From: an uncultured virus (IMG/VR IMGVR_UViG_3300029309_000002)
Taxonomy: Duplodnaviria; Heunggongvirae; Uroviricota; Caudoviricetes
Reading direction: 5' to 3' (one strand)
Length of the DNA stretch: 64,000 bases
IMG/VR virus record: IMGVR_UViG_3300029309_000002
In this document: piece by piece, positions 1 through 64,000 of the stretch
Position numbering within the stretch: position 1 is the first letter of the stretch
How the letters are laid out: every line of letters begins with the position of its first letter
Program-made: the position numbers and the translations under genes
Notes under the pieces: generated by a model
What the model was told of the DNA's origin: nothing
Seen by the model: the letters and a program-made list of their open reading frames with translations, nothing else
The model's database searches: none

Positions 1-1316
1 TTCATTATTCTACTTGCCTGTAAAGGATTTGTAATAGATTTAAATCTTTCAGTGACTTGGTTTATATTCCCTTCTCCAATTTTTTTATTTAATTCACGTA
101 TCCTATTTTGAATAAAAGATATTTCATTTTCAAGTGTAGGTAATTCATTTGCATATTCTTCTAAACCATATTTATTATTATACTCAGCTTGTTTAATTGA
201 TAGATCACTATTTAAATCATTTAATATTCTAGTATCATGACTAGTTCTCTTATCAATGTTTCTAAGCATCTCAGCATAATTTATTCTTTGATTCTCTAGT
301 CTACCTGATAAACCTAGTGATAACATATTAGGTCTTTTATAACCCATATCTAATTTCTCTGCTAAATATGTATTTTGTCTATCTTTTCCAAGATCCATTT
401 GAAATTCTTGTGCTAAGTATCTATTTGGATTTTGTGCATCACTTAAACCTCTAAACCATCCTATTGCTTTATCATCTATTAAATGTAGACCATCATGATG
501 AGCTGGTAATCTAGGGTTAGTAAAAAGTTGAGGCATAGCAAAAGAATAATTTAATGGAGTAAATCTGTTTGTACCCGGCATTCTAAGTGCTTGACCACTT
601 AAAATAGAATTATACTGATCGTACATATTACCACCTGTATTAACGGATCTGAATATAGGATATTTAAATTGACTTGGCATAAGCTCAGGTAATCTATATG
701 CCCCAAAATCTGCACCATCTGCTTCTAAACTTTTCCAATTAGAAGTAACTAAACCTTGATCATTAGTATTTACATCTACTTTTGTAAATCTAGGATTAGA
801 TGTTTGCATATCATAGTTTGCAAGACTTTCTAATTGTTTTAAATCAACCATATCATTTTGAATAAGATTAGGGTTGTTTTTTAAAACATTTGCTATTATA
901 AGCTGTTCACCTGTATTAAAGTTTTTAGTTAATACATTATCTAATTTTTTTAGTGGTAAATACCTATCATCTTTTGCAACCTTTTTTAAAAGTTTTTTAC
1001 TAAATGTAAGTGCACCACCAGATTGTGCTTTTGCCATAAAATCCTCTGGCTGTTCAAGCTCAGGTTGTCTTCTATAATCAAGTGTAATCTCTCCTCCCAT
1101 AGATATATTATCTGATGCAATTACATATCTATCATTACCAACTAATGCACTTACAGCATTTGGTGTGTCAGAGTGATTATAATATTGACCTATCTCTGAT
1201 GCAATCTCACCATTAGAATGACTTAAACCAATAAGATCACCTGGCTTAAGATCTGTTGCTGCAATAAGACCTTGACCTTCTATATTAGATTTTCCTATTT
1301 TATATGGCTTGTTCAT
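1..1316 (-). CDS. Large probable virion/ejected protein, 5' part only (runs off window), with N-terminal SET lysine-methyltransferase-like domain
   Basis: Not in the ORF track. ATG at 1316-1314 overlaps the upstream stop (TAATG). Hand translation of 1316-361 and 62-3 shows no stop. Begins MNKPYKIGKSNIEGQGLIAATDLKPGDLIG...YYNHSDTPNA...VIASDNISMGGEITLDY (SET motifs GxGxxA, NHSxxPN, ExTxDY), then KAQSGG. Confidence 0.8.
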   Translation of the reverse strand, partial: MNKPYKIGKSNIEGQGLIAATDLKPGDLIGLSHSNGEIASEIGQYYNHSDTPNAVSALVGNDRYVIASDNISMGGEITLDYRRQPELEQPEDFMAKAQSGGALTFSKKLLKKVAKDDRYLPLKKLDNVLTKNFNTGEQLIIANVLKNNPNLIQNDMVDLKQLESLANYDMQTSNPRFTKVDVNTNDQGLVTSNWKSLEADGADFGAYRLPELMPSQFKYPIFRSVNTGGNMYDQYNSILSGQALRMPGTNRFTPLNYSFAMPQLFTNPRLPAHHDGLHLIDDKAIGWFRGLSDAQNPNRYLAQEFQMDLGKDRQNTYLAEKLDMGYKRPNMLSLGLSGRLENQRINYAEMLRNIDKRTSHDTRILNDLNSDLSIKQAEYNNKYGLEEYANELPTLENEISFIQNRIRELNKKIGEGNINQVTERFKSITNPLQASRIM

Positions 1317-4300
1317 TATCTAAAGGATACATTTAATTTAAAGTTTTCTAGTCTCAATAACATTTTTCTTGTCATTGCTGCATCAGCAGATTTTCTAAGT
1401 ATAAGATGATTAAAGTAATGTCTAAACTTCTTTCTCTCATGCTGTGGTTTATTATAATTTAAATTAGCTTGATTTAAATTTATAATATAACCATTCTGTT
1501 CTGTCTCAAACATTTGTGTTATAGCACCTGAGAATTCACCTCTATCATTTGTTACATCAAAGAATTGGTTAAATCTATATTTTTGTTCTTCTTTACTAAA
1601 TAAAATATCAATACTATCAGCATTAAAGATAGGATATGACATAGCTAAAGGAGTATTATTCTTAGGTGTAAGAACAAGATTTAACAATCCAGATATTTGT
1701 TCTGAATTATAAATAACAGCTTCATCAAAATTATAATCTAGATCATGGAATCTATTTAATTGATCTTCACTATAAAAATATGATTCTAGATGGTATTCTA
1801 CACTTCTTAATGTATTAACAGTTTGTCCTGTTGTTTCTAATATATCAACCTCCCATGGATACTGAACATTATAAAAGTTAGCAAATAAATCTGTTCTTAC
1901 ATTATGTCTCCATATACCACCTGTTATATAATTAGGTGGAGTACATATTTGTGTTTCATATGTACATATTTGTGTATTTGTTAAAACAGTTTCTGTAGTA
2001 GTTGTAGTAACTGTCTCAGTTACAGTAGGTATTCTTGGATTAGTAAAACCATCCATAACTACATACTTTGATGCAAATTGTGCAGTAGCAGGTAACATTG
2101 CTGGTTGACCATCCGCAACGGTTACAATTTGTATTTTAATAAATATATATTTAAACTTTCCATATTCTGCTTCTATAGAACCATCGGAATCATTTACATT
2201 TAAACTATATTGATACTCTACCCATTGATCTACTGAAGTAACTGGAGCAGATCTCCATAACATTTTACTATAACCTACAATATCTGTACCTAATGGATAA
2301 CCAAATTGATTACCTTTATAGTTATCACCCTGTGACAAAGGGGAATGTGTACCACCCCAAATTTCAATACTTGGAGCATAATCTAAGTTTTGTTCACATG
2401 AAGGTGAACTTCCAGTTTCTTGACATCCACCTGGACCAAACCCATAAGACTTAACAATATGATCTCTTATTTGACTTAATTGTACTGCTCCTGTATATTC
2501 TATATTCATTTCCATTTCAGTAGGTGTACCATTTGCATCTAAAAGTCTTTGCCAAACACCTTCTTGGTAATATGTTATGTCTATATTATTGTCTAATATC
2601 CCTCCGCCCACAGTTGCACAACACAAATCAGTTGGTTGACAAAGTACTACTTTTGAACTAACTAATCCTACATATGAACTACCTTCATATGGAGCTAAAT
2701 TCTGACCTTGAGAACCAAAGAATGGATCGTTAAAAGGTAAAGTGTCCGCAGTCATAGTTTGCGTACCACTTTGATTTGGATCAGTTAGACCATCAAAACA
2801 AATGGTAGGAGAATTTTTACATTGATATCCTCTCATCCATGGATCAGGAGTTTGTTCTAAACCAGTTGGTCCATTAAATCCAGGATTTGTTAAAAATAAT
2901 TGTTGTCCAACATTTTCTCCATCTGCCTCAGTGCTTTCTATAGTTGTAGTATTTACAGTTTCTATTAACTCTTCATCACAAGAACCTTCTGAAGTTGGTA
3001 TTACCCCTGCAGGTAAACCAAGATCTTCACTTGGTGGACATGCACAATCTACTGATCTACAAATAGGAGGATTAGCAGAATTATTACATTCACCAATTAA
3101 TACGTATCCAGGAGGGCATGTACAATCAACCACACATAAAGGAGGGTTATCTATATTTTCACATGGTGGATTTGCTGGATTCTGATCTGGTATTGTATCA
3201 GGAGGACAATTACATGTTAATACTGATTCTTGTTGAAGTATTTCTAATGCAACATTTTGATAACATGTATTACAAACATTACAATTAGTACATGAAGTTA
3301 CTTCATATAAATTAGCACCTTGAGCAGGAGCATTGCAAACAACATAACTTTGTCCTGTAAATTCTGGGCTAAAACCCCCATAGAATCCATTTAGATTTTC
3401 ACAACCTTCATCTACACAAACAGTAGTTGCAGGTGGCTCAGTAAATATAGGAATCCACCATTGAGTATAAAATCTATCAATTAAAGCTTGTATTTGCATT
3501 TGCCAACCAAGATCATCACATCCATCACCAAAAGCACCTGTACCATTACCTTGATGTACTTTTACAACTTTAACATTAGTAAATAAATCACTATATATGT
3601 ATAAAGGATTAGGACCTCCAGCACCATCATTTCCAATATTTAAAGTGTAAGAAACATCAGCCGCTGAATCTGTAATAACAATAGCAACAACTTCATCTGC
3701 TAAAGTATCTGGATCAACACTATTAACTACAAAATTTGCAGATCTTATAGCCTCACCATAATTTGTTGAGTTAATAGGATTCGGATTAGGTATAGCTTGT
3801 AAAGTTGATATTACTGATGCTGCATTAGTTGTTAAAGCTGCACCTAATCCAAGAGTAGATCCATGCCACAAAGAAAAACCTACTCTTACATTACCATCTG
3901 AAAAATCAAGATTTTGAATTGTATTTATAACAAACTGTTTTTGCAATTCCCAAATACTTTGAGAATTTGGTTGATTTGATGCTGGGTTTGAAGTAGATCC
4001 AGAATAGTCTATTGAAAAACAAATATCTATATTTCCAGTAACATTTGTCAATTCACCTGTTGGTACTGTATTAACATCTGCTAGTATTTCATTTACAATA
4101 GGCACAGCTGGAGCTTGTTGAAATCCTGTTGTGCAACATTCAACACCATTCCAAGTAAATCCAGGAGGACAAATAGGAACAGTTCCTTCTTGTGACTTAG
4201 TAGTTAAAAAATGATTTATACTATTCATTGTAAGTTCTGGGTGCCAATCATGGAATGATATCCAAGCTTTTGATTTTGGATCATAACTTACTGTCCAAGA

Positions 4301-7300
4301 TACATCTTTAAAATATTGTTCATCTTGTAATTCTACAGGATATGTTACATCATTAAAAGTAGGATCTTCACACACAGTACATCTACAAACCGGAACACTT
4401 GCCATAATTAAATCACAATTTGAATCAGGACAATAATAATCTGGAGGTGGTACTACAGCAGACATAATTGCATCAACTATTGTTGATATAGATGCAGGAT
4501 CTTGAAATGACCCATAATATGAATAATCAATTCCATCTGTTGGATCTGTTGGATCTGCAAACTGATCAAAGTATTGTTGTTGATTTGCATTAGGAAATCC
4601 TACAAATGATGGATCTCCTTGCCTTGTGTCTAATCCTATAAGAAATGATTTTTGATTTGGATAATTTGTATTATTTACAATATTTGTTTGGAACCAAGCT
4701 CCTGCAGGAGAAGGCGCAGTATGATATACAGGACCTACACCTGGTTGAAATACATCTTCATTCATAGGTCCAAAGTTAATATCAGGCGTCAAAGGATTTA
4801 CAGTTCCTGCATTAACATGTGTATCTCTCTCAGGAGGTGTTGCTAATGGATCATATGAAAAGAAATAAGTACCTTCAGTGTTACTAAATTGTGGACCATC
4901 TGTTATTGTAATTAATCTTTTCGCTGCACTAGGTCTTCCGTTAGTTCCATATAAAAGGTTCATACCTGCCCATATACCTCCTAGCATTTCTGTACCATTT
5001 GGAACATCTGTTTGTTGAACAGCAGGTGTATATACATTATTCATCCAACTATATATAGCACCAGAAGAACTAAAGTCATCTGTTAGAGCTAACTGATCTC
5101 CAATATCAAACATGGTATCACCAGTTGTATAAGGAGTAGCTTGCATATTATGTAAATTTCCTGCTATCTGACCTCTTCCTGCTCCAAAATGAACAAGACC
5201 AATTCTAACATCCCCATTTGTGCTTTGTACATTATCTAATTCAGTAATTATAGTATTAACAAAATTTATCATTGGAGCTACATTACCATTTTGATTTACA
5301 CTATTTGATGAATCAACAACAATAACAACATCAAGTTGACCTACACCTTGAGTAAATAAAGCAGGCTCAGTAGTAGTTAAACAACATTGATCTTCTGTAA
5401 CAGTTGCAGGTATTGGAGTTCCCCCTTGTCCTGGAATTATACATATAGGAGTATTTGGATCTTGGTATACTAATTGAGCTCCAGGTGGACATGTTACTGA
5501 TCCTGGTATAAATTCATATCCTTCTGGGCAATCTTGTGTTTGTGCAACTCCATCACAAGTTGTTGCATTATATACAAATCCTTCACAAGGAATAAAATCA
5601 ATACATTTTTTTACATCATCATGCACTTTATAATCTCTCTTACAGAAATATACAATATCATCATTAGGATCATATACTGTATTAATACCAGCTGCTATTA
5701 CTGGATTATCTATAAATTCTGGACAATCCTCTACCTCTGGAAAGTCTGCTAATAGTCTTGATGGTAAAAATTTATTAAACCACCACTTCATACCTATATC
5801 AGATATTGCTTGTAATCCTTTTCCAGCTTGATATAAAAATATTTTACCTTGAGCTTGTGATGCAAAGTAAACACCTTGTGGTGTATTTAATACACTTCTA
5901 TAACTCTCACATGATCCATACTCATGTGACACATTAGAGTTTGCAGCATTTTGTAATACTTGTGAAAATAATCCACCATCTCCAATTAAAACTTTCTTTT
6001 TAGTTAATTGTAATTTATCTACTCCTTGGAACACTCTAGGAGATAATGTTGGGAATAACATTAATGCACCTGTTTGATTATAAGGAACTATTGCATTTAT
6101 AGGTGCTTTGAAATCTCTATAATTTTCTGCTAAGAAAACTCTCCAAAAATCTATTGCTTTATCATTTTTATTTTGGAATAATTTTTTATCCATAAATCCT
6201 GTAGCAGGTACAGAATAAATTAATCTTTTAGGATATTGAGTAAAGCATTGTTCAGCTGTAGTAGCATCATACCATCTTTCTTGTATCTTAGAAAAAGAAA
6301 CACTCCAATATCTTCTTACACCAACAGATTTATCATAATTATAATAGTTATCAAAATCTATTATCTTTGAATGAAATAGTTCTACAAGATCTGTATATTC
6401 TTCATCATCATAATGTCTTTTTCTTTTTTCATCTTCATAATCTCTATACGCTAGATTAAAATCTGATTCTACCCAAAAATCATTTATACCAGAATTATGT
6501 GTATACATGTATGCAAACTTCCATACAAATAAACCACCACTTGGAGGATTTTGATTAGTATTATTATTAGGATTATATGCACTATTTTCATAATTTTCAA
6601 TACCTGCTGTAGGTGTATTTGTAGGTGGTGGAGTACCCTGCACACTACCTGTAATATCAAGAGACGTAGCAGAACCATTTCTACATCTTGATTTACCATC
6701 AACTACTTGAAATGCATTAGTTTTTAACTCATAGGTATTGCTATTAGAAGTGTTACTTTGTGTCATAGCATCACTACCAAAATCTATACTTGTAAAATCA
6801 TCTACTGTTGGAACAGGTGTACCTGTATAAGGAAGACCTGTTACAGGATGAGTAGTAGAACTTGCTGAACTAAATTGTTGAGCAGCATATTTAGTTCCTA
6901 CAGCATTAGCAGTAATACCAACTACTGTTAAAGTTGCCCAGTCAAAAATTACTCTAAAATTACTTAAGTCTCCAACACCAAGAACGCCACCACCTGAATC
7001 AAATGAAAAATCAGACCATGTACCAGTACATAAAGGACTACAATCCACATGAGTATCAATATCACAGTTACCAGAACCAGAACCTAGTGGCATATCATAT
7101 GGAATAGGAGCAGTAAAATTAAAAGTAATATTAATATCAACACTTCCACCAGAAAGTCCAGCAGTATTTAATTGATCTGTTACAGCTTGATCAACAGCTG
7201 TTGAATTAGGATAAGTAAAAGTTACAGTATGATTTTGTTTATTAAAACTAAAAGTATTAGCTCCAGAAGCATATGCATAATCTATATTATTTGTACCAGC

Positions 7301-10300
7301 TATATTATATACAATATATCTTTGTGACTCTGCATCACCAACATATTGAACTCCAGGTGGTGGACCAGTTGTTGGTGGTATACTTGGAGTAAATATTGCA
7401 GAATAACTATTAGCAGGTGCACCAAGTAGATCACCACCTAAATTACCTTCACCAAGAGGTGGTGGATCTATAGTTCCTCCACCAATAATTGAAGGAGCAC
7501 AATAACCACCATTATCTGGTGTATCAAGATTATACATACTATCAGGAAATGCACCAGACCAGTTAAACTCTAAAGTTGTAATAGGTCTAACAAATTCTCC
7601 CATACGGTATTTTTCTGTATTCATCCAATATCTTGGGAAAGGTACATTTGCATATCTAGAATAGTTAAACTGATATCCTTTTGATTCATCATCTCTTAAG
7701 AATTGATAAAAGAAAGGCATATTTGTTTTTTCTGTATATCTAGCTATATAAGTATCACCACCAAATAAAACTCCTGTATTAAATCTATCACTAGCTTTTA
7801 CAGGAATTAGATTACCACTTCCATCTTTTTCTTGTAACTGAGCATATGATGTTGTACATCCAAATATAGGTAGCTGAATAATGCTGTCTAATTGTCCATA
7901 TTGATTATCTATCTGATTTTTAATAGAAATATAATGTGCAGAACATGTAGATGCAACTTCTTCACCAACCATCCACCAGTTACTTTGACTTACACCATCT
8001 CCAGCACAAGGGCCCATACCTATAGTAAACTTTGTATTATCCATTATAGCTGGTGGTTGTAATGTTATTACACCTGGATTTTCTTCATCACTTGTTCTAT
8101 GTCTTAATACAACTGTAGATGGTCTTAAAACATTATTTACAATAGTATCTCCGTCAAATGATTGAATTGCTTGTTTAATATATCTAGCTCTATCTATACC
8201 AACTCTAAAGTTGCTATTTAAATCAATAGGTCTTTCATTTTTATAAAAACCATGTGATATATATTTCATTGCATAATCTTGAAATGATACTAGATCTAAA
8301 ATTAATTGAACTAGTTTATCACCTCCAATAGCTAGAAAATTTAAAAACTGTAATATACCACTTATAACAGTAACTACTCCAGGTACAGAATTAAATTCAG
8401 AATCTCTCATATTCATTGTAAATTCTGGACCAACATGTCCTGCTGCTAATGCTGCAGCTCCTGTTGAAATTTCATATTGACCAAGTATATGTAGTTTAGA
8501 AGTTTCTGATGCAAGACCTGTTATTGAAGTACTATCAACAACGCCTGCTAAAGCATATTCACCTGGAATTTGACCTAACATAGCACCACCTGTAACTCCT
8601 GTTGTAGCTGCTGCACCAGGAACACCAAGACCTGGAGCTGGAGCTGCGTTAACACCAGGATAAGTACCTATTTCACCTGTAGAGTATGATCGTGTACTTT
8701 TATAACCATAGTTTCTTTCACCCCTCATTTTCATAATAGCATAACCAGTACCGTAAATAGCAGCAAGAGTTACAACTTTATTTTTAAGTAGTTTATGTTG
8801 TGTATGACCTTCTACAGTTTTAAACCTACCTGCCACAGGTCCGTGTATAGTTTTGTATATTTTAAGTTCAGTAGGATTAAGATATGTTTTACTAAAATTT
8901 AAATCTGGTGAATGAAAAGTATAAGTAGATGCATCAAAAGTTCCTGCTTTATTAAACCCATAAAAATTATGTAATAAAGTACCATTGTTAGCAGTGTTAA
9001 ATGCTGAATTAGCTTGTTCAATACCATTAATAGATTTAGATGCATATGTATCAGACATATCTACATTACCCCCAAGCCAATTATCTTCAACACCTCCATC
9101 CCATCCAAGTATATTTGCAAACCATGGTTCTTCATTTCTGTTACCCTTATCTCTAGCTAAAAGATAAGGATCTATTCTTAAATCATTAAAAGGATAGTTA
9201 GGCATCAATCCAGAAAATGTGTCATCATTCCTATCTTTACGGAATCTGATCATATTCTTTATAATACCTTTTGCTATAATAGATTTTTTTCCATCTCTTG
9301 ATCCAACCATAATTTGATAACCTACAATATTTTCTATAAGATTACCATCATTATCTACAGGAGGTGCAATATTATCAAATGCAACTCCCAAAACATTTAT
9401 TGTTTGTGTTGCTGTATTATACAAACTTGTTAGACTGTTACCAGTAATTCCATCTGCTACCAAGGATTCATCAGGAAACTTATGATGTCTAATAGGTAAA
9501 CCACAAAGATCAAACTCTGTTGTACCTGGGTTAGACCATGGATGTGCTGTTGCATTATATCTTTCAGGTTGTGTTTGTGGATAAACTTCAGTAGATTGCC
9601 AATAACCCATTTCTCCTCCACCTGTTATAATTCCTCCATCTTCTGTTTCTGTTCCTTGTAAAGATATTATAAATGGATCTACGTTTGTTAATGTTGTAGC
9701 AGTATTATACACATTGTAAACTCTATCAGTTCCTGGGTCTACAAGATTTGCTCCGTTCATTATACTTGTTTCATTCCCACCAAGAAAAGATCTTGGGGCT
9801 CTTCCTGGTATGTGATATGATTTAGAAAATTCTCCAGTATTATATATAAATCTTATAAAGAATGCATATTGTTCATCTCTTAGGAATGTAGGATTATTAC
9901 CACCATTTTTATAATAATCTTCAGGATATTCAGTTGTTACCCAAAAAGTTTTTATTTGATTTGCAAGAGGTTGATAATTAAAATCAAAATATTCTGTTGG
10001 TTGAGATCTAATTAAATAATCATTAACAACAAACATACCAGCAGATTTTTCAAATACAGGATTGTCTAATAATAATTTTGTTGGTGTAACAGTCGGTAAC
10101 TCAGGATCTATAAAATCTATAGGTATTCTTTTTGTTTCTGTACTATATACACCAAACTCATAGTTAACAAAAGCATTAGCTATTCTTGTTCTAATTACTA
10201 ATTTAAAAAATTCAAAATCAGTATCTAAGTTATCTAAATGAAGTACTATAGAAGAGTTAGTATTTTCATGTGACCAAACGCTTGTAATATTTGAATTTAT

Positions 10301-10984
10301 AAAATAATCTCCTATTTGTTGTGCATCTTCACAATATGCTATAAAAGCTTGATATGATCCATTATTTAAAGCACCACCCTCATCTGCTTTTTCTAATCTC
10401 AAACAGGCCATATCCATTAATGGATGTAATCTTAACTTTTCACAATCAAGTTGATCTGTATCTTCATATATAATACAAGGATCACCAGGGCCAGAAACTA
10501 TTTGTTGTATATAAGGAACATTATCAATATTTAAAGTTCTAGAAGGATTTAAATTATCATCCCAATATACTTGCCACGTACAATCAAAATTTTCTTTAGC
10601 TGCACCAATTATTAAATTTCTTCTGTTAAAATTTAAACATGGGGCATTAACAAGAGTTGTATATTCACATTTGCTGTCATCAAATAATCCTATCTCACTA
10701 GTAGTATCATCAGTTGAATATAAAACCCATTTGTCTCCATATAAATGAATTGTTCCTATTATTGTATATGGAACCTCACCACAAGCTAAATTAGCAGGTT
10801 CATTACCTACAACTCCTGTATCACCATCAATAGAATTATTAGCAAGATTACGTGCATGCCACCAGTTTTCTTTACTGAAATAAGCACTATCTACATCTTT
10901 TATCATACCCTTAATAGGGGTAGATGTATTAACACTGGAAGTGCTTGGTGTTTTACTTTTATTTTGTTGACGTTTTTTTGCCAT
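1316..10984 (-). CDS. Giant tail hub/stabilisation-like (P22 gp10-type) virion protein with two inserted vWA domains, Cys-rich linkers and a putative carbohydrate-binding beta-sandwich
   Basis: 3222 aa, downstream of ring-protein genes; propeller-like aromatic segments (WTVSYDPKSKAWISFHDW; IWRHN..FYNVQYPWEV); MIDAS motifs VVDSSNS and SIDYSGS; CPPG/CPEG linkers. Confidence 0.65.
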   Translation of the reverse strand: MAKKRQQNKSKTPSTSSVNTSTPIKGMIKDVDSAYFSKENWWHARNLANNSIDGDTGVVGNEPANLACGEVPYTIIGTIHLYGDKWVLYSTDDTTSEIGLFDDSKCEYTTLVNAPCLNFNRRNLIIGAAKENFDCTWQVYWDDNLNPSRTLNIDNVPYIQQIVSGPGDPCIIYEDTDQLDCEKLRLHPLMDMACLRLEKADEGGALNNGSYQAFIAYCEDAQQIGDYFINSNITSVWSHENTNSSIVLHLDNLDTDFEFFKLVIRTRIANAFVNYEFGVYSTETKRIPIDFIDPELPTVTPTKLLLDNPVFEKSAGMFVVNDYLIRSQPTEYFDFNYQPLANQIKTFWVTTEYPEDYYKNGGNNPTFLRDEQYAFFIRFIYNTGEFSKSYHIPGRAPRSFLGGNETSIMNGANLVDPGTDRVYNVYNTATTLTNVDPFIISLQGTETEDGGIITGGGEMGYWQSTEVYPQTQPERYNATAHPWSNPGTTEFDLCGLPIRHHKFPDESLVADGITGNSLTSLYNTATQTINVLGVAFDNIAPPVDNDGNLIENIVGYQIMVGSRDGKKSIIAKGIIKNMIRFRKDRNDDTFSGLMPNYPFNDLRIDPYLLARDKGNRNEEPWFANILGWDGGVEDNWLGGNVDMSDTYASKSINGIEQANSAFNTANNGTLLHNFYGFNKAGTFDASTYTFHSPDLNFSKTYLNPTELKIYKTIHGPVAGRFKTVEGHTQHKLLKNKVVTLAAIYGTGYAIMKMRGERNYGYKSTRSYSTGEIGTYPGVNAAPAPGLGVPGAAATTGVTGGAMLGQIPGEYALAGVVDSTSITGLASETSKLHILGQYEISTGAAALAAGHVGPEFTMNMRDSEFNSVPGVVTVISGILQFLNFLAIGGDKLVQLILDLVSFQDYAMKYISHGFYKNERPIDLNSNFRVGIDRARYIKQAIQSFDGDTIVNNVLRPSTVVLRHRTSDEENPGVITLQPPAIMDNTKFTIGMGPCAGDGVSQSNWWMVGEEVASTCSAHYISIKNQIDNQYGQLDSIIQLPIFGCTTSYAQLQEKDGSGNLIPVKASDRFNTGVLFGGDTYIARYTEKTNMPFFYQFLRDDESKGYQFNYSRYANVPFPRYWMNTEKYRMGEFVRPITTLEFNWSGAFPDSMYNLDTPDNGGYCAPSIIGGGTIDPPPLGEGNLGGDLLGAPANSYSAIFTPSIPPTTGPPPGVQYVGDAESQRYIVYNIAGTNNIDYAYASGANTFSFNKQNHTVTFTYPNSTAVDQAVTDQLNTAGLSGGSVDINITFNFTAPIPYDMPLGSGSGNCDIDTHVDCSPLCTGTWSDFSFDSGGGVLGVGDLSNFRVIFDWATLTVVGITANAVGTKYAAQQFSSASSTTHPVTGLPYTGTPVPTVDDFTSIDFGSDAMTQSNTSNSNTYELKTNAFQVVDGKSRCRNGSATSLDITGSVQGTPPPTNTPTAGIENYENSAYNPNNNTNQNPPSGGLFVWKFAYMYTHNSGINDFWVESDFNLAYRDYEDEKRKRHYDDEEYTDLVELFHSKIIDFDNYYNYDKSVGVRRYWSVSFSKIQERWYDATTAEQCFTQYPKRLIYSVPATGFMDKKLFQNKNDKAIDFWRVFLAENYRDFKAPINAIVPYNQTGALMLFPTLSPRVFQGVDKLQLTKKKVLIGDGGLFSQVLQNAANSNVSHEYGSCESYRSVLNTPQGVYFASQAQGKIFLYQAGKGLQAISDIGMKWWFNKFLPSRLLADFPEVEDCPEFIDNPVIAAGINTVYDPNDDIVYFCKRDYKVHDDVKKCIDFIPCEGFVYNATTCDGVAQTQDCPEGYEFIPGSVTCPPGAQLVYQDPNTPICIIPGQGGTPIPATVTEDQCCLTTTEPALFTQGVGQLDVVIVVDSSNSVNQNGNVAPMINFVNTIITELDNVQSTNGDVRIGLVHFGAGRGQIAGNLHNMQATPYTTGDTMFDIGDQLALTDDFSSSGAIYSWMNNVYTPAVQQTDVPNGTEMLGGIWAGMNLLYGTNGRPSAAKRLITITDGPQFSNTEGTYFFSYDPLATPPERDTHVNAGTVNPLTPDINFGPMNEDVFQPGVGPVYHTAPSPAGAWFQTNIVNNTNYPNQKSFLIGLDTRQGDPSFVGFPNANQQQYFDQFADPTDPTDGIDYSYYGSFQDPASISTIVDAIMSAVVPPPDYYCPDSNCDLIMASVPVCRCTVCEDPTFNDVTYPVELQDEQYFKDVSWTVSYDPKSKAWISFHDWHPELTMNSINHFLTTKSQEGTVPICPPGFTWNGVECCTTGFQQAPAVPIVNEILADVNTVPTGELTNVTGNIDICFSIDYSGSTSNPASNQPNSQSIWELQKQFVINTIQNLDFSDGNVRVGFSLWHGSTLGLGAALTTNAASVISTLQAIPNPNPINSTNYGEAIRSANFVVNSVDPDTLADEVVAIVITDSAADVSYTLNIGNDGAGGPNPLYIYSDLFTNVKVVKVHQGNGTGAFGDGCDDLGWQMQIQALIDRFYTQWWIPIFTEPPATTVCVDEGCENLNGFYGGFSPEFTGQSYVVCNAPAQGANLYEVTSCTNCNVCNTCYQNVALEILQQESVLTCNCPPDTIPDQNPANPPCENIDNPPLCVVDCTCPPGYVLIGECNNSANPPICRSVDCACPPSEDLGLPAGVIPTSEGSCDEELIETVNTTTIESTEADGENVGQQLFLTNPGFNGPTGLEQTPDPWMRGYQCKNSPTICFDGLTDPNQSGTQTMTADTLPFNDPFFGSQGQNLAPYEGSSYVGLVSSKVVLCQPTDLCCATVGGGILDNNIDITYYQEGVWQRLLDANGTPTEMEMNIEYTGAVQLSQIRDHIVKSYGFGPGGCQETGSSPSCEQNLDYAPSIEIWGGTHSPLSQGDNYKGNQFGYPLGTDIVGYSKMLWRSAPVTSVDQWVEYQYSLNVNDSDGSIEAEYGKFKYIFIKIQIVTVADGQPAMLPATAQFASKYVVMDGFTNPRIPTVTETVTTTTTETVLTNTQICTYETQICTPPNYITGGIWRHNVRTDLFANFYNVQYPWEVDILETTGQTVNTLRSVEYHLESYFYSEDQLNRFHDLDYNFDEAVIYNSEQISGLLNLVLTPKNNTPLAMSYPIFNADSIDILFSKEEQKYRFNQFFDVTNDRGEFSGAITQMFETEQNGYIINLNQANLNYNKPQHERKKFRHYFNHLILRKSADAAMTRKMLLRLENFKLNVSFR

Positions 10985-10986
10985 CT

Positions 10987-11871
10987 TTATCTTCTATTAG
11001 TAGCAAAACTTGAAAACATATCATAGTATTTGCTATACTGTGCTTTTCTATTAACTTCCCAAATCTTTCTTGACTCTTCAAAGTTTGGTGTATTAACAAA
11101 ACCTAATGCATTATTTCTTGCTGCTCTAAGTTTTTGTTGTATAAATTGTAATTGATTTACCACTTGCTCACCAGCAAAAATCATATTTTCTAATATTCTC
11201 TCTTTTATAGCATACTCATAATATTCATTACAATACGGATGATCAAGTACAATTAACTCTCCCCCTTGATTTTCCATAGTAGCACTATATGATAAAAATA
11301 CTTTACCTGATGTAAAGTTTGTTAATAAAAATCCATCTTTAATTTCTGCATAGTCTCTAGAAGTTATTCCTAAATTTGGACAATCAGTTTCACAAGTTGT
11401 TCCACTCACATCAGATATTCTTAAAGGATGAAACATACTATACTCTCTAAATGTGCTAGGTCCTATTCTTTGTATTACCATATAATTCTTATCACACTCT
11501 TTTATTACACAAACATCTTTACACTCAGGATCATCACATGGTCCAGTAAAACCAGGCTCAGGAGTATACTTAGGTTGTGTAGTATCTATATGCGTGCCAG
11601 ATGGCATTGTATTATTAACTTTAAATTTTCCGCAAATAGCAGCATAGCATAATGTGCTAAAGTCTGATGGTAATTGTGTCTTGCTATTTTCTACATCTAA
11701 AATAACACTATTAGTTCTTTGTATTCTAATACCTAAATCATAATTAACTCTTATAGCTACTTTAATTAATTGCTGAGGTTCAATCATACCTTCCATATCA
11801 TAAGTATTAAAATCTACTTTAACACTTTCAAGAAGTTGATCAAATGTTCTATATTTGTGTGATACGCTCAT
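10987..11871 (-). CDS. Probable tail ring/tubular (head-tail adaptor) protein
   Basis: 294 aa, directly upstream of the large tail gene; helical N- and C-termini around a beta region; assignment mainly from position. Confidence 0.5.
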   Translation of the reverse strand: MSVSHKYRTFDQLLESVKVDFNTYDMEGMIEPQQLIKVAIRVNYDLGIRIQRTNSVILDVENSKTQLPSDFSTLCYAAICGKFKVNNTMPSGTHIDTTQPKYTPEPGFTGPCDDPECKDVCVIKECDKNYMVIQRIGPSTFREYSMFHPLRISDVSGTTCETDCPNLGITSRDYAEIKDGFLLTNFTSGKVFLSYSATMENQGGELIVLDHPYCNEYYEYAIKERILENMIFAGEQVVNQLQFIQQKLRAARNNALGFVNTPNFEESRKIWEVNRKAQYSKYYDMFSSFATNRR

Positions 11872-12545
11872 TATCTGTGTATGTTTTTACTATTATCCCC
11901 ATCAAGATCAGATGGAACTTTGATTGTGTTAAATGTTGTATTTAGTATTTGATTTTCTATTTCAGAAAATAAAAACTCAGGAATATATAAATCTTGTAAA
12001 TATCTTGGAGTACAATCATCATCATCTTCACATGTCCACTTAGATATATCTTCTTCAAAAACACCTTCTAACTTAATAGCATCCCAGTCAACATTAGGTA
12101 AATATAAATAACCATCAAGAAACCAATAATATTTTGCAGTATTATATTTAAAAGTTGTAGTCTTTGACATTGAAACGTAACCACCAGGTGTTGTAGGTTG
12201 TATTTCAATACCACCATCAATAGAACTAACTGTTCTAATTAATGGTCCCCAATAACCTTGCATGAATGTAGGTAACTTTTTTTCTGTTCTCTTTATAATA
12301 CAGTTGGTTTTCATACCTACACAACTTGCTTCTACTTTATCTACCTCTATAAGTTTTACATATTTTAACTCTCTCCATACACTATTAAACTTCATAAGCT
12401 TATTAGCATTATCTTGTCTTCTCATAAAGAGTTGTGCATACTTTTTTATTAGACTATATATGTATCTATCTGTGATAAAAGCGTCTTCAGTTCCTGCTCT
12501 TATTTGTCCACGTACCCTAGATATTGCTTCTCCTATTGTTGTCAT
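11871..12545 (-). CDS. Probable tail ring/adaptor structural protein
   Basis: 224 aa, coupled to the next gene; YYWFLDGYLYL...IKLEGVFEE..C..Y pattern like crAss-type ring proteins; position. Confidence 0.5.
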   Translation of the reverse strand: MTTIGEAISRVRGQIRAGTEDAFITDRYIYSLIKKYAQLFMRRQDNANKLMKFNSVWRELKYVKLIEVDKVEASCVGMKTNCIIKRTEKKLPTFMQGYWGPLIRTVSSIDGGIEIQPTTPGGYVSMSKTTTFKYNTAKYYWFLDGYLYLPNVDWDAIKLEGVFEEDISKWTCEDDDDCTPRYLQDLYIPEFLFSEIENQILNTTFNTIKVPSDLDGDNSKNIHR

Positions 12546-12547
12546 AA

Positions 12548-13069
12548 TTATTTTTCTTTTTTATACATGTCCGCAACTCTAAATTTATTTTTAACTGTAT
12601 GATACCTTCTCCAATTAGATGGATATATCTTAGATACAGCTCTTCTAAATTGTCTTATAGCATTAAATTGCCATAGCTCTCTAGTTTTAAATTTATATTT
12701 AGGTGAGTAGTTAGTATAAAATATCTTACCTATGTATCCATTTGTGTCCCAGTTCTTATTTTCTATAACTTTCCCATACTTCTTAGATAAGGCATAATCT
12801 ACATTTACCTTTTTAGAAGGAGGACAAGATCCTATAAATAAATAACCTAGACTCTCAGGTAACTCTACGCCATTTCTATTTTCAATAACTCTCTCCCAAA
12901 TTTTGCCATTGAATGAGTTAATAACTTTCTTCAACTTATGATTACTAACACTAGAGTACATTGGATATTTTTCTTTAAATTTTTCTAAAGTATCACTATT
13001 TAATAAACTTAAAACTTTCTCCCTATATCTAGGTTTGTTTAAATCAGGTTTTTTAAAATTACTAATCAT
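12548..13069 (-). CDS. HU/IHF-like basic DNA-binding protein
   Basis: 173 aa, very Lys/Arg-rich; helix then NGVELPESLGYLFI, resembling the HU/IHF 'V.L.GFG.F' strand motif. Confidence 0.5.
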   Translation of the reverse strand: MISNFKKPDLNKPRYREKVLSLLNSDTLEKFKEKYPMYSSVSNHKLKKVINSFNGKIWERVIENRNGVELPESLGYLFIGSCPPSKKVNVDYALSKKYGKVIENKNWDTNGYIGKIFYTNYSPKYKFKTRELWQFNAIRQFRRAVSKIYPSNWRRYHTVKNKFRVADMYKKEK

Positions 13070-13114
13070 ATCTCTTACGTATATAATTTACAAAAAAATG
13101 AGGATAAATAAAAG

Positions 13115-14296
13115 TTATTCAGGAGAATATGTTAACTCACATATTTCACCCTTAGTTGGACTATGTATAGATAATACACCAGATCTTCTAGATCCTACAA
13201 ATTTATTATGGTAATGATAATAATCTGTTCTAGATAAACTTGGTAATATCTTTAACATAAATCCTGTATTTTCATGAGCTGTTATATATTCTATTTTTTT
13301 CTTATGATGATAATGTCCTGTATATAATGTTCTAAATAATGTCTTACCCCACTCTCTTGGATACTCCATAGAATATAACATTAAAGAATTCTTTGTATTT
13401 ACATCACCATGTTCAAATGCAAAAAAGTTATCTCCGTATACAAAGACTTTTCTCTCAAGATAAATTACATCCCAAAGTATGTTAGGATCATCAAAACATT
13501 TAGATAAACCATGTGCTAAATGAAATGAAGACAACCTATCATGATTACCTGGTATATATATAACTTGTAACTCATCACAAAATTGTTTTATATAGTTTAT
13601 ACTCCACTGTATAGCATCAAAAGCTTGTTTATATGCTTCTGTTGCTGTTTTGCAATTATCTAACATAGTACCACTGGTAGTAGTACCACTCCATGTATCC
13701 ATGTTAATAAGATCTCCTCCTACTACATAGAATATTTTTTCTAAATGATGTGCACTTGTTGCTCTATCAACTAAATCTTTTATAGTTTCTTCAAAATCTA
13801 AATCAATAGTTTCATTACCTTCTTTACCAAAATGTATGTCTTGTAATGACAAAACTCCAGCTGTTATTTCTTTCCCTGGAGTTTTTAATCTTTTTGTAGG
13901 TTTGAATTTCTTTGGTTTAAAACCTTTTAATAATTCTGCTACATTATCTATTTGATTATCTTTTATCTTTGTAACCATTGCAGATACACGCCAATGATCA
14001 CCCATTTGTTTATTCCAATAACTTGAAAGTTTCCACTGAGTTGTATCAATATTTAATATATCTATTATTTCTTCTGGTGACTTTGGTTCAGATGAACTTA
14101 TAGTTTCCATCTTTGCTTCACCTTTATCTAGATTTACTTCATAAGATGAAGAATTGTTTTCTTGTAATTCTCTTACCTTTACAAGATCTTTTAGAACTTC
14201 ATAGTCCTCTGCTGTTATACCTAATCTTTCTGCACAATATTCTGTTGTTTTTTTCCATTTAAATGATGCTTTAATTTTTTCTAATAATGAGTCCAT
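13115..14296 (-). CDS. Calcineurin-like metallophosphoesterase with N-terminal HTH-like segment
   Basis: Motifs DIHFG, VGGDLIN, GNHD, EHGD, GHYHH; N-terminal YCAERLGIT. Confidence 0.85.
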   Translation of the reverse strand: MDSLLEKIKASFKWKKTTEYCAERLGITAEDYEVLKDLVKVRELQENNSSSYEVNLDKGEAKMETISSSEPKSPEEIIDILNIDTTQWKLSSYWNKQMGDHWRVSAMVTKIKDNQIDNVAELLKGFKPKKFKPTKRLKTPGKEITAGVLSLQDIHFGKEGNETIDLDFEETIKDLVDRATSAHHLEKIFYVVGGDLINMDTWSGTTTSGTMLDNCKTATEAYKQAFDAIQWSINYIKQFCDELQVIYIPGNHDRLSSFHLAHGLSKCFDDPNILWDVIYLERKVFVYGDNFFAFEHGDVNTKNSLMLYSMEYPREWGKTLFRTLYTGHYHHKKKIEYITAHENTGFMLKILPSLSRTDYYHYHNKFVGSRRSGVLSIHSPTKGEICELTYSPE

Positions 14297-14314
14297 GTTT
14301 TAAAAGTTGGTTAA

Positions 14315-14330
14315 TATATTTGCAAATATA
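14315..14330. promoter_or_regulatory. 16-bp perfect palindrome TATATTTGCAAATATA containing a Bacteroidota -7 element (TAnnTTTG) on each strand
   Basis: Read directly; 18 nt upstream of the phosphoesterase ATG. Confidence 0.55.
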
Positions 14331-14332
14331 AT

Positions 14333-14365
14333 AAAAAAAGAGGCTCCGTGTTAACCCAGAGCCTC
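14333..14365 (-). terminator. Rho-independent terminator
   Basis: GAGGCTC...GAGCCTC stem followed by T7 on the minus strand, downstream of 14411..14956. Confidence 0.75.
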
Positions 14366-14410
14366 AACAATTAAGTTTAGGAAAACCAATAAACCCTTCA
14401 CTCTCTTGTT

Positions 14411-14956
14411 TTATATTAATGTTTGTGCTGTAATTATTACTGAAGAACATGTTCCATTTACTATTCTAATTTCATATACTTGATTAGAAAGTAAATTAGT
14501 AATTTCATGTTGTGTTACTGATATATTTAATCCAGTTGCTGCAGTTTGATATCCTGCTGCACCAGGCACTCTATATTCAACACTAACTGTAGCTCCATTT
14601 GGAACACCTGACCATCCTACTGTTATTGAATTATTTGTTGTTGTTTCTATATAAACTAATTGTGGTGCTGTAGTTATACAAGAAGGATCTGACATAAATA
14701 ATGCTATTCTTTGTAATATTCTATCTAATCTTTCTCCTGTTGAAATTGTAAATATTTCATTACCAACTGGTGTACTAAATGTATTAGAGCAATAAGATAC
14801 ACATGCAGCACATTGTATGTCTTCACACTGTTCAGCATCTTTACCCCTGCTGCAATCATTGTATACACATGGCATAGGTACTGAAGTATCAGCACATCCG
14901 CAATGTACATTACTACACTTAGTTCCACTATTACAATTACAATTAATACAACTCAT
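14411..14956 (-). CDS. Cys-rich virion protein with C-terminal fibronectin type III domain
   Basis: Cys-rich N-terminus; TTNNSITVGW...VEYRV...ITNLLSNQVYEIRIV is an FN3 pattern. Confidence 0.7.
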   Translation of the reverse strand: MSCINCNCNSGTKCSNVHCGCADTSVPMPCVYNDCSRGKDAEQCEDIQCAACVSYCSNTFSTPVGNEIFTISTGERLDRILQRIALFMSDPSCITTAPQLVYIETTTNNSITVGWSGVPNGATVSVEYRVPGAAGYQTAATGLNISVTQHEITNLLSNQVYEIRIVNGTCSSVIITAQTLI

Positions 14957-14973
14957 TTTATTTCTTTTTTATA

Positions 14974-16128
14974 TTATACACATTTATCTCCTGCTGCTGA
15001 TTGTGGTGCACCCCAATGTGGCGCAGTTGTGCTATATTGTGCTGTAGGACCTGATCCAGAACCACATAATGCATACCAGTTACCATTAATCAATTCTGTA
15101 TTTCTACTTGGATTATAAGGAGACGTATAAGCTTTACAATTTACATCAAACTGAATTCCTGTTGAATTCCAAACCTGAGTACATCCTGTTCTAGCACCTG
15201 CTTGTGTTAATGATGCAGTACATGCTGTAGCTGTTGTATACAACTTATCTACACCACCCATTATAGCTAGTTGTACGGTATTACAACAATTATCTTGTAT
15301 ATCTTTTACTGCTGTTCTTAAATCATCTATTGTTGTCCATACATTATGTAATGAATCTGCTAAATTTGATACTGTTGGTTTTATTGTTTTTTTATAACCT
15401 GATCCAGCAACAGGTGTAGTAAGTAAAGGTTGATTAGATGTAGCAGATGCTAAATTAGAAGGCATTCCTGAAGCATTACGCAATTGTACAAATTGTTTAT
15501 CTAACTGTTGAACAACAACATCTATAGGTGTTAATACACCTGTTCGTACTACACCACTTGAAAATAATTTTGGATTAGGTTCACCCATTGGATTATTTTC
15601 TAATGCAGTTACTCTAGCAGATACTTGATTTATAGTGCTTGTATTTGTAGAAATTCCTGTGCTACTATCACAATCATTTAACATTAAATATTCTAATACA
15701 TCTTCAATACTTCCTTCTCCAGTTGTTGAAAAACTTGCAGGTGAATTTGGTAAATTTTGAAAACATGCTGGAATAGTCATTTTACATTTAAATACATCTG
15801 AACAAGCTAAAGCATCAGCAGACACAGGAGAACCACCTGTACCTTGATTAAGGATTATATTATCAATCATCAACTGTATTAGTTGTTGAAGAGTAGTTGC
15901 TGTTGGACCTACTAGATTACTCTGATCTACTAGAGTTATATCAAAAGCTAGGCCTCCTGCTATAGATTGTTGAAGCTGACACAACAAGTTTGCCATACTA
16001 GCAACTACTGTACTTATTGTATCACCATTACATATATTTACACATTCAATATCTGGACCTTGCCATATCACACAATTAGATGATATAGGATCACAGTGCT
16101 GAGGATTATTTGCGTTAGTTGGTATCAT
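14974..16128 (-). CDS. Putative fibre/structural protein with Cys-rich N-terminus and coiled coils
   Basis: 384 aa; SSNCVIWQGPDIEC N-terminal module; heptad segments (INQVSARVTALE, IDDLRTAVKDIQ); position in tail block. Confidence 0.5.
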   Translation of the reverse strand: MIPTNANNPQHCDPISSNCVIWQGPDIECVNICNGDTISTVVASMANLLCQLQQSIAGGLAFDITLVDQSNLVGPTATTLQQLIQLMIDNIILNQGTGGSPVSADALACSDVFKCKMTIPACFQNLPNSPASFSTTGEGSIEDVLEYLMLNDCDSSTGISTNTSTINQVSARVTALENNPMGEPNPKLFSSGVVRTGVLTPIDVVVQQLDKQFVQLRNASGMPSNLASATSNQPLLTTPVAGSGYKKTIKPTVSNLADSLHNVWTTIDDLRTAVKDIQDNCCNTVQLAIMGGVDKLYTTATACTASLTQAGARTGCTQVWNSTGIQFDVNCKAYTSPYNPSRNTELINGNWYALCGSGSGPTAQYSTTAPHWGAPQSAAGDKCV

Positions 16129-16144
16129 ATCTTTAGTCTACATT

Positions 16145-16160
16145 TATAATATACAAAATT
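16145..16160 (-). promoter_or_regulatory. Candidate phage late promoter AATTTTGTATATTATA
   Basis: Identical 16-mer at 46135-46150 and near-identical copies at 22806-22820 and 13082-13097, each just upstream of a minus-strand ATG. Confidence 0.55.
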
Positions 16161-16191
16161 ATTATATCTTATTCAACATTTTCTAGGTTAA

Positions 16192-19100
16192 TTATATGAT
16201 GATTTGTTCACCAAAATCTCCATATTCAAATTTTCCACCTGCAAATGGATTGCCTGCTTCAATTGTTACAATTACTCTATAGTTACCACTTGGTAAATTA
16301 TTTGATGTAAATTGTGTTACCCCTGTAGCACTTTCAACAAGATTGCCTGTGGTATTATCTCTTATTTCTATAGCATATGTTCCATTACCTGGATTTAAGT
16401 TTACAATTATATTAGTAAATTGCACACTAATTGCACTAGCAGGCATATAACTATATGGATCAGATATATCAGTTCCCCAAATTATTTGTGGATTACCACC
16501 AGAATCTAAAAATGCATTTGAGTCACCACCTACTAAAACTTTCTTAATAGTTATACAATTACCAACAGAACTATTTGTTAAGTCATTACCATCATCTGCA
16601 CTTAGGTGAAAGTATACACCAGGATATAATTTATCTACAGGAAGAAATCCTGCCATCTGTGTAGTGTTATTAGTTGCTACTGAACTATATGTTACAGAAT
16701 TTGCACCACCTACATTAGGGGTATTATCAGCAGCAATAGGAAAATAACTAAGAAGACCAGCACTAATTTGTCCTAATCTTGAAAATCCTGGATTACCTCC
16801 ACCCTGATTAGCTGGAGATCCGTTAGGATTTGATATAAAATTACTACACCATAAACAGTTATCATTATTTACATATGGAGTACTATTACCAGCAACAGTA
16901 TTACTTCCTGTTACTACATTAGTTGGTTCTGCATTTCCTGATAAACTACAACCACTGTTTGTTCCTGTTAATGCAGTTGGACATAATGCATTATCTAAAC
17001 AAGATTGTTCAGAAGTATATATTCCTTCTTGGTCTTCAATACATTGTGTTTCTGTAACTGAGCATGATGCATCAGAAAAGTCCATCTGTATTCTTAAACC
17101 TGCTTTTGTTGAACCTAAATAAGTATTAAGTTCTGTTATATTCATATGATATATCTTAGAATCATTAATAAATACTCCACTTAGATTATTTATTGCTGGT
17201 ATTATATCAAATTTAACTGCTTGTAACCAAGTATTAGTTAAAGTTGAATCAGTATATATAACTTCAGCACCATCAAGAACTCTAAGTTGACTTGGAATTT
17301 TTTTAGTTCCATTCCATAAAGCACTATAACATTTTGATGGATCTGTGCTGCCTGCTACAAATCCCCATAACAGTCTCATCTGAAACATTACTGGTGTACT
17401 TGTAATTTCCTCAGCAAATGCTGCATCATTTGCAAATGCTTGAAGAGGAATTTGTTGTAAAGCTGGATTAAAAGCGTTTACAAAAACTAAATTTGATGTG
17501 CTATCAGTTAATACACCTGGTAAACATTTATATAATACTTGTGGTGTTGCATCTGCTAATGTAATAGTTATTGATTCTGGACAATCTGGATAATCTTCAT
17601 GATTGAAAACAACTGTATAAACATCAGCTACTAAATTATTAAAAATAATAGGAGATTGACTAAGCTGATTTGCTACTAAAGGACTTTGACCATTAGTAGC
17701 ACTATAAAGCGTTGCATTATAATCTTGTATAGATCCAGCTATAGGTATACCATTTATAAGTGTTGTAGGGTTTATTTCTATAATTCCGTCTGCTACATTA
17801 TATGAAGAAGGATCAGTAGTACCATTTGTATCTGTAGTGTAGCTAATCTCACCTACACTTCCTACAAATAGAAAATCACCTGGCGCAGGTGCACATGCAT
17901 AACATGAACCATCATCAACCGTTGCACCAGGATTGTAGTTTGCAGCAGATGGTTGAGTACAACCAGCAACCTCATTATTAACAGAATCACCACAACATTG
18001 AGCTGTACATTCTTCTTCCGTTGCATACGTTCCATTTACACTTTCTATACAAGTACAATCATCATATGTACAAGTACAATTTGCTACTTGATAATGCAGT
18101 TCAAAACCTGCAACTACTCCTCCAGGATGGTTAAACTGACCAATAACACTTTGAACTTGTGAAAAAGTTGCACCATTTAAAAGATATGGTGTTGTATTAC
18201 CTGTTACTGGATCTACTGTTGTTCCGTCTATACCAGCATCATTTAAATATTGTAGTAAATCCATCCATGACCAATTGCTTATACCTAAACCACCTAATGT
18301 AACACTTTGTCCTGCACTTGGATCGTATACACTAAGTTCTATACTTATAAAAGATTTCCAATAACTATCTCCTTGAACACCTGTTCCTGGTACAATACAT
18401 GATCCAGCTGATCCAGAAACTCTATATTTATAAGTATTAAAACCAGTATCAGTATTAAATGGAGGAATTGCACACCAAGTATTAATTGCTGATATATCAT
18501 TAAGAAATAGCAACATAGGACTAAATCCAATTTTTAAATTACATGAATCTGAAACTGCACCAGTAAAACATTCCCATAATAATGGTGGTGGAGTTGTATT
18601 ACAGCATGTTAAATCATTTGAACAATCAGCTAATGTAGGATAAACACCTGAACCATCTAACATTTCTTGACATTCACATTCTGTATCTTGTGTTACATCA
18701 CATTGACATAATGCAAAATCCATAGTAATATTTGGCTTTATCTCTGTGCCTCCAGTAGACCATCCATAAGGAGCTATAGCAAAAGCATTATTAATTTCTT
18801 CAGTGCTTAAAGTACCAGCTACAGGGCCTGTATTAGTAAATGCCCCTGCAGTAGTAATAGTATTTCCTTGTGGATCGTTTAATATAATAACACCAGCATT
18901 AAATAATAATTGTATATCACTATAAAGTTCTATTAGATCAGTATAATATTTATATGCATATATACCTCCAGAAACTTGAGTTGCATTTGGTATTATAGTA
19001 CCCCAATTATATAAAAAGTTAAATGTTATTCTTATTGGATTTGCTGGTGCAGTATTTAAAATTCCAGGAGGAGCTGGTGGTACACTACAAACAGGACATA

Positions 19101-22071
19101 ATACATTATATCCTGCAGCTAAATCATATGAAAATATATATTGTCTAATATCTGCACCATTATTTAAAGTAGAACTCCATGAAGATATAGTTGTTAAATA
19201 CTCTAACATTTCATCTGAGTTATCAAATGGTCCTACACCAACATTTACAGCACTTCCACATCTATCAGTAGTACCATCATAATATGCTGCTTGTTCTCCA
19301 TTAGCATCTATTATACAAGGTTGAACCCCTTTTACTCCAGGAATCTCACCTAATGAGCTTGTTAATAATGTACTTACTAAACCATTTCCAGGAACTTCTA
19401 CACAACTATAATTATACGTACATGTTCCATCATCACAATTAGCTGCTGCATTATAATTATTTGCATTTATATCAGTACATCCAAATATACATGGTATACA
19501 ACATGCATCCCAACCAGCATCATTTTGATATAAAGGAGAAGAAGGAGGATTACAATTACAATCTGCTGTTGCAGCTGGATCATAATTTGTAGCTGTTGAA
19601 TCTGTACATCCTTTAAATAAGCAACTACCATCATCTATAGTTACAACTGGTAATAATTCAGTACCACCTGGACCCAATGTATTACCTGGTCCACCATAAT
19701 TACATGCAAGAGTATCTAAACAACCATAAACAATAGTATCTGGTGCATCAATAGTTACAACTAGTTGTGTAATACAAGGTGGATTAGTTGATGAATCAGT
19801 AACTACTAAAGAGTAAACACCGCCTGGTAAACCTGTTAAATTTTGAGTTGTTCCATATGCTACACCATCCTTAAACCATTGGAAAGTATATGGTCCAATA
19901 CCACCTCCTACAGTAACGGTTATAGCGCCATCATCTGTTGTATCATTTGTAGCATCAGTTTTTGAATCTAAACTTGCAAATAATGTACAACAAAAAGTAC
20001 ATGAACCATCATCATTTACAGCTAAAGGATTATAGTTACATGCTGTTGGATCTGTACAACCCTTATTTTCATTTCCAGATGAAATAACCGGAGGAATATA
20101 ACACTGCTCATGTGGTCTATCTGGACAATCTTCTACGCATGTATCATCTGTTACAGTTACAGATATTTTTTGTGAGTTACAATTTCCAGTAGTAGTTATA
20201 CATGTACATAAATCAAATATATGATTAGTATCTACAGAAGCATTTGGTACACAATATCTAAATAATCCATTTTCATCTGTTTCTCCTATAACACCACCAT
20301 TCCATATTATTTCATAACCTTCTACTCTATTTCCATTCTGATCTGATATAATAAATAATAAACACTCTGTATCTTGACATGTTGTTACATCAGCAAATTC
20401 ATTTATATCATTTGCAAATTGTTCAGGTTGAAACTGTAATGTTGCTACATCAATACCCCAACCAAATTTATCAAGTCCTCCAAATCCTTGAGAATAATAT
20501 GGATTACCTAAAGTTATATTTTCTAAATTTGCTAATGAACAAGTAGGTGCACCATTATTTGGTAAAGCATTATTTAGTATGAATACTCCGTCTGGTGATC
20601 CTCCTGTAAAGTTTGCAACTGTAACATTTGTTAAATTACTTGTTATTGTAGTATTACCAAAACCACCAGGTGTTGCTTGTGTCAATAAAAGTTGAGGACC
20701 TGTATTTAAAACAACATCTTGCACACTTATCTGTCCTCCATGTCCTTGTGGACTTTCTATACATGCTTTTAATGATAATACAATATTTAAAATACCATTT
20801 GCAAAAACATTAAATGTATTAGTTGCAAGATCTTCAAATGTTCCAGCAGTATATGTTCTGCTTAGTCCTTCCGTTGATATTAATGTAATTTGTTGACCTA
20901 CTGTAGGTATTGTAAAACTAAAAGTAATTGATCCTGTAGCAGCTACATCAGGTTTATTACCTGAAGATATAGCACCCAATGCATGTAAACCAAATGGTCT
21001 ATGTGTATCATTAATATTAGTAGGTTTTGTAGGATATAAAAAACACTTATATTCATGTGTAGGATTTTGAGATAAATATAATGCTCTCTGTTGTTTAAAT
21101 TCACTATAATCTGCTTTCCAACATGGTGTTAATGATGCATCAGATCCATCTGCTGCAGTTCCTGTACCTATAGTTGCAGCAGCCCATGTCATTGCTGTAG
21201 GTGGCACTATACTTGATCTGTTATGATATGGTTGTGCAACACTACCATCTGTATTACCTTGTGCTGATTCATCAGCAAAAACTATTACTAAAACATTCTT
21301 TGCAGTTGCAGAAGGAGGTAAACCTATTGTAGGATTAGTTAATGCATATGTACCACCTATATTAGCACCAGCACCCCCACTATTATATATTGTTAAACCA
21401 TTATCTTCAAATAACTTTAATGTTTGCCACATTTTTGAATTAGCATTTGAAGGAAGAACTGCATCTGAAAATGTTGATTGTACACAAGGACCATAATCAA
21501 CTGGTGGTGTATTTGTATTACATCCTGAATCTACACCTCCACAAGATCCTGAATTATTAAAAATTCCTGTTATAGGTTGTATTGCCCAATCTAACCATCT
21601 TTCGCCTGCTACTGAAGTATGAAAGTCTTGAATAAGACCTTTAGGATTAGGACAACCACTTAGTGAATTATTTTCTCCACCTAGTGTATTTATCCACTCT
21701 TTTACTGCTTGATATGATTTTAATACATCTGAAGCTGTTAGAGAAGATGCATCATAATAACAATATATTTGAACATCTTCATTTGCCATACCACATAAAG
21801 CATCTACCCATGCAGGTCTATCTGCATCATTAAGAGCTCCTTCTGATGGTACTGTATATTTTGTTGTTGTTGTAACTTTTTTAGAATATGTAAAGATTTC
21901 ACTATCTTGATAATCACATATATATTTGGTATTTAATTTAGAAGTATAGTTTGATGTACAACAAGATCCTACTCCGTATCTATTATACTTATACTTTTTA
22001 AAGACTTCATCAGCAAAATCACGCTCAATGTTTATCTTTTTAACCGTGTAATCTTTTTTATCTTTACTCAT
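16192..22071 (-). CDS. Large Cys-rich fibre/adhesin-like virion protein with GCTDxxAxNY repeats, SprB-like repeat and degenerate vWA-like N-terminal region
   Basis: 1959 aa; five GC[TL][DQ]xxAxNY repeats; GAITVTVGGGIGPYTFQW...LTGLPGGVYSLVVTDS (SprB-type); YCYYDASS and VLVIVFADE. Confidence 0.65.
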   Translation of the reverse strand: MSKDKKDYTVKKINIERDFADEVFKKYKYNRYGVGSCCTSNYTSKLNTKYICDYQDSEIFTYSKKVTTTTKYTVPSEGALNDADRPAWVDALCGMANEDVQIYCYYDASSLTASDVLKSYQAVKEWINTLGGENNSLSGCPNPKGLIQDFHTSVAGERWLDWAIQPITGIFNNSGSCGGVDSGCNTNTPPVDYGPCVQSTFSDAVLPSNANSKMWQTLKLFEDNGLTIYNSGGAGANIGGTYALTNPTIGLPPSATAKNVLVIVFADESAQGNTDGSVAQPYHNRSSIVPPTAMTWAAATIGTGTAADGSDASLTPCWKADYSEFKQQRALYLSQNPTHEYKCFLYPTKPTNINDTHRPFGLHALGAISSGNKPDVAATGSITFSFTIPTVGQQITLISTEGLSRTYTAGTFEDLATNTFNVFANGILNIVLSLKACIESPQGHGGQISVQDVVLNTGPQLLLTQATPGGFGNTTITSNLTNVTVANFTGGSPDGVFILNNALPNNGAPTCSLANLENITLGNPYYSQGFGGLDKFGWGIDVATLQFQPEQFANDINEFADVTTCQDTECLLFIISDQNGNRVEGYEIIWNGGVIGETDENGLFRYCVPNASVDTNHIFDLCTCITTTGNCNSQKISVTVTDDTCVEDCPDRPHEQCYIPPVISSGNENKGCTDPTACNYNPLAVNDDGSCTFCCTLFASLDSKTDATNDTTDDGAITVTVGGGIGPYTFQWFKDGVAYGTTQNLTGLPGGVYSLVVTDSSTNPPCITQLVVTIDAPDTIVYGCLDTLACNYGGPGNTLGPGGTELLPVVTIDDGSCLFKGCTDSTATNYDPAATADCNCNPPSSPLYQNDAGWDACCIPCIFGCTDINANNYNAAANCDDGTCTYNYSCVEVPGNGLVSTLLTSSLGEIPGVKGVQPCIIDANGEQAAYYDGTTDRCGSAVNVGVGPFDNSDEMLEYLTTISSWSSTLNNGADIRQYIFSYDLAAGYNVLCPVCSVPPAPPGILNTAPANPIRITFNFLYNWGTIIPNATQVSGGIYAYKYYTDLIELYSDIQLLFNAGVIILNDPQGNTITTAGAFTNTGPVAGTLSTEEINNAFAIAPYGWSTGGTEIKPNITMDFALCQCDVTQDTECECQEMLDGSGVYPTLADCSNDLTCCNTTPPPLLWECFTGAVSDSCNLKIGFSPMLLFLNDISAINTWCAIPPFNTDTGFNTYKYRVSGSAGSCIVPGTGVQGDSYWKSFISIELSVYDPSAGQSVTLGGLGISNWSWMDLLQYLNDAGIDGTTVDPVTGNTTPYLLNGATFSQVQSVIGQFNHPGGVVAGFELHYQVANCTCTYDDCTCIESVNGTYATEEECTAQCCGDSVNNEVAGCTQPSAANYNPGATVDDGSCYACAPAPGDFLFVGSVGEISYTTDTNGTTDPSSYNVADGIIEINPTTLINGIPIAGSIQDYNATLYSATNGQSPLVANQLSQSPIIFNNLVADVYTVVFNHEDYPDCPESITITLADATPQVLYKCLPGVLTDSTSNLVFVNAFNPALQQIPLQAFANDAAFAEEITSTPVMFQMRLLWGFVAGSTDPSKCYSALWNGTKKIPSQLRVLDGAEVIYTDSTLTNTWLQAVKFDIIPAINNLSGVFINDSKIYHMNITELNTYLGSTKAGLRIQMDFSDASCSVTETQCIEDQEGIYTSEQSCLDNALCPTALTGTNSGCSLSGNAEPTNVVTGSNTVAGNSTPYVNNDNCLWCSNFISNPNGSPANQGGGNPGFSRLGQISAGLLSYFPIAADNTPNVGGANSVTYSSVATNNTTQMAGFLPVDKLYPGVYFHLSADDGNDLTNSSVGNCITIKKVLVGGDSNAFLDSGGNPQIIWGTDISDPYSYMPASAISVQFTNIIVNLNPGNGTYAIEIRDNTTGNLVESATGVTQFTSNNLPSGNYRVIVTIEAGNPFAGGKFEYGDFGEQIII

Positions 22072-22072
22072 T

Positions 22073-22204
22073 TTATTTTTTAATGTCTAATGATGCATTA
22101 TAAGTATGTACACATTGTTTACATACAATAGCTCCATCTTTTGCTGTTGTCTTTTGACACCCACAACCTATTTGCCTTTTGCAATGTTTACATGTTGCTG
22201 CCAT
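22073..22204 (-). CDS. Small Cys-rich (zinc-finger-like) protein, 43 aa
   Basis: Below the track cut-off; MAATCKHCKRQIGCGCQKTTAKDGAIVCKQCVHTYNASLDIKK; fills the gap between genes and has an A-rich AAAAACCAAAA leader. Confidence 0.7.
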   Translation of the reverse strand: MAATCKHCKRQIGCGCQKTTAKDGAIVCKQCVHTYNASLDIKK

Positions 22205-22222
22205 ATTTTTTTGGTTTTTAAT

Positions 22223-22768
22223 TTAACAATTTGAACAAGTTATTTTACTTAATTTTGATTTTGCATAAGTATAAAGTTCTAATCCAGCCCCAGGGCTTGC
22301 ACAATATTCAACTTTAGCTTTAGCAGCATCTATATATAATTTTATATCCATCATTTCATCTAACAATGCTTGCCTATCTCTAGATGGCTCACATGTTTCA
22401 ATATCAAGTTTACACAACTTATCATACCAAGTCTTCATAATATTTGTAATACGTAAATAGTTGTATTCTACAAATACTTTATTATGAGGGCTTACTTGAT
22501 ATCTTATAATATACAATCCATCTGGTAATACAGTTCTTTTAGTATTACAATCTGTAGTTTGTATACCTAATGAACATGATTCTAGTACTAAATCAAATCC
22601 TTCCTTTACTTTAATTAACGCAGGTTTGTTAAAACCAGGCGGAGTTATTAAAATTTCAGGACAATCTATCTCAAGATTTTTTGCATATTTACTAGTATCT
22701 TTTATAGCAAATACGTCTGGATTTGAAACATTTAATACTTCTAAGCTTAGTATATGTTTTGCTGCCAT
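22223..22768 (-). CDS. Hypothetical virion structural protein
   Basis: 181 aa; LPDGLYIIRY beta motif plus helical C-terminus; preceded by the late-promoter motif. Confidence 0.5.
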   Translation of the reverse strand: MAAKHILSLEVLNVSNPDVFAIKDTSKYAKNLEIDCPEILITPPGFNKPALIKVKEGFDLVLESCSLGIQTTDCNTKRTVLPDGLYIIRYQVSPHNKVFVEYNYLRITNIMKTWYDKLCKLDIETCEPSRDRQALLDEMMDIKLYIDAAKAKVEYCASPGAGLELYTYAKSKLSKITCSNC

Positions 22769-22805
22769 TTATTTATAGTTATAAATTGTAAAAATAGTAT
22801 CTATT

Positions 22806-22820
22806 AATAATATACAAAAT
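22806..22820 (-). promoter_or_regulatory. Candidate phage late promoter ATTTTGTATATTATT
   Basis: Copy of the shared motif, between a terminator and the ATG at 22768. Confidence 0.5.
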
Positions 22821-22834
22821 ATTAATAAGAATTG

Positions 22835-22867
22835 AAAAAAAAAGGGTGGGATATTTCACCCACCCTT
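22835..22867 (-). terminator. Rho-independent terminator
   Basis: AAGGGTGGG/CCCACCCTT 9-bp stem followed by a T run on the minus strand, after 22894..24198. Confidence 0.8.
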
Positions 22868-22893
22868 CTTATTAGTAAATATATAGTTAAATA

Positions 22894-24198
22894 CTATAAA
22901 GTAGTAATTCCAATGTTTCTACCAGAAGCTAAAGCTTCATTATTGAAACCATCTAAGAATAACTCAAATGCAGTTTGTCCAGCAGAATCAGCACAATCAA
23001 AATATATGTTATATATATATTGATCATTATCAAACACACCTGTAGGGTTATTAAACCTTGGAACAGTGTGTTGAATCATGTACCTTTTATAGAATGCTGT
23101 TCTATCTACAGCACCTAAGATATTAGTACCCTTCTCAATTTCTCTAAATCTTGCAGAGTCTCTATTACCTTGGTTGTGTCCACCATCTTGAGAGTATCTT
23201 CTATCTAAAATAAGATCTCTTAAGACATTTTCACCTGTAGTTTCTCTCTTTAAAAGGTCAACTGTAATACCTTCTGCAGGCATTGCAGCTTGTGCACCTC
23301 CTGAAGAAGCAGCACCTGTTAAACAAGTATCTACACAAACATCACCATCTTCATCTAATACAGTAGCTTTCATAATTAATGGTTCTGTATCAACATTATC
23401 TCTAGTGTCAAATGAACAATTATCAAAGAAAGTTGCAGTATAACCTAACGTTAATCTTAAAATATTATTACCTGAAGTACCTGCTGTAACAGATGCAGTA
23501 ACAAAAGGATTAACAATTGGGTCAGCATTAATTTGATTTGCAAATTCAGCAGCAACTGCTGCACCTGTTAAGAAGTTACCTGGATCCATATTAGCACAAC
23601 AATCTTTAATATAGTAAGTTGAATATGCAAATCTGTTTAAGTAACGTAATACAGCATTTCCTTTGAAATCTAATCTAAGTTGATTTCCTAATGATGTTGA
23701 ACCATTACATTCAAAACACGTATCTGGTACTTGTATTTCAATAACACCAGTATCAACTGTACCACATACATTACCATCTTTGTATAAAGCAGTTAAATAC
23801 TTAGGTACAATAATCTTACTTTTGTAAGATTCTGCATAACCTCCGTGAAAGTTAACTGCTGGTGGATATGCTGCTGGAGTTGTAGATGTAGATCCATTAC
23901 CAATAACATCATCACCAGCACCTGGAGATGCAGCACTATTTGTACCAGTTAAGTTATGATTACCTTGTCCAATTAAATAACCAGTTGTTAATAATCCATT
24001 TGAAGTTGTTCCAGCAGTACTAGAACTACCTAAATGTGTTGCACTAGTTGCAGGTTTTGCAACACTTGCATACGTTGCCGCATCCAAGATTGCTAGTTTA
24101 CCAGCTTGTAATGCTGATGATGCAGTTCCTTCTCCTTCAATAAGGTCACCAGAACTTACAACATAAGTTTGCCTGTAAGCATGATTAAAATAAGCCAT
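22894..24198 (-). CDS. Abundant virion structural protein (auxiliary capsid/decoration-like)
   Basis: 434 aa, Ala/Gly/Thr-rich; has its own upstream AT motif and downstream terminator, suggesting high expression; three genes from the MCP. Confidence 0.5.
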   Translation of the reverse strand: MAYFNHAYRQTYVVSSGDLIEGEGTASSALQAGKLAILDAATYASVAKPATSATHLGSSSTAGTTSNGLLTTGYLIGQGNHNLTGTNSAASPGAGDDVIGNGSTSTTPAAYPPAVNFHGGYAESYKSKIIVPKYLTALYKDGNVCGTVDTGVIEIQVPDTCFECNGSTSLGNQLRLDFKGNAVLRYLNRFAYSTYYIKDCCANMDPGNFLTGAAVAAEFANQINADPIVNPFVTASVTAGTSGNNILRLTLGYTATFFDNCSFDTRDNVDTEPLIMKATVLDEDGDVCVDTCLTGAASSGGAQAAMPAEGITVDLLKRETTGENVLRDLILDRRYSQDGGHNQGNRDSARFREIEKGTNILGAVDRTAFYKRYMIQHTVPRFNNPTGVFDNDQYIYNIYFDCADSAGQTAFELFLDGFNNEALASGRNIGITTL

Positions 24199-24342
24199 TT
24201 TTCTATTGCCTCCTATTTTGTTCAGAGGACTTTTTTTAGTTACAATACAGAATGGGTTTACTATACCAGTGCAAAAGTACCCAAACCTGAACTCTTACAC
24301 CTCCTATATATAATATAATACTTTTTATTTAAACAATCCGTA

Positions 24343-25050
24343 TTAATTATTTTTTTCTGCCATTTGTGATCCTCTTACAGCCTGAGCTGCATCATTAATA
24401 TCACCTGCAATAATTGATACTGCTTCATCAATAAGTAACTCAACAATATCATCTTTAAATTCACATTCTATATCAGCAGCTGATAATGCATTTGTATAAG
24501 GATCAACACATCCTTGAATTTCTATATTAATTGGTTTTCTATAATATAGTAATCTTGGATTAACAATATCAAAATCTCTTTTATATAATCTTATTTGATT
24601 ATTATTTAATGTACAAAATGTTTCACCCCATTCAAAGTCTGGTCTTTTTAATGGATCTCTCATATACATATCTATATTAGCTTCTTCTACTAAATAAACC
24701 GTCATTGACCTAGGTTCTTTATTACAACACTCTGTAGTAGCATCTAAATCAACTCTTTTAAATTCCAAATATTCTTCAGGAAAATTAGTTGCTACATCAA
24801 ACTTATCATTAGGTGATATAGTAAATAAAACTGTAGTAGTTAATAATCTTTGTAGATCATCTATTCTTCTTTTAGATCCTTCATCAGCTTCTTTATATAA
24901 GTTATTACCATGTAATTGTCTTCTACACCATTCAATTTGTGCTTTATTAAAAGATTCAACAATTTGCCAGCACTCTATATTATCATAGTCACTGCTGGCA
25001 ATCTTGTTAAGTCTTTGTCTAAATTTTAATTCAAGTGTAGTATTATTCAT
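24343..25050 (-). CDS. Probable ring/head-tail adaptor (P22 gp4-like) protein
   Basis: 235 aa; FNKAQ helix, ..LLYYRKP.. and 'ELLIDEAVSII' C-terminal helix like crAss-type ring proteins; position. Confidence 0.55.
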   Translation of the reverse strand: MNNTTLELKFRQRLNKIASSDYDNIECWQIVESFNKAQIEWCRRQLHGNNLYKEADEGSKRRIDDLQRLLTTTVLFTISPNDKFDVATNFPEEYLEFKRVDLDATTECCNKEPRSMTVYLVEEANIDMYMRDPLKRPDFEWGETFCTLNNNQIRLYKRDFDIVNPRLLYYRKPINIEIQGCVDPYTNALSAADIECEFKDDIVELLIDEAVSIIAGDINDAAQAVRGSQMAEKNN

Positions 25051-25052
25051 AA

Positions 25053-26069
25053 TTACATTGTCATTAAGTAGTCAAACTCTTCTTTACAGCTTTTTAAAAG
25101 CTCATCATTTTTTGGATTCTTTAAATATTCTACAACTCCTTCTTTAGTAGTAGAAATCTTAGCTCCTGTGTCCCTGTGATAAATATATCCATCAGACTTA
25201 GTAGTAAATACATTTGCAGCTAATAAATCTTTTACTAATACTTGAAGTTGTAAATCTTTATTAGATGTCTTAGATGATTTGATAAATAATTTAGAAGCTT
25301 TTTCACTACTCTTCTCAGCACCATCACCAGTTACATATAGATCCATTACTTCATATAAAACATCAATAGGTGTAGAATCTGTATACTGTGTACTATTATA
25401 ATCTAATAATTTTGTTATATATAATAATTTAGTTTTATCTGTGTCATAAAGATCTGATAAAATACCTAATGCTTTATTTCTAACTTTAGAAATTTTAGTT
25501 CTTTCTTGAATTGTTTCTTTTCTTTCATCAAGATAGAATTTATATTTACCATCTAACTTTGCTGCTTCTAAACTAGGAGCAACTAATGAAAAACCTCCAG
25601 CTCTAATTGCATATAGTTTTAATAAATCATAAGGATCAGTAGATGGATCTAAAAATATAGGATCATTTCCTACACTTACATTTACTTTTTCCCAAAATTC
25701 ATCATTATCTGGTCTTACTACTTTTACTTTAGACCAAAATTCTGGATCTTTAACATCTATAATATTTGTAGCTAATTCTTTTTCTAATTGACAAACAACT
25801 TCTCTAATTTCTTTTACCTTTGCAGCTTTTTCTTTTGCAGGTAGTTTTTTAATTTCAGGTGAAAATTCATTTAAACCTGTAATGTATCTTCTAATTCCAT
25901 TTCTTTCAAGACATGTAACAGACTCTGTGTGTTTTACACCTTCATGTAATGTCATTGAATATTTTTCTAACCCCATATTTTCTATATTAGGATTAAAGTA
26001 AGGGCGTATAGTTATTGCATCACCCTTAACTGCATTTGTTTTTTCTGTAAATGTTACTGTATTTTCCAT
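25053..26069 (-). CDS. Conserved-type phage protein immediately downstream of the MCP
   Basis: 338 aa intact ORF; position only. Confidence 0.5.
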   Translation of the reverse strand: MENTVTFTEKTNAVKGDAITIRPYFNPNIENMGLEKYSMTLHEGVKHTESVTCLERNGIRRYITGLNEFSPEIKKLPAKEKAAKVKEIREVVCQLEKELATNIIDVKDPEFWSKVKVVRPDNDEFWEKVNVSVGNDPIFLDPSTDPYDLLKLYAIRAGGFSLVAPSLEAAKLDGKYKFYLDERKETIQERTKISKVRNKALGILSDLYDTDKTKLLYITKLLDYNSTQYTDSTPIDVLYEVMDLYVTGDGAEKSSEKASKLFIKSSKTSNKDLQLQVLVKDLLAANVFTTKSDGYIYHRDTGAKISTTKEGVVEYLKNPKNDELLKSCKEEFDYLMTM

Positions 26070-26102
26070 TTTATAAATTTATTAGTTTTTTAATTTTGGT
26101 TT

Positions 26103-26142
26103 AAAAGAAAGTAGGAGGAGCACTAAGCTCCCCCGTCTTTCC
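26103..26142 (-). terminator. Rho-independent terminator after the major capsid gene
   Basis: GAAAGACGGGGGAGC-TTAGT-GCTCCTCCTACTTTC followed by TTTT on the minus strand. Confidence 0.65.
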
Positions 26143-26156
26143 TATCATTAATAAGA

Positions 26157-27779
26157 TTAGAATGATCCTCCAGTAACTGGATTCTTCATAACAATCTTAA
26201 GCACTTTAGTTGGGTCTTTTACCCATACAGAAGGCATGGTTTGTGTCATCATCACTCTATATCCATTGAAGTGTCCTGAAGACTGGAATCCTTGAGTTCT
26301 TCCCATGTAGTCCATAGTACCATTTTGGTAGAACCACTTAAGTTGATTATCCCAAGAAAGCTTCAATAAGAAGATGTTATCATTACCCTCATCAGTTACA
26401 TCAAAGATGATGAAGCTGTAAGAAGATAATGGTCTACCATCTACTAATGGATTCTCAATGTCATTAGTGTGAAGATTATCAAACGCTGGATTCAATACAA
26501 ACTTAACGTTTGCTAAGAATGGAATTACCATACTAGTGTATGCAAATCCAAACCCTAAATCCATACCTGATCCTGTAATAGCTCCAATATTATCAGCATT
26601 TGTAACCATACCGTTAGCACCAGCAGCTCTTGCAGCAATAGCTTCATTCACTAACTGCATACCTCCAATACCAGTTTGTACAATTAACTGACGTTTTGGA
26701 TCTGGTCCATCAAAGTCAACTTTACCAGCATAGAAGTTATATAATTCATTTCTGAACATATCCATGCTAAATTGAGTTTTGTTGTACACTCTTTTGAATG
26801 AGTTATCTAACTGCTTCCAAAGACCAACAGACATTCTGATGTCATCTGGACCGTCTTGTCTAACTCTACCACCGTGACCCCACATTAAGTAGCACTCAAT
26901 GTCATTTGCAATTTTTGTTAAATGTGCAGCTTCCAAAGAAGTTAAGAACGTTCTTGAAAGTGTACCATTTTCAAATGCACTCTTCATGTAGCCTTTACCC
27001 ATTGCAGATGCAATAGACTCAATAGACTTTAAAGATGGATCAAGATTCTTGTCAAAGTTTCTCCAGATCTCAGTTACAGGTACAGTACCATCAGCATTCA
27101 TTCCTCCTTTGATCATAAGATCAGCTCTAGAAGAAATAGAATAATGAACGTGTGCTTCAGCTCCTCCAACAAAGTTGTAGAATTCTCTAAAGCCTGCTCC
27201 TGTCTGAATATCAGAAAATCTTTCACCGTACTCACCTCTTGCAGAACCTTTTCTAAAGAATTTAGTTCCTGCAGTTAAGTACTTTCCAGTATCTAATCCA
27301 GCAGCTGAATCATTATTTACAAGTGTCACAGTATAGATAAATCCATCACCTGATGGTACAATATCATCAGCTGTAATGTAAAGTTCTTTACCGTTATACT
27401 TATCATATGTGATGATATCCCCATGACCAAAATCTCTTTTAGATAATCTGATCTTAAAAGGTACGCCATCAGCACCTACAGTTCCAGTAACTCCTGTTGG
27501 AGCTCCTAATGAAACAGGTAGGTCTTGAGAGATAGGTGTTTGCCACTTATACTCCCCTCTAGCATTGTCCACCATAATTGTGTTCTTACCACCAAACGAT
27601 GCCATTTGATACAAAGGCATTTCTACCTTTTGTGTCATTGCCCACAGTTCCACTGGACCCATGTCCATAGGCTCTGCGTCACCAAGCATGTTAGTTAAGT
27701 GATATGAATCAATATGAGAACTAGCCTTGTAGCTTGTGTCTCTTAAAAAGAGACCGTTGTTTAAACTAGGTGTTGCCAT
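26157..27779 (-). CDS. Major capsid protein (HK97 fold, crAss-like)
   Basis: 540 aa after portal and scaffold; EYKW N-arm, IECYLMWG and 'GLWKQL' motifs; followed by a terminator; C-ending codons more frequent than in neighbours. Confidence 0.8.
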   Translation of the reverse strand: MATPSLNNGLFLRDTSYKASSHIDSYHLTNMLGDAEPMDMGPVELWAMTQKVEMPLYQMASFGGKNTIMVDNARGEYKWQTPISQDLPVSLGAPTGVTGTVGADGVPFKIRLSKRDFGHGDIITYDKYNGKELYITADDIVPSGDGFIYTVTLVNNDSAAGLDTGKYLTAGTKFFRKGSARGEYGERFSDIQTGAGFREFYNFVGGAEAHVHYSISSRADLMIKGGMNADGTVPVTEIWRNFDKNLDPSLKSIESIASAMGKGYMKSAFENGTLSRTFLTSLEAAHLTKIANDIECYLMWGHGGRVRQDGPDDIRMSVGLWKQLDNSFKRVYNKTQFSMDMFRNELYNFYAGKVDFDGPDPKRQLIVQTGIGGMQLVNEAIAARAAGANGMVTNADNIGAITGSGMDLGFGFAYTSMVIPFLANVKFVLNPAFDNLHTNDIENPLVDGRPLSSYSFIIFDVTDEGNDNIFLLKLSWDNQLKWFYQNGTMDYMGRTQGFQSSGHFNGYRVMMTQTMPSVWVKDPTKVLKIVMKNPVTGGSF

Positions 27780-27840
27780 TTTTTTTCACTTTTTTAGTTA
27801 ATAATTAATTTAATATACATACAATTTCCATTGTTTTTTT

Positions 27841-29145
27841 TTAAAATCTTTTAAAGATATTATTACTTCTAGGTAATGTTCTTCTTCTTGTGCTTGGTTT
27901 TTCTGTAGTTGTCATTTTATCATTAGCAGAAGCATTCTTACCAGCCTGAGCAGTTTTTAATTTTCTAACTGTTTGCTCTACAGCTTTATTTGTTCCTTTA
28001 GTCATCACCTGTGCTTTATAACCTTGTGGATCAGATAATAACCACAATGCTTCAGTAACAAGTGAATAGTTTGGCTCAACAAATTGATACTTTTCTAACA
28101 AATGTCCTAATAAATTAGTATTCTGTCCACTAATAGAAGGATATTGAGGATTCACCAAACCATTATATAAAAGAGCTTGAGTCTTCTTATTTATTTTAAG
28201 ATCACCAACTTTACCATCTTTTAATGTATTATATACGTTAGCCATATAATTTTCAGATGCCTTTTGTTGTTGAGCTTTTTTCATTTCTTGTTGTTGTAAT
28301 CTTCTTGCAACAACTTGCTCTTGCATTTTATCTAATTTTGGTTTAAATTTATTTGCTTGTTTTTCAAGCTTACCTAAATCTTTCCAAATATCTATTTCTT
28401 CTTGAATATCTTGTGGTGTACCATAGCCTGTAGCTGTTAAGTATTCTCTTACTATATGTTCTTGTCCAGATTCAGAAGAAGTTGAAAGTTCTTTAACTTC
28501 TTCAACCTGTGCTAAAGCACCAAACAAACCTTTAAGATCTGTACCACCATCTGCTACATATTTTGCAGCAACTTGCAATTCTTGTGGTAAACTATTAAAG
28601 AACTGCTTTGGTGTTTCTTTTCTTACTGCATTAGCTCTTTCATCCATATTAGCTTGGATAAGTTCTTTCCAATCTTTTGCAGTATATTCATCAAGATCTT
28701 TATCATCATCAAAAGGAATGATTTGTTCATCATCAATCATTTTCTTAAAGACATCTGCCATGCCTTCAATCCTTTTTCTACCTTTTGCAGTTGATTTCTC
28801 ATCTTCTGACTCAGCAAGCTCTAAACCTTCATTTAGTATTTCTTCTACCTCATCAGCTTTTATTTCTGGTTTAGCTTCTTCTTTTACTTCAGTTTTAACT
28901 TCTTCTTTAACAGCTTCAGTTTTCTCTTCAGTTTTCTCTTCAGTTTTTGGTTCTTCTTTTACTTCTTCTTCTTTATTATCTAAAAAAGATAAATCTACAT
29001 TTTCAGGTTTTGAAAATATATTTGGTTTTTTTGTTTCATTTTCAGAAGTAACTATAGAATCAGCACCTGGAGCTCCATTAAAGATCTCATCTATGTTTAC
29101 ATCTACTGATTCTACTGTCGTTGTTTCTTTCATTTTTTCTGCCAT
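27841..29145 (-). CDS. Scaffold-like acidic protein
   Basis: 434 aa between portal and MCP; E/K-rich low-complexity N-terminus, coiled coil, basic C-terminal tail. Confidence 0.6.
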   Translation of the reverse strand: MAEKMKETTTVESVDVNIDEIFNGAPGADSIVTSENETKKPNIFSKPENVDLSFLDNKEEEVKEEPKTEEKTEEKTEAVKEEVKTEVKEEAKPEIKADEVEEILNEGLELAESEDEKSTAKGRKRIEGMADVFKKMIDDEQIIPFDDDKDLDEYTAKDWKELIQANMDERANAVRKETPKQFFNSLPQELQVAAKYVADGGTDLKGLFGALAQVEEVKELSTSSESGQEHIVREYLTATGYGTPQDIQEEIDIWKDLGKLEKQANKFKPKLDKMQEQVVARRLQQQEMKKAQQQKASENYMANVYNTLKDGKVGDLKINKKTQALLYNGLVNPQYPSISGQNTNLLGHLLEKYQFVEPNYSLVTEALWLLSDPQGYKAQVMTKGTNKAVEQTVRKLKTAQAGKNASANDKMTTTEKPSTRRRTLPRSNNIFKRF

Positions 29146-29278
29146 AATATTTTGGTTTTTTAATTATTAAAATTGGTTTTTTATCATATATACATATATA
29201 ATATAAATATTTTTTTTCTGTAAACCTTAAAAATTTTAAATGATTTTAAAGATATTTTGTAGTATATAGCTATCTATA

Positions 29279-32041
29279 CTATTCCTCTTTCTTTTTCTTA
29301 GATTTTGGCGCTGGTTGTACATCATATCTATTCTTATTCTCTCTTGCAACTTCTAGATTTTTCTCAGCAATCTGTCTTTGTGTAGCTAATTTTTCTCTAT
29401 CAATAGCTAACTTAGATTGTTGTGCAGCATTCTGTACAGCAGTTTGTTCCTTTTTAAAGTTCATCTGCTCTCTATACTCATCTCTTTTACGCATATCATC
29501 CATAGCATCTTTAAAGTCACTTTGCATATTTTGATTAATATCCATTTGTGCACCATAACCAGAAGCTCTAATCTCAGCAACAGTAATATCTTTCTGTCTT
29601 TCAGCTTCAGCTTGTTGAGCTTGGAACTGTTGAGTCTGTTGTAATTGTTGCTGCTGTGCTTCAATTTGTTGTTGTTGCATAGCTTGCTGACTCTTCATTT
29701 CATCTTCTTTAGCTTTCATTTGCTTAGTCTCAGCATCTTTAAGAGTATTAGTAACTTCAGCAATGTTAGTTGCTTTAATAATATTACCAAGATCATAGAT
29801 TGAAGCTCCAGTTGTATTATTAGTAAGAGCCATTTGTTTTAATTGATCAAGAATTTGTCTATGATTTGTTTTAGTTGTACAGAATACATTAAAATCTCTC
29901 ATTAATAAATCTGTACCATTTATTTGAAAGTTAACTTTTTCTGCTTCAGAAGTAATATAACTTAACCTAAGAGAAGGATTAGTACTATGATAATACTGAG
30001 CTAGGTCAGTTCTCATTTGATGTACACGTGGCATTAAGTGATCAGAGTGTTGTATAAAATACATTTCAGTCTGTGCATATGACTGATTCATAGCCTGTGT
30101 AACTCCTGTAGCTGTTTGTTGTGCTATAGCACCACCTAAACGTTGTGGATTAATACCAATAGATTCAAAAGCTTGTTGTTTAAAATGATTAGCTAATTGT
30201 ATCCTAGACATTAATCTATTTGTTTGTTCTAGATTTAATGTTTGATAATGGTTAAAGTTTGTAGCATTTTCAGTATTAGTAATAGAAGTATCTAATGGCA
30301 TCATACCAAAATCCTTCATTGCTACATATGCTTTTGCTAAATTATTCTTACCCCAATCTTCACCCATTGAATGACGTGGTAATGCATTTTGATCAAACAT
30401 AATAACAGTTCCTAGTTCATCCACTAAAATGTCTGCTATTTGATTATTAACCATATTATAACCTATTTGATATGGTTTCATTAAATCAATTAATGATGTA
30501 GACTTTGTGTTTCTATCTGAAAATACTCTACCTTCTACTGGTAACTTACATCCATATAAAGAATTATTACCTTTAAACTGATAATCTATTCTACCAGGTT
30601 TAGTTTTATTTATACCTAAGTAAATAGGCTGTTCTTCATTTGTATCTTTTCTCCATGATGAAGGAGCATTAGGTCCTATTTTTACACCACCCCAAACTTC
30701 ATTAATCCAAAACCAATCTATATGTTCACCCTGAAGTAAATTATCTTTTGTTTTTTGAGTATATGCTTTTGTATTATAAATACCTTTTTCAGTAAGTTTG
30801 TATTTATCATCTACAATCTCCTGTATTAAATCACCATCTTCAGTAATTCTTGTTAAATGACCTACACGTCTTTGTGTTTTCCAATATACTGTTGTAACAC
30901 GCATCATGTTCTCATCACCCCAATGTCTTATATCATCTCCTTCTTGCAGTATCTGTGCTACTACATCACCACCATAATTAGTTCTTATATCTCTATTTGC
31001 TAATAATTGCCTATATGCTAGTCCTGGTTTTTGTGTATTCCATTCATGAGATCTTGTAGCATCATAATAAGATCCATCATTTTGTTGACCATTAATAAGA
31101 TATTTAGCATTTGAAGCTGGATATATACGTTCTAAAGATTTTAATTGCTTCTCATTCATTAGATAACCATAGACATCTATAACATCTGCTACAGACATCA
31201 TATCACATTTACCTACAAAGTTTGAATCAGATATATATCTTGAGTCAGGTGATTTTTGATAGAATGTTAATGCAGGATTCCATAACTCTATTTCATAATC
31301 ATCCTCCATCATACGGAAATGCCAAAACTCTCTATCACAAATAAGCATATCTTTAAATGCTCTTTCTTCAAGTTCTTGCATTTTAAATCTTTCTTCATCA
31401 ACATTTAATTGATGATGTGCCCACTCCTCAACCATACTTCTATAATCTTTTGCAAAAAAGTCTTGTATTTCAGGTAGCGTTTTTAATTTGTCTGGTGACA
31501 GTTGTTGTTGAAACTCTTCATCTTCTGGATTACCACCAGCTTGAATCATTTTAATCATTAATTGATTTCTAGCATCAGTCAATAAGTTTTCTTCTACCAT
31601 CATTCTTTTTTGCTCTAACATCTCATTGTAAGATGTATCATCAACTGCTCTAAACTGTACTTTTGCAAATCTCTTAGAAAACTCTCCTACTAAAACATTT
31701 ACAACATTTGGTATTATAGGATAAAATTTTAACTCTAATGCTGTTTCATCTTCTTTTGTTAGTATATCAATAAGATCACTATATTCATTATTTTCTTCTG
31801 CAATATAATCTGTTTTATCAATTATACCTTTTGCTAATTTATAATTTTTTAAAATACCTCTAGCATTGTCTCTTAGATAATCAAGACCCCTTGTTTCATA
31901 CCAATCTAAATTCCAAGATGTCCACTTATCATCTTTTTCTTTATCAAGTAAAAATTGAATTGGTTGAGTTAATGTTGCAGAAACATGAGCACCTTCAGCT
32001 TTTGCTCCATTTTTTAATTGCATTGCGCTTAATACTTTCAT
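29279..32041 (-). CDS. Portal protein
   Basis: 920 aa after TerL; FYPIIPNVVNVLVGE, SLIDLMKPYQIGYN, Q-rich coiled-coil C-terminal barrel. Confidence 0.85.
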   Translation of the reverse strand: MKVLSAMQLKNGAKAEGAHVSATLTQPIQFLLDKEKDDKWTSWNLDWYETRGLDYLRDNARGILKNYKLAKGIIDKTDYIAEENNEYSDLIDILTKEDETALELKFYPIIPNVVNVLVGEFSKRFAKVQFRAVDDTSYNEMLEQKRMMVEENLLTDARNQLMIKMIQAGGNPEDEEFQQQLSPDKLKTLPEIQDFFAKDYRSMVEEWAHHQLNVDEERFKMQELEERAFKDMLICDREFWHFRMMEDDYEIELWNPALTFYQKSPDSRYISDSNFVGKCDMMSVADVIDVYGYLMNEKQLKSLERIYPASNAKYLINGQQNDGSYYDATRSHEWNTQKPGLAYRQLLANRDIRTNYGGDVVAQILQEGDDIRHWGDENMMRVTTVYWKTQRRVGHLTRITEDGDLIQEIVDDKYKLTEKGIYNTKAYTQKTKDNLLQGEHIDWFWINEVWGGVKIGPNAPSSWRKDTNEEQPIYLGINKTKPGRIDYQFKGNNSLYGCKLPVEGRVFSDRNTKSTSLIDLMKPYQIGYNMVNNQIADILVDELGTVIMFDQNALPRHSMGEDWGKNNLAKAYVAMKDFGMMPLDTSITNTENATNFNHYQTLNLEQTNRLMSRIQLANHFKQQAFESIGINPQRLGGAIAQQTATGVTQAMNQSYAQTEMYFIQHSDHLMPRVHQMRTDLAQYYHSTNPSLRLSYITSEAEKVNFQINGTDLLMRDFNVFCTTKTNHRQILDQLKQMALTNNTTGASIYDLGNIIKATNIAEVTNTLKDAETKQMKAKEDEMKSQQAMQQQQIEAQQQQLQQTQQFQAQQAEAERQKDITVAEIRASGYGAQMDINQNMQSDFKDAMDDMRKRDEYREQMNFKKEQTAVQNAAQQSKLAIDREKLATQRQIAEKNLEVARENKNRYDVQPAPKSKKKKEE

Positions 32042-32161
32042 CTATTCTTCTTCTTTATAAATTATTGTATCTTCTGGATAGGAATCATAAACATAAATAT
32101 ATTGGAGATGACTATAAGGAGAATCATCATCAATTGAAGTTGTAGTTACCCATTCATACAT
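32042..32161 (-). CDS. Small acidic hypothetical protein (39 aa) between terL and portal
   Basis: MYEWVTTTSIDDDSPYSHLQYIYVYDSYPEDTIIYKEEE; starts 1 nt after the terL stop and abuts the portal ATG. Confidence 0.45.
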   Translation of the reverse strand: MYEWVTTTSIDDDSPYSHLQYIYVYDSYPEDTIIYKEEE

Positions 32162-32162
32162 A

Positions 32163-34352
32163 TTACTTAATATTTTTAAAGGGATTTCTCCTTTTTTTAT
32201 TTTTTGTATATTTATTATTCCGCCCAATATTACTAAAAGGTCTCATAGATAATTTATACAAATTTTGGGAATTATCCAAGGAATCAAGTGATTTATCCTT
32301 CTCTTTACGTTTTATATAGCCTCTATTAGCTTGTTGCATCTTAGCAAATGCAACTAAAGCAGCAAATGAAACTAATCTATCTACGTTTAATCCTGGATAA
32401 TATTGCAACATTTCTGTTATCAACATTTTATCAGGTATCCTTTCAACACCATATCTTGTTTTTATAACATCACCATTATCATCTGTATCCTCTTCAATAG
32501 CTTCTCTAATAAATTCTATAGCATAGGATATAAGATGACTTTTAAATAATGTACCTGTATTTTTCCATCCATATTCTTGAAATACATTATTATTAGATCC
32601 AAGATCTTTTAAGAAAACCATTTGTGATCTAGGTACAAGATACTTTTGTTTTCTTCTTGATATCATATACTGTATAAATAAAGAAATATTATTCTCTACT
32701 ATAGTCCAAGCATTATACCACTCAATAATCATTTCTAGTTGCTCGTGTGTTTTATTTATATCATCATATCTACCACACCATGTAGCTACTATTTTATCAC
32801 CTTCTACAAAAGTTTCTAAACCTTCTAATGTTTCTTTTGTTACTTCAACAGGATTTTTATAAACTATAATACTACAAAGTGAATCTGATGTAGTTGTTTT
32901 ACCTTCTGAGACAGGGTCAATAGAAGCATAGTAAGTTCCAAAATTAGGATTCTTTATAGGTCTTTCCCATACAGTAAGTACACCACCTTTATCCTCTCTT
33001 TTTTTATTTACAGGAAACTCTGAAATTGGTAATCTTTTAGACTTAGTAGCACTAATACCTTTTTTATCTCTTTCTAGTTCTAAAAACTCATAAGAATATT
33101 GTTTATCTTCTATTCTTTTTAATTGTTTAGATAAAAAACTTTGTGGGAATATGGATGCTTTTCTATATGCAAATGCTTCTGCAATATTTGTAGGTTTCTG
33201 AGATATACGCAATTGATACTGTTCAGGATCTAATTCACGTTTCCAATCAGTTCTTTCTATTTTTATTGCATCAAGTGCATCATTAATTTTAGAGTTACCA
33301 TAATTATCTATAAAGGGAGGCATAGACCATTGCTCAGGTATAAACAAACCAGCTATACCTATTGTTCCTTTATCATCCATAAGATCTGTTTCAATACCTA
33401 ATATACCATTTGCTTCAGGATTCATAATCATCCTCTTCAATGGTTCACACTGATCAAGATCACCCACTGATCCAGCAGCTATAAACTGTCCTGTTGTCAT
33501 CATACCGGATGACATAGCTGGTCTAATATACTCATAAGTTTGATCCATTTTAGGCGCAATACCTGCCTCTTCATGAAAGAAGTATGTACAAGGACCACCA
33601 ACACCTGTTGTTGCATTTTTCTCAAATGATGCACCTTGTATTTTAGATCTAAGACCTCTTTGTGTTTTCCTATTATCTATTCTTACTTCAATCTTCTGCT
33701 CCCATAGTAAAACTTTATCTGGATTATTTGGTCTGTACCATGCTGTATGTTCATTTAAAAATGTAGCATACTCATCTAAAAACTTCCAAGATCCTTTATC
33801 ATTAATATAATCTTTTAGTGATGCTCCAATCTTACATATAGATCCTTCTTCAAACCAATACTGATTTATAATTTTTGCCATATGGAAGTAAGATGATGCT
33901 ATCTGTCTTTTTTTAAGTATTGCTGCATGTTTACTTTGTAACTCTCCAAGTAATTCATATAATGCCATATGATATTGTGCATCTCTTACTTTAGCAAAAC
34001 CATACTTCTTTTCTTCTTTATCAAAAATTGGTAAGAAGTTTAACCACATATAGTAGTCTCTGGTTATATACCAAGCTTTATTTTTATTAATAAATATAAC
34101 ACCATTTCTACATTTATTTTTTTGATCTTCCCAATAAGTCATAAAATCTTTTGATCTCATTGGTTTATCACAATAAAAACCTTGTTTATTAAACAATGTA
34201 GCTTGTTCATTAAATAAATAAGAAGTCTCATCAAAAAGATACTGTCCAGGAACTTTAAAGACCTCATTAACAAAATCAATGAAGTCTTCTAAAGTTTCAA
34301 AATCAGTAATGGTCCATTTACCTTCTTTATATGTAGGAATGGATTTATACAT
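32163..34352 (-). CDS. terL: Terminase large subunit
   Basis: 729 aa; ILKKRQIASSY (Walker A-like), YFFHEEAG (Walker B), YASIDPV (RNase H-like nuclease), IVENN, NVDRLV. Confidence 0.9.
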   Translation of the reverse strand: MYKSIPTYKEGKWTITDFETLEDFIDFVNEVFKVPGQYLFDETSYLFNEQATLFNKQGFYCDKPMRSKDFMTYWEDQKNKCRNGVIFINKNKAWYITRDYYMWLNFLPIFDKEEKKYGFAKVRDAQYHMALYELLGELQSKHAAILKKRQIASSYFHMAKIINQYWFEEGSICKIGASLKDYINDKGSWKFLDEYATFLNEHTAWYRPNNPDKVLLWEQKIEVRIDNRKTQRGLRSKIQGASFEKNATTGVGGPCTYFFHEEAGIAPKMDQTYEYIRPAMSSGMMTTGQFIAAGSVGDLDQCEPLKRMIMNPEANGILGIETDLMDDKGTIGIAGLFIPEQWSMPPFIDNYGNSKINDALDAIKIERTDWKRELDPEQYQLRISQKPTNIAEAFAYRKASIFPQSFLSKQLKRIEDKQYSYEFLELERDKKGISATKSKRLPISEFPVNKKREDKGGVLTVWERPIKNPNFGTYYASIDPVSEGKTTTSDSLCSIIVYKNPVEVTKETLEGLETFVEGDKIVATWCGRYDDINKTHEQLEMIIEWYNAWTIVENNISLFIQYMISRRKQKYLVPRSQMVFLKDLGSNNNVFQEYGWKNTGTLFKSHLISYAIEFIREAIEEDTDDNGDVIKTRYGVERIPDKMLITEMLQYYPGLNVDRLVSFAALVAFAKMQQANRGYIKRKEKDKSLDSLDNSQNLYKLSMRPFSNIGRNNKYTKNKKRRNPFKNIK

Positions 34353-34619
34353 TTATTCTTCTAATATAACCATTATAGCATGGTCAAACATAATCAAATG
34401 TGTTTCACCATCATGTTCCATTTCTCTAACAGCAGATTCTTCTAACCACTGTACAAAATCACCTACTTTGATTTCTTTTACTAATCCACCTACAGCTACT
34501 ACAGTACCTTGCGGAACCTGTATTTGTTGTTGTTCTGGTAGATATATACCACTATTTGTTGTTTCTTTTTTAGGGAGTCCTTTTACTAATACCCTATTTC
34601 CAATTGGTTTTACTTTCAT
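34353..34619 (-). CDS. groES: Co-chaperonin GroES (Cpn10)
   Basis: MKVKPIGNRVLVK, mobile loop TTNSGIYLP, GTVVAVG, KVGD. Confidence 0.9.
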   Translation of the reverse strand: MKVKPIGNRVLVKGLPKKETTNSGIYLPEQQQIQVPQGTVVAVGGLVKEIKVGDFVQWLEESAVREMEHDGETHLIMFDHAIMVILEE

Positions 34620-34641
34620 AATATTGATTTTAAATTATTAA

Positions 34642-35160
34642 TTACATTTGATCATAAGCAAGTCCTTGACCTCCACGGACAGAACTCTTTTGTTCATCTT
34701 TCATATCATTATATGCACCTTTGAATGACTGTCTTATTTGATCAAACTTAGCTGCAGTATTAACTAGTGATGTTAAGTTACCATCTCTACCATGTTCAAT
34801 AGATGTGGTTTCCATATATCTTGCTAGTCTATCTAACATAGATTTGATACCTTTATATGCTCTAAATGTTGGTGTCTGATATAAATCTTCACAAAATCTT
34901 ACAGCATTTCTTATTGGCTCATCTTCTGGAGATTCTTCAAGTTGTATCTCATCTATAATTATTTCTTCTTTTTCATGTTCAGGCATGTTAAAAAATGGAT
35001 TCATATCAGGATCTGGACATGTCATATAAAATATATACAAATATACTTCCATATATGTATCAGGATACTGATCCATAATATTCTTTAATGTTTTCATAGA
35101 ATAACAATGCTCTGATGGTATTACCTTACCATTTTGTACATCAAATAGTTTTGCTAACAT
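34642..35160 (-). CDS. Hypothetical helical protein, possible terminase small subunit
   Basis: 172 aa, two genes upstream of terL; ends ..VRGGQGLAYD; position only. Confidence 0.4.
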   Translation of the reverse strand: MLAKLFDVQNGKVIPSEHCYSMKTLKNIMDQYPDTYMEVYLYIFYMTCPDPDMNPFFNMPEHEKEEIIIDEIQLEESPEDEPIRNAVRFCEDLYQTPTFRAYKGIKSMLDRLARYMETTSIEHGRDGNLTSLVNTAAKFDQIRQSFKGAYNDMKDEQKSSVRGGQGLAYDQM

Positions 35161-35987
35161 AAGGGATTATCTTTTATCCACATTATTAAAGATCTTATTT
35201 CATCTTTTAAATATGGTAAGTCATACATTTTTATATCTTCTAGTATTGGTTCTCCTTGCTCATTATATTCTACAATAGGATATCCATACTTATCTTCTCC
35301 TTTCTTTTTAAAAGAAACATGTTGTAACACTAATTTTCCAGGTTTAAGTTTAGGATTATGCTTTAATATAATATACATATATAAACTTAATTGTAAATTA
35401 TAGTGATTTAAGTTACAATCATCAAGGTGAATTAAAGGTTTAAACATTTTTGATGTTATACCTTCCCAATTTGTAAATCCTTTTTCTTTTATTTCTTTGT
35501 TAGTTTTATAATCAGTTATATTTACTTTACCATTAACAATAGTAACTAAATCTGCTTGACCACAAATACATGCTGATTTTAAATAAGCAAAGTGCTCTGG
35601 ATATACACCATCACTTAATTTTTGATTAGGAGCTATTTTATAGCCATTTGAATCAGTTAATGGTCTTATGATAGGTACCTCTACTCCTTCACGTTCTATT
35701 GTCTTAAAATCAAGTAATCTATCTTCTCTTTCATTATGATACCAATTACCTAAATCAATAGCACGTTTAGTTTCCTTTTCCCAGATCTCTATAATCTCTT
35801 CAGGTTTTAAACCATACCATTTAGATCTTTTATTCTTACAAGCTTTTTTTGCTACAGCATCTCTATCAAATTTAGGTTTAAACTTTGAAATAAATGAAGT
35901 TACACTTGTCCAATTTATTTGATCTTTTTCTAGATTCTCATCTAAACTTTCATATATATGTCCTTTTTCTTTAAATACTACCGGCAT
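35154..35987 (-). CDS. PD-(D/E)XK family (RecB/Cas4-like) exonuclease
   Basis: SVTSFI, GNWYH, GQADLV...ITDYKT, YNLQLSLY motifs. Confidence 0.8.
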   Translation of the reverse strand: MPVVFKEKGHIYESLDENLEKDQINWTSVTSFISKFKPKFDRDAVAKKACKNKRSKWYGLKPEEIIEIWEKETKRAIDLGNWYHNEREDRLLDFKTIEREGVEVPIIRPLTDSNGYKIAPNQKLSDGVYPEHFAYLKSACICGQADLVTIVNGKVNITDYKTNKEIKEKGFTNWEGITSKMFKPLIHLDDCNLNHYNLQLSLYMYIILKHNPKLKPGKLVLQHVSFKKKGEDKYGYPIVEYNEQGEPILEDIKMYDLPYLKDEIRSLIMWIKDNPLC

Positions 35988-36321
35988 CTTCTGAGTCTTT
36001 TAAGTTACCATTAAAATTTTGTTTGTTAAGTTGTTTTTCTTCTTCTTCTGACATAATTGCTTTCCATTTACCTTGAGGACATGATGATGCTAATGCTCTT
36101 AATTTAAAACCTAAACTACATCCACAGTCAGCACAACAAGGTTGTGTTTTAGGAACGGCACAATTTAATCCATGTCTATCTAAATGTTTACATTTTAAAC
36201 AATGAGACCATCTATCTTTTGCTATATCTTCAACATATTCTTTTTTCCAGATCTTATTTTTAACACCATCAAAAACTTGATCTATATGTTTTACAGCATT
36301 TAATAATTTACCTATTCTCAT
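35971..36321 (-). CDS. Cys-rich hypothetical protein
   Basis: CLKC, C..CCADCGC, SSCPQGKW; probably metal binding. Confidence 0.6.
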   Translation of the reverse strand: MRIGKLLNAVKHIDQVFDGVKNKIWKKEYVEDIAKDRWSHCLKCKHLDRHGLNCAVPKTQPCCADCGCSLGFKLRALASSCPQGKWKAIMSEEEEKQLNKQNFNGNLKDSEDAGSI

Positions 36322-36679
36322 TTTTCCAATTTTTTTTAATTAAGAGTTCTTCATCCACACGTGCATTAGCTTTTTCTAATTTTTGTAGTTTTTCTTTTAC
36401 TGGTAAATGTTTACCATATCCAGAATACGTAGTTTTTTCCATATTACCTAACATATCCTTATGTCTTTTTATAGATTTTTCTAATCTATTCTTTCTTAAA
36501 ATGAAAGTACCAAGATTTGGTAGGAGGACTCTAGTATTATCTAGTTCCTCTAGATTCTTTCTAATATTACCGTAAAAGAATCTAACCAACTCTTCTACCA
36601 AATCTGGATGTACCTCACATTTTAAAGCTATTTCCTTGAAATAACTTTTGTAATTCTCTGGGTATAGTTTATTCTGCAA
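36308..36679 (-). CDS. HU/IHF-like DNA-binding protein
   Basis: Two helices then RVLLPNLGTFILR, an HU/IHF-type motif. Confidence 0.6.
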   Translation of the reverse strand: MQNKLYPENYKSYFKEIALKCEVHPDLVEELVRFFYGNIRKNLEELDNTRVLLPNLGTFILRKNRLEKSIKRHKDMLGNMEKTTYSGYGKHLPVKEKLQKLEKANARVDEELLIKKNWKNENR

Positions 36680-37022
36680 TACTTAAAAATTTAAAGTCTA
36701 AGAAAATAAGACCTTCATGTTGTAAATTCATATCTTCTATAATTCTTATCTTTTTACCATCCTTAATAACTAAACCTTTTAATTTAGCTTTTTGGATAGC
36801 ATTCCTACAAGATTGAGGACTTTTAAATATACCATCTTCAGATATTAATTCACAAAATTCAGTTAAAGTAACACTACCAAGTTTTGCTAACTTACTTAAA
36901 CAACTAAGATCAGCAGGACTTATTTGAATATTATTTAAAAAACAATATGTCAAAATCTGATACTTAACAATATCAGTATTACTTAATTTTACTTTCTTAT
37001 CAACTTTAGTTACTACAGCCAT
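36669..37022 (-). CDS. Putative winged-helix DNA-binding protein
   Basis: 117 aa; SPQSCRNAIQKAKLKGLVIK resembles a recognition helix plus wing. Confidence 0.5.
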   Translation of the reverse strand: MAVVTKVDKKVKLSNTDIVKYQILTYCFLNNIQISPADLSCLSKLAKLGSVTLTEFCELISEDGIFKSPQSCRNAIQKAKLKGLVIKDGKKIRIIEDMNLQHEGLIFLDFKFLSIAE

Positions 37023-37630
37023 GTTTTTGCAATGTCTTTACTTTCTATTAAAGTATAAGTAAAACTATTACTCCATGCAGCTCTTGCTTTTCTCATGATC
37101 TTCATAAATTTAGTCCAATCATCATTTGCTGCTATTACTTGACAACCTGCTGACCATTTATCTACTTGTGTAGATTTTTTACCAGCCCATTTAGTTGCTC
37201 TATGTATATTAATACCAAATAAACCCGTCTGAGTTTTATCATTATTTAAATTATAATACTCATCTCTATTATTATCTCTATACACAGTAACATCTCTACA
37301 TTGTCCAAGTGCTTCATATCTACCTTGATGTTTTCTAATTTTATGAGATCCACGATATTGACCTTCTTTTAAGATAGCCACACCTTCCTTTCTCATAATA
37401 TTCTCAACCCAATGGGTTCCGGGATCTGTTGTACAATCCATTTCATGATACTGCCATTCACCATCAACTTTATAAGCAAGAGTCATAGTGTCATCAAATC
37501 TGTTAGTTACAACATTTTTAGTATCAGAGTTACGTACTCCAATAATATTAACATTATAGTCTCCAGATTCAAAGTAACGGTAACCTTTTCTCACCACCGC
37601 TTCTTTAATTTGTTCTCTACTATACTTCAT
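37013..37630 (-). CDS. L,D-transpeptidase (YkuD)-like cysteine enzyme, candidate endolysin
   Basis: GINIH-x16-SAGCQV matches the YkuD H...SxGC catalytic pattern; TTDPG upstream. Confidence 0.65.
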   Translation of the reverse strand: MKYSREQIKEAVVRKGYRYFESGDYNVNIIGVRNSDTKNVVTNRFDDTMTLAYKVDGEWQYHEMDCTTDPGTHWVENIMRKEGVAILKEGQYRGSHKIRKHQGRYEALGQCRDVTVYRDNNRDEYYNLNNDKTQTGLFGINIHRATKWAGKKSTQVDKWSAGCQVIAANDDWTKFMKIMRKARAAWSNSFTYTLIESKDIAKTWL

Positions 37631-37931
37631 CCGCTACTTTTTTAAGTTTTCTCTTAGAAACCTCACCTTTGTCAACATTATTGTTTGATCCTGGCACAGG
37701 TGGTACTTGATTAGATACTTCAGCTTGTCTTTGAGCCATTGCTTGAGCTATGTAAACTTGAGCTTGAATTCTTTCAGCTCTAGCCTTTTCAATATCTCTT
37801 AGCAAGTTCTCATATTCTAACTGAATTTTAAGATGCTCAACGTTCTCTGTATAGAACTGAGTAATCTCTTCACGCTTTTGAGCTAATTGTTCCTCTGATA
37901 ATTCTTGAGGATTTGCATTTTGATCTGCCAT
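37620..37931 (-). CDS. Coiled-coil hypothetical protein (start re-assigned to MADQNANPQ)
   Basis: The longer track ORF runs through an AT-rich region holding a TATTTTTG promoter element (37971-37978). Confidence 0.6.
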   Translation of the reverse strand: MADQNANPQELSEEQLAQKREEITQFYTENVEHLKIQLEYENLLRDIEKARAERIQAQVYIAQAMAQRQAEVSNQVPPVPGSNNNVDKGEVSKRKLKKVADEV

Positions 37932-38035
37932 TTTGATTTTTTTTAAGTTAAACAATAGTTTATTATATAACAAAAATACAAAAAATAAATTAAATAAATT
38001 TACTTTTAGCAAAAAAAATCAAAAAAGTTTAGATT

Positions 38036-38701
38036 TTAGTGATATCCATTAAGTAATTCAAGCAGTTCATCTATAGCTCTATGTCTATGTGAATCTTCTA
38101 ACACAGTTTTAAAAACATGCTCTGAGTTTACTAGTTTTGACATATCATGATATGCTGACCAGTTCTTATCTTTAAGATCTATTTGATATGAATCACCACA
38201 AAATAATATTTTACTGTCTTTACCTAATCTTCCAATAGCCATTGCTAGCTGACTTCTAGTTAGGTTTTGGAACTCATCTACTATTACAACAGAATTATCA
38301 AATGTGCGGCCTCTAAAATGCGCCAGAGAGACTAATTCTATCTTCTCTTCTTTCTCCATCTTTTCAAGTATTAAAGGTTTGTTGTATACCTTACGCATAT
38401 TTGATCTAATAGGTACTAACCACGGTTCCATTTTTTCTTTTTCAGATCCAGGCAAAAAACCATTATCTTCAGTAGATATTGTAGGGCGTGTAATTATTAT
38501 TTTATTAAACTGTCTTTTGAAAAATTGATCTAAAGCTATTTGCACAGCAAGTAAAGTTTTACCACTACCTGCTTTACCAACTATAAAATTATAAGGATGT
38601 TTTAGTATTTGTGTTTTAGCTTGCTTTTGTTCATCAGAAAGTGTTATTGAAAATCTTATTGGTCCTTTTGGTTTGGCTTTTCTTTTATTTTCTACAGCCA
38701 T
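38036..38701 (-). CDS. phoH: PhoH-family ATPase
   Basis: GKAGSGKT, IIITRP, GFLPG, FRGRTF, VDEFQN, RLG, GDSYQID. Confidence 0.92.
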   Translation of the reverse strand: MAVENKRKAKPKGPIRFSITLSDEQKQAKTQILKHPYNFIVGKAGSGKTLLAVQIALDQFFKRQFNKIIITRPTISTEDNGFLPGSEKEKMEPWLVPIRSNMRKVYNKPLILEKMEKEEKIELVSLAHFRGRTFDNSVVIVDEFQNLTRSQLAMAIGRLGKDSKILFCGDSYQIDLKDKNWSAYHDMSKLVNSEHVFKTVLEDSHRHRAIDELLELLNGYH

Positions 38702-38717
38702 ATATAAACATTTTAAG

Positions 38718-38990
38718 TTATTTTAAGTACATGTCTCTTAAGACAATACATTTTTCAAAATCATCTTGCTCTGCAAAATAATCTATAATTGCTAAAACTT
38801 GTTCTTTATCAGGTTTATCAGATAAGTCATGTGCCATAACCATACCTAAACCATCCTCATCCATAAAGTCTTCAAGTTTTAGTTTATTTGTTAAAAGAAG
38901 GAATGAGTTTAAGTTAGCTACGTGGACTAATTCATTTTCAGCTTGTAACTGTTCTAGTTCAGTCATTTTGTTAAACTCATCAAATTTCAT
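38718..38990 (-). CDS. Hypothetical protein with C-terminal UVR-like helical motif (start re-assigned to MKFDEF)
   Basis: YFAEQDDFEKCIVLRD; TAACTTTG promoter element at 39011-39018 lies within the longer track ORF. Confidence 0.55.
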   Translation of the reverse strand: MKFDEFNKMTELEQLQAENELVHVANLNSFLLLTNKLKLEDFMDEDGLGMVMAHDLSDKPDKEQVLAIIDYFAEQDDFEKCIVLRDMYLK

Positions 38991-39046
38991 TTTTATTACT
39001 TTTTTAGTTGCAAAGTTATACAAAAAAATATAATCCATGCAAATAT

Positions 39047-42000
39047 TTAATTATTATTTTTTTCTAAAGGATCAAAATATGTTGGAAATATTTGATTCAT
39101 TAAACCAGTTTTTAAATAATTAGGATCATTAGGATCTAAAAAATTAGGATTAACTTGTTCAATAACATTAGTTCCTACACCACCAGCACCTATACCAATT
39201 TGATATGGTGTTTTAAGGAAACCACTTTCTTTAAATGGTGTATACTTAGGTTTATTAAACGTACCCAAATTAAATTGAGGATTAAATGTTGTACCTGTAG
39301 ATATACTAGAGAAAGGACCAGTAGGAGGTGCCTTTTTTAATGAATGTAAATTAGTTAAATCATCTAAGTTATTATATAAAAGATTAGTTTTATTTTGCCA
39401 TCCTGGTGTATTTGAAATACCTTTTGTAAGGAACTTTGCTGATTTATTAGTATTAAGAGCCCCTTTTAAAAGTTTAGCACCTTTACCAACCGGTACAAAA
39501 CTTACTACATCTAAACCTAACATACCAAATGTTCCTGGAGTAGGATTTTCTTTAAATCTCTCATATGCTTCATATTTATCCCCATCTACACCTAACACAC
39601 CTTTAGCAGTATCTAATGCCCAATCAACAGTTCCATATAAAATATCACCAAAAGCAAGATTAAACATATTCTTACCTCCAGATGGTCCTAAATGAAAAGC
39701 ATCATATTTTAAATAATTACCTAACTTATCCCAATTTTTAGTTATAGCACTATTTTCAAATCTAGTTTTTGGTCTATTTTCATATATATTAAAATCTGGA
39801 GAATCAATATATGTTTTACCATCACTGTTACGAAAAGCCATCCTTGCATCTTTCATATAGTAAGGTACATCTCCTTCAGCAAAAGTACTATAATCAACAG
39901 TACTTTCCCCAGTTCCTAATAAACCTGCTGGTGTAGTATATGTTGTAGGTGCATTAGTTATATTGTAAAGAGCTGCAGTATTTTGCATACCTGTTCTTAT
40001 TGCTTCATAAAGTTCATTATCTCCACCATCAGGATTATTTGCTATATATTCATCAAAAGCTTTTCTTTCTTTACTATATTGATTACCAACCATCTGATCT
40101 AAATAGTTAGTTTCAAATGCATTCATTGCATTAGAATTATAACGTTTTTCCCAGTCTTTAAATGCTTTTGTACCTCTATTAAATTCTTTACTTTCAAAAA
40201 AGTTTACCAATTTTTTTTCATTTAAAAGTTGTTGAAAAGCTTCACTATATTCTGGATTCATTATATCCCTCATAAGATTATATTGGGGTATATTTTGCAT
40301 ATAACTTAATTCACCTATGTTTCCAGCTTTTTTAACATCTCTTAAAAATCTGCTTACAAGTTGGTTAGGAACTGTACCTTCTTCACCAAAGTAATCAAAT
40401 ATAGCTTTCTCATAATCTTCTTCATTCTTAATATCTTTGTTAGTAAAATATGAAGTAGGTATGTTTTGTGCTAGTTTAAGAATGTTATCAAATTCTTCTT
40501 TAGTCCTAAATATATTTACAGGATCATCATACTCTTCTATACCAAATGGTTTACCTTTATACATAAATTGTGGTACATTAGTTTGACCAAATTTAGTATC
40601 ATACTGTTGAAAAGGCATTGAGTAACCTGCTTCTTGTGCTGCACGTGCTATGTTAAACATTTGACCTTGAGACATATTTTCAATATCAATACCTTCTCTT
40701 TTCAATGCATCTATATATGTCTTAGATACGTCATTTCTTAAATCTTCAGAAAAAGAAGATTGTAACATACCTTGATAATTTGAAAAAAGACTTAATGCTT
40801 CATTACTATACTGACCACCATCTTGATATGTAGTTATACCTTTATCTTTAAAGTATTGATCTTCCCAATCATAGTTCTGTTTAAATAGATTTTCTATACT
40901 ATTAGGAACAAAAGGACTATACCAACTACTATACTTTTCTTCCATTATATTATCTCTTTCTTTTTGTATTCTTTCTTGCTTTTCTATTTCTTTCTTTTTT
41001 ATTGTTTGATCAACCCATGGTTGTAAAAATATTTTTAAGTATTGTTTATTTCTTGATAATTCAGCACCACCTTCTTGTTCTCCTCTTATATATTCTGCAA
41101 GTGCTAAATCAGTATTATCTGTTAAAATACCTTCTGCAAACTTTGGATACTTACTTAACCTTCCAAGATTATAAGTAAAGTCAGCTAACATTACTTTCTT
41201 TTGATCTGTAAGATTATCATAAAAACCTTCACCATAATTAGCATCTACAAATATTTTTGTTTTTCTATGTGCATTATTAAGTGATTTAGTTAATTGTTCA
41301 TTAGCTTCAGGCATTGACATTCCTTCTTTATAAAGATCAAATATATCTTCCCCTTTTGTTCCATATCCTATTGTTGCTTGACTTTCATAAGTACCATCTT
41401 TATTTTGATGATAATATGGATAAAACTTACCATCTTCATATCTTTTATAATATCCGCTACCATCAGGCTTCATTACAGCAGAATTTTTAGCTTTCATAAA
41501 CTCCATTCCAGCTTCTTCATCCTTAATAAACTTAATTAACATTTGATTATAATTAGGTTCTCCTCCATCTTCATATTTAGATAATGAAGTTCTTACAGCT
41601 CCTCCATCTTCATAAGTTCTATCAGGAGTGTCATCTAAAGCTAACCCTGGAGTTTGACCCCCATATTCTTTTTTGCCTTTAAGTATCTCATCTGGTGTAA
41701 AAATACCACGAGGGGTTCTTACAGGTACATTTTCTTTACCAAAAATTAAATTAGTCTGAGTCAGTCCTGGTACTTGTAATGAATTAGGATTTACAATTAA
41801 TCCTTGATATTTTTCTGGATCAAGTCCTTTTTTAAATGTAGACATGCCTAAGTCAGTATTAAATACAAAAGGATTGGTTATACCAAACTGAGGAAAATTA
41901 ACATTTTTAGTATCAAAAGCACTTATTCTATCATATAATCCTAAATCTGTTTCATTAAATCCTGGTGTTACTACAGGCATTTTATTTGCACCATCTGTAT

Positions 42001-45000
42001 TAAAAAAGACGGTACCACCTGGTCCTGTTACATTAGCATCCAATAAATCAAACTTAACTGTAAAAGGCTTTGCACGCATATTACCATATCTTTCTAGAGT
42101 TACTTTTGGATCATTACCAGAAAACAATATATCATATCCTTCAGGAAGTGTATAACCACCTCTTCTACCAGATCCTCCTGGAGAAGTCCCTAAAAACATT
42201 GCTAACTCTCTATCATCATCTGGATCATATCCATATTTTTTTGCTTGGCTTCTTATAACCTCATTATTTCTTAAACCATCATGTATATTAACTGTATGAT
42301 AACCTGTATTTCTAATATCAAATTGATTTTCTAAATCTGCTCTATCTATTATTTTTCTAGGACCTTTAAGTAAAGTTGCAGGACTAGTCTTATCTCTAGC
42401 AATAAGATTAGGAAACGGTGTTTTAAGATCCACTAAATCTGTATATTCTGTTCCATCAGGTTTAAACCATGCTAACTGACCATCAGATTTATAATCTAGT
42501 TTTAAATCAAACTTACTAATTTCAGGAAATAAATTTTTATTGTCAGATTGAAGTCCTCTATAGAAGTTATCCCAATTTTCACCCATCTCTTCACCTAGCC
42601 AAAATCTAGTATTACCATCCATTAATTTGACTGGTTCATTTAACATTTTACCTTCTCCTAGGAATGTTTTAATTCTATCTCCCATCCCTGTAGCAAATAA
42701 ATCACCTTTTTCTAAATTACTTCTAGGTATAATAAGATTAGAAAACATAGGTGTATCTGTTCTTTGATACTGGTTTATAAGACTACCAATTTTATGTTGC
42801 ACATCACCATAATTTCTAGTTGGAATAAGTAGACTACTTTTAGGAGTAACATCAAATGGATCAAATTTATATCTTAATCTACCTAATGGATTTGTAATGC
42901 TTTTAACTATACCACCTCCTTGATTCATTGGTAATTCTCCACCACTCTGTTTTAAAGTTCTTAAATATTTTCTGTAATCATTTATAGGACCAAGATTTTC
43001 TAAATTACTTTGATTTATTATAAAATCTGGAACTTCAAATTCTGTAAATCTAGTTGCTGCATCAAATATACTTGCTTTACCATAATCCTTAGATTTATAA
43101 TATTTACTAAGAAGTGAGTTATCTAAATCAATTTTATATACATTTGTTGGTCCTAAACCACTTCTCATCTCATCATATCTAAAGACATCAAATGGGTCAG
43201 CTGAATAATATCCAAATTTTGTACCACGTCCAGGTTGTATAGTATTAAGCGGTCCTTCTCCATATCTAAATAATGTTGTTGTCCCATCATCTCCTAATTT
43301 ATTAATAAAACTTTGTACATTCTTAAATTCTACACCAGGTAATCCTGGTCCTCCAAAATTTCCTAAATCTGTTTCATAATCAAAACGTCTTTTTGCACGG
43401 TTTTCAGATATAATTTTAACATTATCTAAAAAATTAATTTTACTAAATTTCACATCATCATTTAACAGTGCATTATTAATAAGAAGTTGTGCTTTATCAG
43501 GTTCATATTCTATTAGGTTTTTAATGTTTTTATCAGTATTAAGTTTTAATTTTTTTGCAGAAATTGGATTAGCATCAGCTATCAATTTTAGTTGTTGAAA
43601 CATATCATCTCCACTAATCTTAGGTACAGCTTTCCTACTACCTTTTTTTATCATACTTTTAAGAACTCCTCCAAACTGTTGACTTGGTAATGGTCCATAA
43701 GTATCATATCCATATAGGATTTCTCCTATTGGTCTATTGGTATCTGTTCTAGGAACTCCAGTACCAAAAAATCTATCTATAAATGTATCTCCAAAATTTG
43801 TTTGATAACCTGACCATTGAGTACCACTAGCAATATTTACTTTCATATTAGTTTCATCAGCTAATCTTTTACCAGCATCACTCTTTCTACATACACCCAT
43901 ATAACATGTAATACCAGAAGCATCATCAAAATTTTCATTAATTATTTCAGCAAATGTATCTGTAACACCAGGTGTTGGGTCATAACCAAAATGATCTCTT
44001 TCTTGTTCACCATACATTATTGGTCCAACTTTACTTGTACCATGTTGCATTATAATAATATCACCAGTAGGGCTTAAGTTTTTTATATCTTGAAAATATT
44101 TATTTGTTGCATCAACAGAAGTTATGTATTTTTGTTTTTGATCATCTAGTTCTGATTTTTTTATTTCATTTAATATATAGTTTCTATGATCTTCATTCTC
44201 AAATAGTGCATCATCTAATAATTTAAATGCTCCTTTATTAACGTTATAGTAATAGTCTTTATCTGAATATTTTAATGGTGATAATGTTTCCATTAACTCT
44301 TTTTCTTCTTTTTCTAATCTTTTAAGCTTATTTTCTAATTCAATAATTTCTTTAGATTCTGGATCATAGTCAACTTCCTCATAACCCTCTAAACCTTTTC
44401 TTCTATTCCATAATTCTTGACTTATTGGGTATATTTGATCTTGTAACTCTTTTCTTTTTTCTTTTGTTTGTTTTAAATACGAATTTTCTTCATTTTTATC
44501 ATAAAGAGTTTGATAAGCATCAGTATAAGCTGTAGCAGGTACTGCTCTTGCAATCCAATTACCAGCTCCATATCTCTCGTTTAGCTCAGGAGTCATTCTT
44601 TCTAGGTCACTTGAAAAGAAACCTGATGGATCTCTAGGATCATAATAAACTATTGCTTGATATTGCGCTTGACCTCCAGGAACACCTCTGCTAGAAGTAT
44701 AAGCTACATCTGGATTTAACATAAATCCTATGTCATCCATTTCACCAACATAATTCTTTTTTTCTCCACCTGCTTGATACTTAACTCCTGCTGATCCGTC
44801 TTTGATATAATTTTCTAATATTTTTCTATATGGACCATCTTTTGGAAATCCTTTTGCGTCATAGTTTGCCAATATTTTTTCTACATATTGTTTAGGATAC
44901 GAAAATATTTCTTTTTGATATAGAATAAGATCAGCTTGAGTAGCTTCTACCATTCCCTTTTTATCATATCCGCCTTTATATATTCTTTGATCATCAAATA

Positions 45001-46117
45001 AATTATATGCTGGATCCTTTGCTTGATCCATAGTAATATCATCCAATAAGCTAGGATTTTCATTTATTCTTTGGCTTCTATTTTTTACAATATTACCAGA
45101 AGCGTCTTTAAGACCTTCCATATAATAATTAAACTCTGGAGATGTGCTATGCACATAAGGTGATTCAAATGTAGACCTAAGATTTCTTTGCATATCATTA
45201 CGGAGATTAGGAACAAAATCTCTAAAACCTAATTTGTATGCTGGATTAAGATGATCAATACCCTGAAGATTTAAACCAGTTAACCAGTCATCAGTAAGTT
45301 TTTTTACTTGACCAGATAATAGATCTTTCTCCTCCTTGTAGAGGTTATATTTGTCAGAATTAAAATTACCACTTGGAGTTGACTCATTATAACTATACTT
45401 AGTGCCTGGAGTATTCTTTAATTCTTCTAGTTTATTTATTTGCTTATTTAGCTTAAATAATTCCTTATTAAAATTTACCTCTAATCCAATACCCCTAGCG
45501 TTACTAGCTAATTGCATATCCCCCGTCAATATTTTTGTGCTTGGAGGATATACGAATTGTCTAGGACTATAAAAATATATATCATTAGGAGCAGTAGATC
45601 TAGGCATAGCATTATACCTTATAGCATCTGCCATAGGTAATGCAAATGTATTTGTTACATGGTCCCAGTTACCCATAAAGTGCCCAGGTACAGGTTTACC
45701 CGTTCCTGTAAAATGTACACTCTTTCTTCCAGTACCCTGTGCAGGAGATATCATAAGTCCCCTATCAAATACTAGATTATTAAAACGATTAGCTTCTTTT
45801 CTTACCAGATCTCCCGTTAAACCAATTGTTCCAAACTCACCTACAGGAGCAAAACTAGGTACTATATTTTGTCTTGCCTTTTCACTATAGAAGGCAGGAA
45901 AAGGTGAATCTACATTACCTGTCTTTATATAACTTCTCCAATCATCTAAACTTAATGAAGGATTTGTACCTACCTTAATAGTTTTCATAGGACCTAATAT
46001 ACTAGGTGGCGTAGGTGTAGAAAATATACTAGGTGCAATTTTAGTTAACCTATTTCTTAAAGCTGTTGTAAGTCCACGTTGTGCTTTTGGTAATTTCTTT
46101 TTGAGTTTTCTTGCCAT
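39047..46117 (-). CDS. Multidomain probable virion-delivered polyprotein: clan CD-like protease, ART-like domains, T4-type lysozyme and pre-toxin-like helix, separated by x-[QE]-x-GG motifs
   Basis: 2356 aa; IIIMQHG/CYMGVC; LFRYGEG..GYYSAD..EFEVP; DEEAG..TIGYG..LADFTYNLG; motifs YQAGG, QQFGG, KQSGG, NQGGG, KEYGG, YEDGG x2, YQDGG; preceded by the late-promoter 16-mer. Confidence 0.7.
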   Translation of the reverse strand: MARKLKKKLPKAQRGLTTALRNRLTKIAPSIFSTPTPPSILGPMKTIKVGTNPSLSLDDWRSYIKTGNVDSPFPAFYSEKARQNIVPSFAPVGEFGTIGLTGDLVRKEANRFNNLVFDRGLMISPAQGTGRKSVHFTGTGKPVPGHFMGNWDHVTNTFALPMADAIRYNAMPRSTAPNDIYFYSPRQFVYPPSTKILTGDMQLASNARGIGLEVNFNKELFKLNKQINKLEELKNTPGTKYSYNESTPSGNFNSDKYNLYKEEKDLLSGQVKKLTDDWLTGLNLQGIDHLNPAYKLGFRDFVPNLRNDMQRNLRSTFESPYVHSTSPEFNYYMEGLKDASGNIVKNRSQRINENPSLLDDITMDQAKDPAYNLFDDQRIYKGGYDKKGMVEATQADLILYQKEIFSYPKQYVEKILANYDAKGFPKDGPYRKILENYIKDGSAGVKYQAGGEKKNYVGEMDDIGFMLNPDVAYTSSRGVPGGQAQYQAIVYYDPRDPSGFFSSDLERMTPELNERYGAGNWIARAVPATAYTDAYQTLYDKNEENSYLKQTKEKRKELQDQIYPISQELWNRRKGLEGYEEVDYDPESKEIIELENKLKRLEKEEKELMETLSPLKYSDKDYYYNVNKGAFKLLDDALFENEDHRNYILNEIKKSELDDQKQKYITSVDATNKYFQDIKNLSPTGDIIIMQHGTSKVGPIMYGEQERDHFGYDPTPGVTDTFAEIINENFDDASGITCYMGVCRKSDAGKRLADETNMKVNIASGTQWSGYQTNFGDTFIDRFFGTGVPRTDTNRPIGEILYGYDTYGPLPSQQFGGVLKSMIKKGSRKAVPKISGDDMFQQLKLIADANPISAKKLKLNTDKNIKNLIEYEPDKAQLLINNALLNDDVKFSKINFLDNVKIISENRAKRRFDYETDLGNFGGPGLPGVEFKNVQSFINKLGDDGTTTLFRYGEGPLNTIQPGRGTKFGYYSADPFDVFRYDEMRSGLGPTNVYKIDLDNSLLSKYYKSKDYGKASIFDAATRFTEFEVPDFIINQSNLENLGPINDYRKYLRTLKQSGGELPMNQGGGIVKSITNPLGRLRYKFDPFDVTPKSSLLIPTRNYGDVQHKIGSLINQYQRTDTPMFSNLIIPRSNLEKGDLFATGMGDRIKTFLGEGKMLNEPVKLMDGNTRFWLGEEMGENWDNFYRGLQSDNKNLFPEISKFDLKLDYKSDGQLAWFKPDGTEYTDLVDLKTPFPNLIARDKTSPATLLKGPRKIIDRADLENQFDIRNTGYHTVNIHDGLRNNEVIRSQAKKYGYDPDDDRELAMFLGTSPGGSGRRGGYTLPEGYDILFSGNDPKVTLERYGNMRAKPFTVKFDLLDANVTGPGGTVFFNTDGANKMPVVTPGFNETDLGLYDRISAFDTKNVNFPQFGITNPFVFNTDLGMSTFKKGLDPEKYQGLIVNPNSLQVPGLTQTNLIFGKENVPVRTPRGIFTPDEILKGKKEYGGQTPGLALDDTPDRTYEDGGAVRTSLSKYEDGGEPNYNQMLIKFIKDEEAGMEFMKAKNSAVMKPDGSGYYKRYEDGKFYPYYHQNKDGTYESQATIGYGTKGEDIFDLYKEGMSMPEANEQLTKSLNNAHRKTKIFVDANYGEGFYDNLTDQKKVMLADFTYNLGRLSKYPKFAEGILTDNTDLALAEYIRGEQEGGAELSRNKQYLKIFLQPWVDQTIKKKEIEKQERIQKERDNIMEEKYSSWYSPFVPNSIENLFKQNYDWEDQYFKDKGITTYQDGGQYSNEALSLFSNYQGMLQSSFSEDLRNDVSKTYIDALKREGIDIENMSQGQMFNIARAAQEAGYSMPFQQYDTKFGQTNVPQFMYKGKPFGIEEYDDPVNIFRTKEEFDNILKLAQNIPTSYFTNKDIKNEEDYEKAIFDYFGEEGTVPNQLVSRFLRDVKKAGNIGELSYMQNIPQYNLMRDIMNPEYSEAFQQLLNEKKLVNFFESKEFNRGTKAFKDWEKRYNSNAMNAFETNYLDQMVGNQYSKERKAFDEYIANNPDGGDNELYEAIRTGMQNTAALYNITNAPTTYTTPAGLLGTGESTVDYSTFAEGDVPYYMKDARMAFRNSDGKTYIDSPDFNIYENRPKTRFENSAITKNWDKLGNYLKYDAFHLGPSGGKNMFNLAFGDILYGTVDWALDTAKGVLGVDGDKYEAYERFKENPTPGTFGMLGLDVVSFVPVGKGAKLLKGALNTNKSAKFLTKGISNTPGWQNKTNLLYNNLDDLTNLHSLKKAPPTGPFSSISTGTTFNPQFNLGTFNKPKYTPFKESGFLKTPYQIGIGAGGVGTNVIEQVNPNFLDPNDPNYLKTGLMNQIFPTYFDPLEKNNN

Positions 46118-46134
46118 AATTAATTAGCTGATAC

Positions 46135-46150
46135 TATAATATACAAAATT
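46135..46150 (-). promoter_or_regulatory. Candidate phage late promoter AATTTTGTATATTATA
   Basis: Identical to 16145-16160; 17 nt upstream of the ATG at 46117. Confidence 0.55.
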
Positions 46151-46339
46151 ACTAAAAATAATCCTAAGAAAACCCCGTACACTTAAGCACATACCCAAAC
46201 ATAATAAAAAAAGTTGTATACATTGCGTTTTAGTTGGGTCCTACTCTTTAGGCTCCCCTCTTAATTTCTGGCCTGTATGTCCCCCGGATGTACAGTGCTA
46301 CACAAATAAAATAATTTATTAACTAAAAAAATTTTAAAA

Positions 46340-46696
46340 ATGGAGAATTTAGAAACACTTCACTTCAAATCAGTCAATCAATCTAAGAAAGGTGCTATCT
46401 TCACAGAGAAACCTGCTACAGCTGCACAAGTCAAAGCTGCTAAAGCACGCTGGGACAATAGGACCAAAAATAAGCCTAATGGCAGTCTTAAACTGGGCTC
46501 TGCCACAGTTAAAGCCTACACAGCTACACCAAGTTTTGGCAAGCAATACTTTGTAGCTGGTGACTTTAGCAAGGTCAAGAAAGCAATACCTGTCGGCACT
46601 GCTGTTGACCTTGTTGTCACAGACAAGCCTGTAGTGAACAACACTACAAAACAAGTAATCAAGAACTTGTTCTGGGCTTACGCACCAGGCAAGTAA
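46340..46696 (+). CDS. Small basic hypothetical protein, first gene of the plus-strand block
   Basis: 118 aa, Lys/Ala-rich; A-rich leader; visibly more C-rich codons than neighbours; followed by a hairpin. Confidence 0.7.
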   Translation: MENLETLHFKSVNQSKKGAIFTEKPATAAQVKAAKARWDNRTKNKPNGSLKLGSATVKAYTATPSFGKQYFVAGDFSKVKKAIPVGTAVDLVVTDKPVVNNTTKQVIKNLFWAYAPGK

Positions 46697-46703
46697 TCTT
46701 GTT

Positions 46704-46740
46704 GACAAACTCTCTGGTAAAACAGGGAGTTTTGTCCTTT
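46704..46740 (+). terminator. Hairpin, probable terminator
   Basis: GACAAACTCTCTG-GTAAAA-CAGGGAGTTTTGTC directly after the stop at 46696; weak U tract. Confidence 0.5.
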
Positions 46741-46836
46741 GTCAATCACTATCATGAATATTGCTAGTGTAAATTGCGTATTGCTACAAAAAAAATGTGT
46801 TGTGTGTGCATAATTGTGTGTGCCACATCACATTTA

Positions 46837-46860
46837 CCACATTTCTCCACTTTATTCCAC
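46837..46860. repeat. Three CCAC boxes at exact 10-bp spacing (GTGG-N6-GTGG-N6-GTGG on the minus strand)
   Basis: CCAC at 46837, 46847 and 46857, with an extra CCAC at 46823. Confidence 0.55.
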
Positions 46861-47025
46861 TGTTGGAGTATTGTAGCACATAATAAATAACATAGCTATC
46901 ATGACTTGTTTGTTGATGATTGTATCTTACAAGGGTACATAATGACTCTGGTTATGATGGCTATTACTATTTGTCTCTTCTCTCTCTATAGAATGAGCAT
47001 ATTAGTATCCGGAATATTGGAAATA

Positions 47026-47336
47026 GCTATAGGCACCTTGACTTTGACAGATCAAAAGAATGTAATGTGACGGAGAGAATGTATACGCATATTACATTAG
47101 TTCCCTATTGGAACTGTTGAAATAGTACTGAGAGATGTTGTGCCTATAGTCTATGTTGGTCACAAAGAGAGTTAGCTAGTGCACATAGCTACCATCCTGA
47201 TATAATTATAAGCAGTGAAATACAGAAATAAGGCTAGGATCTGTACTCTCTTTTTTAATAGCTATAATAAGAGTAATTGCAGAGGTTAATGATGCCACAT
47301 CTTAACGTGGGCCATTGTAACTACTCTTGTTATAGT
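47026..47336 (+). ncRNA. Cluster of three multi-stem structured RNA candidates in the early leader
   Basis: Closing stems CTATAGGCAC/GTGCCTATAG (47027-47149), AAAGAGAGT/ACTCTCTTT (47164-47253) and CTATAATAAGAGTA/TACTCTTGTTATAG (47262-47335), each enclosing internal hairpins; G-U pairs favour the plus strand. Confidence 0.45.
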
Positions 47337-47370
47337 CACAGAGTAATTAATTATAAATACACACAATAAA

Positions 47371-47820
47371 ATGAGAAAAGATATTAAAAAATTAGAAGCA
47401 CATCATGACACATTACTAATTGCACATGAATACTTTTGGGATGAAACCCATGAAGAAAGAGGTTATAGAGTTAAAGATCATAAGAATGTGTTTAAGTTTG
47501 ATGAACTAGAATTTACATTGGTATATGTGACTCGTAAAGAAGATAACTATCCTTTGTTACGTGAGGCAAGAGCATATGTACATTTTGATAACGGATTCTA
47601 TGTATCTATATTTAATGCTTTATATTCTTATGGAGCTGAAGATGAGTATGAAATCGCTATAATGGATAAAGATGGTATATGTTATGATACACCATTGACT
47701 AGTGATGTAGTAGGTCATCTTGATAAAAAGGGGGTAGAGAAATTATTAAAAGAAGTTTCTGAATTAGATTTTAATGATAGGACAGGGACTGCATTCCCTG
47801 GAACAGATATTGGATTATGA
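47371..47820 (+). CDS. Hypothetical early protein
   Basis: 149 aa; FDNGFYVSI..SYG..YEIAI..ICYDTPLTSDVVG pattern, similar to small phage proteins of unknown function. Confidence 0.7.
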   Translation: MRKDIKKLEAHHDTLLIAHEYFWDETHEERGYRVKDHKNVFKFDELEFTLVYVTRKEDNYPLLREARAYVHFDNGFYVSIFNALYSYGAEDEYEIAIMDKDGICYDTPLTSDVVGHLDKKGVEKLLKEVSELDFNDRTGTAFPGTDIGL

Positions 47821-47839
47821 ATAAGATAGCATACTTCAT

Positions 47840-47898
47840 GTATAAATGCAGACGGTATATAGTTCCTGTAATTGCGGCTATATACTGTCTGTTTATAC
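47840..47898 (+). other. Long intergenic hairpin, candidate RNA processing site
   Basis: GTATAAA(TG)CAGACGGTATATAGTT pairs with GGCTATATACTGTCTGTTTATAC. Confidence 0.55.
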
Positions 47899-47923
47899 TA
47901 ATACTAATTATAATAGCAATTTT

Positions 47924-48541
47924 ATGAAAGCAAAAATATATAGAAAAATAATAGAGAGCATTACTAGATTACAAAGATACTTAATAAATAAAATTGATGG
48001 TGTAGATCCTCAAAGAGGTATAGTACTTGTTAATGATAAGAGATTATTCAAAGGTAATAAGTGTCATATTGGTACATGGCAGAATAGTAAGTATGATAAA
48101 GGTATTACTTGGAATAATATCATTTATAATAACTATATACAACAGATGTATAGTATACTTGCTGATAAAACCTATATGATTACATATATCAATGTTAACC
48201 GTGCTAAGTGGGTTCATCAAAAGTTAGATCTTATTGACTTTATGGTTAATGGTAATAAGTCTAACTGTGAATCATTAACAGGTAGCACTGTTATATTTAA
48301 TGATGTTAAACTCAAAGTTTCATTTAGTATATACCAATGGACTGAGTTTGAATTACGTTCTGAAGTTGATGGTCTTAAGTTTATTAACAACTGGGATCAG
48401 ATAGAACTTATTCGTAAATATAAGACAGCAACAAAAGATATATATAAAAGATTTAAGGAAACAAGTCCTGAAGTCATTGCAAGTTATTGCAAAAGAGAAA
48501 ATAATCAAATAGTAATGAATTTAAATAAATTAATAAAATGA
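47924..48541 (+). CDS. Hypothetical protein (start re-assigned to MKAKIY)
   Basis: The track start at 47846 lies within the hairpin; an in-frame ATG at 47924 follows an AT-rich leader. Confidence 0.6.
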   Translation: MKAKIYRKIIESITRLQRYLINKIDGVDPQRGIVLVNDKRLFKGNKCHIGTWQNSKYDKGITWNNIIYNNYIQQMYSILADKTYMITYINVNRAKWVHQKLDLIDFMVNGNKSNCESLTGSTVIFNDVKLKVSFSIYQWTEFELRSEVDGLKFINNWDQIELIRKYKTATKDIYKRFKETSPEVIASYCKRENNQIVMNLNKLIK

Positions 48542-49080
48542 AAAATGAATTAACTGCAAAACTTATTGAGCTACATGTATTAGATAATCTAACAAGGGTA
48601 GTTACAGAAAATAACATGGACAAAAGATTTATATCTAAAGTTCTGGCTGAACATCTTTCTGCTGAAGTAGCTGAGACTATTATACAAATGGCTGCATTTG
48701 GACATAGCATACCTATTATTAATAAAGGTGATGTTGTATATGCATCTATTGATAAAGAATGGATCAGGAAAGATCTTGGTGATCAGGATGTTCTTTTAGA
48801 TAAAGGAAAAGCATTTGAAGTTAGTGGATCAATATATTATATTGGTATTGTAACAGATGATGCTACATATGGTGACTATAGTCCTTATTCAGTTGAAAAG
48901 AAAATTACTTTCAATGGTGTAAATGATAATCTAAAAGATAAAAAGGTAACGGAAACTATATCTATATTGAATATTATTCCGGCTGACCCAGAGTATCTTA
49001 TAAAGGTGCTTCCTGATAGTACATTCCACAAAATAGTAGGTGGAATGCATGATATTAAAGATGTAGAAATACAACTTTAG
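48538..49080 (+). CDS. Hypothetical protein
   Basis: 180 aa, overlapping the upstream stop. Confidence 0.65.
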   Translation: MKNELTAKLIELHVLDNLTRVVTENNMDKRFISKVLAEHLSAEVAETIIQMAAFGHSIPIINKGDVVYASIDKEWIRKDLGDQDVLLDKGKAFEVSGSIYYIGIVTDDATYGDYSPYSVEKKITFNGVNDNLKDKKVTETISILNIIPADPEYLIKVLPDSTFHKIVGGMHDIKDVEIQL

Positions 49081-49145
49081 CTATAATACTACTATAAATC
49101 TTAAATACTCTGACTCAAAACTGTTAAACCTGTAGATAATATTAT

Positions 49146-49153
49146 TACTTTTG
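49146..49153 (+). promoter_or_regulatory. Bacteroidota-type -7 promoter element TACTTTTG
   Basis: Matches TAnnTTTG; ATG follows 4 nt later. Confidence 0.45.
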
Positions 49154-49157
49154 TAAT

Positions 49158-49418
49158 ATGTTATTACAACTTAAAACTGGTTTTACAATAGAGATTCCTA
49201 CAGAAGTCTACTTAGATATGACTGATGAGGAACTTCAAGAGTTAGAGTGTTTAGGGCCTTCTCAACTCATGGAAATCAACAATCCATTCTATAAATCTTA
49301 CGCAGGTAAAACAAAACTAGACAAGCCTGTCTCAAAAGAGGAGACAAAGGCATTATATGATGTACCTGATCAAGAAAAGTTAGATGAGTATTTTGACCAT
49401 GAGAAAGAAGATTACTAA
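49158..49418 (+). CDS. Acidic hypothetical protein
   Basis: 86 aa intact ORF. Confidence 0.65.
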   Translation: MLLQLKTGFTIEIPTEVYLDMTDEELQELECLGPSQLMEINNPFYKSYAGKTKLDKPVSKEETKALYDVPDQEKLDEYFDHEKEDY

Positions 49419-49452
49419 TTAAATATTTTAATAACACTTTAAATTAATTCAC

Positions 49453-50178
49453 ATGAATTTCAAACAACAACCAGTTGTCATCTGTAAAGATGACCAAAAG
49501 AACGTAATACGTGTATCTAAAAACAATCCTTTATACGCACATGTAAGATTAACACAAGAAAGATCTTGGATATCTGCTAATGGATGGTTCACAGTAAGAG
49601 AGATAAGTACATTAATACAGGGTGAGACTGCTAAACTTAAAGCTTCTGGCATAGGTAGAAAGTCTAAGTTACCAGGTAATATCTATATTAAAGAGCAACT
49701 TACTCCATTTAGTAAGAATGATCCTAAGAGAGATCTTAAGTTTGCCGGTAAGACAGGTGTTACATGTAAAGCTGCTGATCCTGAAACAGGAGAAATAGTA
49801 GATATATATAGAAAAACTTTTTATGATGCTACAGGTACTAATGAAGATATCTTGATAGAGCACATAAATGGTGATGAGATTAGAAAAGCAAATAATGCTG
49901 ACTCTGCATCTATTAATAAGATGATTGAGAAAGCAGTTGCTGAGAAAGAAGAGTCACAAGAAGAAGTTAATCCAAATCAAAAAGATCTATTTGAAGCAAT
50001 AGAGGAAGCTAAGGCTGAGGAGATTGAGAAAGCTGAAGAAGATGCATTAGATTCAGATGAGGATGAAGCTGATGATGTGACTGTTGAAGATTCTATAGAT
50101 GAAGTTGAGGTAGAGGTAGAAGAGGAAGTTGAAGTATTGGAGGAAGAAGAAGTAGAAAACAACCCGTTTAGTTTATAG
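49453..50178 (+). CDS. Hypothetical protein with long acidic tail, possible ssDNA-binding protein
   Basis: 241 aa; basic beta-rich N-terminal domain, D/E-rich tail ending NPFSL; followed by a terminator. Confidence 0.5.
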   Translation: MNFKQQPVVICKDDQKNVIRVSKNNPLYAHVRLTQERSWISANGWFTVREISTLIQGETAKLKASGIGRKSKLPGNIYIKEQLTPFSKNDPKRDLKFAGKTGVTCKAADPETGEIVDIYRKTFYDATGTNEDILIEHINGDEIRKANNADSASINKMIEKAVAEKEESQEEVNPNQKDLFEAIEEAKAEEIEKAEEDALDSDEDEADDVTVEDSIDEVEVEVEEEVEVLEEEEVENNPFSL

Positions 50179-50199
50179 ACACTTCTAAACGGAGAGGTT

Positions 50200-50252
50200 G
50201 GAGAGTTCTAGCATGTTACTTTAGGGAATGCAGAGCTCTCCTTCCTTTTTTT
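50200..50252 (+). terminator. Rho-independent terminator
   Basis: GGAGAGTTCT(A)GCAT...ATGCAGAGCTCTCC stem followed by a T7 tract. Confidence 0.7.
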
Positions 50253-50287
50253 ATACCTAATTTTTAACCTTTAATACATATAATAAA

Positions 50288-50794
50288 ATGCAATTACAAG
50301 AACAACTACTAAAACTAAATCAACAAAAACTAATAAACAGATATGATTATCTAGGTATATTAGGAACTTATCAAACAATCAGCAAGGATGTTTACCAACC
50401 TATTGTTTATAATAACTTTAACCAAACCCAACACTTCTTATTTAAAAGAGTGCTACATGGCCTTAATGTCTACACACCAGAAGAAATAAGTAGCATGCAC
50501 TCATTAAAACGTAAGAGAATTAAAAGAGTATGGAGACGTGGTCAAAGAGTTATAAATGCATGGAAACAGATCATATGCAACAAGAGAGCAAATCAAATAT
50601 TCAAGGAATACTTTTCTGAGAGCCCTCTTGGTAAAGCTATTATAGCTAGCAATGATCATTATGTTGATGATAAGTTTGTCAATAGAATGACATTAAAAGA
50701 ACTTGATATTAAGTATGAAGACTTAGTAATCAAGTTTATTCAAGAGGGATTATTACCTCAGAATTTTTTATCTTTGAAGTATGTTAAAAGCTAA
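50288..50794 (+). CDS. Hypothetical basic protein
   Basis: 168 aa intact ORF. Confidence 0.65.
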   Translation: MQLQEQLLKLNQQKLINRYDYLGILGTYQTISKDVYQPIVYNNFNQTQHFLFKRVLHGLNVYTPEEISSMHSLKRKRIKRVWRRGQRVINAWKQIICNKRANQIFKEYFSESPLGKAIIASNDHYVDDKFVNRMTLKELDIKYEDLVIKFIQEGLLPQNFLSLKYVKS

Positions 50795-51191
50795 GAAGAA
50801 ATTGTGTGTAGGATGTAAGTCTGAGCAGTACATTTGGAAGAAACAAGGTAGGGATAGATATTGTAAACCCTGTTGGTTTAGGAATATAGCTACTACTAAA
50901 CCGGTTAAGTTTAAAAAACCAAAACCTATCAAAAAAGTTTCTGCTAAAATGTCTGCTCAACTTACTGTATACACTCAAGTAAGAAGAGTATTTATGGAGA
51001 AACATCCTATGTGTGAAGCAAGACTACCTGGCTGTAACATACATTCAACAGATGTCCATCACAAAAAAGGTAGAGGAAAACATTTATTAGACACAACTAC
51101 TTGGTTATCAGTATGTAGAACATGCCATAACTGGATAGAAGAACATCCAAAGGATGCTATTCAATTAGGTTATTCTGAACCAAGACAATAG
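50781..51191 (+). CDS. HNH-family (NinG-like) nuclease with zinc-binding Cys pairs
   Basis: CVGC..CKPC; CEARLPGC..DVHHKKGRG..VCRTCHNWI. Confidence 0.7.
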   Translation: MLKAKKKLCVGCKSEQYIWKKQGRDRYCKPCWFRNIATTKPVKFKKPKPIKKVSAKMSAQLTVYTQVRRVFMEKHPMCEARLPGCNIHSTDVHHKKGRGKHLLDTTTWLSVCRTCHNWIEEHPKDAIQLGYSEPRQ

Positions 51192-51198
51192 ATATATT

Positions 51199-51369
51199 AT
51201 GACAAGAGCATTACAAATAGCAAAAAATTTAAAAAGAACTATAGACAAAATGGATGATACAGTTAAACCTGAAAAAGAAATTCATTATGTAAGAGTAACT
51301 AAGTCAGAACTAACAAGAAAACTAAAGTATATAATTAAGAAATATAAATTAAATAAAGAAGACTTATGA
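51199..51369 (+). CDS. Small basic hypothetical protein (56 aa)
   Basis: Below the track cut-off; MTRALQIAKNLKRT...NKEDL; ATGA overlap with the next gene. Confidence 0.6.
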   Translation: MTRALQIAKNLKRTIDKMDDTVKPEKEIHYVRVTKSELTRKLKYIIKKYKLNKEDL

Positions 51370-51644
51370 ACAAGAGACTATCAGAAGAACAGATAATAGA
51401 TGATGCTGTTAAAAAAGCTGAAACTGTTGCTGCTTTCCATAATCATGTAAATCAAATTAAGTATAAGGAAGTACTTAACAAAGAGATTGCAGAAGCAAGA
51501 GAATATATTAACGTAGACAAACATGTACATGCAGATGTAGTACAATTGATGAAGACTGATAAGCAGCACATCATTGAAGTATTAATGCATGCCATGGCTA
51601 CAATAAGACATTTAAGAAATGGGAAGAGCAGAAGTACAAAGTAA
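51366..51644 (+). CDS. Hypothetical helical protein
   Basis: 92 aa, coupled to neighbours. Confidence 0.55.
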   Translation: MNKRLSEEQIIDDAVKKAETVAAFHNHVNQIKYKEVLNKEIAEAREYINVDKHVHADVVQLMKTDKQHIIEVLMHAMATIRHLRNGKSRSTK

Positions 51645-52710
51645 GGCCCTTGATATAGCCTTGACCAATCATCGGTGTGGTCTTGGTATATCCATGGGCG
51701 TGGGCAAGACAAGGATTGCATTGCAACATATGATTAAAAACTTTAATCAGTTCAGTACATTCCTTGTTGTTGCACCTAAGAAATCTATATTTAAAGCATG
51801 GCAAGAAGAGTGTGAGAAGCTTAACTGCAACCACATCTTGGATCATGTAACATTTACTACATATCTTTCACTTAATAAACAAGATCCAAAGGATTATGAT
51901 ATAGTATACCTTGATGAATGTCATAGTTTACTATTTAGCCACAAGGACTTCTTGGACAATTATCAAGGAAAGATATTGGGACTAACAGGTACACCACCAG
52001 TATATGGTGAGAAAGCACAGTTAGTTAGTGAATTCTGTCCTATTAAGTATAGCTTTGGCGTTGATGATGCCACTGATAATAATATACTTAATGACTATAG
52101 GATCATTGTACACATGTTACCATTGTCTGGACTTAGGAATATACCTAAGAAGAAGCATGATGGAGGAGTATGGTACAACAGTGAGTTGAAGGAATATCAG
52201 TATGTAACAGGTAGAATAGATGATGCAAAGCCTGGTAAACCTAAACAACTTGCTAGTATAATGAGAATGAAATCAATGATGGATTATCCAACTAAGGAAT
52301 CCTATGCTAAGAGTCTTATGAATATGATAGATGACAAGTGTATTGTATTTGCTAACACACAGAAACAAGCAGATAGAATGTCACAGTACAGCTATCATTC
52401 TAAGAATCCTATGTCAGAGGAGAACCTTCAGTTATTTAGTGATGGGCATATTAACAAAATGTCCTGTGTATTACAACTCAATGAGGGTGCTAACATTCCT
52501 GGTTTAAAGGCAGGAGTGATCATGCATGCTTATGGTAATGAACGCAAGTCAGCACAGAGGATTGGTAGATTACTAAGACTCAACCCTGATGATATGGCTG
52601 TATGTCATATACTTTGTTACCAACATACTATTGATGAGGTATGGGTATCTAAATCACTATCATCTTTTCATCAAGACAAAATCAAATATTATTATCCAAA
52701 CAAAAAGTAA
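51619..52710 (+). CDS. Superfamily 2 DExH helicase
   Basis: SMGVGKT, LVVAP, LDECH, GLTGT, LNEGANIP, QRIGRLLR. Confidence 0.9.
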   Translation: MGRAEVQSKALDIALTNHRCGLGISMGVGKTRIALQHMIKNFNQFSTFLVVAPKKSIFKAWQEECEKLNCNHILDHVTFTTYLSLNKQDPKDYDIVYLDECHSLLFSHKDFLDNYQGKILGLTGTPPVYGEKAQLVSEFCPIKYSFGVDDATDNNILNDYRIIVHMLPLSGLRNIPKKKHDGGVWYNSELKEYQYVTGRIDDAKPGKPKQLASIMRMKSMMDYPTKESYAKSLMNMIDDKCIVFANTQKQADRMSQYSYHSKNPMSEENLQLFSDGHINKMSCVLQLNEGANIPGLKAGVIMHAYGNERKSAQRIGRLLRLNPDDMAVCHILCYQHTIDEVWVSKSLSSFHQDKIKYYYPNKK

Positions 52711-52712
52711 TT

Positions 52713-52889
52713 ATGAAAGATCTTATTAGAAATTTATTGATTGGTGGTGTACTACTTGCACTACTTCAGTCATGTGCTACACAATGTGTAACGCAACGTC
52801 AGTTATTAATACAGAAAGAGATTGATATGTTACAGGCTGATTATTATTATCAGATTGATTCTCTCTATATAGAATATTATAAAGAGTAA
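52713..52889 (+). CDS. Small lipoprotein (58 aa)
   Basis: Below the track cut-off; MKDLIRNLLIGGVLLALLQSC: charged start, hydrophobic stretch and lipobox-like LQS-C. Confidence 0.6.
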   Translation: MKDLIRNLLIGGVLLALLQSCATQCVTQRQLLIQKEIDMLQADYYYQIDSLYIEYYKE

Positions 52890-52894
52890 GCGTT

Positions 52895-53137
52895 ATGGGC
52901 AGAATGAAAGAAGTATTCATGCAAATGCGTGAAGAAGAATGGACTGGTAGTGCTCCAGAATATCTTAGACGTTATGCTGCAAAGCTTGACAAGAAAGATG
53001 TTTATGTGAGCATACCTTGTCCTAATTGTTTTAATAAAACATTATTGTTTAACTCAACTAGTGATATAACGTGTGAGTCAAGTGGGTGTGGTCAGGAATT
53101 TGTATTAGTAGATGTAAATACACTTAGATATAAATGA
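52895..53137 (+). CDS. Zinc-ribbon protein
   Basis: CPNC...CESSGC. Confidence 0.65.
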   Translation: MGRMKEVFMQMREEEWTGSAPEYLRRYAAKLDKKDVYVSIPCPNCFNKTLLFNSTSDITCESSGCGQEFVLVDVNTLRYK

Positions 53138-53505
53138 AAGCAATATTTTCCAGTATATTAATTAAGAAAGATGGAGAGATGGTACATTCCATAGATGCTA
53201 AATCCATGGAGTACCAGACTCTCATTAATAATTTACCTGAAGGTGGACGTATAGAGATGTTTATTGAAGTCTCTGGTGACAAAGCTACAGGTGCGCAGCT
53301 TAAAAGAATTCATGCTATGATCAGACAACTTGCTAATGATATTGGTGATGACTTTGAGTCAATGAAACTGCAAGTAAAGAATCAAGCAGGTTTATGTGCT
53401 AAGGATGGATGTAAGTCTTTTGCTGATTGTGATAAAGAAGAACTAAATGGTGCTATACAATCATGTATTGCTATTGGTGACATAGTGGGATCTAACTTGC
53501 GTTAG
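53134..53505 (+). CDS. NinB/Orf-like recombination accessory protein (tentative)
   Basis: QLKRIHAMIRQLANDIG..FESMK..VK..S motif pattern. Confidence 0.45.
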   Translation: MKAIFSSILIKKDGEMVHSIDAKSMEYQTLINNLPEGGRIEMFIEVSGDKATGAQLKRIHAMIRQLANDIGDDFESMKLQVKNQAGLCAKDGCKSFADCDKEELNGAIQSCIAIGDIVGSNLR

Positions 53506-53998
53506 GTTCCTCTTTGTCTTTCTTTTCCTTAGCTAGTTTTTCCATTTCTTGCCTTTTTTGTATTTCTTCTGTGGTAAGAGGTTTTAATTTATTTTCATAA
53601 GTTCTTTCCTGAAGAAGTTTAGATACTGCAGTTTTATCATATACAACAGTTTTCTTTTGTGCTCTTGCTTGTACATTAAACTCATTCATTAGGGTTGTCA
53701 TAGTCCAAAGAGCTGTATCTAAAGATGTAAGTAGTGATTCATTTATTTTACTGCTATCATAATCAAGTTTTAGAAACTCAGTTGCTCTAATAACTTCTTT
53801 ATCATCTGCAACAGCTACTATATGATCTAATGTTCTTAATATTGATCTATAAAAGAAGCCTGATATGTTAATAGTAACATTATTATCATCAGGAACCATT
53901 TCATATGCATTTGCGGGTAATGATTTAGTAAAGTTTTCCATTGCGTCAATTTCATCTTGACTAATGTTGAACACGTTCTTGTCTTTTTTCTTTGCCAT
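53492..53998 (-). CDS. Hypothetical protein, solitary inverted gene
   Basis: 168 aa; has its own TATCTTTG element at 54018-54025. Confidence 0.7.
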   Translation of the reverse strand: MAKKKDKNVFNISQDEIDAMENFTKSLPANAYEMVPDDNNVTINISGFFYRSILRTLDHIVAVADDKEVIRATEFLKLDYDSSKINESLLTSLDTALWTMTTLMNEFNVQARAQKKTVVYDKTAVSKLLQERTYENKLKPLTTEEIQKRQEMEKLAKEKKDKEEPNAS

Positions 53999-54017
53999 TA
54001 TTATAATTTTTATATAG

Positions 54018-54066
54018 CAAAGATAGTTAAATTTCTTGATAATACAAGAGTAATTTTGTATATTTG
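54018..54066. promoter_or_regulatory. Divergent pair of Bacteroidota-type -7 elements
   Basis: TATCTTTG on minus (54018-54025) and TATATTTG on plus (54059-54066). Confidence 0.55.
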
Positions 54067-54090
54067 TTAACTTAAAAAACCAATAAAATT

Positions 54091-54690
54091 ATGTGGGAAT
54101 TGATGCAGGAAATCCTGATTGACAAACTTACACCAAATCAGTTATTATTACTATATGCAATTGATAATAAACTGACTATACAAACTATAAATCCACATTT
54201 AGAAATAAAAGGATTGGTAGAAAATAAATATGTAGAATATGAACCAAAGAAATCTATTACTATTACAAAAGCTGGTAGAGATATCATAGAGAAGTATGAT
54301 GCATATTTTAAGAAAGCCAAACGCAAGACTAATGTACACCTTATGGGTAAAAAGTATGTTGATCTTGTTGAGGAATATAGAGAAATCTTTCCTGCTAAAA
54401 AATTACCAAGCGGTAAGCCAGCTAGAGTTAATGTCAAGACATTGATAAATAATTTTAGATGGTTCTTTGAAAACTATGATTACACATGGGATGAAGTTAT
54501 TGCTGCTACAAATAGATATGTAAAAGAGTATAGACAAAATGATTATTTGTATATGCAGACTAGTCAATATTTTATATCTAAAGCAAATCAGTCTAAGGTT
54601 AAGCAATCACAACTTGCTGATTACTGTGACATGATTAGAGAAGGAGTAGAGGAAGAAGATAATAACCATTTTAGTGAAAATGTAGTATGA
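54091..54690 (+). CDS. Winged-helix protein, possible replication initiator/helicase loader
   Basis: GLVENKYV..ITITKAGR wHTH-like; FREIFP..YMQTSQYFI C-terminal region; coupled to the helicase gene. Confidence 0.5.
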   Translation: MWELMQEILIDKLTPNQLLLLYAIDNKLTIQTINPHLEIKGLVENKYVEYEPKKSITITKAGRDIIEKYDAYFKKAKRKTNVHLMGKKYVDLVEEYREIFPAKKLPSGKPARVNVKTLINNFRWFFENYDYTWDEVIAATNRYVKEYRQNDYLYMQTSQYFISKANQSKVKQSQLADYCDMIREGVEEEDNNHFSENVV

Positions 54691-55634
54691 AAAAAGCATG
54701 GGACGGACAACATAAAGCCTTTGGAGAAGCTCTCAAGTATATGCTTGATAGATCTACAGGGGAGGAGAAATCCATATATACACCATGGCCTAAGTTTAAT
54801 GATGCTGTAACAGACGGATTAGAGTGGAATACTCTTACTGTTATAGGTGGTAGACCAGGGTCAGGTAAGACATTAATTAAAGATCAGATAGTTAGGGAAT
54901 CTTTTGTACTTAATCCTGAAGATAAGTTTAGGGTATTAGAATTTCAATTTGAAATGGTTGGTAGGACATCAGCAATGAGAGAGTTTAGCTCTATTACTGG
55001 TAAGACATATAAACAATTGTGTTCAGCAGGATATAAACTTCCTGAGAGTGTAATACAACAATGTCACCAGTATGCAAAGGGAAGAGTTAAATATCCCGTT
55101 GATGTAATATCAACACCTATGACTGTTAATCAAATGCGTGAACAAGTTGACATGTATATGAATGAACATAAAGGACAGAAGACTATTATTACTCTAGATC
55201 ATACTATACTAGTAAAGCGTGCACCTTATCAGAACAATAGATTAGATATGTTGTTTGAGTTAGGTGAGTTCTTTACACAAGTAAAGCGTGAGTATCCATG
55301 TTTATTTATTGCAATATCACAGCTTAATAGGAATATAGATAATCCTGATAGAGCTATTGATGGTAAGTATGGTAACTATGTACTTGAGTCAGATATATTT
55401 GGTTCAGATGCAATGTTACAACATGCTGATACACTGATTGGTATTAACAGGCCCGCCAAGCAGAAGATAAGATATTATGGTCCTGATAGATATTTAATAA
55501 ATGATGACAAAACTTTGGTACTACACTTTCTTAAAGCAAGGAATGGTGATGCACGTATGTCTTTCTTTAAAGCTGCATTTGAAAGAATGGAAATCTTAGA
55601 GATGGATACACCTGAACAAGTACCAAGAAAATAA
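54687..55634 (+). CDS. dnaB: DnaB-like replicative helicase (ATPase domain only)
   Basis: GGRPGSGKT, FQFEM, ITLDH, ISQLNR, SDAMLQHAD, LKARNG. Confidence 0.88.
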   Translation: MKKAWDGQHKAFGEALKYMLDRSTGEEKSIYTPWPKFNDAVTDGLEWNTLTVIGGRPGSGKTLIKDQIVRESFVLNPEDKFRVLEFQFEMVGRTSAMREFSSITGKTYKQLCSAGYKLPESVIQQCHQYAKGRVKYPVDVISTPMTVNQMREQVDMYMNEHKGQKTIITLDHTILVKRAPYQNNRLDMLFELGEFFTQVKREYPCLFIAISQLNRNIDNPDRAIDGKYGNYVLESDIFGSDAMLQHADTLIGINRPAKQKIRYYGPDRYLINDDKTLVLHFLKARNGDARMSFFKAAFERMEILEMDTPEQVPRK

Positions 55635-55641
55635 TTATTAT

Positions 55642-56133
55642 ATGAAACCAGCTGAACGTAAGAAAAAAGTAACGGAACTATTTAAGGAGCATTCAAAATA
55701 TTTTAAGGATGCTGGTATAGATCCATTATATATTCCTAAGATGGCTTATAGACCATCTGGTAAGGATGAGCTGCATGTATCTTTCTTTCCTAGTGAATTA
55801 CAGAAAGGCAGTGATATATATACAGAGTTTGTCAGTATTGATTATGACTCAGAAGATCCTAAGAGAACACTATATCTATGGAAACATAATCCACATTTTG
55901 AAGAAGAGTATGAACTTGTTACTTCAAAGAGTGGGTTTGAAAGATATATGATCCCTGTATCTGAACTGAAAGTAATCAATGATATTAACTCTAGAAATAA
56001 TGTTAAAGAAACTATTGCTAAACTTAGCACAAAAGACTTTGATGTTAAAGGTCCTGAAGATAGGACAATGATTGATGTATTAATAGGAATTGAAAAAGCA
56101 TTACTAAGTATTAACAATAAATTAAAAAAATAA
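55642..56133 (+). CDS. Hypothetical protein
   Basis: 163 aa in the replication operon. Confidence 0.65.
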   Translation: MKPAERKKKVTELFKEHSKYFKDAGIDPLYIPKMAYRPSGKDELHVSFFPSELQKGSDIYTEFVSIDYDSEDPKRTLYLWKHNPHFEEEYELVTSKSGFERYMIPVSELKVINDINSRNNVKETIAKLSTKDFDVKGPEDRTMIDVLIGIEKALLSINNKLKK

Positions 56134-56134
56134 A

Positions 56135-56815
56135 ATGGCACAGAGTGTATTAATTATTGCTGACTCAGGTACAGGTAAGTCAACAAGCATGAGGACATTA
56201 GATCCTAAAGAAACTTTTATTATTAACATTGCAAATAAACCATTACCATTCAAAGGATGGAAAAGTAATTATACTACCATAGGTAAAAATAATCCTAAAG
56301 GTAACATGACAAGCGCATCTAGTGCAAGTGGTGTAATGAGTGCAATGGCACATGTAAATGATAAAATGCCACACATCAAGACATTAGTTATAGATGACTG
56401 GCAATATATGAGTTCATTTGAATACTTTGATAGAGCTAATGAAAAAGGTTATGATAAGTTTACTCAGATTGCGGCTAACCTAGCACAAGTTGCTAAGATG
56501 CCTAAAGATATGAGAGAAGATCTAACTATCTTTTTCTTAACTCATTCAGAGGAAACAACTGATGTAAATGGACATAGAAAAGTTAAAGCTAAAACAATTG
56601 GTAAAATGATTGATAACACTTTAACTCTAGAGGGTCTATTCTCTATAGTATTATTTGGTAGAGTTAAGAAAACTGAAGATGCATTAGAGTATGGATTTGA
56701 TACGCAAAATAATGGAGAGAACACATGTAAATCTCCTATGGGAATGTTTGAAGATTCCTTTATAGATAATGATCTACAACTTGTGAAAGATTGTATTATC
56801 AAATATGAAAACTAA
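56135..56815 (+). CDS. AAA_24/Sak4-like P-loop ATPase (recombinase)
   Basis: IADSGTGKST, LVIDDWQY, LTHSE, KTIGKM, CKSPMGMF. Confidence 0.8.
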   Translation: MAQSVLIIADSGTGKSTSMRTLDPKETFIINIANKPLPFKGWKSNYTTIGKNNPKGNMTSASSASGVMSAMAHVNDKMPHIKTLVIDDWQYMSSFEYFDRANEKGYDKFTQIAANLAQVAKMPKDMREDLTIFFLTHSEETTDVNGHRKVKAKTIGKMIDNTLTLEGLFSIVLFGRVKKTEDALEYGFDTQNNGENTCKSPMGMFEDSFIDNDLQLVKDCIIKYEN

Positions 56816-56840
56816 TTACTAATTTTAAAAAAAGAAAGAT

Positions 56841-57512
56841 ATGTTAAACACTAAAGACATGCAAGTAGGTTCAGGTAAAGCAAGACCTTTGATTGGACCA
56901 GGTAACAACGTTGTTAGAATTAATTCTATAACATTAGACCAAACTCCTTATGACACAGAGGCATTTAATCTTAACTTACATGTTGAGACTAAGCCGGTTG
57001 GTGGAGACTTTGAAGGTTTCTTCAGAGACAAAACTAATGAAGCTCTAGGTAGATATGAAGGTCAGATAGGTAGAGTTAGAATGTCTCCTTATCCATATAA
57101 AGATACTACATTACCTAGTGGTAGAGAGATTAATAGAGATCAAGAGATCTTAAAAGCTATGATATTCTTAAGTGAAGCAGTTAATAAAAGATCAGATCTA
57201 GATAAGATTGAGGCTGCAACAATTGAGGACTTTATATCTAAAGCTAATGCAGTTCTTTCCGGTGACTTCTTCAATGTTTGTCTAGCAAGCAGAGAATGGG
57301 AAAATAAAGAAGGATATATTAATAATGATTTATATTTACCAAAGTTATCTAAGGATGGTATTCCTGCAGAATCTTTGGATGTTGATGTTAGCAATTCAAG
57401 GTTGATTACATTTAACAAAGCTGAACATGTACGTGAAGTACAAAAGAAAGCTGAGTCAACTGTAGCTGCAACTCCATCAGGTAATGGTGTTGTTGATGAC
57501 TTTGAATTATAA
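56841..57512 (+). CDS. Probable ssDNA-binding protein (Sak4 partner type)
   Basis: 223 aa right after the Sak4-like gene; beta-rich with flexible acidic tail ending DDFEL. Confidence 0.55.
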   Translation: MLNTKDMQVGSGKARPLIGPGNNVVRINSITLDQTPYDTEAFNLNLHVETKPVGGDFEGFFRDKTNEALGRYEGQIGRVRMSPYPYKDTTLPSGREINRDQEILKAMIFLSEAVNKRSDLDKIEAATIEDFISKANAVLSGDFFNVCLASREWENKEGYINNDLYLPKLSKDGIPAESLDVDVSNSRLITFNKAEHVREVQKKAESTVAATPSGNGVVDDFEL

Positions 57513-57625
57513 ATAAAAGTAGTGGGTGCTGAATGGTGTAAATCCAGACGTGGTCATACCAGCTTAATTGGGGGGAAAACACTTGCATTACCAATCCCCA
57601 GCCCCAAACTTTTAAATCTAATGCT

Positions 57626-58594
57626 ATGTTTACTACAAAAGGATTTGCTAATAATAAAGATGATGTAAATAGTGCATGGGTATTTGAATACTATCTTACT
57701 CTACCTGAAAGGTTAACCGGTCAGGATATAAAGATTAAGTCAGTGTTTAATCCCAATGAGCGTACAGCTTCCATGTGTATCTATTTATGTAATTATACAA
57801 ATGAATATAAGTTCAAAGATTTTTCATCAGGTAAACAAGGTAGTAAAATTGATCTAGTCTGTGAATTGTTTGGTCTTGACTATTCTAAAGCATTGTTTAG
57901 GATAGTAGAAGATTGGAACAAATGGTCTATGGATGGTGGTATATTTGACTATGATGAATTTACACCTGCTCCTAAATATAGAGTAGACTTTGCTTTGCCC
58001 CGTGATTGGAATAAGCAAGATGCTAATTATTGGATGCAGTTTGGTATTAGAAAAAAAGTTCTTACAAAGTATAATGTGAAACCATTAGAATACTTTACCA
58101 TGATTAAGGAAGGAGATGTAATTGAAAAGATTAAGATAGCCAATGGATTGATCTATGGATATTACAACAATAACAAAGTATATAAGATCTACCAACCATA
58201 TAGTAGTAGAAATAAATTTACTAAGGTAAATGAATATCTACAGGGTGTGGACCAATTGGAAGATGACTTGTACCTTGTTATTGTCTCCTCTTTAAAAGAT
58301 GGTATGTGTATACAAAGCATGGGTTTTGCATTAGACTTTGTTGCTCCTGACTCAGAGAATACTCTGATCAAACCACATATTATTCTAAATTTTAAAGAAA
58401 GATATCAAAAAGTTATATCTTTGTTGGATAATGATGAGTGTGGTAACAGCGCAATGAAGAAGTATGAAGAACTTTATGACATCAAACCTATATATATTAA
58501 GTCTGAGAAAGATATATCTGATGCTGTCAAGAAGTATGGTGTTGAGGCCGTTAAACCTAAGCTCCTAAAACTAATTGAAAATGCAACAAAATAA
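57626..58594 (+). CDS. DNA primase (Toprim)
   Basis: KSVFNPNERTAS..FKDFSSG N-terminal domain; SSLKDGM, LLDND..G, KDISD Toprim motifs. Confidence 0.8.
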   Translation: MFTTKGFANNKDDVNSAWVFEYYLTLPERLTGQDIKIKSVFNPNERTASMCIYLCNYTNEYKFKDFSSGKQGSKIDLVCELFGLDYSKALFRIVEDWNKWSMDGGIFDYDEFTPAPKYRVDFALPRDWNKQDANYWMQFGIRKKVLTKYNVKPLEYFTMIKEGDVIEKIKIANGLIYGYYNNNKVYKIYQPYSSRNKFTKVNEYLQGVDQLEDDLYLVIVSSLKDGMCIQSMGFALDFVAPDSENTLIKPHIILNFKERYQKVISLLDNDECGNSAMKKYEELYDIKPIYIKSEKDISDAVKKYGVEAVKPKLLKLIENATK

Positions 58595-58982
58595 ATGGTT
58601 TATACCGGGTAATGTACCTAGTTCTAAGAATAGTAGACGTTGGACTGGAAAATATTTTATAGCTAGTAAGACAGTTATGAAGTATAGAAAGGACACGGCT
58701 AAGTATTATAAGAAGTTTACTGAATCCTTCCAAGAAACAGTAGCTAAGTACAAGTCCCCGGTATTTGTCCATTTTACTTTTATCAGAGGCACTAGACATA
58801 AGTTTGATTATATAAATCCTACACAAACTGTACAAGATGATATGGTAAAACACGGTTGGATGGAAGATGATAACTGTGAATTTATTGTACCATGTTTTAA
58901 TGCATACAAGTATGATAAAAATAATCCAGGTGTAATAATAGAAATAAATGAAAAGTTTAATGAAAGAAGAGATGACAATTGA
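58575..58982 (+). CDS. RusA-like Holliday junction resolvase
   Basis: IPGNVPSSKN, FDYIN..Q..QDDM..GWMEDDN, GVIIEI. Confidence 0.7.
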   Translation: MKMQQNKWFIPGNVPSSKNSRRWTGKYFIASKTVMKYRKDTAKYYKKFTESFQETVAKYKSPVFVHFTFIRGTRHKFDYINPTQTVQDDMVKHGWMEDDNCEFIVPCFNAYKYDKNNPGVIIEINEKFNERRDDN

Positions 58983-59286
58983 AACATGGACTAAGCTTAT
59001 ACAAATGATGAGATCCTCCAATATGGAGGATTTTTTTTTGGGTTTAGAACTATATAAAAATATGCAACGCAGTAGAGCCTATGACTTATTACTTATAAAA
59101 TCTTTTGGTGGTAAAAAACGCAAAGAGATTATTGTAGGTATTAAACACGTCAGTGAGGTCCATGCTATGTTCATGACATTGGAAAATATAAAAGATCAAT
59201 GTATAACAGAAAATGAAAAATTAATATTTAAAAATTTAGAAGATGAGTACAGTAACTACAAAAGTAAATTTAAGCAAGATAGTTGA
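58948..59286 (+). CDS. Small helical protein of the vWA/MoxR module
   Basis: KLIQMMRSSNMEDFFLGLEL helix pair, similar to segments in the two genes after MoxR. Confidence 0.55.
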   Translation: MKSLMKEEMTIETWTKLIQMMRSSNMEDFFLGLELYKNMQRSRAYDLLLIKSFGGKKRKEIIVGIKHVSEVHAMFMTLENIKDQCITENEKLIFKNLEDEYSNYKSKFKQDS

Positions 59287-60436
59287 TGATGTCTCAAAGG
59301 CATCAAAGACACTTATGTTTTCTGAACCTTATTACGGTTTATTTCTTATTGGTATGAACAAAGTATATAAGGATGATTTACCAACTGCAGGGGTAAGTAA
59401 ACTAAATATGGGAGTGCAGCTTGCAATTAATCCAGAATACTTTGATACACTAAATGAAAAACAACAACAAGGCCTAATGAAGCATGAGATATTGCATGTT
59501 TCACTTGGACATCTAATGATAAGAGATAAGTTTCCTAATCATAAACTATTCAATATTGCTGCAGATCTTGAGATTAATCAGTATATATCTGATGTCATGT
59601 TACCTCCAGGTGCATTAGTTCTAGATATGTTTAAAGATTTAAATCTTGACACTAGAGCCGGTACAAAGTATTACTATGATAAACTACAAGATGCACAGGA
59701 AAAGGGCAATTGTCCTACACTAGAATCTATTCTAGATCAGATGAATGGAGATAGTCAGTATGACCATACAACATGGGATGAGTTTGATGACTTAACAGAA
59801 GCTGATAAGAAGTTAGTGCAAAAGCAGATTGAACATCAAATGAAAGAAACTGCTGATGCTACAGTAAAGAGATGCGGTAGTGTACCCGGTGAGCTAGCAG
59901 ATATTATTAGGAGACTTCAGAAGGTTGAAGCACCATCATTTGATTGGAAAGCATATCTAAGAAGGTTTGTTGGTAATTCTAGTATAGTATATACAAAGAA
60001 ACTGAGACGTAAGTATAATAAAAGATACAGTGGCAACCCAGGTCTTAAGATCAAACATAAGAATCATATCTGTGTTGGTGTTGACACAAGTGGATCTGTA
60101 TCTAATTCAGAGTTAGTAGAGTTCATGAATGAGCTCACACATATGCACAAGACTGGTCATCAGATCACTGTAGTACAGTGTGATACACAGATCAATAGTG
60201 TAGAAGTTTTTAATCCTAGAAAGGATTGGAACATAAAAGGTAGAGGAGGTACAAGCTTCCAACCTGTAATAGATCATTATAATGAAAAGGGGCATTACAC
60301 TGCCCTCATATATTTAACAGATGGTGAAGCTTATGCTCCAGATGACTGTCCAAAGAATACTCTTTGGGTACACAGTTCTCTTTGTAGTATAAATGAAGAG
60401 TTACCAGGACTTAAAATACAAATAACTAAAAAATAG
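59243..60436 (+). CDS. DUF2201-type zincin metallopeptidase fused to a vWA domain
   Basis: HEILH, NIAADLEINQ, DH..W, VGVDTSGS, GRGGT, LTDG. Confidence 0.85.
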   Translation: MSTVTTKVNLSKIVDDVSKASKTLMFSEPYYGLFLIGMNKVYKDDLPTAGVSKLNMGVQLAINPEYFDTLNEKQQQGLMKHEILHVSLGHLMIRDKFPNHKLFNIAADLEINQYISDVMLPPGALVLDMFKDLNLDTRAGTKYYYDKLQDAQEKGNCPTLESILDQMNGDSQYDHTTWDEFDDLTEADKKLVQKQIEHQMKETADATVKRCGSVPGELADIIRRLQKVEAPSFDWKAYLRRFVGNSSIVYTKKLRRKYNKRYSGNPGLKIKHKNHICVGVDTSGSVSNSELVEFMNELTHMHKTGHQITVVQCDTQINSVEVFNPRKDWNIKGRGGTSFQPVIDHYNEKGHYTALIYLTDGEAYAPDDCPKNTLWVHSSLCSINEELPGLKIQITKK

Positions 60437-60440
60437 AAAA

Positions 60441-61706
60441 ATGGCACAAGTAAATTTAAATATTGATGAACTTAAAGATTTTGTTAATCACGTAGTTAAC
60501 AACAATAGGTTCTTACAAAAACAAGGAAAGAAACCAGTAGCAATTGAAGTTGTTGGTGAGTCTGGTATTGGTAAGACTACATCTATTATGGATATGGCAA
60601 GAGACCATGATCTAGATTTTGTTAAGCTTAATCTTGCACAGATAGAAGAGCTTGGTGATCTAGTTGGTTTCCCAGTACGCCAGTTCCAAATGTATAAAGA
60701 AAAGGAAGTTAAGGTTTCTAATAAAAATCTTAATATTAGTTCTGCAGCTACTGATGACTTGCTTAAGTTAGCTAATCAAACTACTACTAAGAAGGTAGGT
60801 CAATGGGTTGATGAACTAGCAGTTGCAGAATATCTTAAGAGTGGATGGAAGATGACGGGTAATAACCGTATGTCATACTGTGCACCTGAGTGGATTGCAG
60901 GTAAGAAGAAAGGTGGTATCCTTCTTCTTGATGACTGGAACCGTGCAGATGTAAGATTCATTCAAGCTGTTATGGAATTGGTGGACCGTCAGACATATAT
61001 CTCATGGACACTACCAGAGGATTGGCATATCATATTGACTGCAAATCCTGACAATGGTGACTACATGGTTAACTCTGTTGACTCTGCACAAAAGACTCGT
61101 TACATTACTGCAAACCTAAAGTTTGATGTAGATGTATGGGCAAGATGGGCAGAGGCAGAAGGCATGGACTCAAGATGTATTAACTTCTTGTTGATGCATC
61201 CAGAACTTGTAACTCAAGAGACTAATGCAAGATCTATCTCTACATTCTTCAATGCTATTTCTAGCTTTGAGAACTTTGATAAGAACTTGGCCTTAATCCA
61301 AATGATTGGTGAAGGTAGTGTGGGTGAAGAGTTTGCTTCTATGTTTACAATCTTTATCAATAACAAGCTGGACAAGCTAGTTGCACCTAAAGATATTCTA
61401 CTTCATGAAGATGAGAAGTATATCCTTGGAGCACTAACATCTTGTATGGGTAAGTCTGATGAAGATGGATACAGGGCTGACATTGCGTCAACTCTTGCAA
61501 CAAGACTTGCAAACTTCTCAGTAGTATACTCTAACGGTAATACTATTAACCAGAAAGTTACTGATAGGCTAATTAAACTATGTACAGGGGAGCATTTCTC
61601 TAATGACCTTAAGTACTTAATAGTTAGGACTATCTTTAATGGTAACAAGCAGAAGTTCAACAAGTTCATGATGAATCCAGAAATAATTAAAATGACGTTA
61701 AAATAA
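60441..61706 (+). CDS. MoxR-like AAA+ ATPase
   Basis: GESGIGKT, GDLVGFP, LLLDDWNRA, ILTANP, DSAQKTR, NARS. Confidence 0.85.
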   Translation: MAQVNLNIDELKDFVNHVVNNNRFLQKQGKKPVAIEVVGESGIGKTTSIMDMARDHDLDFVKLNLAQIEELGDLVGFPVRQFQMYKEKEVKVSNKNLNISSAATDDLLKLANQTTTKKVGQWVDELAVAEYLKSGWKMTGNNRMSYCAPEWIAGKKKGGILLLDDWNRADVRFIQAVMELVDRQTYISWTLPEDWHIILTANPDNGDYMVNSVDSAQKTRYITANLKFDVDVWARWAEAEGMDSRCINFLLMHPELVTQETNARSISTFFNAISSFENFDKNLALIQMIGEGSVGEEFASMFTIFINNKLDKLVAPKDILLHEDEKYILGALTSCMGKSDEDGYRADIASTLATRLANFSVVYSNGNTINQKVTDRLIKLCTGEHFSNDLKYLIVRTIFNGNKQKFNKFMMNPEIIKMTLK

Positions 61707-62803
61707 TGAGCAAAGAAATTCACAAAGATGTGCGTTCTATGCAAAGTATTATTGACTCATTGGGCATCACTACTACAGATAAAAATGGGATGATCTGTAG
61801 TAGTGACTGCACCAAACTGAGTACTGTTTTAGTGACAGAAGATAAGACTAAGTATGAAGAGCACACAGAAATAATTGAAGGAGACCATGAGCTCCCTATA
61901 CATACATATAAAGGTAAGAAAGCATTTATTATGACAGGTTCTTCAGTATCTGCAGATAAGATGAAGATAGAACTCAAAGAGCATGGGATGACTATTACTA
62001 GTAATCCACAGCTTGCTGATGTATTTATTTCAAATAACCATTCTGTATTTCATGTACATGACCAATCACTATCATTACAATCATATATGTTTTATATCCA
62101 AAATGGTTATTCAGTTACAGAGTTTGAAGATACCAGACGTGGTAACTATATAAATGATTGGATGGCAAGACAACATGTAGAACATGTGCTATGGGATAAT
62201 AATAGAGCAGATGTGCTTGATATGAATATAGGTTGTTGTGAGTATGACTCTCTCCCTTATGATACTTATGTTTACACCGGCATCAGTTTAGAGATCTTAG
62301 ATAGGATCTATAACCATGGTGCTACTGTTATTTCTGAGAGAAGAGTTATGGAAGAATCTCCTAATCAACAGGTATTGACTTCTAGCCTTCTTAATACTAT
62401 CAAGAGCATGTATGATGCTGGTGGTGATGACAGATCAATGTTAGAAAAACTTTTACCAACTATTAGGACTGATGTTAATAGACACTTATTATGGCAACTT
62501 GCTGGTTCAATTAGTAGATATAATTTTAATAGTAGAAGTAAAGATCTAGACTATTGGTGGAGTAAGGCTAAGTTAGACTGGATGGGTAGACAATCTGCAG
62601 AAAGTTTCTTGCTTAGTGAGCATGAGGATGATAAACTGACTAATGAAGGTTTTAAGTACTTAGAGCCTATGGTTAGACAAGAGATCAGTATTAGTAATAG
62701 AGAGTTATATGTGTTTAAGGTTCAGGTGAAGCCTGAATTAGCTAATAAATATTTAAAAATTAAAAAAAATGAATCTAAGAAAATATTGGAGAATAAAACT
62801 TGA
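61706..62803 (+). CDS. MoxR-associated protein with BRCT-like segment
   Basis: KAFIMTGSSVSADKMK..HGMTITSNPQLADVFIS; apparent paralogue of the next gene. Confidence 0.5.
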   Translation: MSKEIHKDVRSMQSIIDSLGITTTDKNGMICSSDCTKLSTVLVTEDKTKYEEHTEIIEGDHELPIHTYKGKKAFIMTGSSVSADKMKIELKEHGMTITSNPQLADVFISNNHSVFHVHDQSLSLQSYMFYIQNGYSVTEFEDTRRGNYINDWMARQHVEHVLWDNNRADVLDMNIGCCEYDSLPYDTYVYTGISLEILDRIYNHGATVISERRVMEESPNQQVLTSSLLNTIKSMYDAGGDDRSMLEKLLPTIRTDVNRHLLWQLAGSISRYNFNSRSKDLDYWWSKAKLDWMGRQSAESFLLSEHEDDKLTNEGFKYLEPMVRQEISISNRELYVFKVQVKPELANKYLKIKKNESKKILENKT

Positions 62804-63968
62804 CGGAGACAAAAAATATATAAATAGTTTTGCTGATATAATGCTTCATGAGTCAAAAGATTTTACTGTAGAATTAGAATCTACTGATAGATATAGTATG
62901 AAAGACTTTTTGAAGGCTGCAGAAGCAAACTTATCATCTGGTCAAATAAAAGATCTAAAGGGTATAAACCTTCTATATAGATATCCTGGAATTAGTTTAT
63001 CTAGAGACAGGGTTGGTTTATATTGTGAGAAAACAGGTCTTAAAATGGTTAGAGATAAGAATCTAGCAGATGCAAGAGTTGTATCTACAAAAATAATTGA
63101 GAAATGTGTTACATCTGGTTATTATGATAATAAGTTTATAACAGGTCAACAATTAATAAATGCTGTAAAACAAAATAATACTGCTTTTGCTAATGCTGAA
63201 TCTAAACAAAATGTTATTTTGGGACTGGAAAAATTCTTTGCTGATAAACTAGATGCTTTAGTTGCTGTTCCTGATCGTTATTATTATAATACTCAATGGG
63301 ATAATACCGTTGAAGTATTTTGTAAAGCATTAAATGGCTTGCCAAGTATTAAGAATTATGCTTATAAAGTTGCTACTAAAAATGAGAACTGGTTTTATGA
63401 AATCATGGGTGGTAAGTTTAAGTGGATACTTGATGATGATTGCAACCAGGCTATGTCAGATATATCTGTACCAATTGAAGATAAGATGTTCTTACAACTT
63501 AAACAAATGTTAAAAGGTGGAGCATCTGATGACGTTGCTGTAGCAATGACTATGATGGCAAATGCAAAGATAGAAGGTTCTGAGACATACCTTGGTATGA
63601 TATTCTTTCACTTTGGTGAGAGAATGAAGGGTACTAAAGTGTGGAATCAGGTTGGTTTCAAGTCTTTGAGACAAAAGTTTCAAAAGTATTATGATAACAC
63701 AAACTATCAGCATGGAACTTCTCATAGATATGAAAGATTAATTGACTTATTAATTCAAGATGATGCTTTAACTGTGCCAGCAATGGAACATGTGCTTGAT
63801 TTGTTATTTGAAAAAGTTATACAACAAGCTACAGGTTTACATACTTCTAAGGCATTTAAGTTAGAAAGATCATCTATATCATTAACACCAGATTTTAGAG
63901 CTAAGGTTAGAGCAAAATCTTTATCTGAAGCAATAAAGTCTGAGCCTGAAAATGATTTACCATTTTAA
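62769..63968 (+). CDS. MoxR-associated protein with BRCT-like segment
   Basis: LLYRYPGISLSRDRVG..TGLKMVRDKNLADARVVS; LKQMLKGGASDDVAVAMTMM; ends DLPF. Confidence 0.5.
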   Translation: MNLRKYWRIKLDGDKKYINSFADIMLHESKDFTVELESTDRYSMKDFLKAAEANLSSGQIKDLKGINLLYRYPGISLSRDRVGLYCEKTGLKMVRDKNLADARVVSTKIIEKCVTSGYYDNKFITGQQLINAVKQNNTAFANAESKQNVILGLEKFFADKLDALVAVPDRYYYNTQWDNTVEVFCKALNGLPSIKNYAYKVATKNENWFYEIMGGKFKWILDDDCNQAMSDISVPIEDKMFLQLKQMLKGGASDDVAVAMTMMANAKIEGSETYLGMIFFHFGERMKGTKVWNQVGFKSLRQKFQKYYDNTNYQHGTSHRYERLIDLLIQDDALTVPAMEHVLDLLFEKVIQQATGLHTSKAFKLERSSISLTPDFRAKVRAKSLSEAIKSEPENDLPF

Positions 63969-63970
63969 TT

Positions 63971-64000
63971 ATGAAAAAGAATCAAGAACTAGAAAACATT
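63971..64000 (+). CDS. Start of a further gene (partial)
   Basis: ATG 2 nt after the previous stop; MKKNQELENI runs off the window. Confidence 0.4.
   Translation, partial: MKKNQELENI

Follow-up and report, generated by a model that had tools for sequence, protein, structure and literature searches.

A cassette polyprotein of a marine crAss-like phage carries Gly-Gly seams that recur in crassvirus cargo proteins

The DNA analyzed here (the window, 64,000 nucleotides) belongs to a marine crAss-like phage and contains an uninterrupted ORF for a protein of 2356 aa and 267 kDa (39047..46117, minus strand, on which all features of this gene lie), built from exchangeable cassettes that are separated by short Gly-Gly peptides, or seams. 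The seam motif is in excess in this polyprotein, whole segments are swapped and reordered at it, it is constrained at the protein level, it recurs in C1-type cargo proteins of cultured phages, and one of the cassettes, S2, has a caspase fold in its predicted structure. We give an even chance to the reading that the polyprotein is a polyvalent protein carried as virion cargo and cut in trans at its Gly-Gly seams.

The seam motif

An earlier note, made from the sequence of the window, had listed eight [QE]xGG motifs in the polyprotein and a variant at its N-terminus. All of them are present, at residues 447, 813, 1056, 1065, 1483, 1502, 1515, and 1764, with KAQRG at 11–15, and there is a ninth that had been missed, EQEGG at residue 1680, which lies within the lysozyme segment and is absent from two orthologues and thus is not a linker. 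The shuffle mean is 1.71, and none of 20,000 protein shuffles reached nine. The other phage proteins do not share this frequency: the 51 other listed ORFs hold four [QE]xGG in 17,659 aa, a background that excluded the open-ended and itself motif-bearing ORF 3..1316. This second motif-bearing gene (minus strand, running off the window) occupies the post-muzzle cargo slot and encodes a SET domain, KAQSGG directly behind it, and then a further cassette, so that the motif is not unique to the polyprotein gene.

Relatives show a fuller form of the motif, [KY]xxGG-x-L-x-K-A-Q-x-G, and the general form of the seam peptide is [FYMKA]-[QEAK]-x-G-G, in many places doubled to GGxLPKAQxG; GG is preceded by an aromatic residue, Met, or Lys and then by Gln, Glu, Ala, or Lys. 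LPKAQ recurs in unselected copies as well as in those selected by pattern. The third codon positions of the seam glycines are like those of other GG pairs (439 vs 669; p = 0.16 and 0.42) and hence unconstrained, indicating that the constraint acts on the peptide. The seam is therefore conserved as protein and not as DNA, and a DNA-level recombination site is ruled out by the free synonymous positions.

The motif might simply be a flexible hinge or folding boundary, recognized by nothing, that allows domain-wise unfolding through the narrow tail. Gly-Gly is flexible, and tail passage requires partial unfolding of the cargo according to passages of the crAss001 structure paper (PMC10172136). We consider a hinge unlikely, given that the residues allowed before GG are limited, with LPKAQ almost invariant among copies selected by pattern, that one pattern extends from gut to marine phages, and that the RNAP also has to unfold yet is without the motif. 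The basic stretches that the earlier note saw after the motifs are found at 11, 813, 1056, and 1065 (net +3 to +10), whereas the stretches at 447, 1483–1515, and 1764 are not basic (net -1 to -5).

Cassette map of the polyprotein

The protein begins with a basic leader ending in KAQRG (residues 1–15; 46073..46117), which is kept while the next cassette changes. Cassette S1 (16–446; 44780..46072) has a conserved R-x-[ST]-x-H-[FW] at 131–136 and no family match in a family search; it is the second cassette in locus L002 and is missing from L007. It is followed by the YQAGG seam (447–451; 44765..44779), which was placed, as were QQFGG and YQDGG below, by motif scan and orthologue comparison. Three of four long joints were set aside (sides below 30 letters), and the fourth, a single contig of run X4 at a depth of 2.8, joins the leader directly to this seam.

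Cassette S2 (452–812; 43682..44764), called clan CD-like in the earlier note, is a candidate cysteine protease of the caspase/CHAT fold with a helical insert. The AF2 model built from 17 sequences (pLDDT 72, compared with 41 for the single-sequence fold) bears the assignment out, as its predicted fold is of the caspase-hemoglobinase type, with His-Gly and Cys placed behind core strands. The candidate catalytic residues are His692-Gly693 and Cys738 and Cys743, and both QHG and CYxGxC are conserved. VIA matches of the model, with moderate Z scores, include SAVED-CHAT (Z 9.0, rmsd 3.8, 161 aligned), metacaspase (Z 8.4, 3.3, 152), legumain (Z 7.9, 3.6, 157), and the protease domain of RtxA (Z 6.8). 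Foldseek with the same model gave no match at E < 0.001, and the Atlas leads, DUF4347/Stv, scored below 0.9.

Downstream of QQFGG (813–817; 43667..43681), cassette S3 (818–1055; 42953..43666) is, at the level of a lead, the ART-like segment that had been proposed. It shows an R-S-E signature (R in LFRYG at 949, S in YSADP at 971, and E in FTEFE at 1024) and an Atlas lead to ART-PolyVal (0.85), and a relative, P0026, matches ART-PolyVal at E 3e-6, below the cut-off. Next comes a double seam, KQSGG-ELPM-NQGGG (1056–1069; 42911..42952), the polyprotein's version of GGxLPKAQxG. Residues 1070–1482, previously taken for a second ART, are instead two domains joined without a motif: S4a (about 1070–1250; 42368..42910), in which DGNTRF is what we take to be a ParB/sulfiredoxin-like motif, and S4b (about 1251–1482; 41672..42367), which is possibly ART-like. 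A triple seam, KEYGG...YEDGG...YEDGG with a short conserved spacer (1483–1519; 41561..41671), leads to S5 (1520–1763; 40829..41560), which is phage lysozyme-like by family and orthologue comparison, in line with the earlier assignment, and is kept in all eight complete orthologues, six of which were found with S5 itself. After the YQDGG seam (1764–1768; 40814..40828), the tail S6 (1769–2356; 39050..40813) is constant among the closest relatives. The membrane tail suggested earlier is not supported: the stretch at 2199–2217 is weakly hydrophobic, and the best 19-residue hydropathy is just 1.24.

As predicted from sequence and the S2 model, one polypeptide would carry two or more unrelated enzymatic domains (caspase fold, lysozyme-like, and ART-like). 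No Pfam family was above the cut-off for the whole ORF, and hhalign probabilities among S1, S3, S4b, and the ART-PolyVal stretch of P0026 were below 4%. Nothing significant was found in PDB sequence searches with the S2, S3, and S4b profiles, the C1-position protein of G002, and phi4:1 gp40, nor did tblastn match the polyprotein ORF or the G002 C1-position protein to GenBank phages.

Exchange of cassettes at the seams

From one orthologue to another, whole segments come, go, or change places at the motif, confirming that the cassettes are exchangeable. Blocks of homology begin or break off at seams: of 121 internal HSP ends, 45 fall no more than 25 aa from a motif in each of the two proteins, with a null mean of 2.1 and a maximum of 10 in 2000 draws; the rows of this count are not independent, with polyprotein rows entered twice, and the pattern used missed QQFGG at 813, a bias against the result. 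Among remote homologues (30–60% identity), seven of the eight S3-aligned rows end in K-[KQ]-[YS]-G-G (the eighth, P0005, is non-homologous), all seven S4b rows end in xxGG, and all five S4a rows begin at a motif. The whole set comprises 410 segments in 185 clusters from 87 proteins, and Pfam matches were obtained for 11 of the 138 cassettes scanned (of 173 representatives).

MARTX toxins are multi-effector arrays with exchangeable cassettes. Their effectors are freed by an obligatory clan CD protease acting in cis, and the toxins have MARTX/RTX repeats at their ends and are exported by type I secretion. The polyprotein had been proposed as their phage counterpart. The predicted caspase fold of S2, its conserved His-Gly and Cys, and its match to RtxA would fit a MARTX-like self-processing in which the seams are cleaved by S2 from within the polyprotein. 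However, S2 is found in one of eight complete syntenic orthologues and the other seven retain their seams without it, it shifts among positions 1, 2, and 3 across arrays, and crAss001 gp45 has seams and no caspase-fold domain. Self-processing is thus barely credible to us, and the proteolytic activity of S2 is itself a candidate suggested by the model. With S2 dispensable, the parallel with MARTX does not hold: the polyprotein is phage-borne, would be aimed at bacteria, and has an optional protease cassette, and in its phage context no RTX repeats were seen and neither the ORF nor its segments matched Pfam. Polymorphic toxins of the MuF and pre-toxin type, which have a constant N-terminal carrier, a variable C-terminal toxin, and an adjacent immunity gene, were also rejected as a model. 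The polyprotein varies in its N-terminal and middle parts and is constant C-terminally, and the 106-aa gene downstream, considered as an immunity partner, is also present where the polyprotein slot is empty.

Genomic setting

The polyprotein gene opens the leftward late block, with the 106-aa gene and PhoH downstream, and Crass_capsid, portal, terminase, and ring proteins are encoded on its strand. A portal-terminase phage with such a gene among its late genes is the setting of a polyvalent protein. A promoter-like 16-mer, TAATTTTGTATATTAT, stands upstream of the gene (46136..46151, minus strand; exact), with a function that we infer, and it also precedes the orthologues in the two comparison genomes, G002 (the nearest record) and G004 (a relative). 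In the window it has five sites, compared with 0.82 expected: a second exact one upstream of ORF 14974..16128 and three with two mismatches each, located before ORF 22223..22768, before the opposite-strand ORF 54091..54690, and within a gene. The earlier note placed this element upstream of structural genes, but it is not strictly confined to them, as 54091..54690 is outside the structural block and one site is intragenic. Three RNA runs contain 0.06, 0.00, and 0.00 of the polyprotein gene's words.

The gene is not part of the cargo block; PhoH and a gene with an endolysin-family match are close by. Some relatives, for example L023, L048, and L091, have the same neighboring genes and nothing in its slot. 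These features would suit a protein that is not virion cargo and has a late intracellular role, in lysis or in defense against competitors. Such a role is very unlikely, since cassettes of the polyprotein family also occur in post-muzzle cargo genes (clusters c10, c14, and c19) and its motif in virion proteins detected by MS, and since a late-made ART or protease would gain little inside the cell from fusion to a lysozyme.

The motif in crassvirus cargo proteins

The density of the motif per 1000 aa in G002/G004 is 4.2/4.0 in the polyprotein and 2.8/3.1 in the three post-muzzle genes, compared with 0.24/0 in the next three genes (C2-position and RNAP module) and 0.39/0.22 in the others. In phi4:1, gp40 has seven sites and gp41 has two, and both are annotated as virion proteins by MS/MS. 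In crAss001, gp45 has nine sites in 842 aa, gp46 and gp49 have none, and gp47 has two in 2341. Judged from these sequences, C1-type cargo proteins have the motif throughout the Crassvirales, in gut and marine phages alike, which the earlier note had missed.

The N-terminal domain of phi4:1 gp40 was found in 30 of the 121 proteins searched, including P0013, P0014, and P0019, which also contain relatives of S4b and S2, and both gp40 and gp41 have domains in common with members of the polyprotein family. These homology chains to MS-detected virion proteins make it likely that the polyprotein is virion cargo, as had been suggested. The polyprotein is without the N-terminal domain common to gp40 and its relatives, which counts against the packing explanation. 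Nor is it a C1 protein by position or homology: its gene occupies the PhoH slot and not a post-muzzle one, and crAss001 gp45 gave no match to it in the search among 121 proteins.

The main rival to cutting is that the motif serves, uncut, as a docking handle that binds the scaffold, portal, tail barrel, or an ejection component; C1-type cargo would be loaded or ordered in this way and the chain ejected whole. In its favor, motifs are enriched at both termini (N-terminally in 23 of 77 carriers and within the C-terminal last 30 residues in 36 of 77; 9.9 expected) and are often doubled; the C-terminal ones also weaken the cutting reading, as a cut there would free little. Against it, C2 and the RNAP are cargo despite having few motifs or none, so that the motif is not a general packing tag, and a single handle would suffice whereas the motif is at nearly every seam.

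Evidence on cutting

The crAss001 structure bears on both readings. In the passages of the paper seen (PMC10172136), Bayfield et al. model gp45 as a single chain threading the portal, with a tail-bound piece (214–245) that falls between the motifs at 206 and 260 and a portal-bound piece (425–552) that stops before the motif at 559, both in favor of cutting; neither cleavage nor a protease comes up in the paper. The portal-bound piece is modelled from A425 through NAFGG, hence there is no cut after GG at this site, and the intact AFGG suits a docking handle. This site may be structural; its equivalent in cr106 is HDFGG.

We re-analyzed published crAss001 gel-band spectra, comprising 13 band peak lists from the selected bands that were cut, with an inferred band-to-size mapping. 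gp45 was never above chance in any of the 13 lists (best z 0.3), whereas the 12-copy portal (11 vs 2.5) and the muzzle (16 vs 3.0) were both found at full size; 16 Arg-ending peptides are available for gp45 and 13 for the portal. The missing full-length gp45 lends weak support to cutting and speaks weakly against a docking handle, because motif-free gp46 was not clearly found in these bands either (best z 2.0).

No dedicated maturation protease was found among the crass-like genes inspected, which favors the docking handle, and a gp33-like protein was rejected as the protease, with no invariant catalytic set in five sequences. A candidate is the zincin domain of the virion-RNAP polyprotein, which has an HExxH match and is the subject of a remark in the part seen of 10.1101/2020.03.07.982082. 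The N4 vRNAP is packaged unprocessed, according to passages of PMC5512222, again in favor of a docking handle, and the fusion of S4a to S4b without a seam counts against the cutting reading. Overall, a docking handle is a real, if minority, prospect, and the seam peptide is probably a cutting site.

Proposed mechanism and known systems

In the cutting reading, the polyprotein would be a late-made, virion-packaged polyvalent protein whose gene is a facultative second cargo locus, with a cassette pool in common with the post-muzzle (C1-type) cargo genes. Each cassette would supply an enzyme used in the first minutes of infection, such as a wall-cutting lysozyme, an ART, or a caspase-fold protease. 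The precursor would enter the prohead by means of its basic leader and flanks, a trans-acting protease, possibly the zincin, would cut at the Gly-Gly seams, and modules of 28–67 kDa would then traverse the tail separately and act in the periplasm or cytoplasm. Seam recombination would yield working new arrays because every cassette brings its own seam.

The passages seen of Iyer et al. (2017, PMC5512222) describe phage polyvalent proteins that link unrelated enzymes (ART, ParB-like, lysozyme, kinase, peptidase), with packaging, injection, and processing into units as their predicted course. The polyprotein resembles them as a large phage polypeptide with unrelated enzymes and an architecture that varies across the array and not at the C-terminus alone. 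Their described domain pool includes ART-PolyVal, DdrB-ParB, MPTase, and LPDs, of which the polyprotein has the ART-PolyVal lead in S3. Those passages assign processing to a cis zincin, which the polyprotein does not match, and mention neither crAss phages nor caspases nor a recurrent linker. With crAss001 C1 (gp45), the polyprotein has the seam motif, basic termini, and phage order in common; gp45 is conserved, post-muzzle, and has portal- and tail-binding parts (PMC10172136, in part), whereas the polyprotein is a facultative second locus with variable enzymes. The core polyproteins pp220 and pp62 of ASFV are processed at Gly-Gly-X by pS273R, as described in part of PMC10308890, and are likewise polyproteins with Gly-Gly seams, within the virion there and presumably so here. 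ASFV is a eukaryotic virus with fixed structural products and a known protease, whereas the products here are variable and cleavage and protease are candidates. Head ejection proteins of T4 and SPN3US, an ADP-ribosyltransferase included, carry capsid targeting propeptides, similarly short N-terminal tags with a recurrent end motif on cell-entering proteins (PMC7411985, in part). Their motifs end in Glu and a prohead protease frees the N-terminal propeptides; the polyprotein has its seams within the chain, and no prohead protease turned up among the genes inspected. We found no description of Gly-Gly-seamed cassette arrays in the literature.

Implications

Crassviruses are the most abundant gut phages, and how podophages choose and deliver their internal proteins is an open question. 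With somewhat less than even confidence, we propose that Crassvirales, including gut crAss001, mature C1-type cargo by Gly-Gly-directed proteolysis, from which aquatic lineages would have made a two-locus, plug-in effector system. If this is true, the single-chain picture of gp45 would be wrong, its piece in the tail and its piece in the portal being two distinct peptides. As a mark of C1-type cargo in gut and ocean phages alike, the short seam peptide points to exact positions in cultured phages (crAss001 gp45 and phi4:1 gp40) and gives a rule for splitting many unannotated giant phage proteins into domains. The 185 cassette clusters, with few Pfam matches, would hold a great number of candidate enzymes for acting against the host or cutting cell walls.

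A Gly-Gly seam motif marks the swap points of a cassette polyprotein

The 2356-aa polyprotein (39047–46117, minus strand) carries nine [QE]xGG motifs among its 19 GG pairs, and all eight motifs listed in the earlier note are where it had placed them. None of 20,000 shuffles reached nine (mean 1.71) and the 51 other listed ORFs hold four in 17,659 aa, so the motif stands well above background; one match (1680) falls inside the lysozyme fold. The motif is a signal at the peptide level. After removal of pattern-selected copies, 439 GG pairs within motifs matched 669 other pairs at their third positions (p = 0.16 and 0.42).

Orthologues were sought in two scans, one using the lysozyme segment (12 loci) and the other PhoH (best 80 of 487); together they gave at least 16 distinct proteins in the slot near PhoH, at least eight of them complete (1234–2737 aa). 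The cassette exchange expected at the motifs was observed, with segments lost or replaced at the seams in three relatives: L002 has a different first cassette and a relative of S1 (aa 16–446) joined directly to KEYGG (1483) without S2–S4, L007 begins with S2, and L001 lacks S3. In one contig of run X4 (depth 2.8) the basic leader (aa 1–15) is fused to the seam at 447, as in L007. Internal HSP ends (identity ≥50%, length ≥80 aa, ends >40 aa from both termini) numbered 121. For 45 of them a motif lay no more than 25 aa away in both proteins, where 2000 null draws averaged 2.1 and peaked at 10, and for 83 this held in either protein (null 29.3); the rows are non-independent and those of the window counted twice. 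A search of aa 452–1487 against 1.84 billion proteins gave 30 matches, in which the seam is kept beside S3-homologous blocks in seven of eight rows (P0005 is a non-homologue), beside S4b-homologous blocks in 7/7 and at the start of the S4a block in 5/5.

In viral contigs, 119 stretches matched a DNA pattern for the fuller form, GGxLPKAQxG, and correspond to 103 distinct proteins. Of 80 fully flanked loci, 38 are near the muzzle gene and two near PhoH; another 31 have none of the five marker genes close by. Splitting 87 proteins at the motifs gave 410 segments of varying order, which fall into 185 clusters. Of these, 53 have two or more members, and three (c10, c14 and c19) are represented in the PhoH slot as well as outside it. 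Pfam matches were obtained for 11 of 138 scanned segment representatives (173 chosen): lysozyme, LysM with YkuD or SLT, kinase, SET, PG-binding, DUF5754 and two likely spurious families.

Among 77 complete carriers, picked for at least two motifs each, the motif lies within the first 30 residues in 23 and the last 30 in 36, each against 9.9 expected. At many C-termini a conserved module of ~30 residues follows the last motif, as in cluster c3 (L106, L109, L136, L137), where it ends like L-I-A-A-G-A-D-I-E-I-L; it is present too in a protein of phage Lbo-JY46.

Identity of the cassettes

The clan CD-like segment proposed in the earlier note is supported, as a fold, by S2 (aa 452–812), in which QHG and CYxGxC are conserved. 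Its AF2 model, built from 17 sequences (pLDDT 72), best matches Tce1 (Z = 9.4; fold class not given in the output), followed within the top six by SAVED-CHAT (9.0), a metacaspase (8.4), legumains (7.9 and 7.6) and GPI transamidase (7.5); Foldseek with this model gave no match at E <0.001. S2 is thus a candidate caspase-fold protease. S3 (aa 818–1055), for which the Atlas gives a lead to ART-PolyVal (0.85), has an R-S-E pattern typical of ADP-ribosyltransferases. The supposed second ART-like segment resolves into two domains, S4a (~1070–1250), with what is presumably a ParB-like DGxxR motif, and S4b (~1251–1482), without assignment. S5 (aa 1520–1763) is lysozyme-like, as predicted (Pfam E = 0.004 in the window, 0.001 in L002), and S6 (aa 1769–2356), described as a membrane tail, has no clear membrane helix.

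Link to virion cargo

In the related phages G002 and G004, the polyproteins have ~4 motifs per 1000 aa and the three post-muzzle genes ~3, for gene classes assigned in this analysis; the density is 0–0.4 elsewhere, C2-position (second cargo protein) and RNAP-module proteins included. Cultured phages fit this picture. In phi4:1, gp40 and gp41, both virion proteins by MS/MS per record, have seven and two sites, and 18 other proteins 0–2 each. In crAss001, a loose pattern finds nine in the cargo protein gp45, none in gp46 and gp49, two in gp47 and three in the muzzle.

Post-muzzle proteins (cluster c0; phi4:1 gp40 aa 12–87) share an N-terminal domain of ~75 residues without a Pfam match, a candidate capsid-loading domain. 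phi4:1 gp40 has it in common with 30 of 121 proteins searched, some with relatives of S2 or S4b, and it is absent from the window protein; packaging of the latter in the virion is therefore argued through shared cassettes and the motif, and is putative. A non-virion role for the polyprotein appears quite improbable to us.

The window's open-ended post-muzzle cargo gene (3–1316, minus strand; G002 10013–13927), which lies outside the 51-ORF background, encodes a SET domain at the N-terminus (Pfam E = 4e-6) and, after it, the seam motif (KAQSGG), and may represent a phage-borne methyltransferase cassette. A different, shorter gene takes its place in G004.

Function of the seam

In the text of PMC10172136 (Bayfield et al.) consulted, crAss001 gp45 is resolved as residues 214–245 in the tail and 425–552 on the portal. 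Each piece is present in 12 copies, and the authors' model treats them as one chain. The tail piece sits between motifs; the portal piece begins within NAFGG and stops before FAYGG. Term searches of that text found neither cleavage nor protease, and none of the four MS peptides named in it crosses a motif. The motif could be a handle that stays uncut, a possibility that we hold to be real but on the unlikely side, or a hinge, which we find improbable.

We re-analyzed the 13 band peak lists from Shkoporov et al. (PMC6235969) against 27 crAss001 proteins (75 ppm, shuffled decoys). The bands show the expected proteins in size order (gp47 with gp50, gp49 with gp44, portal, gp26, gp22, gp25, gp23, capsid, gp36 and gp29). 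gp45, which equals the portal in copy number and has 16 Arg-ending peptides vs 13, was never above chance in 13/13 bands. Its absence argues weakly for cutting, because motif-free gp46, with a best z of 2.0, was not clearly detected either and the gel had been sampled at visible bands only.

The S2 cassette is missing in seven of eight complete orthologues; S2 therefore cannot be a general processing enzyme, and self-processing of the polyprotein is scarcely credible. Cutting of the seams in trans is in our judgement an even call, with the RNAP-associated zincin as the remaining candidate protease; an HExxH site is present in the DFDID virion-RNAP protein of both G002 and G004.

Genome setting

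Crass_capsid, two CrAss_Ring proteins, a P22-like portal and a terminase on the minus strand identify a crAss-like phage, whose DNA occurs in marine metagenomes. G002 (115 kb; capsid 93% identical) is the nearest record and, with G004, stood in for the wider genome context. From the phage order we infer a Bacteroidota host. An 821-aa G002 protein (48227–50692, plus strand) that has a C-terminal sorting domain of type IX secretion (E = 3e-14) points to such a host as well. The best capsid match, PP438436.1 (L224, L225), is labelled a Leptolyngbya phage, yet its gene order is crAss-like and its three post-muzzle proteins carry the seam motif; this host label may be worth checking.

The polyprotein gene is the first of a leftward block and is followed by a 106-aa gene (38718–39038, minus strand) with a C-terminal FEKC motif and by PhoH; the 106-aa gene precedes PhoH in 33 loci, polyprotein present or absent. 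The upstream 16-mer said to be shared with structural genes is real, with five matches (≤2 mismatches) against 0.82 expected. It lies before several late genes and, in G002 and G004, upstream of the orthologues, but it stands before an opposite-strand gene as well. At 46150–47370, mostly non-coding with one 118-aa ORF, the strand switches and cumulative GC skew turns, and many divergent contigs accumulate near 46300; the region is a possible origin or genome end. The muzzle-position protein (1316–10984, minus strand; 3222 aa), far longer than crAss001 gp44 (1371 aa), has two VWA domain insertions as well as stretches rich in Cys. The G002 terminase ORF (92500–93918) spans 472 aa from the first Met vs 729 aa in the window, possibly through a frameshift, masked bases or assembly error.

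Relation to known systems

The earlier note saw a counterpart of MARTX toxins. Given the frequent absence of the protease cassette, the polyprotein is not a MARTX, nor is it a classic polymorphic toxin. It probably works like the phage polyvalent proteins of Iyer et al. (PMC5512222), whose architectural features it shows and whose packaging it may share. Gly-Gly-X processing is described in ASFV (PMC10308890) and targeting propeptides in T4 and SPN3US (PMC7411985). A literature search over listings and abstract openings, with subscription papers outside its coverage, found no paper on the seam motif; term searches in the available text found no mention of crAss in PMC5512222 or PMC9503650, and neither polyprotein nor protease in PMC7886860. 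The studied locus contributes a second slot, linked to PhoH, together with measured swap points and a re-analysis of the crAss001 bands.
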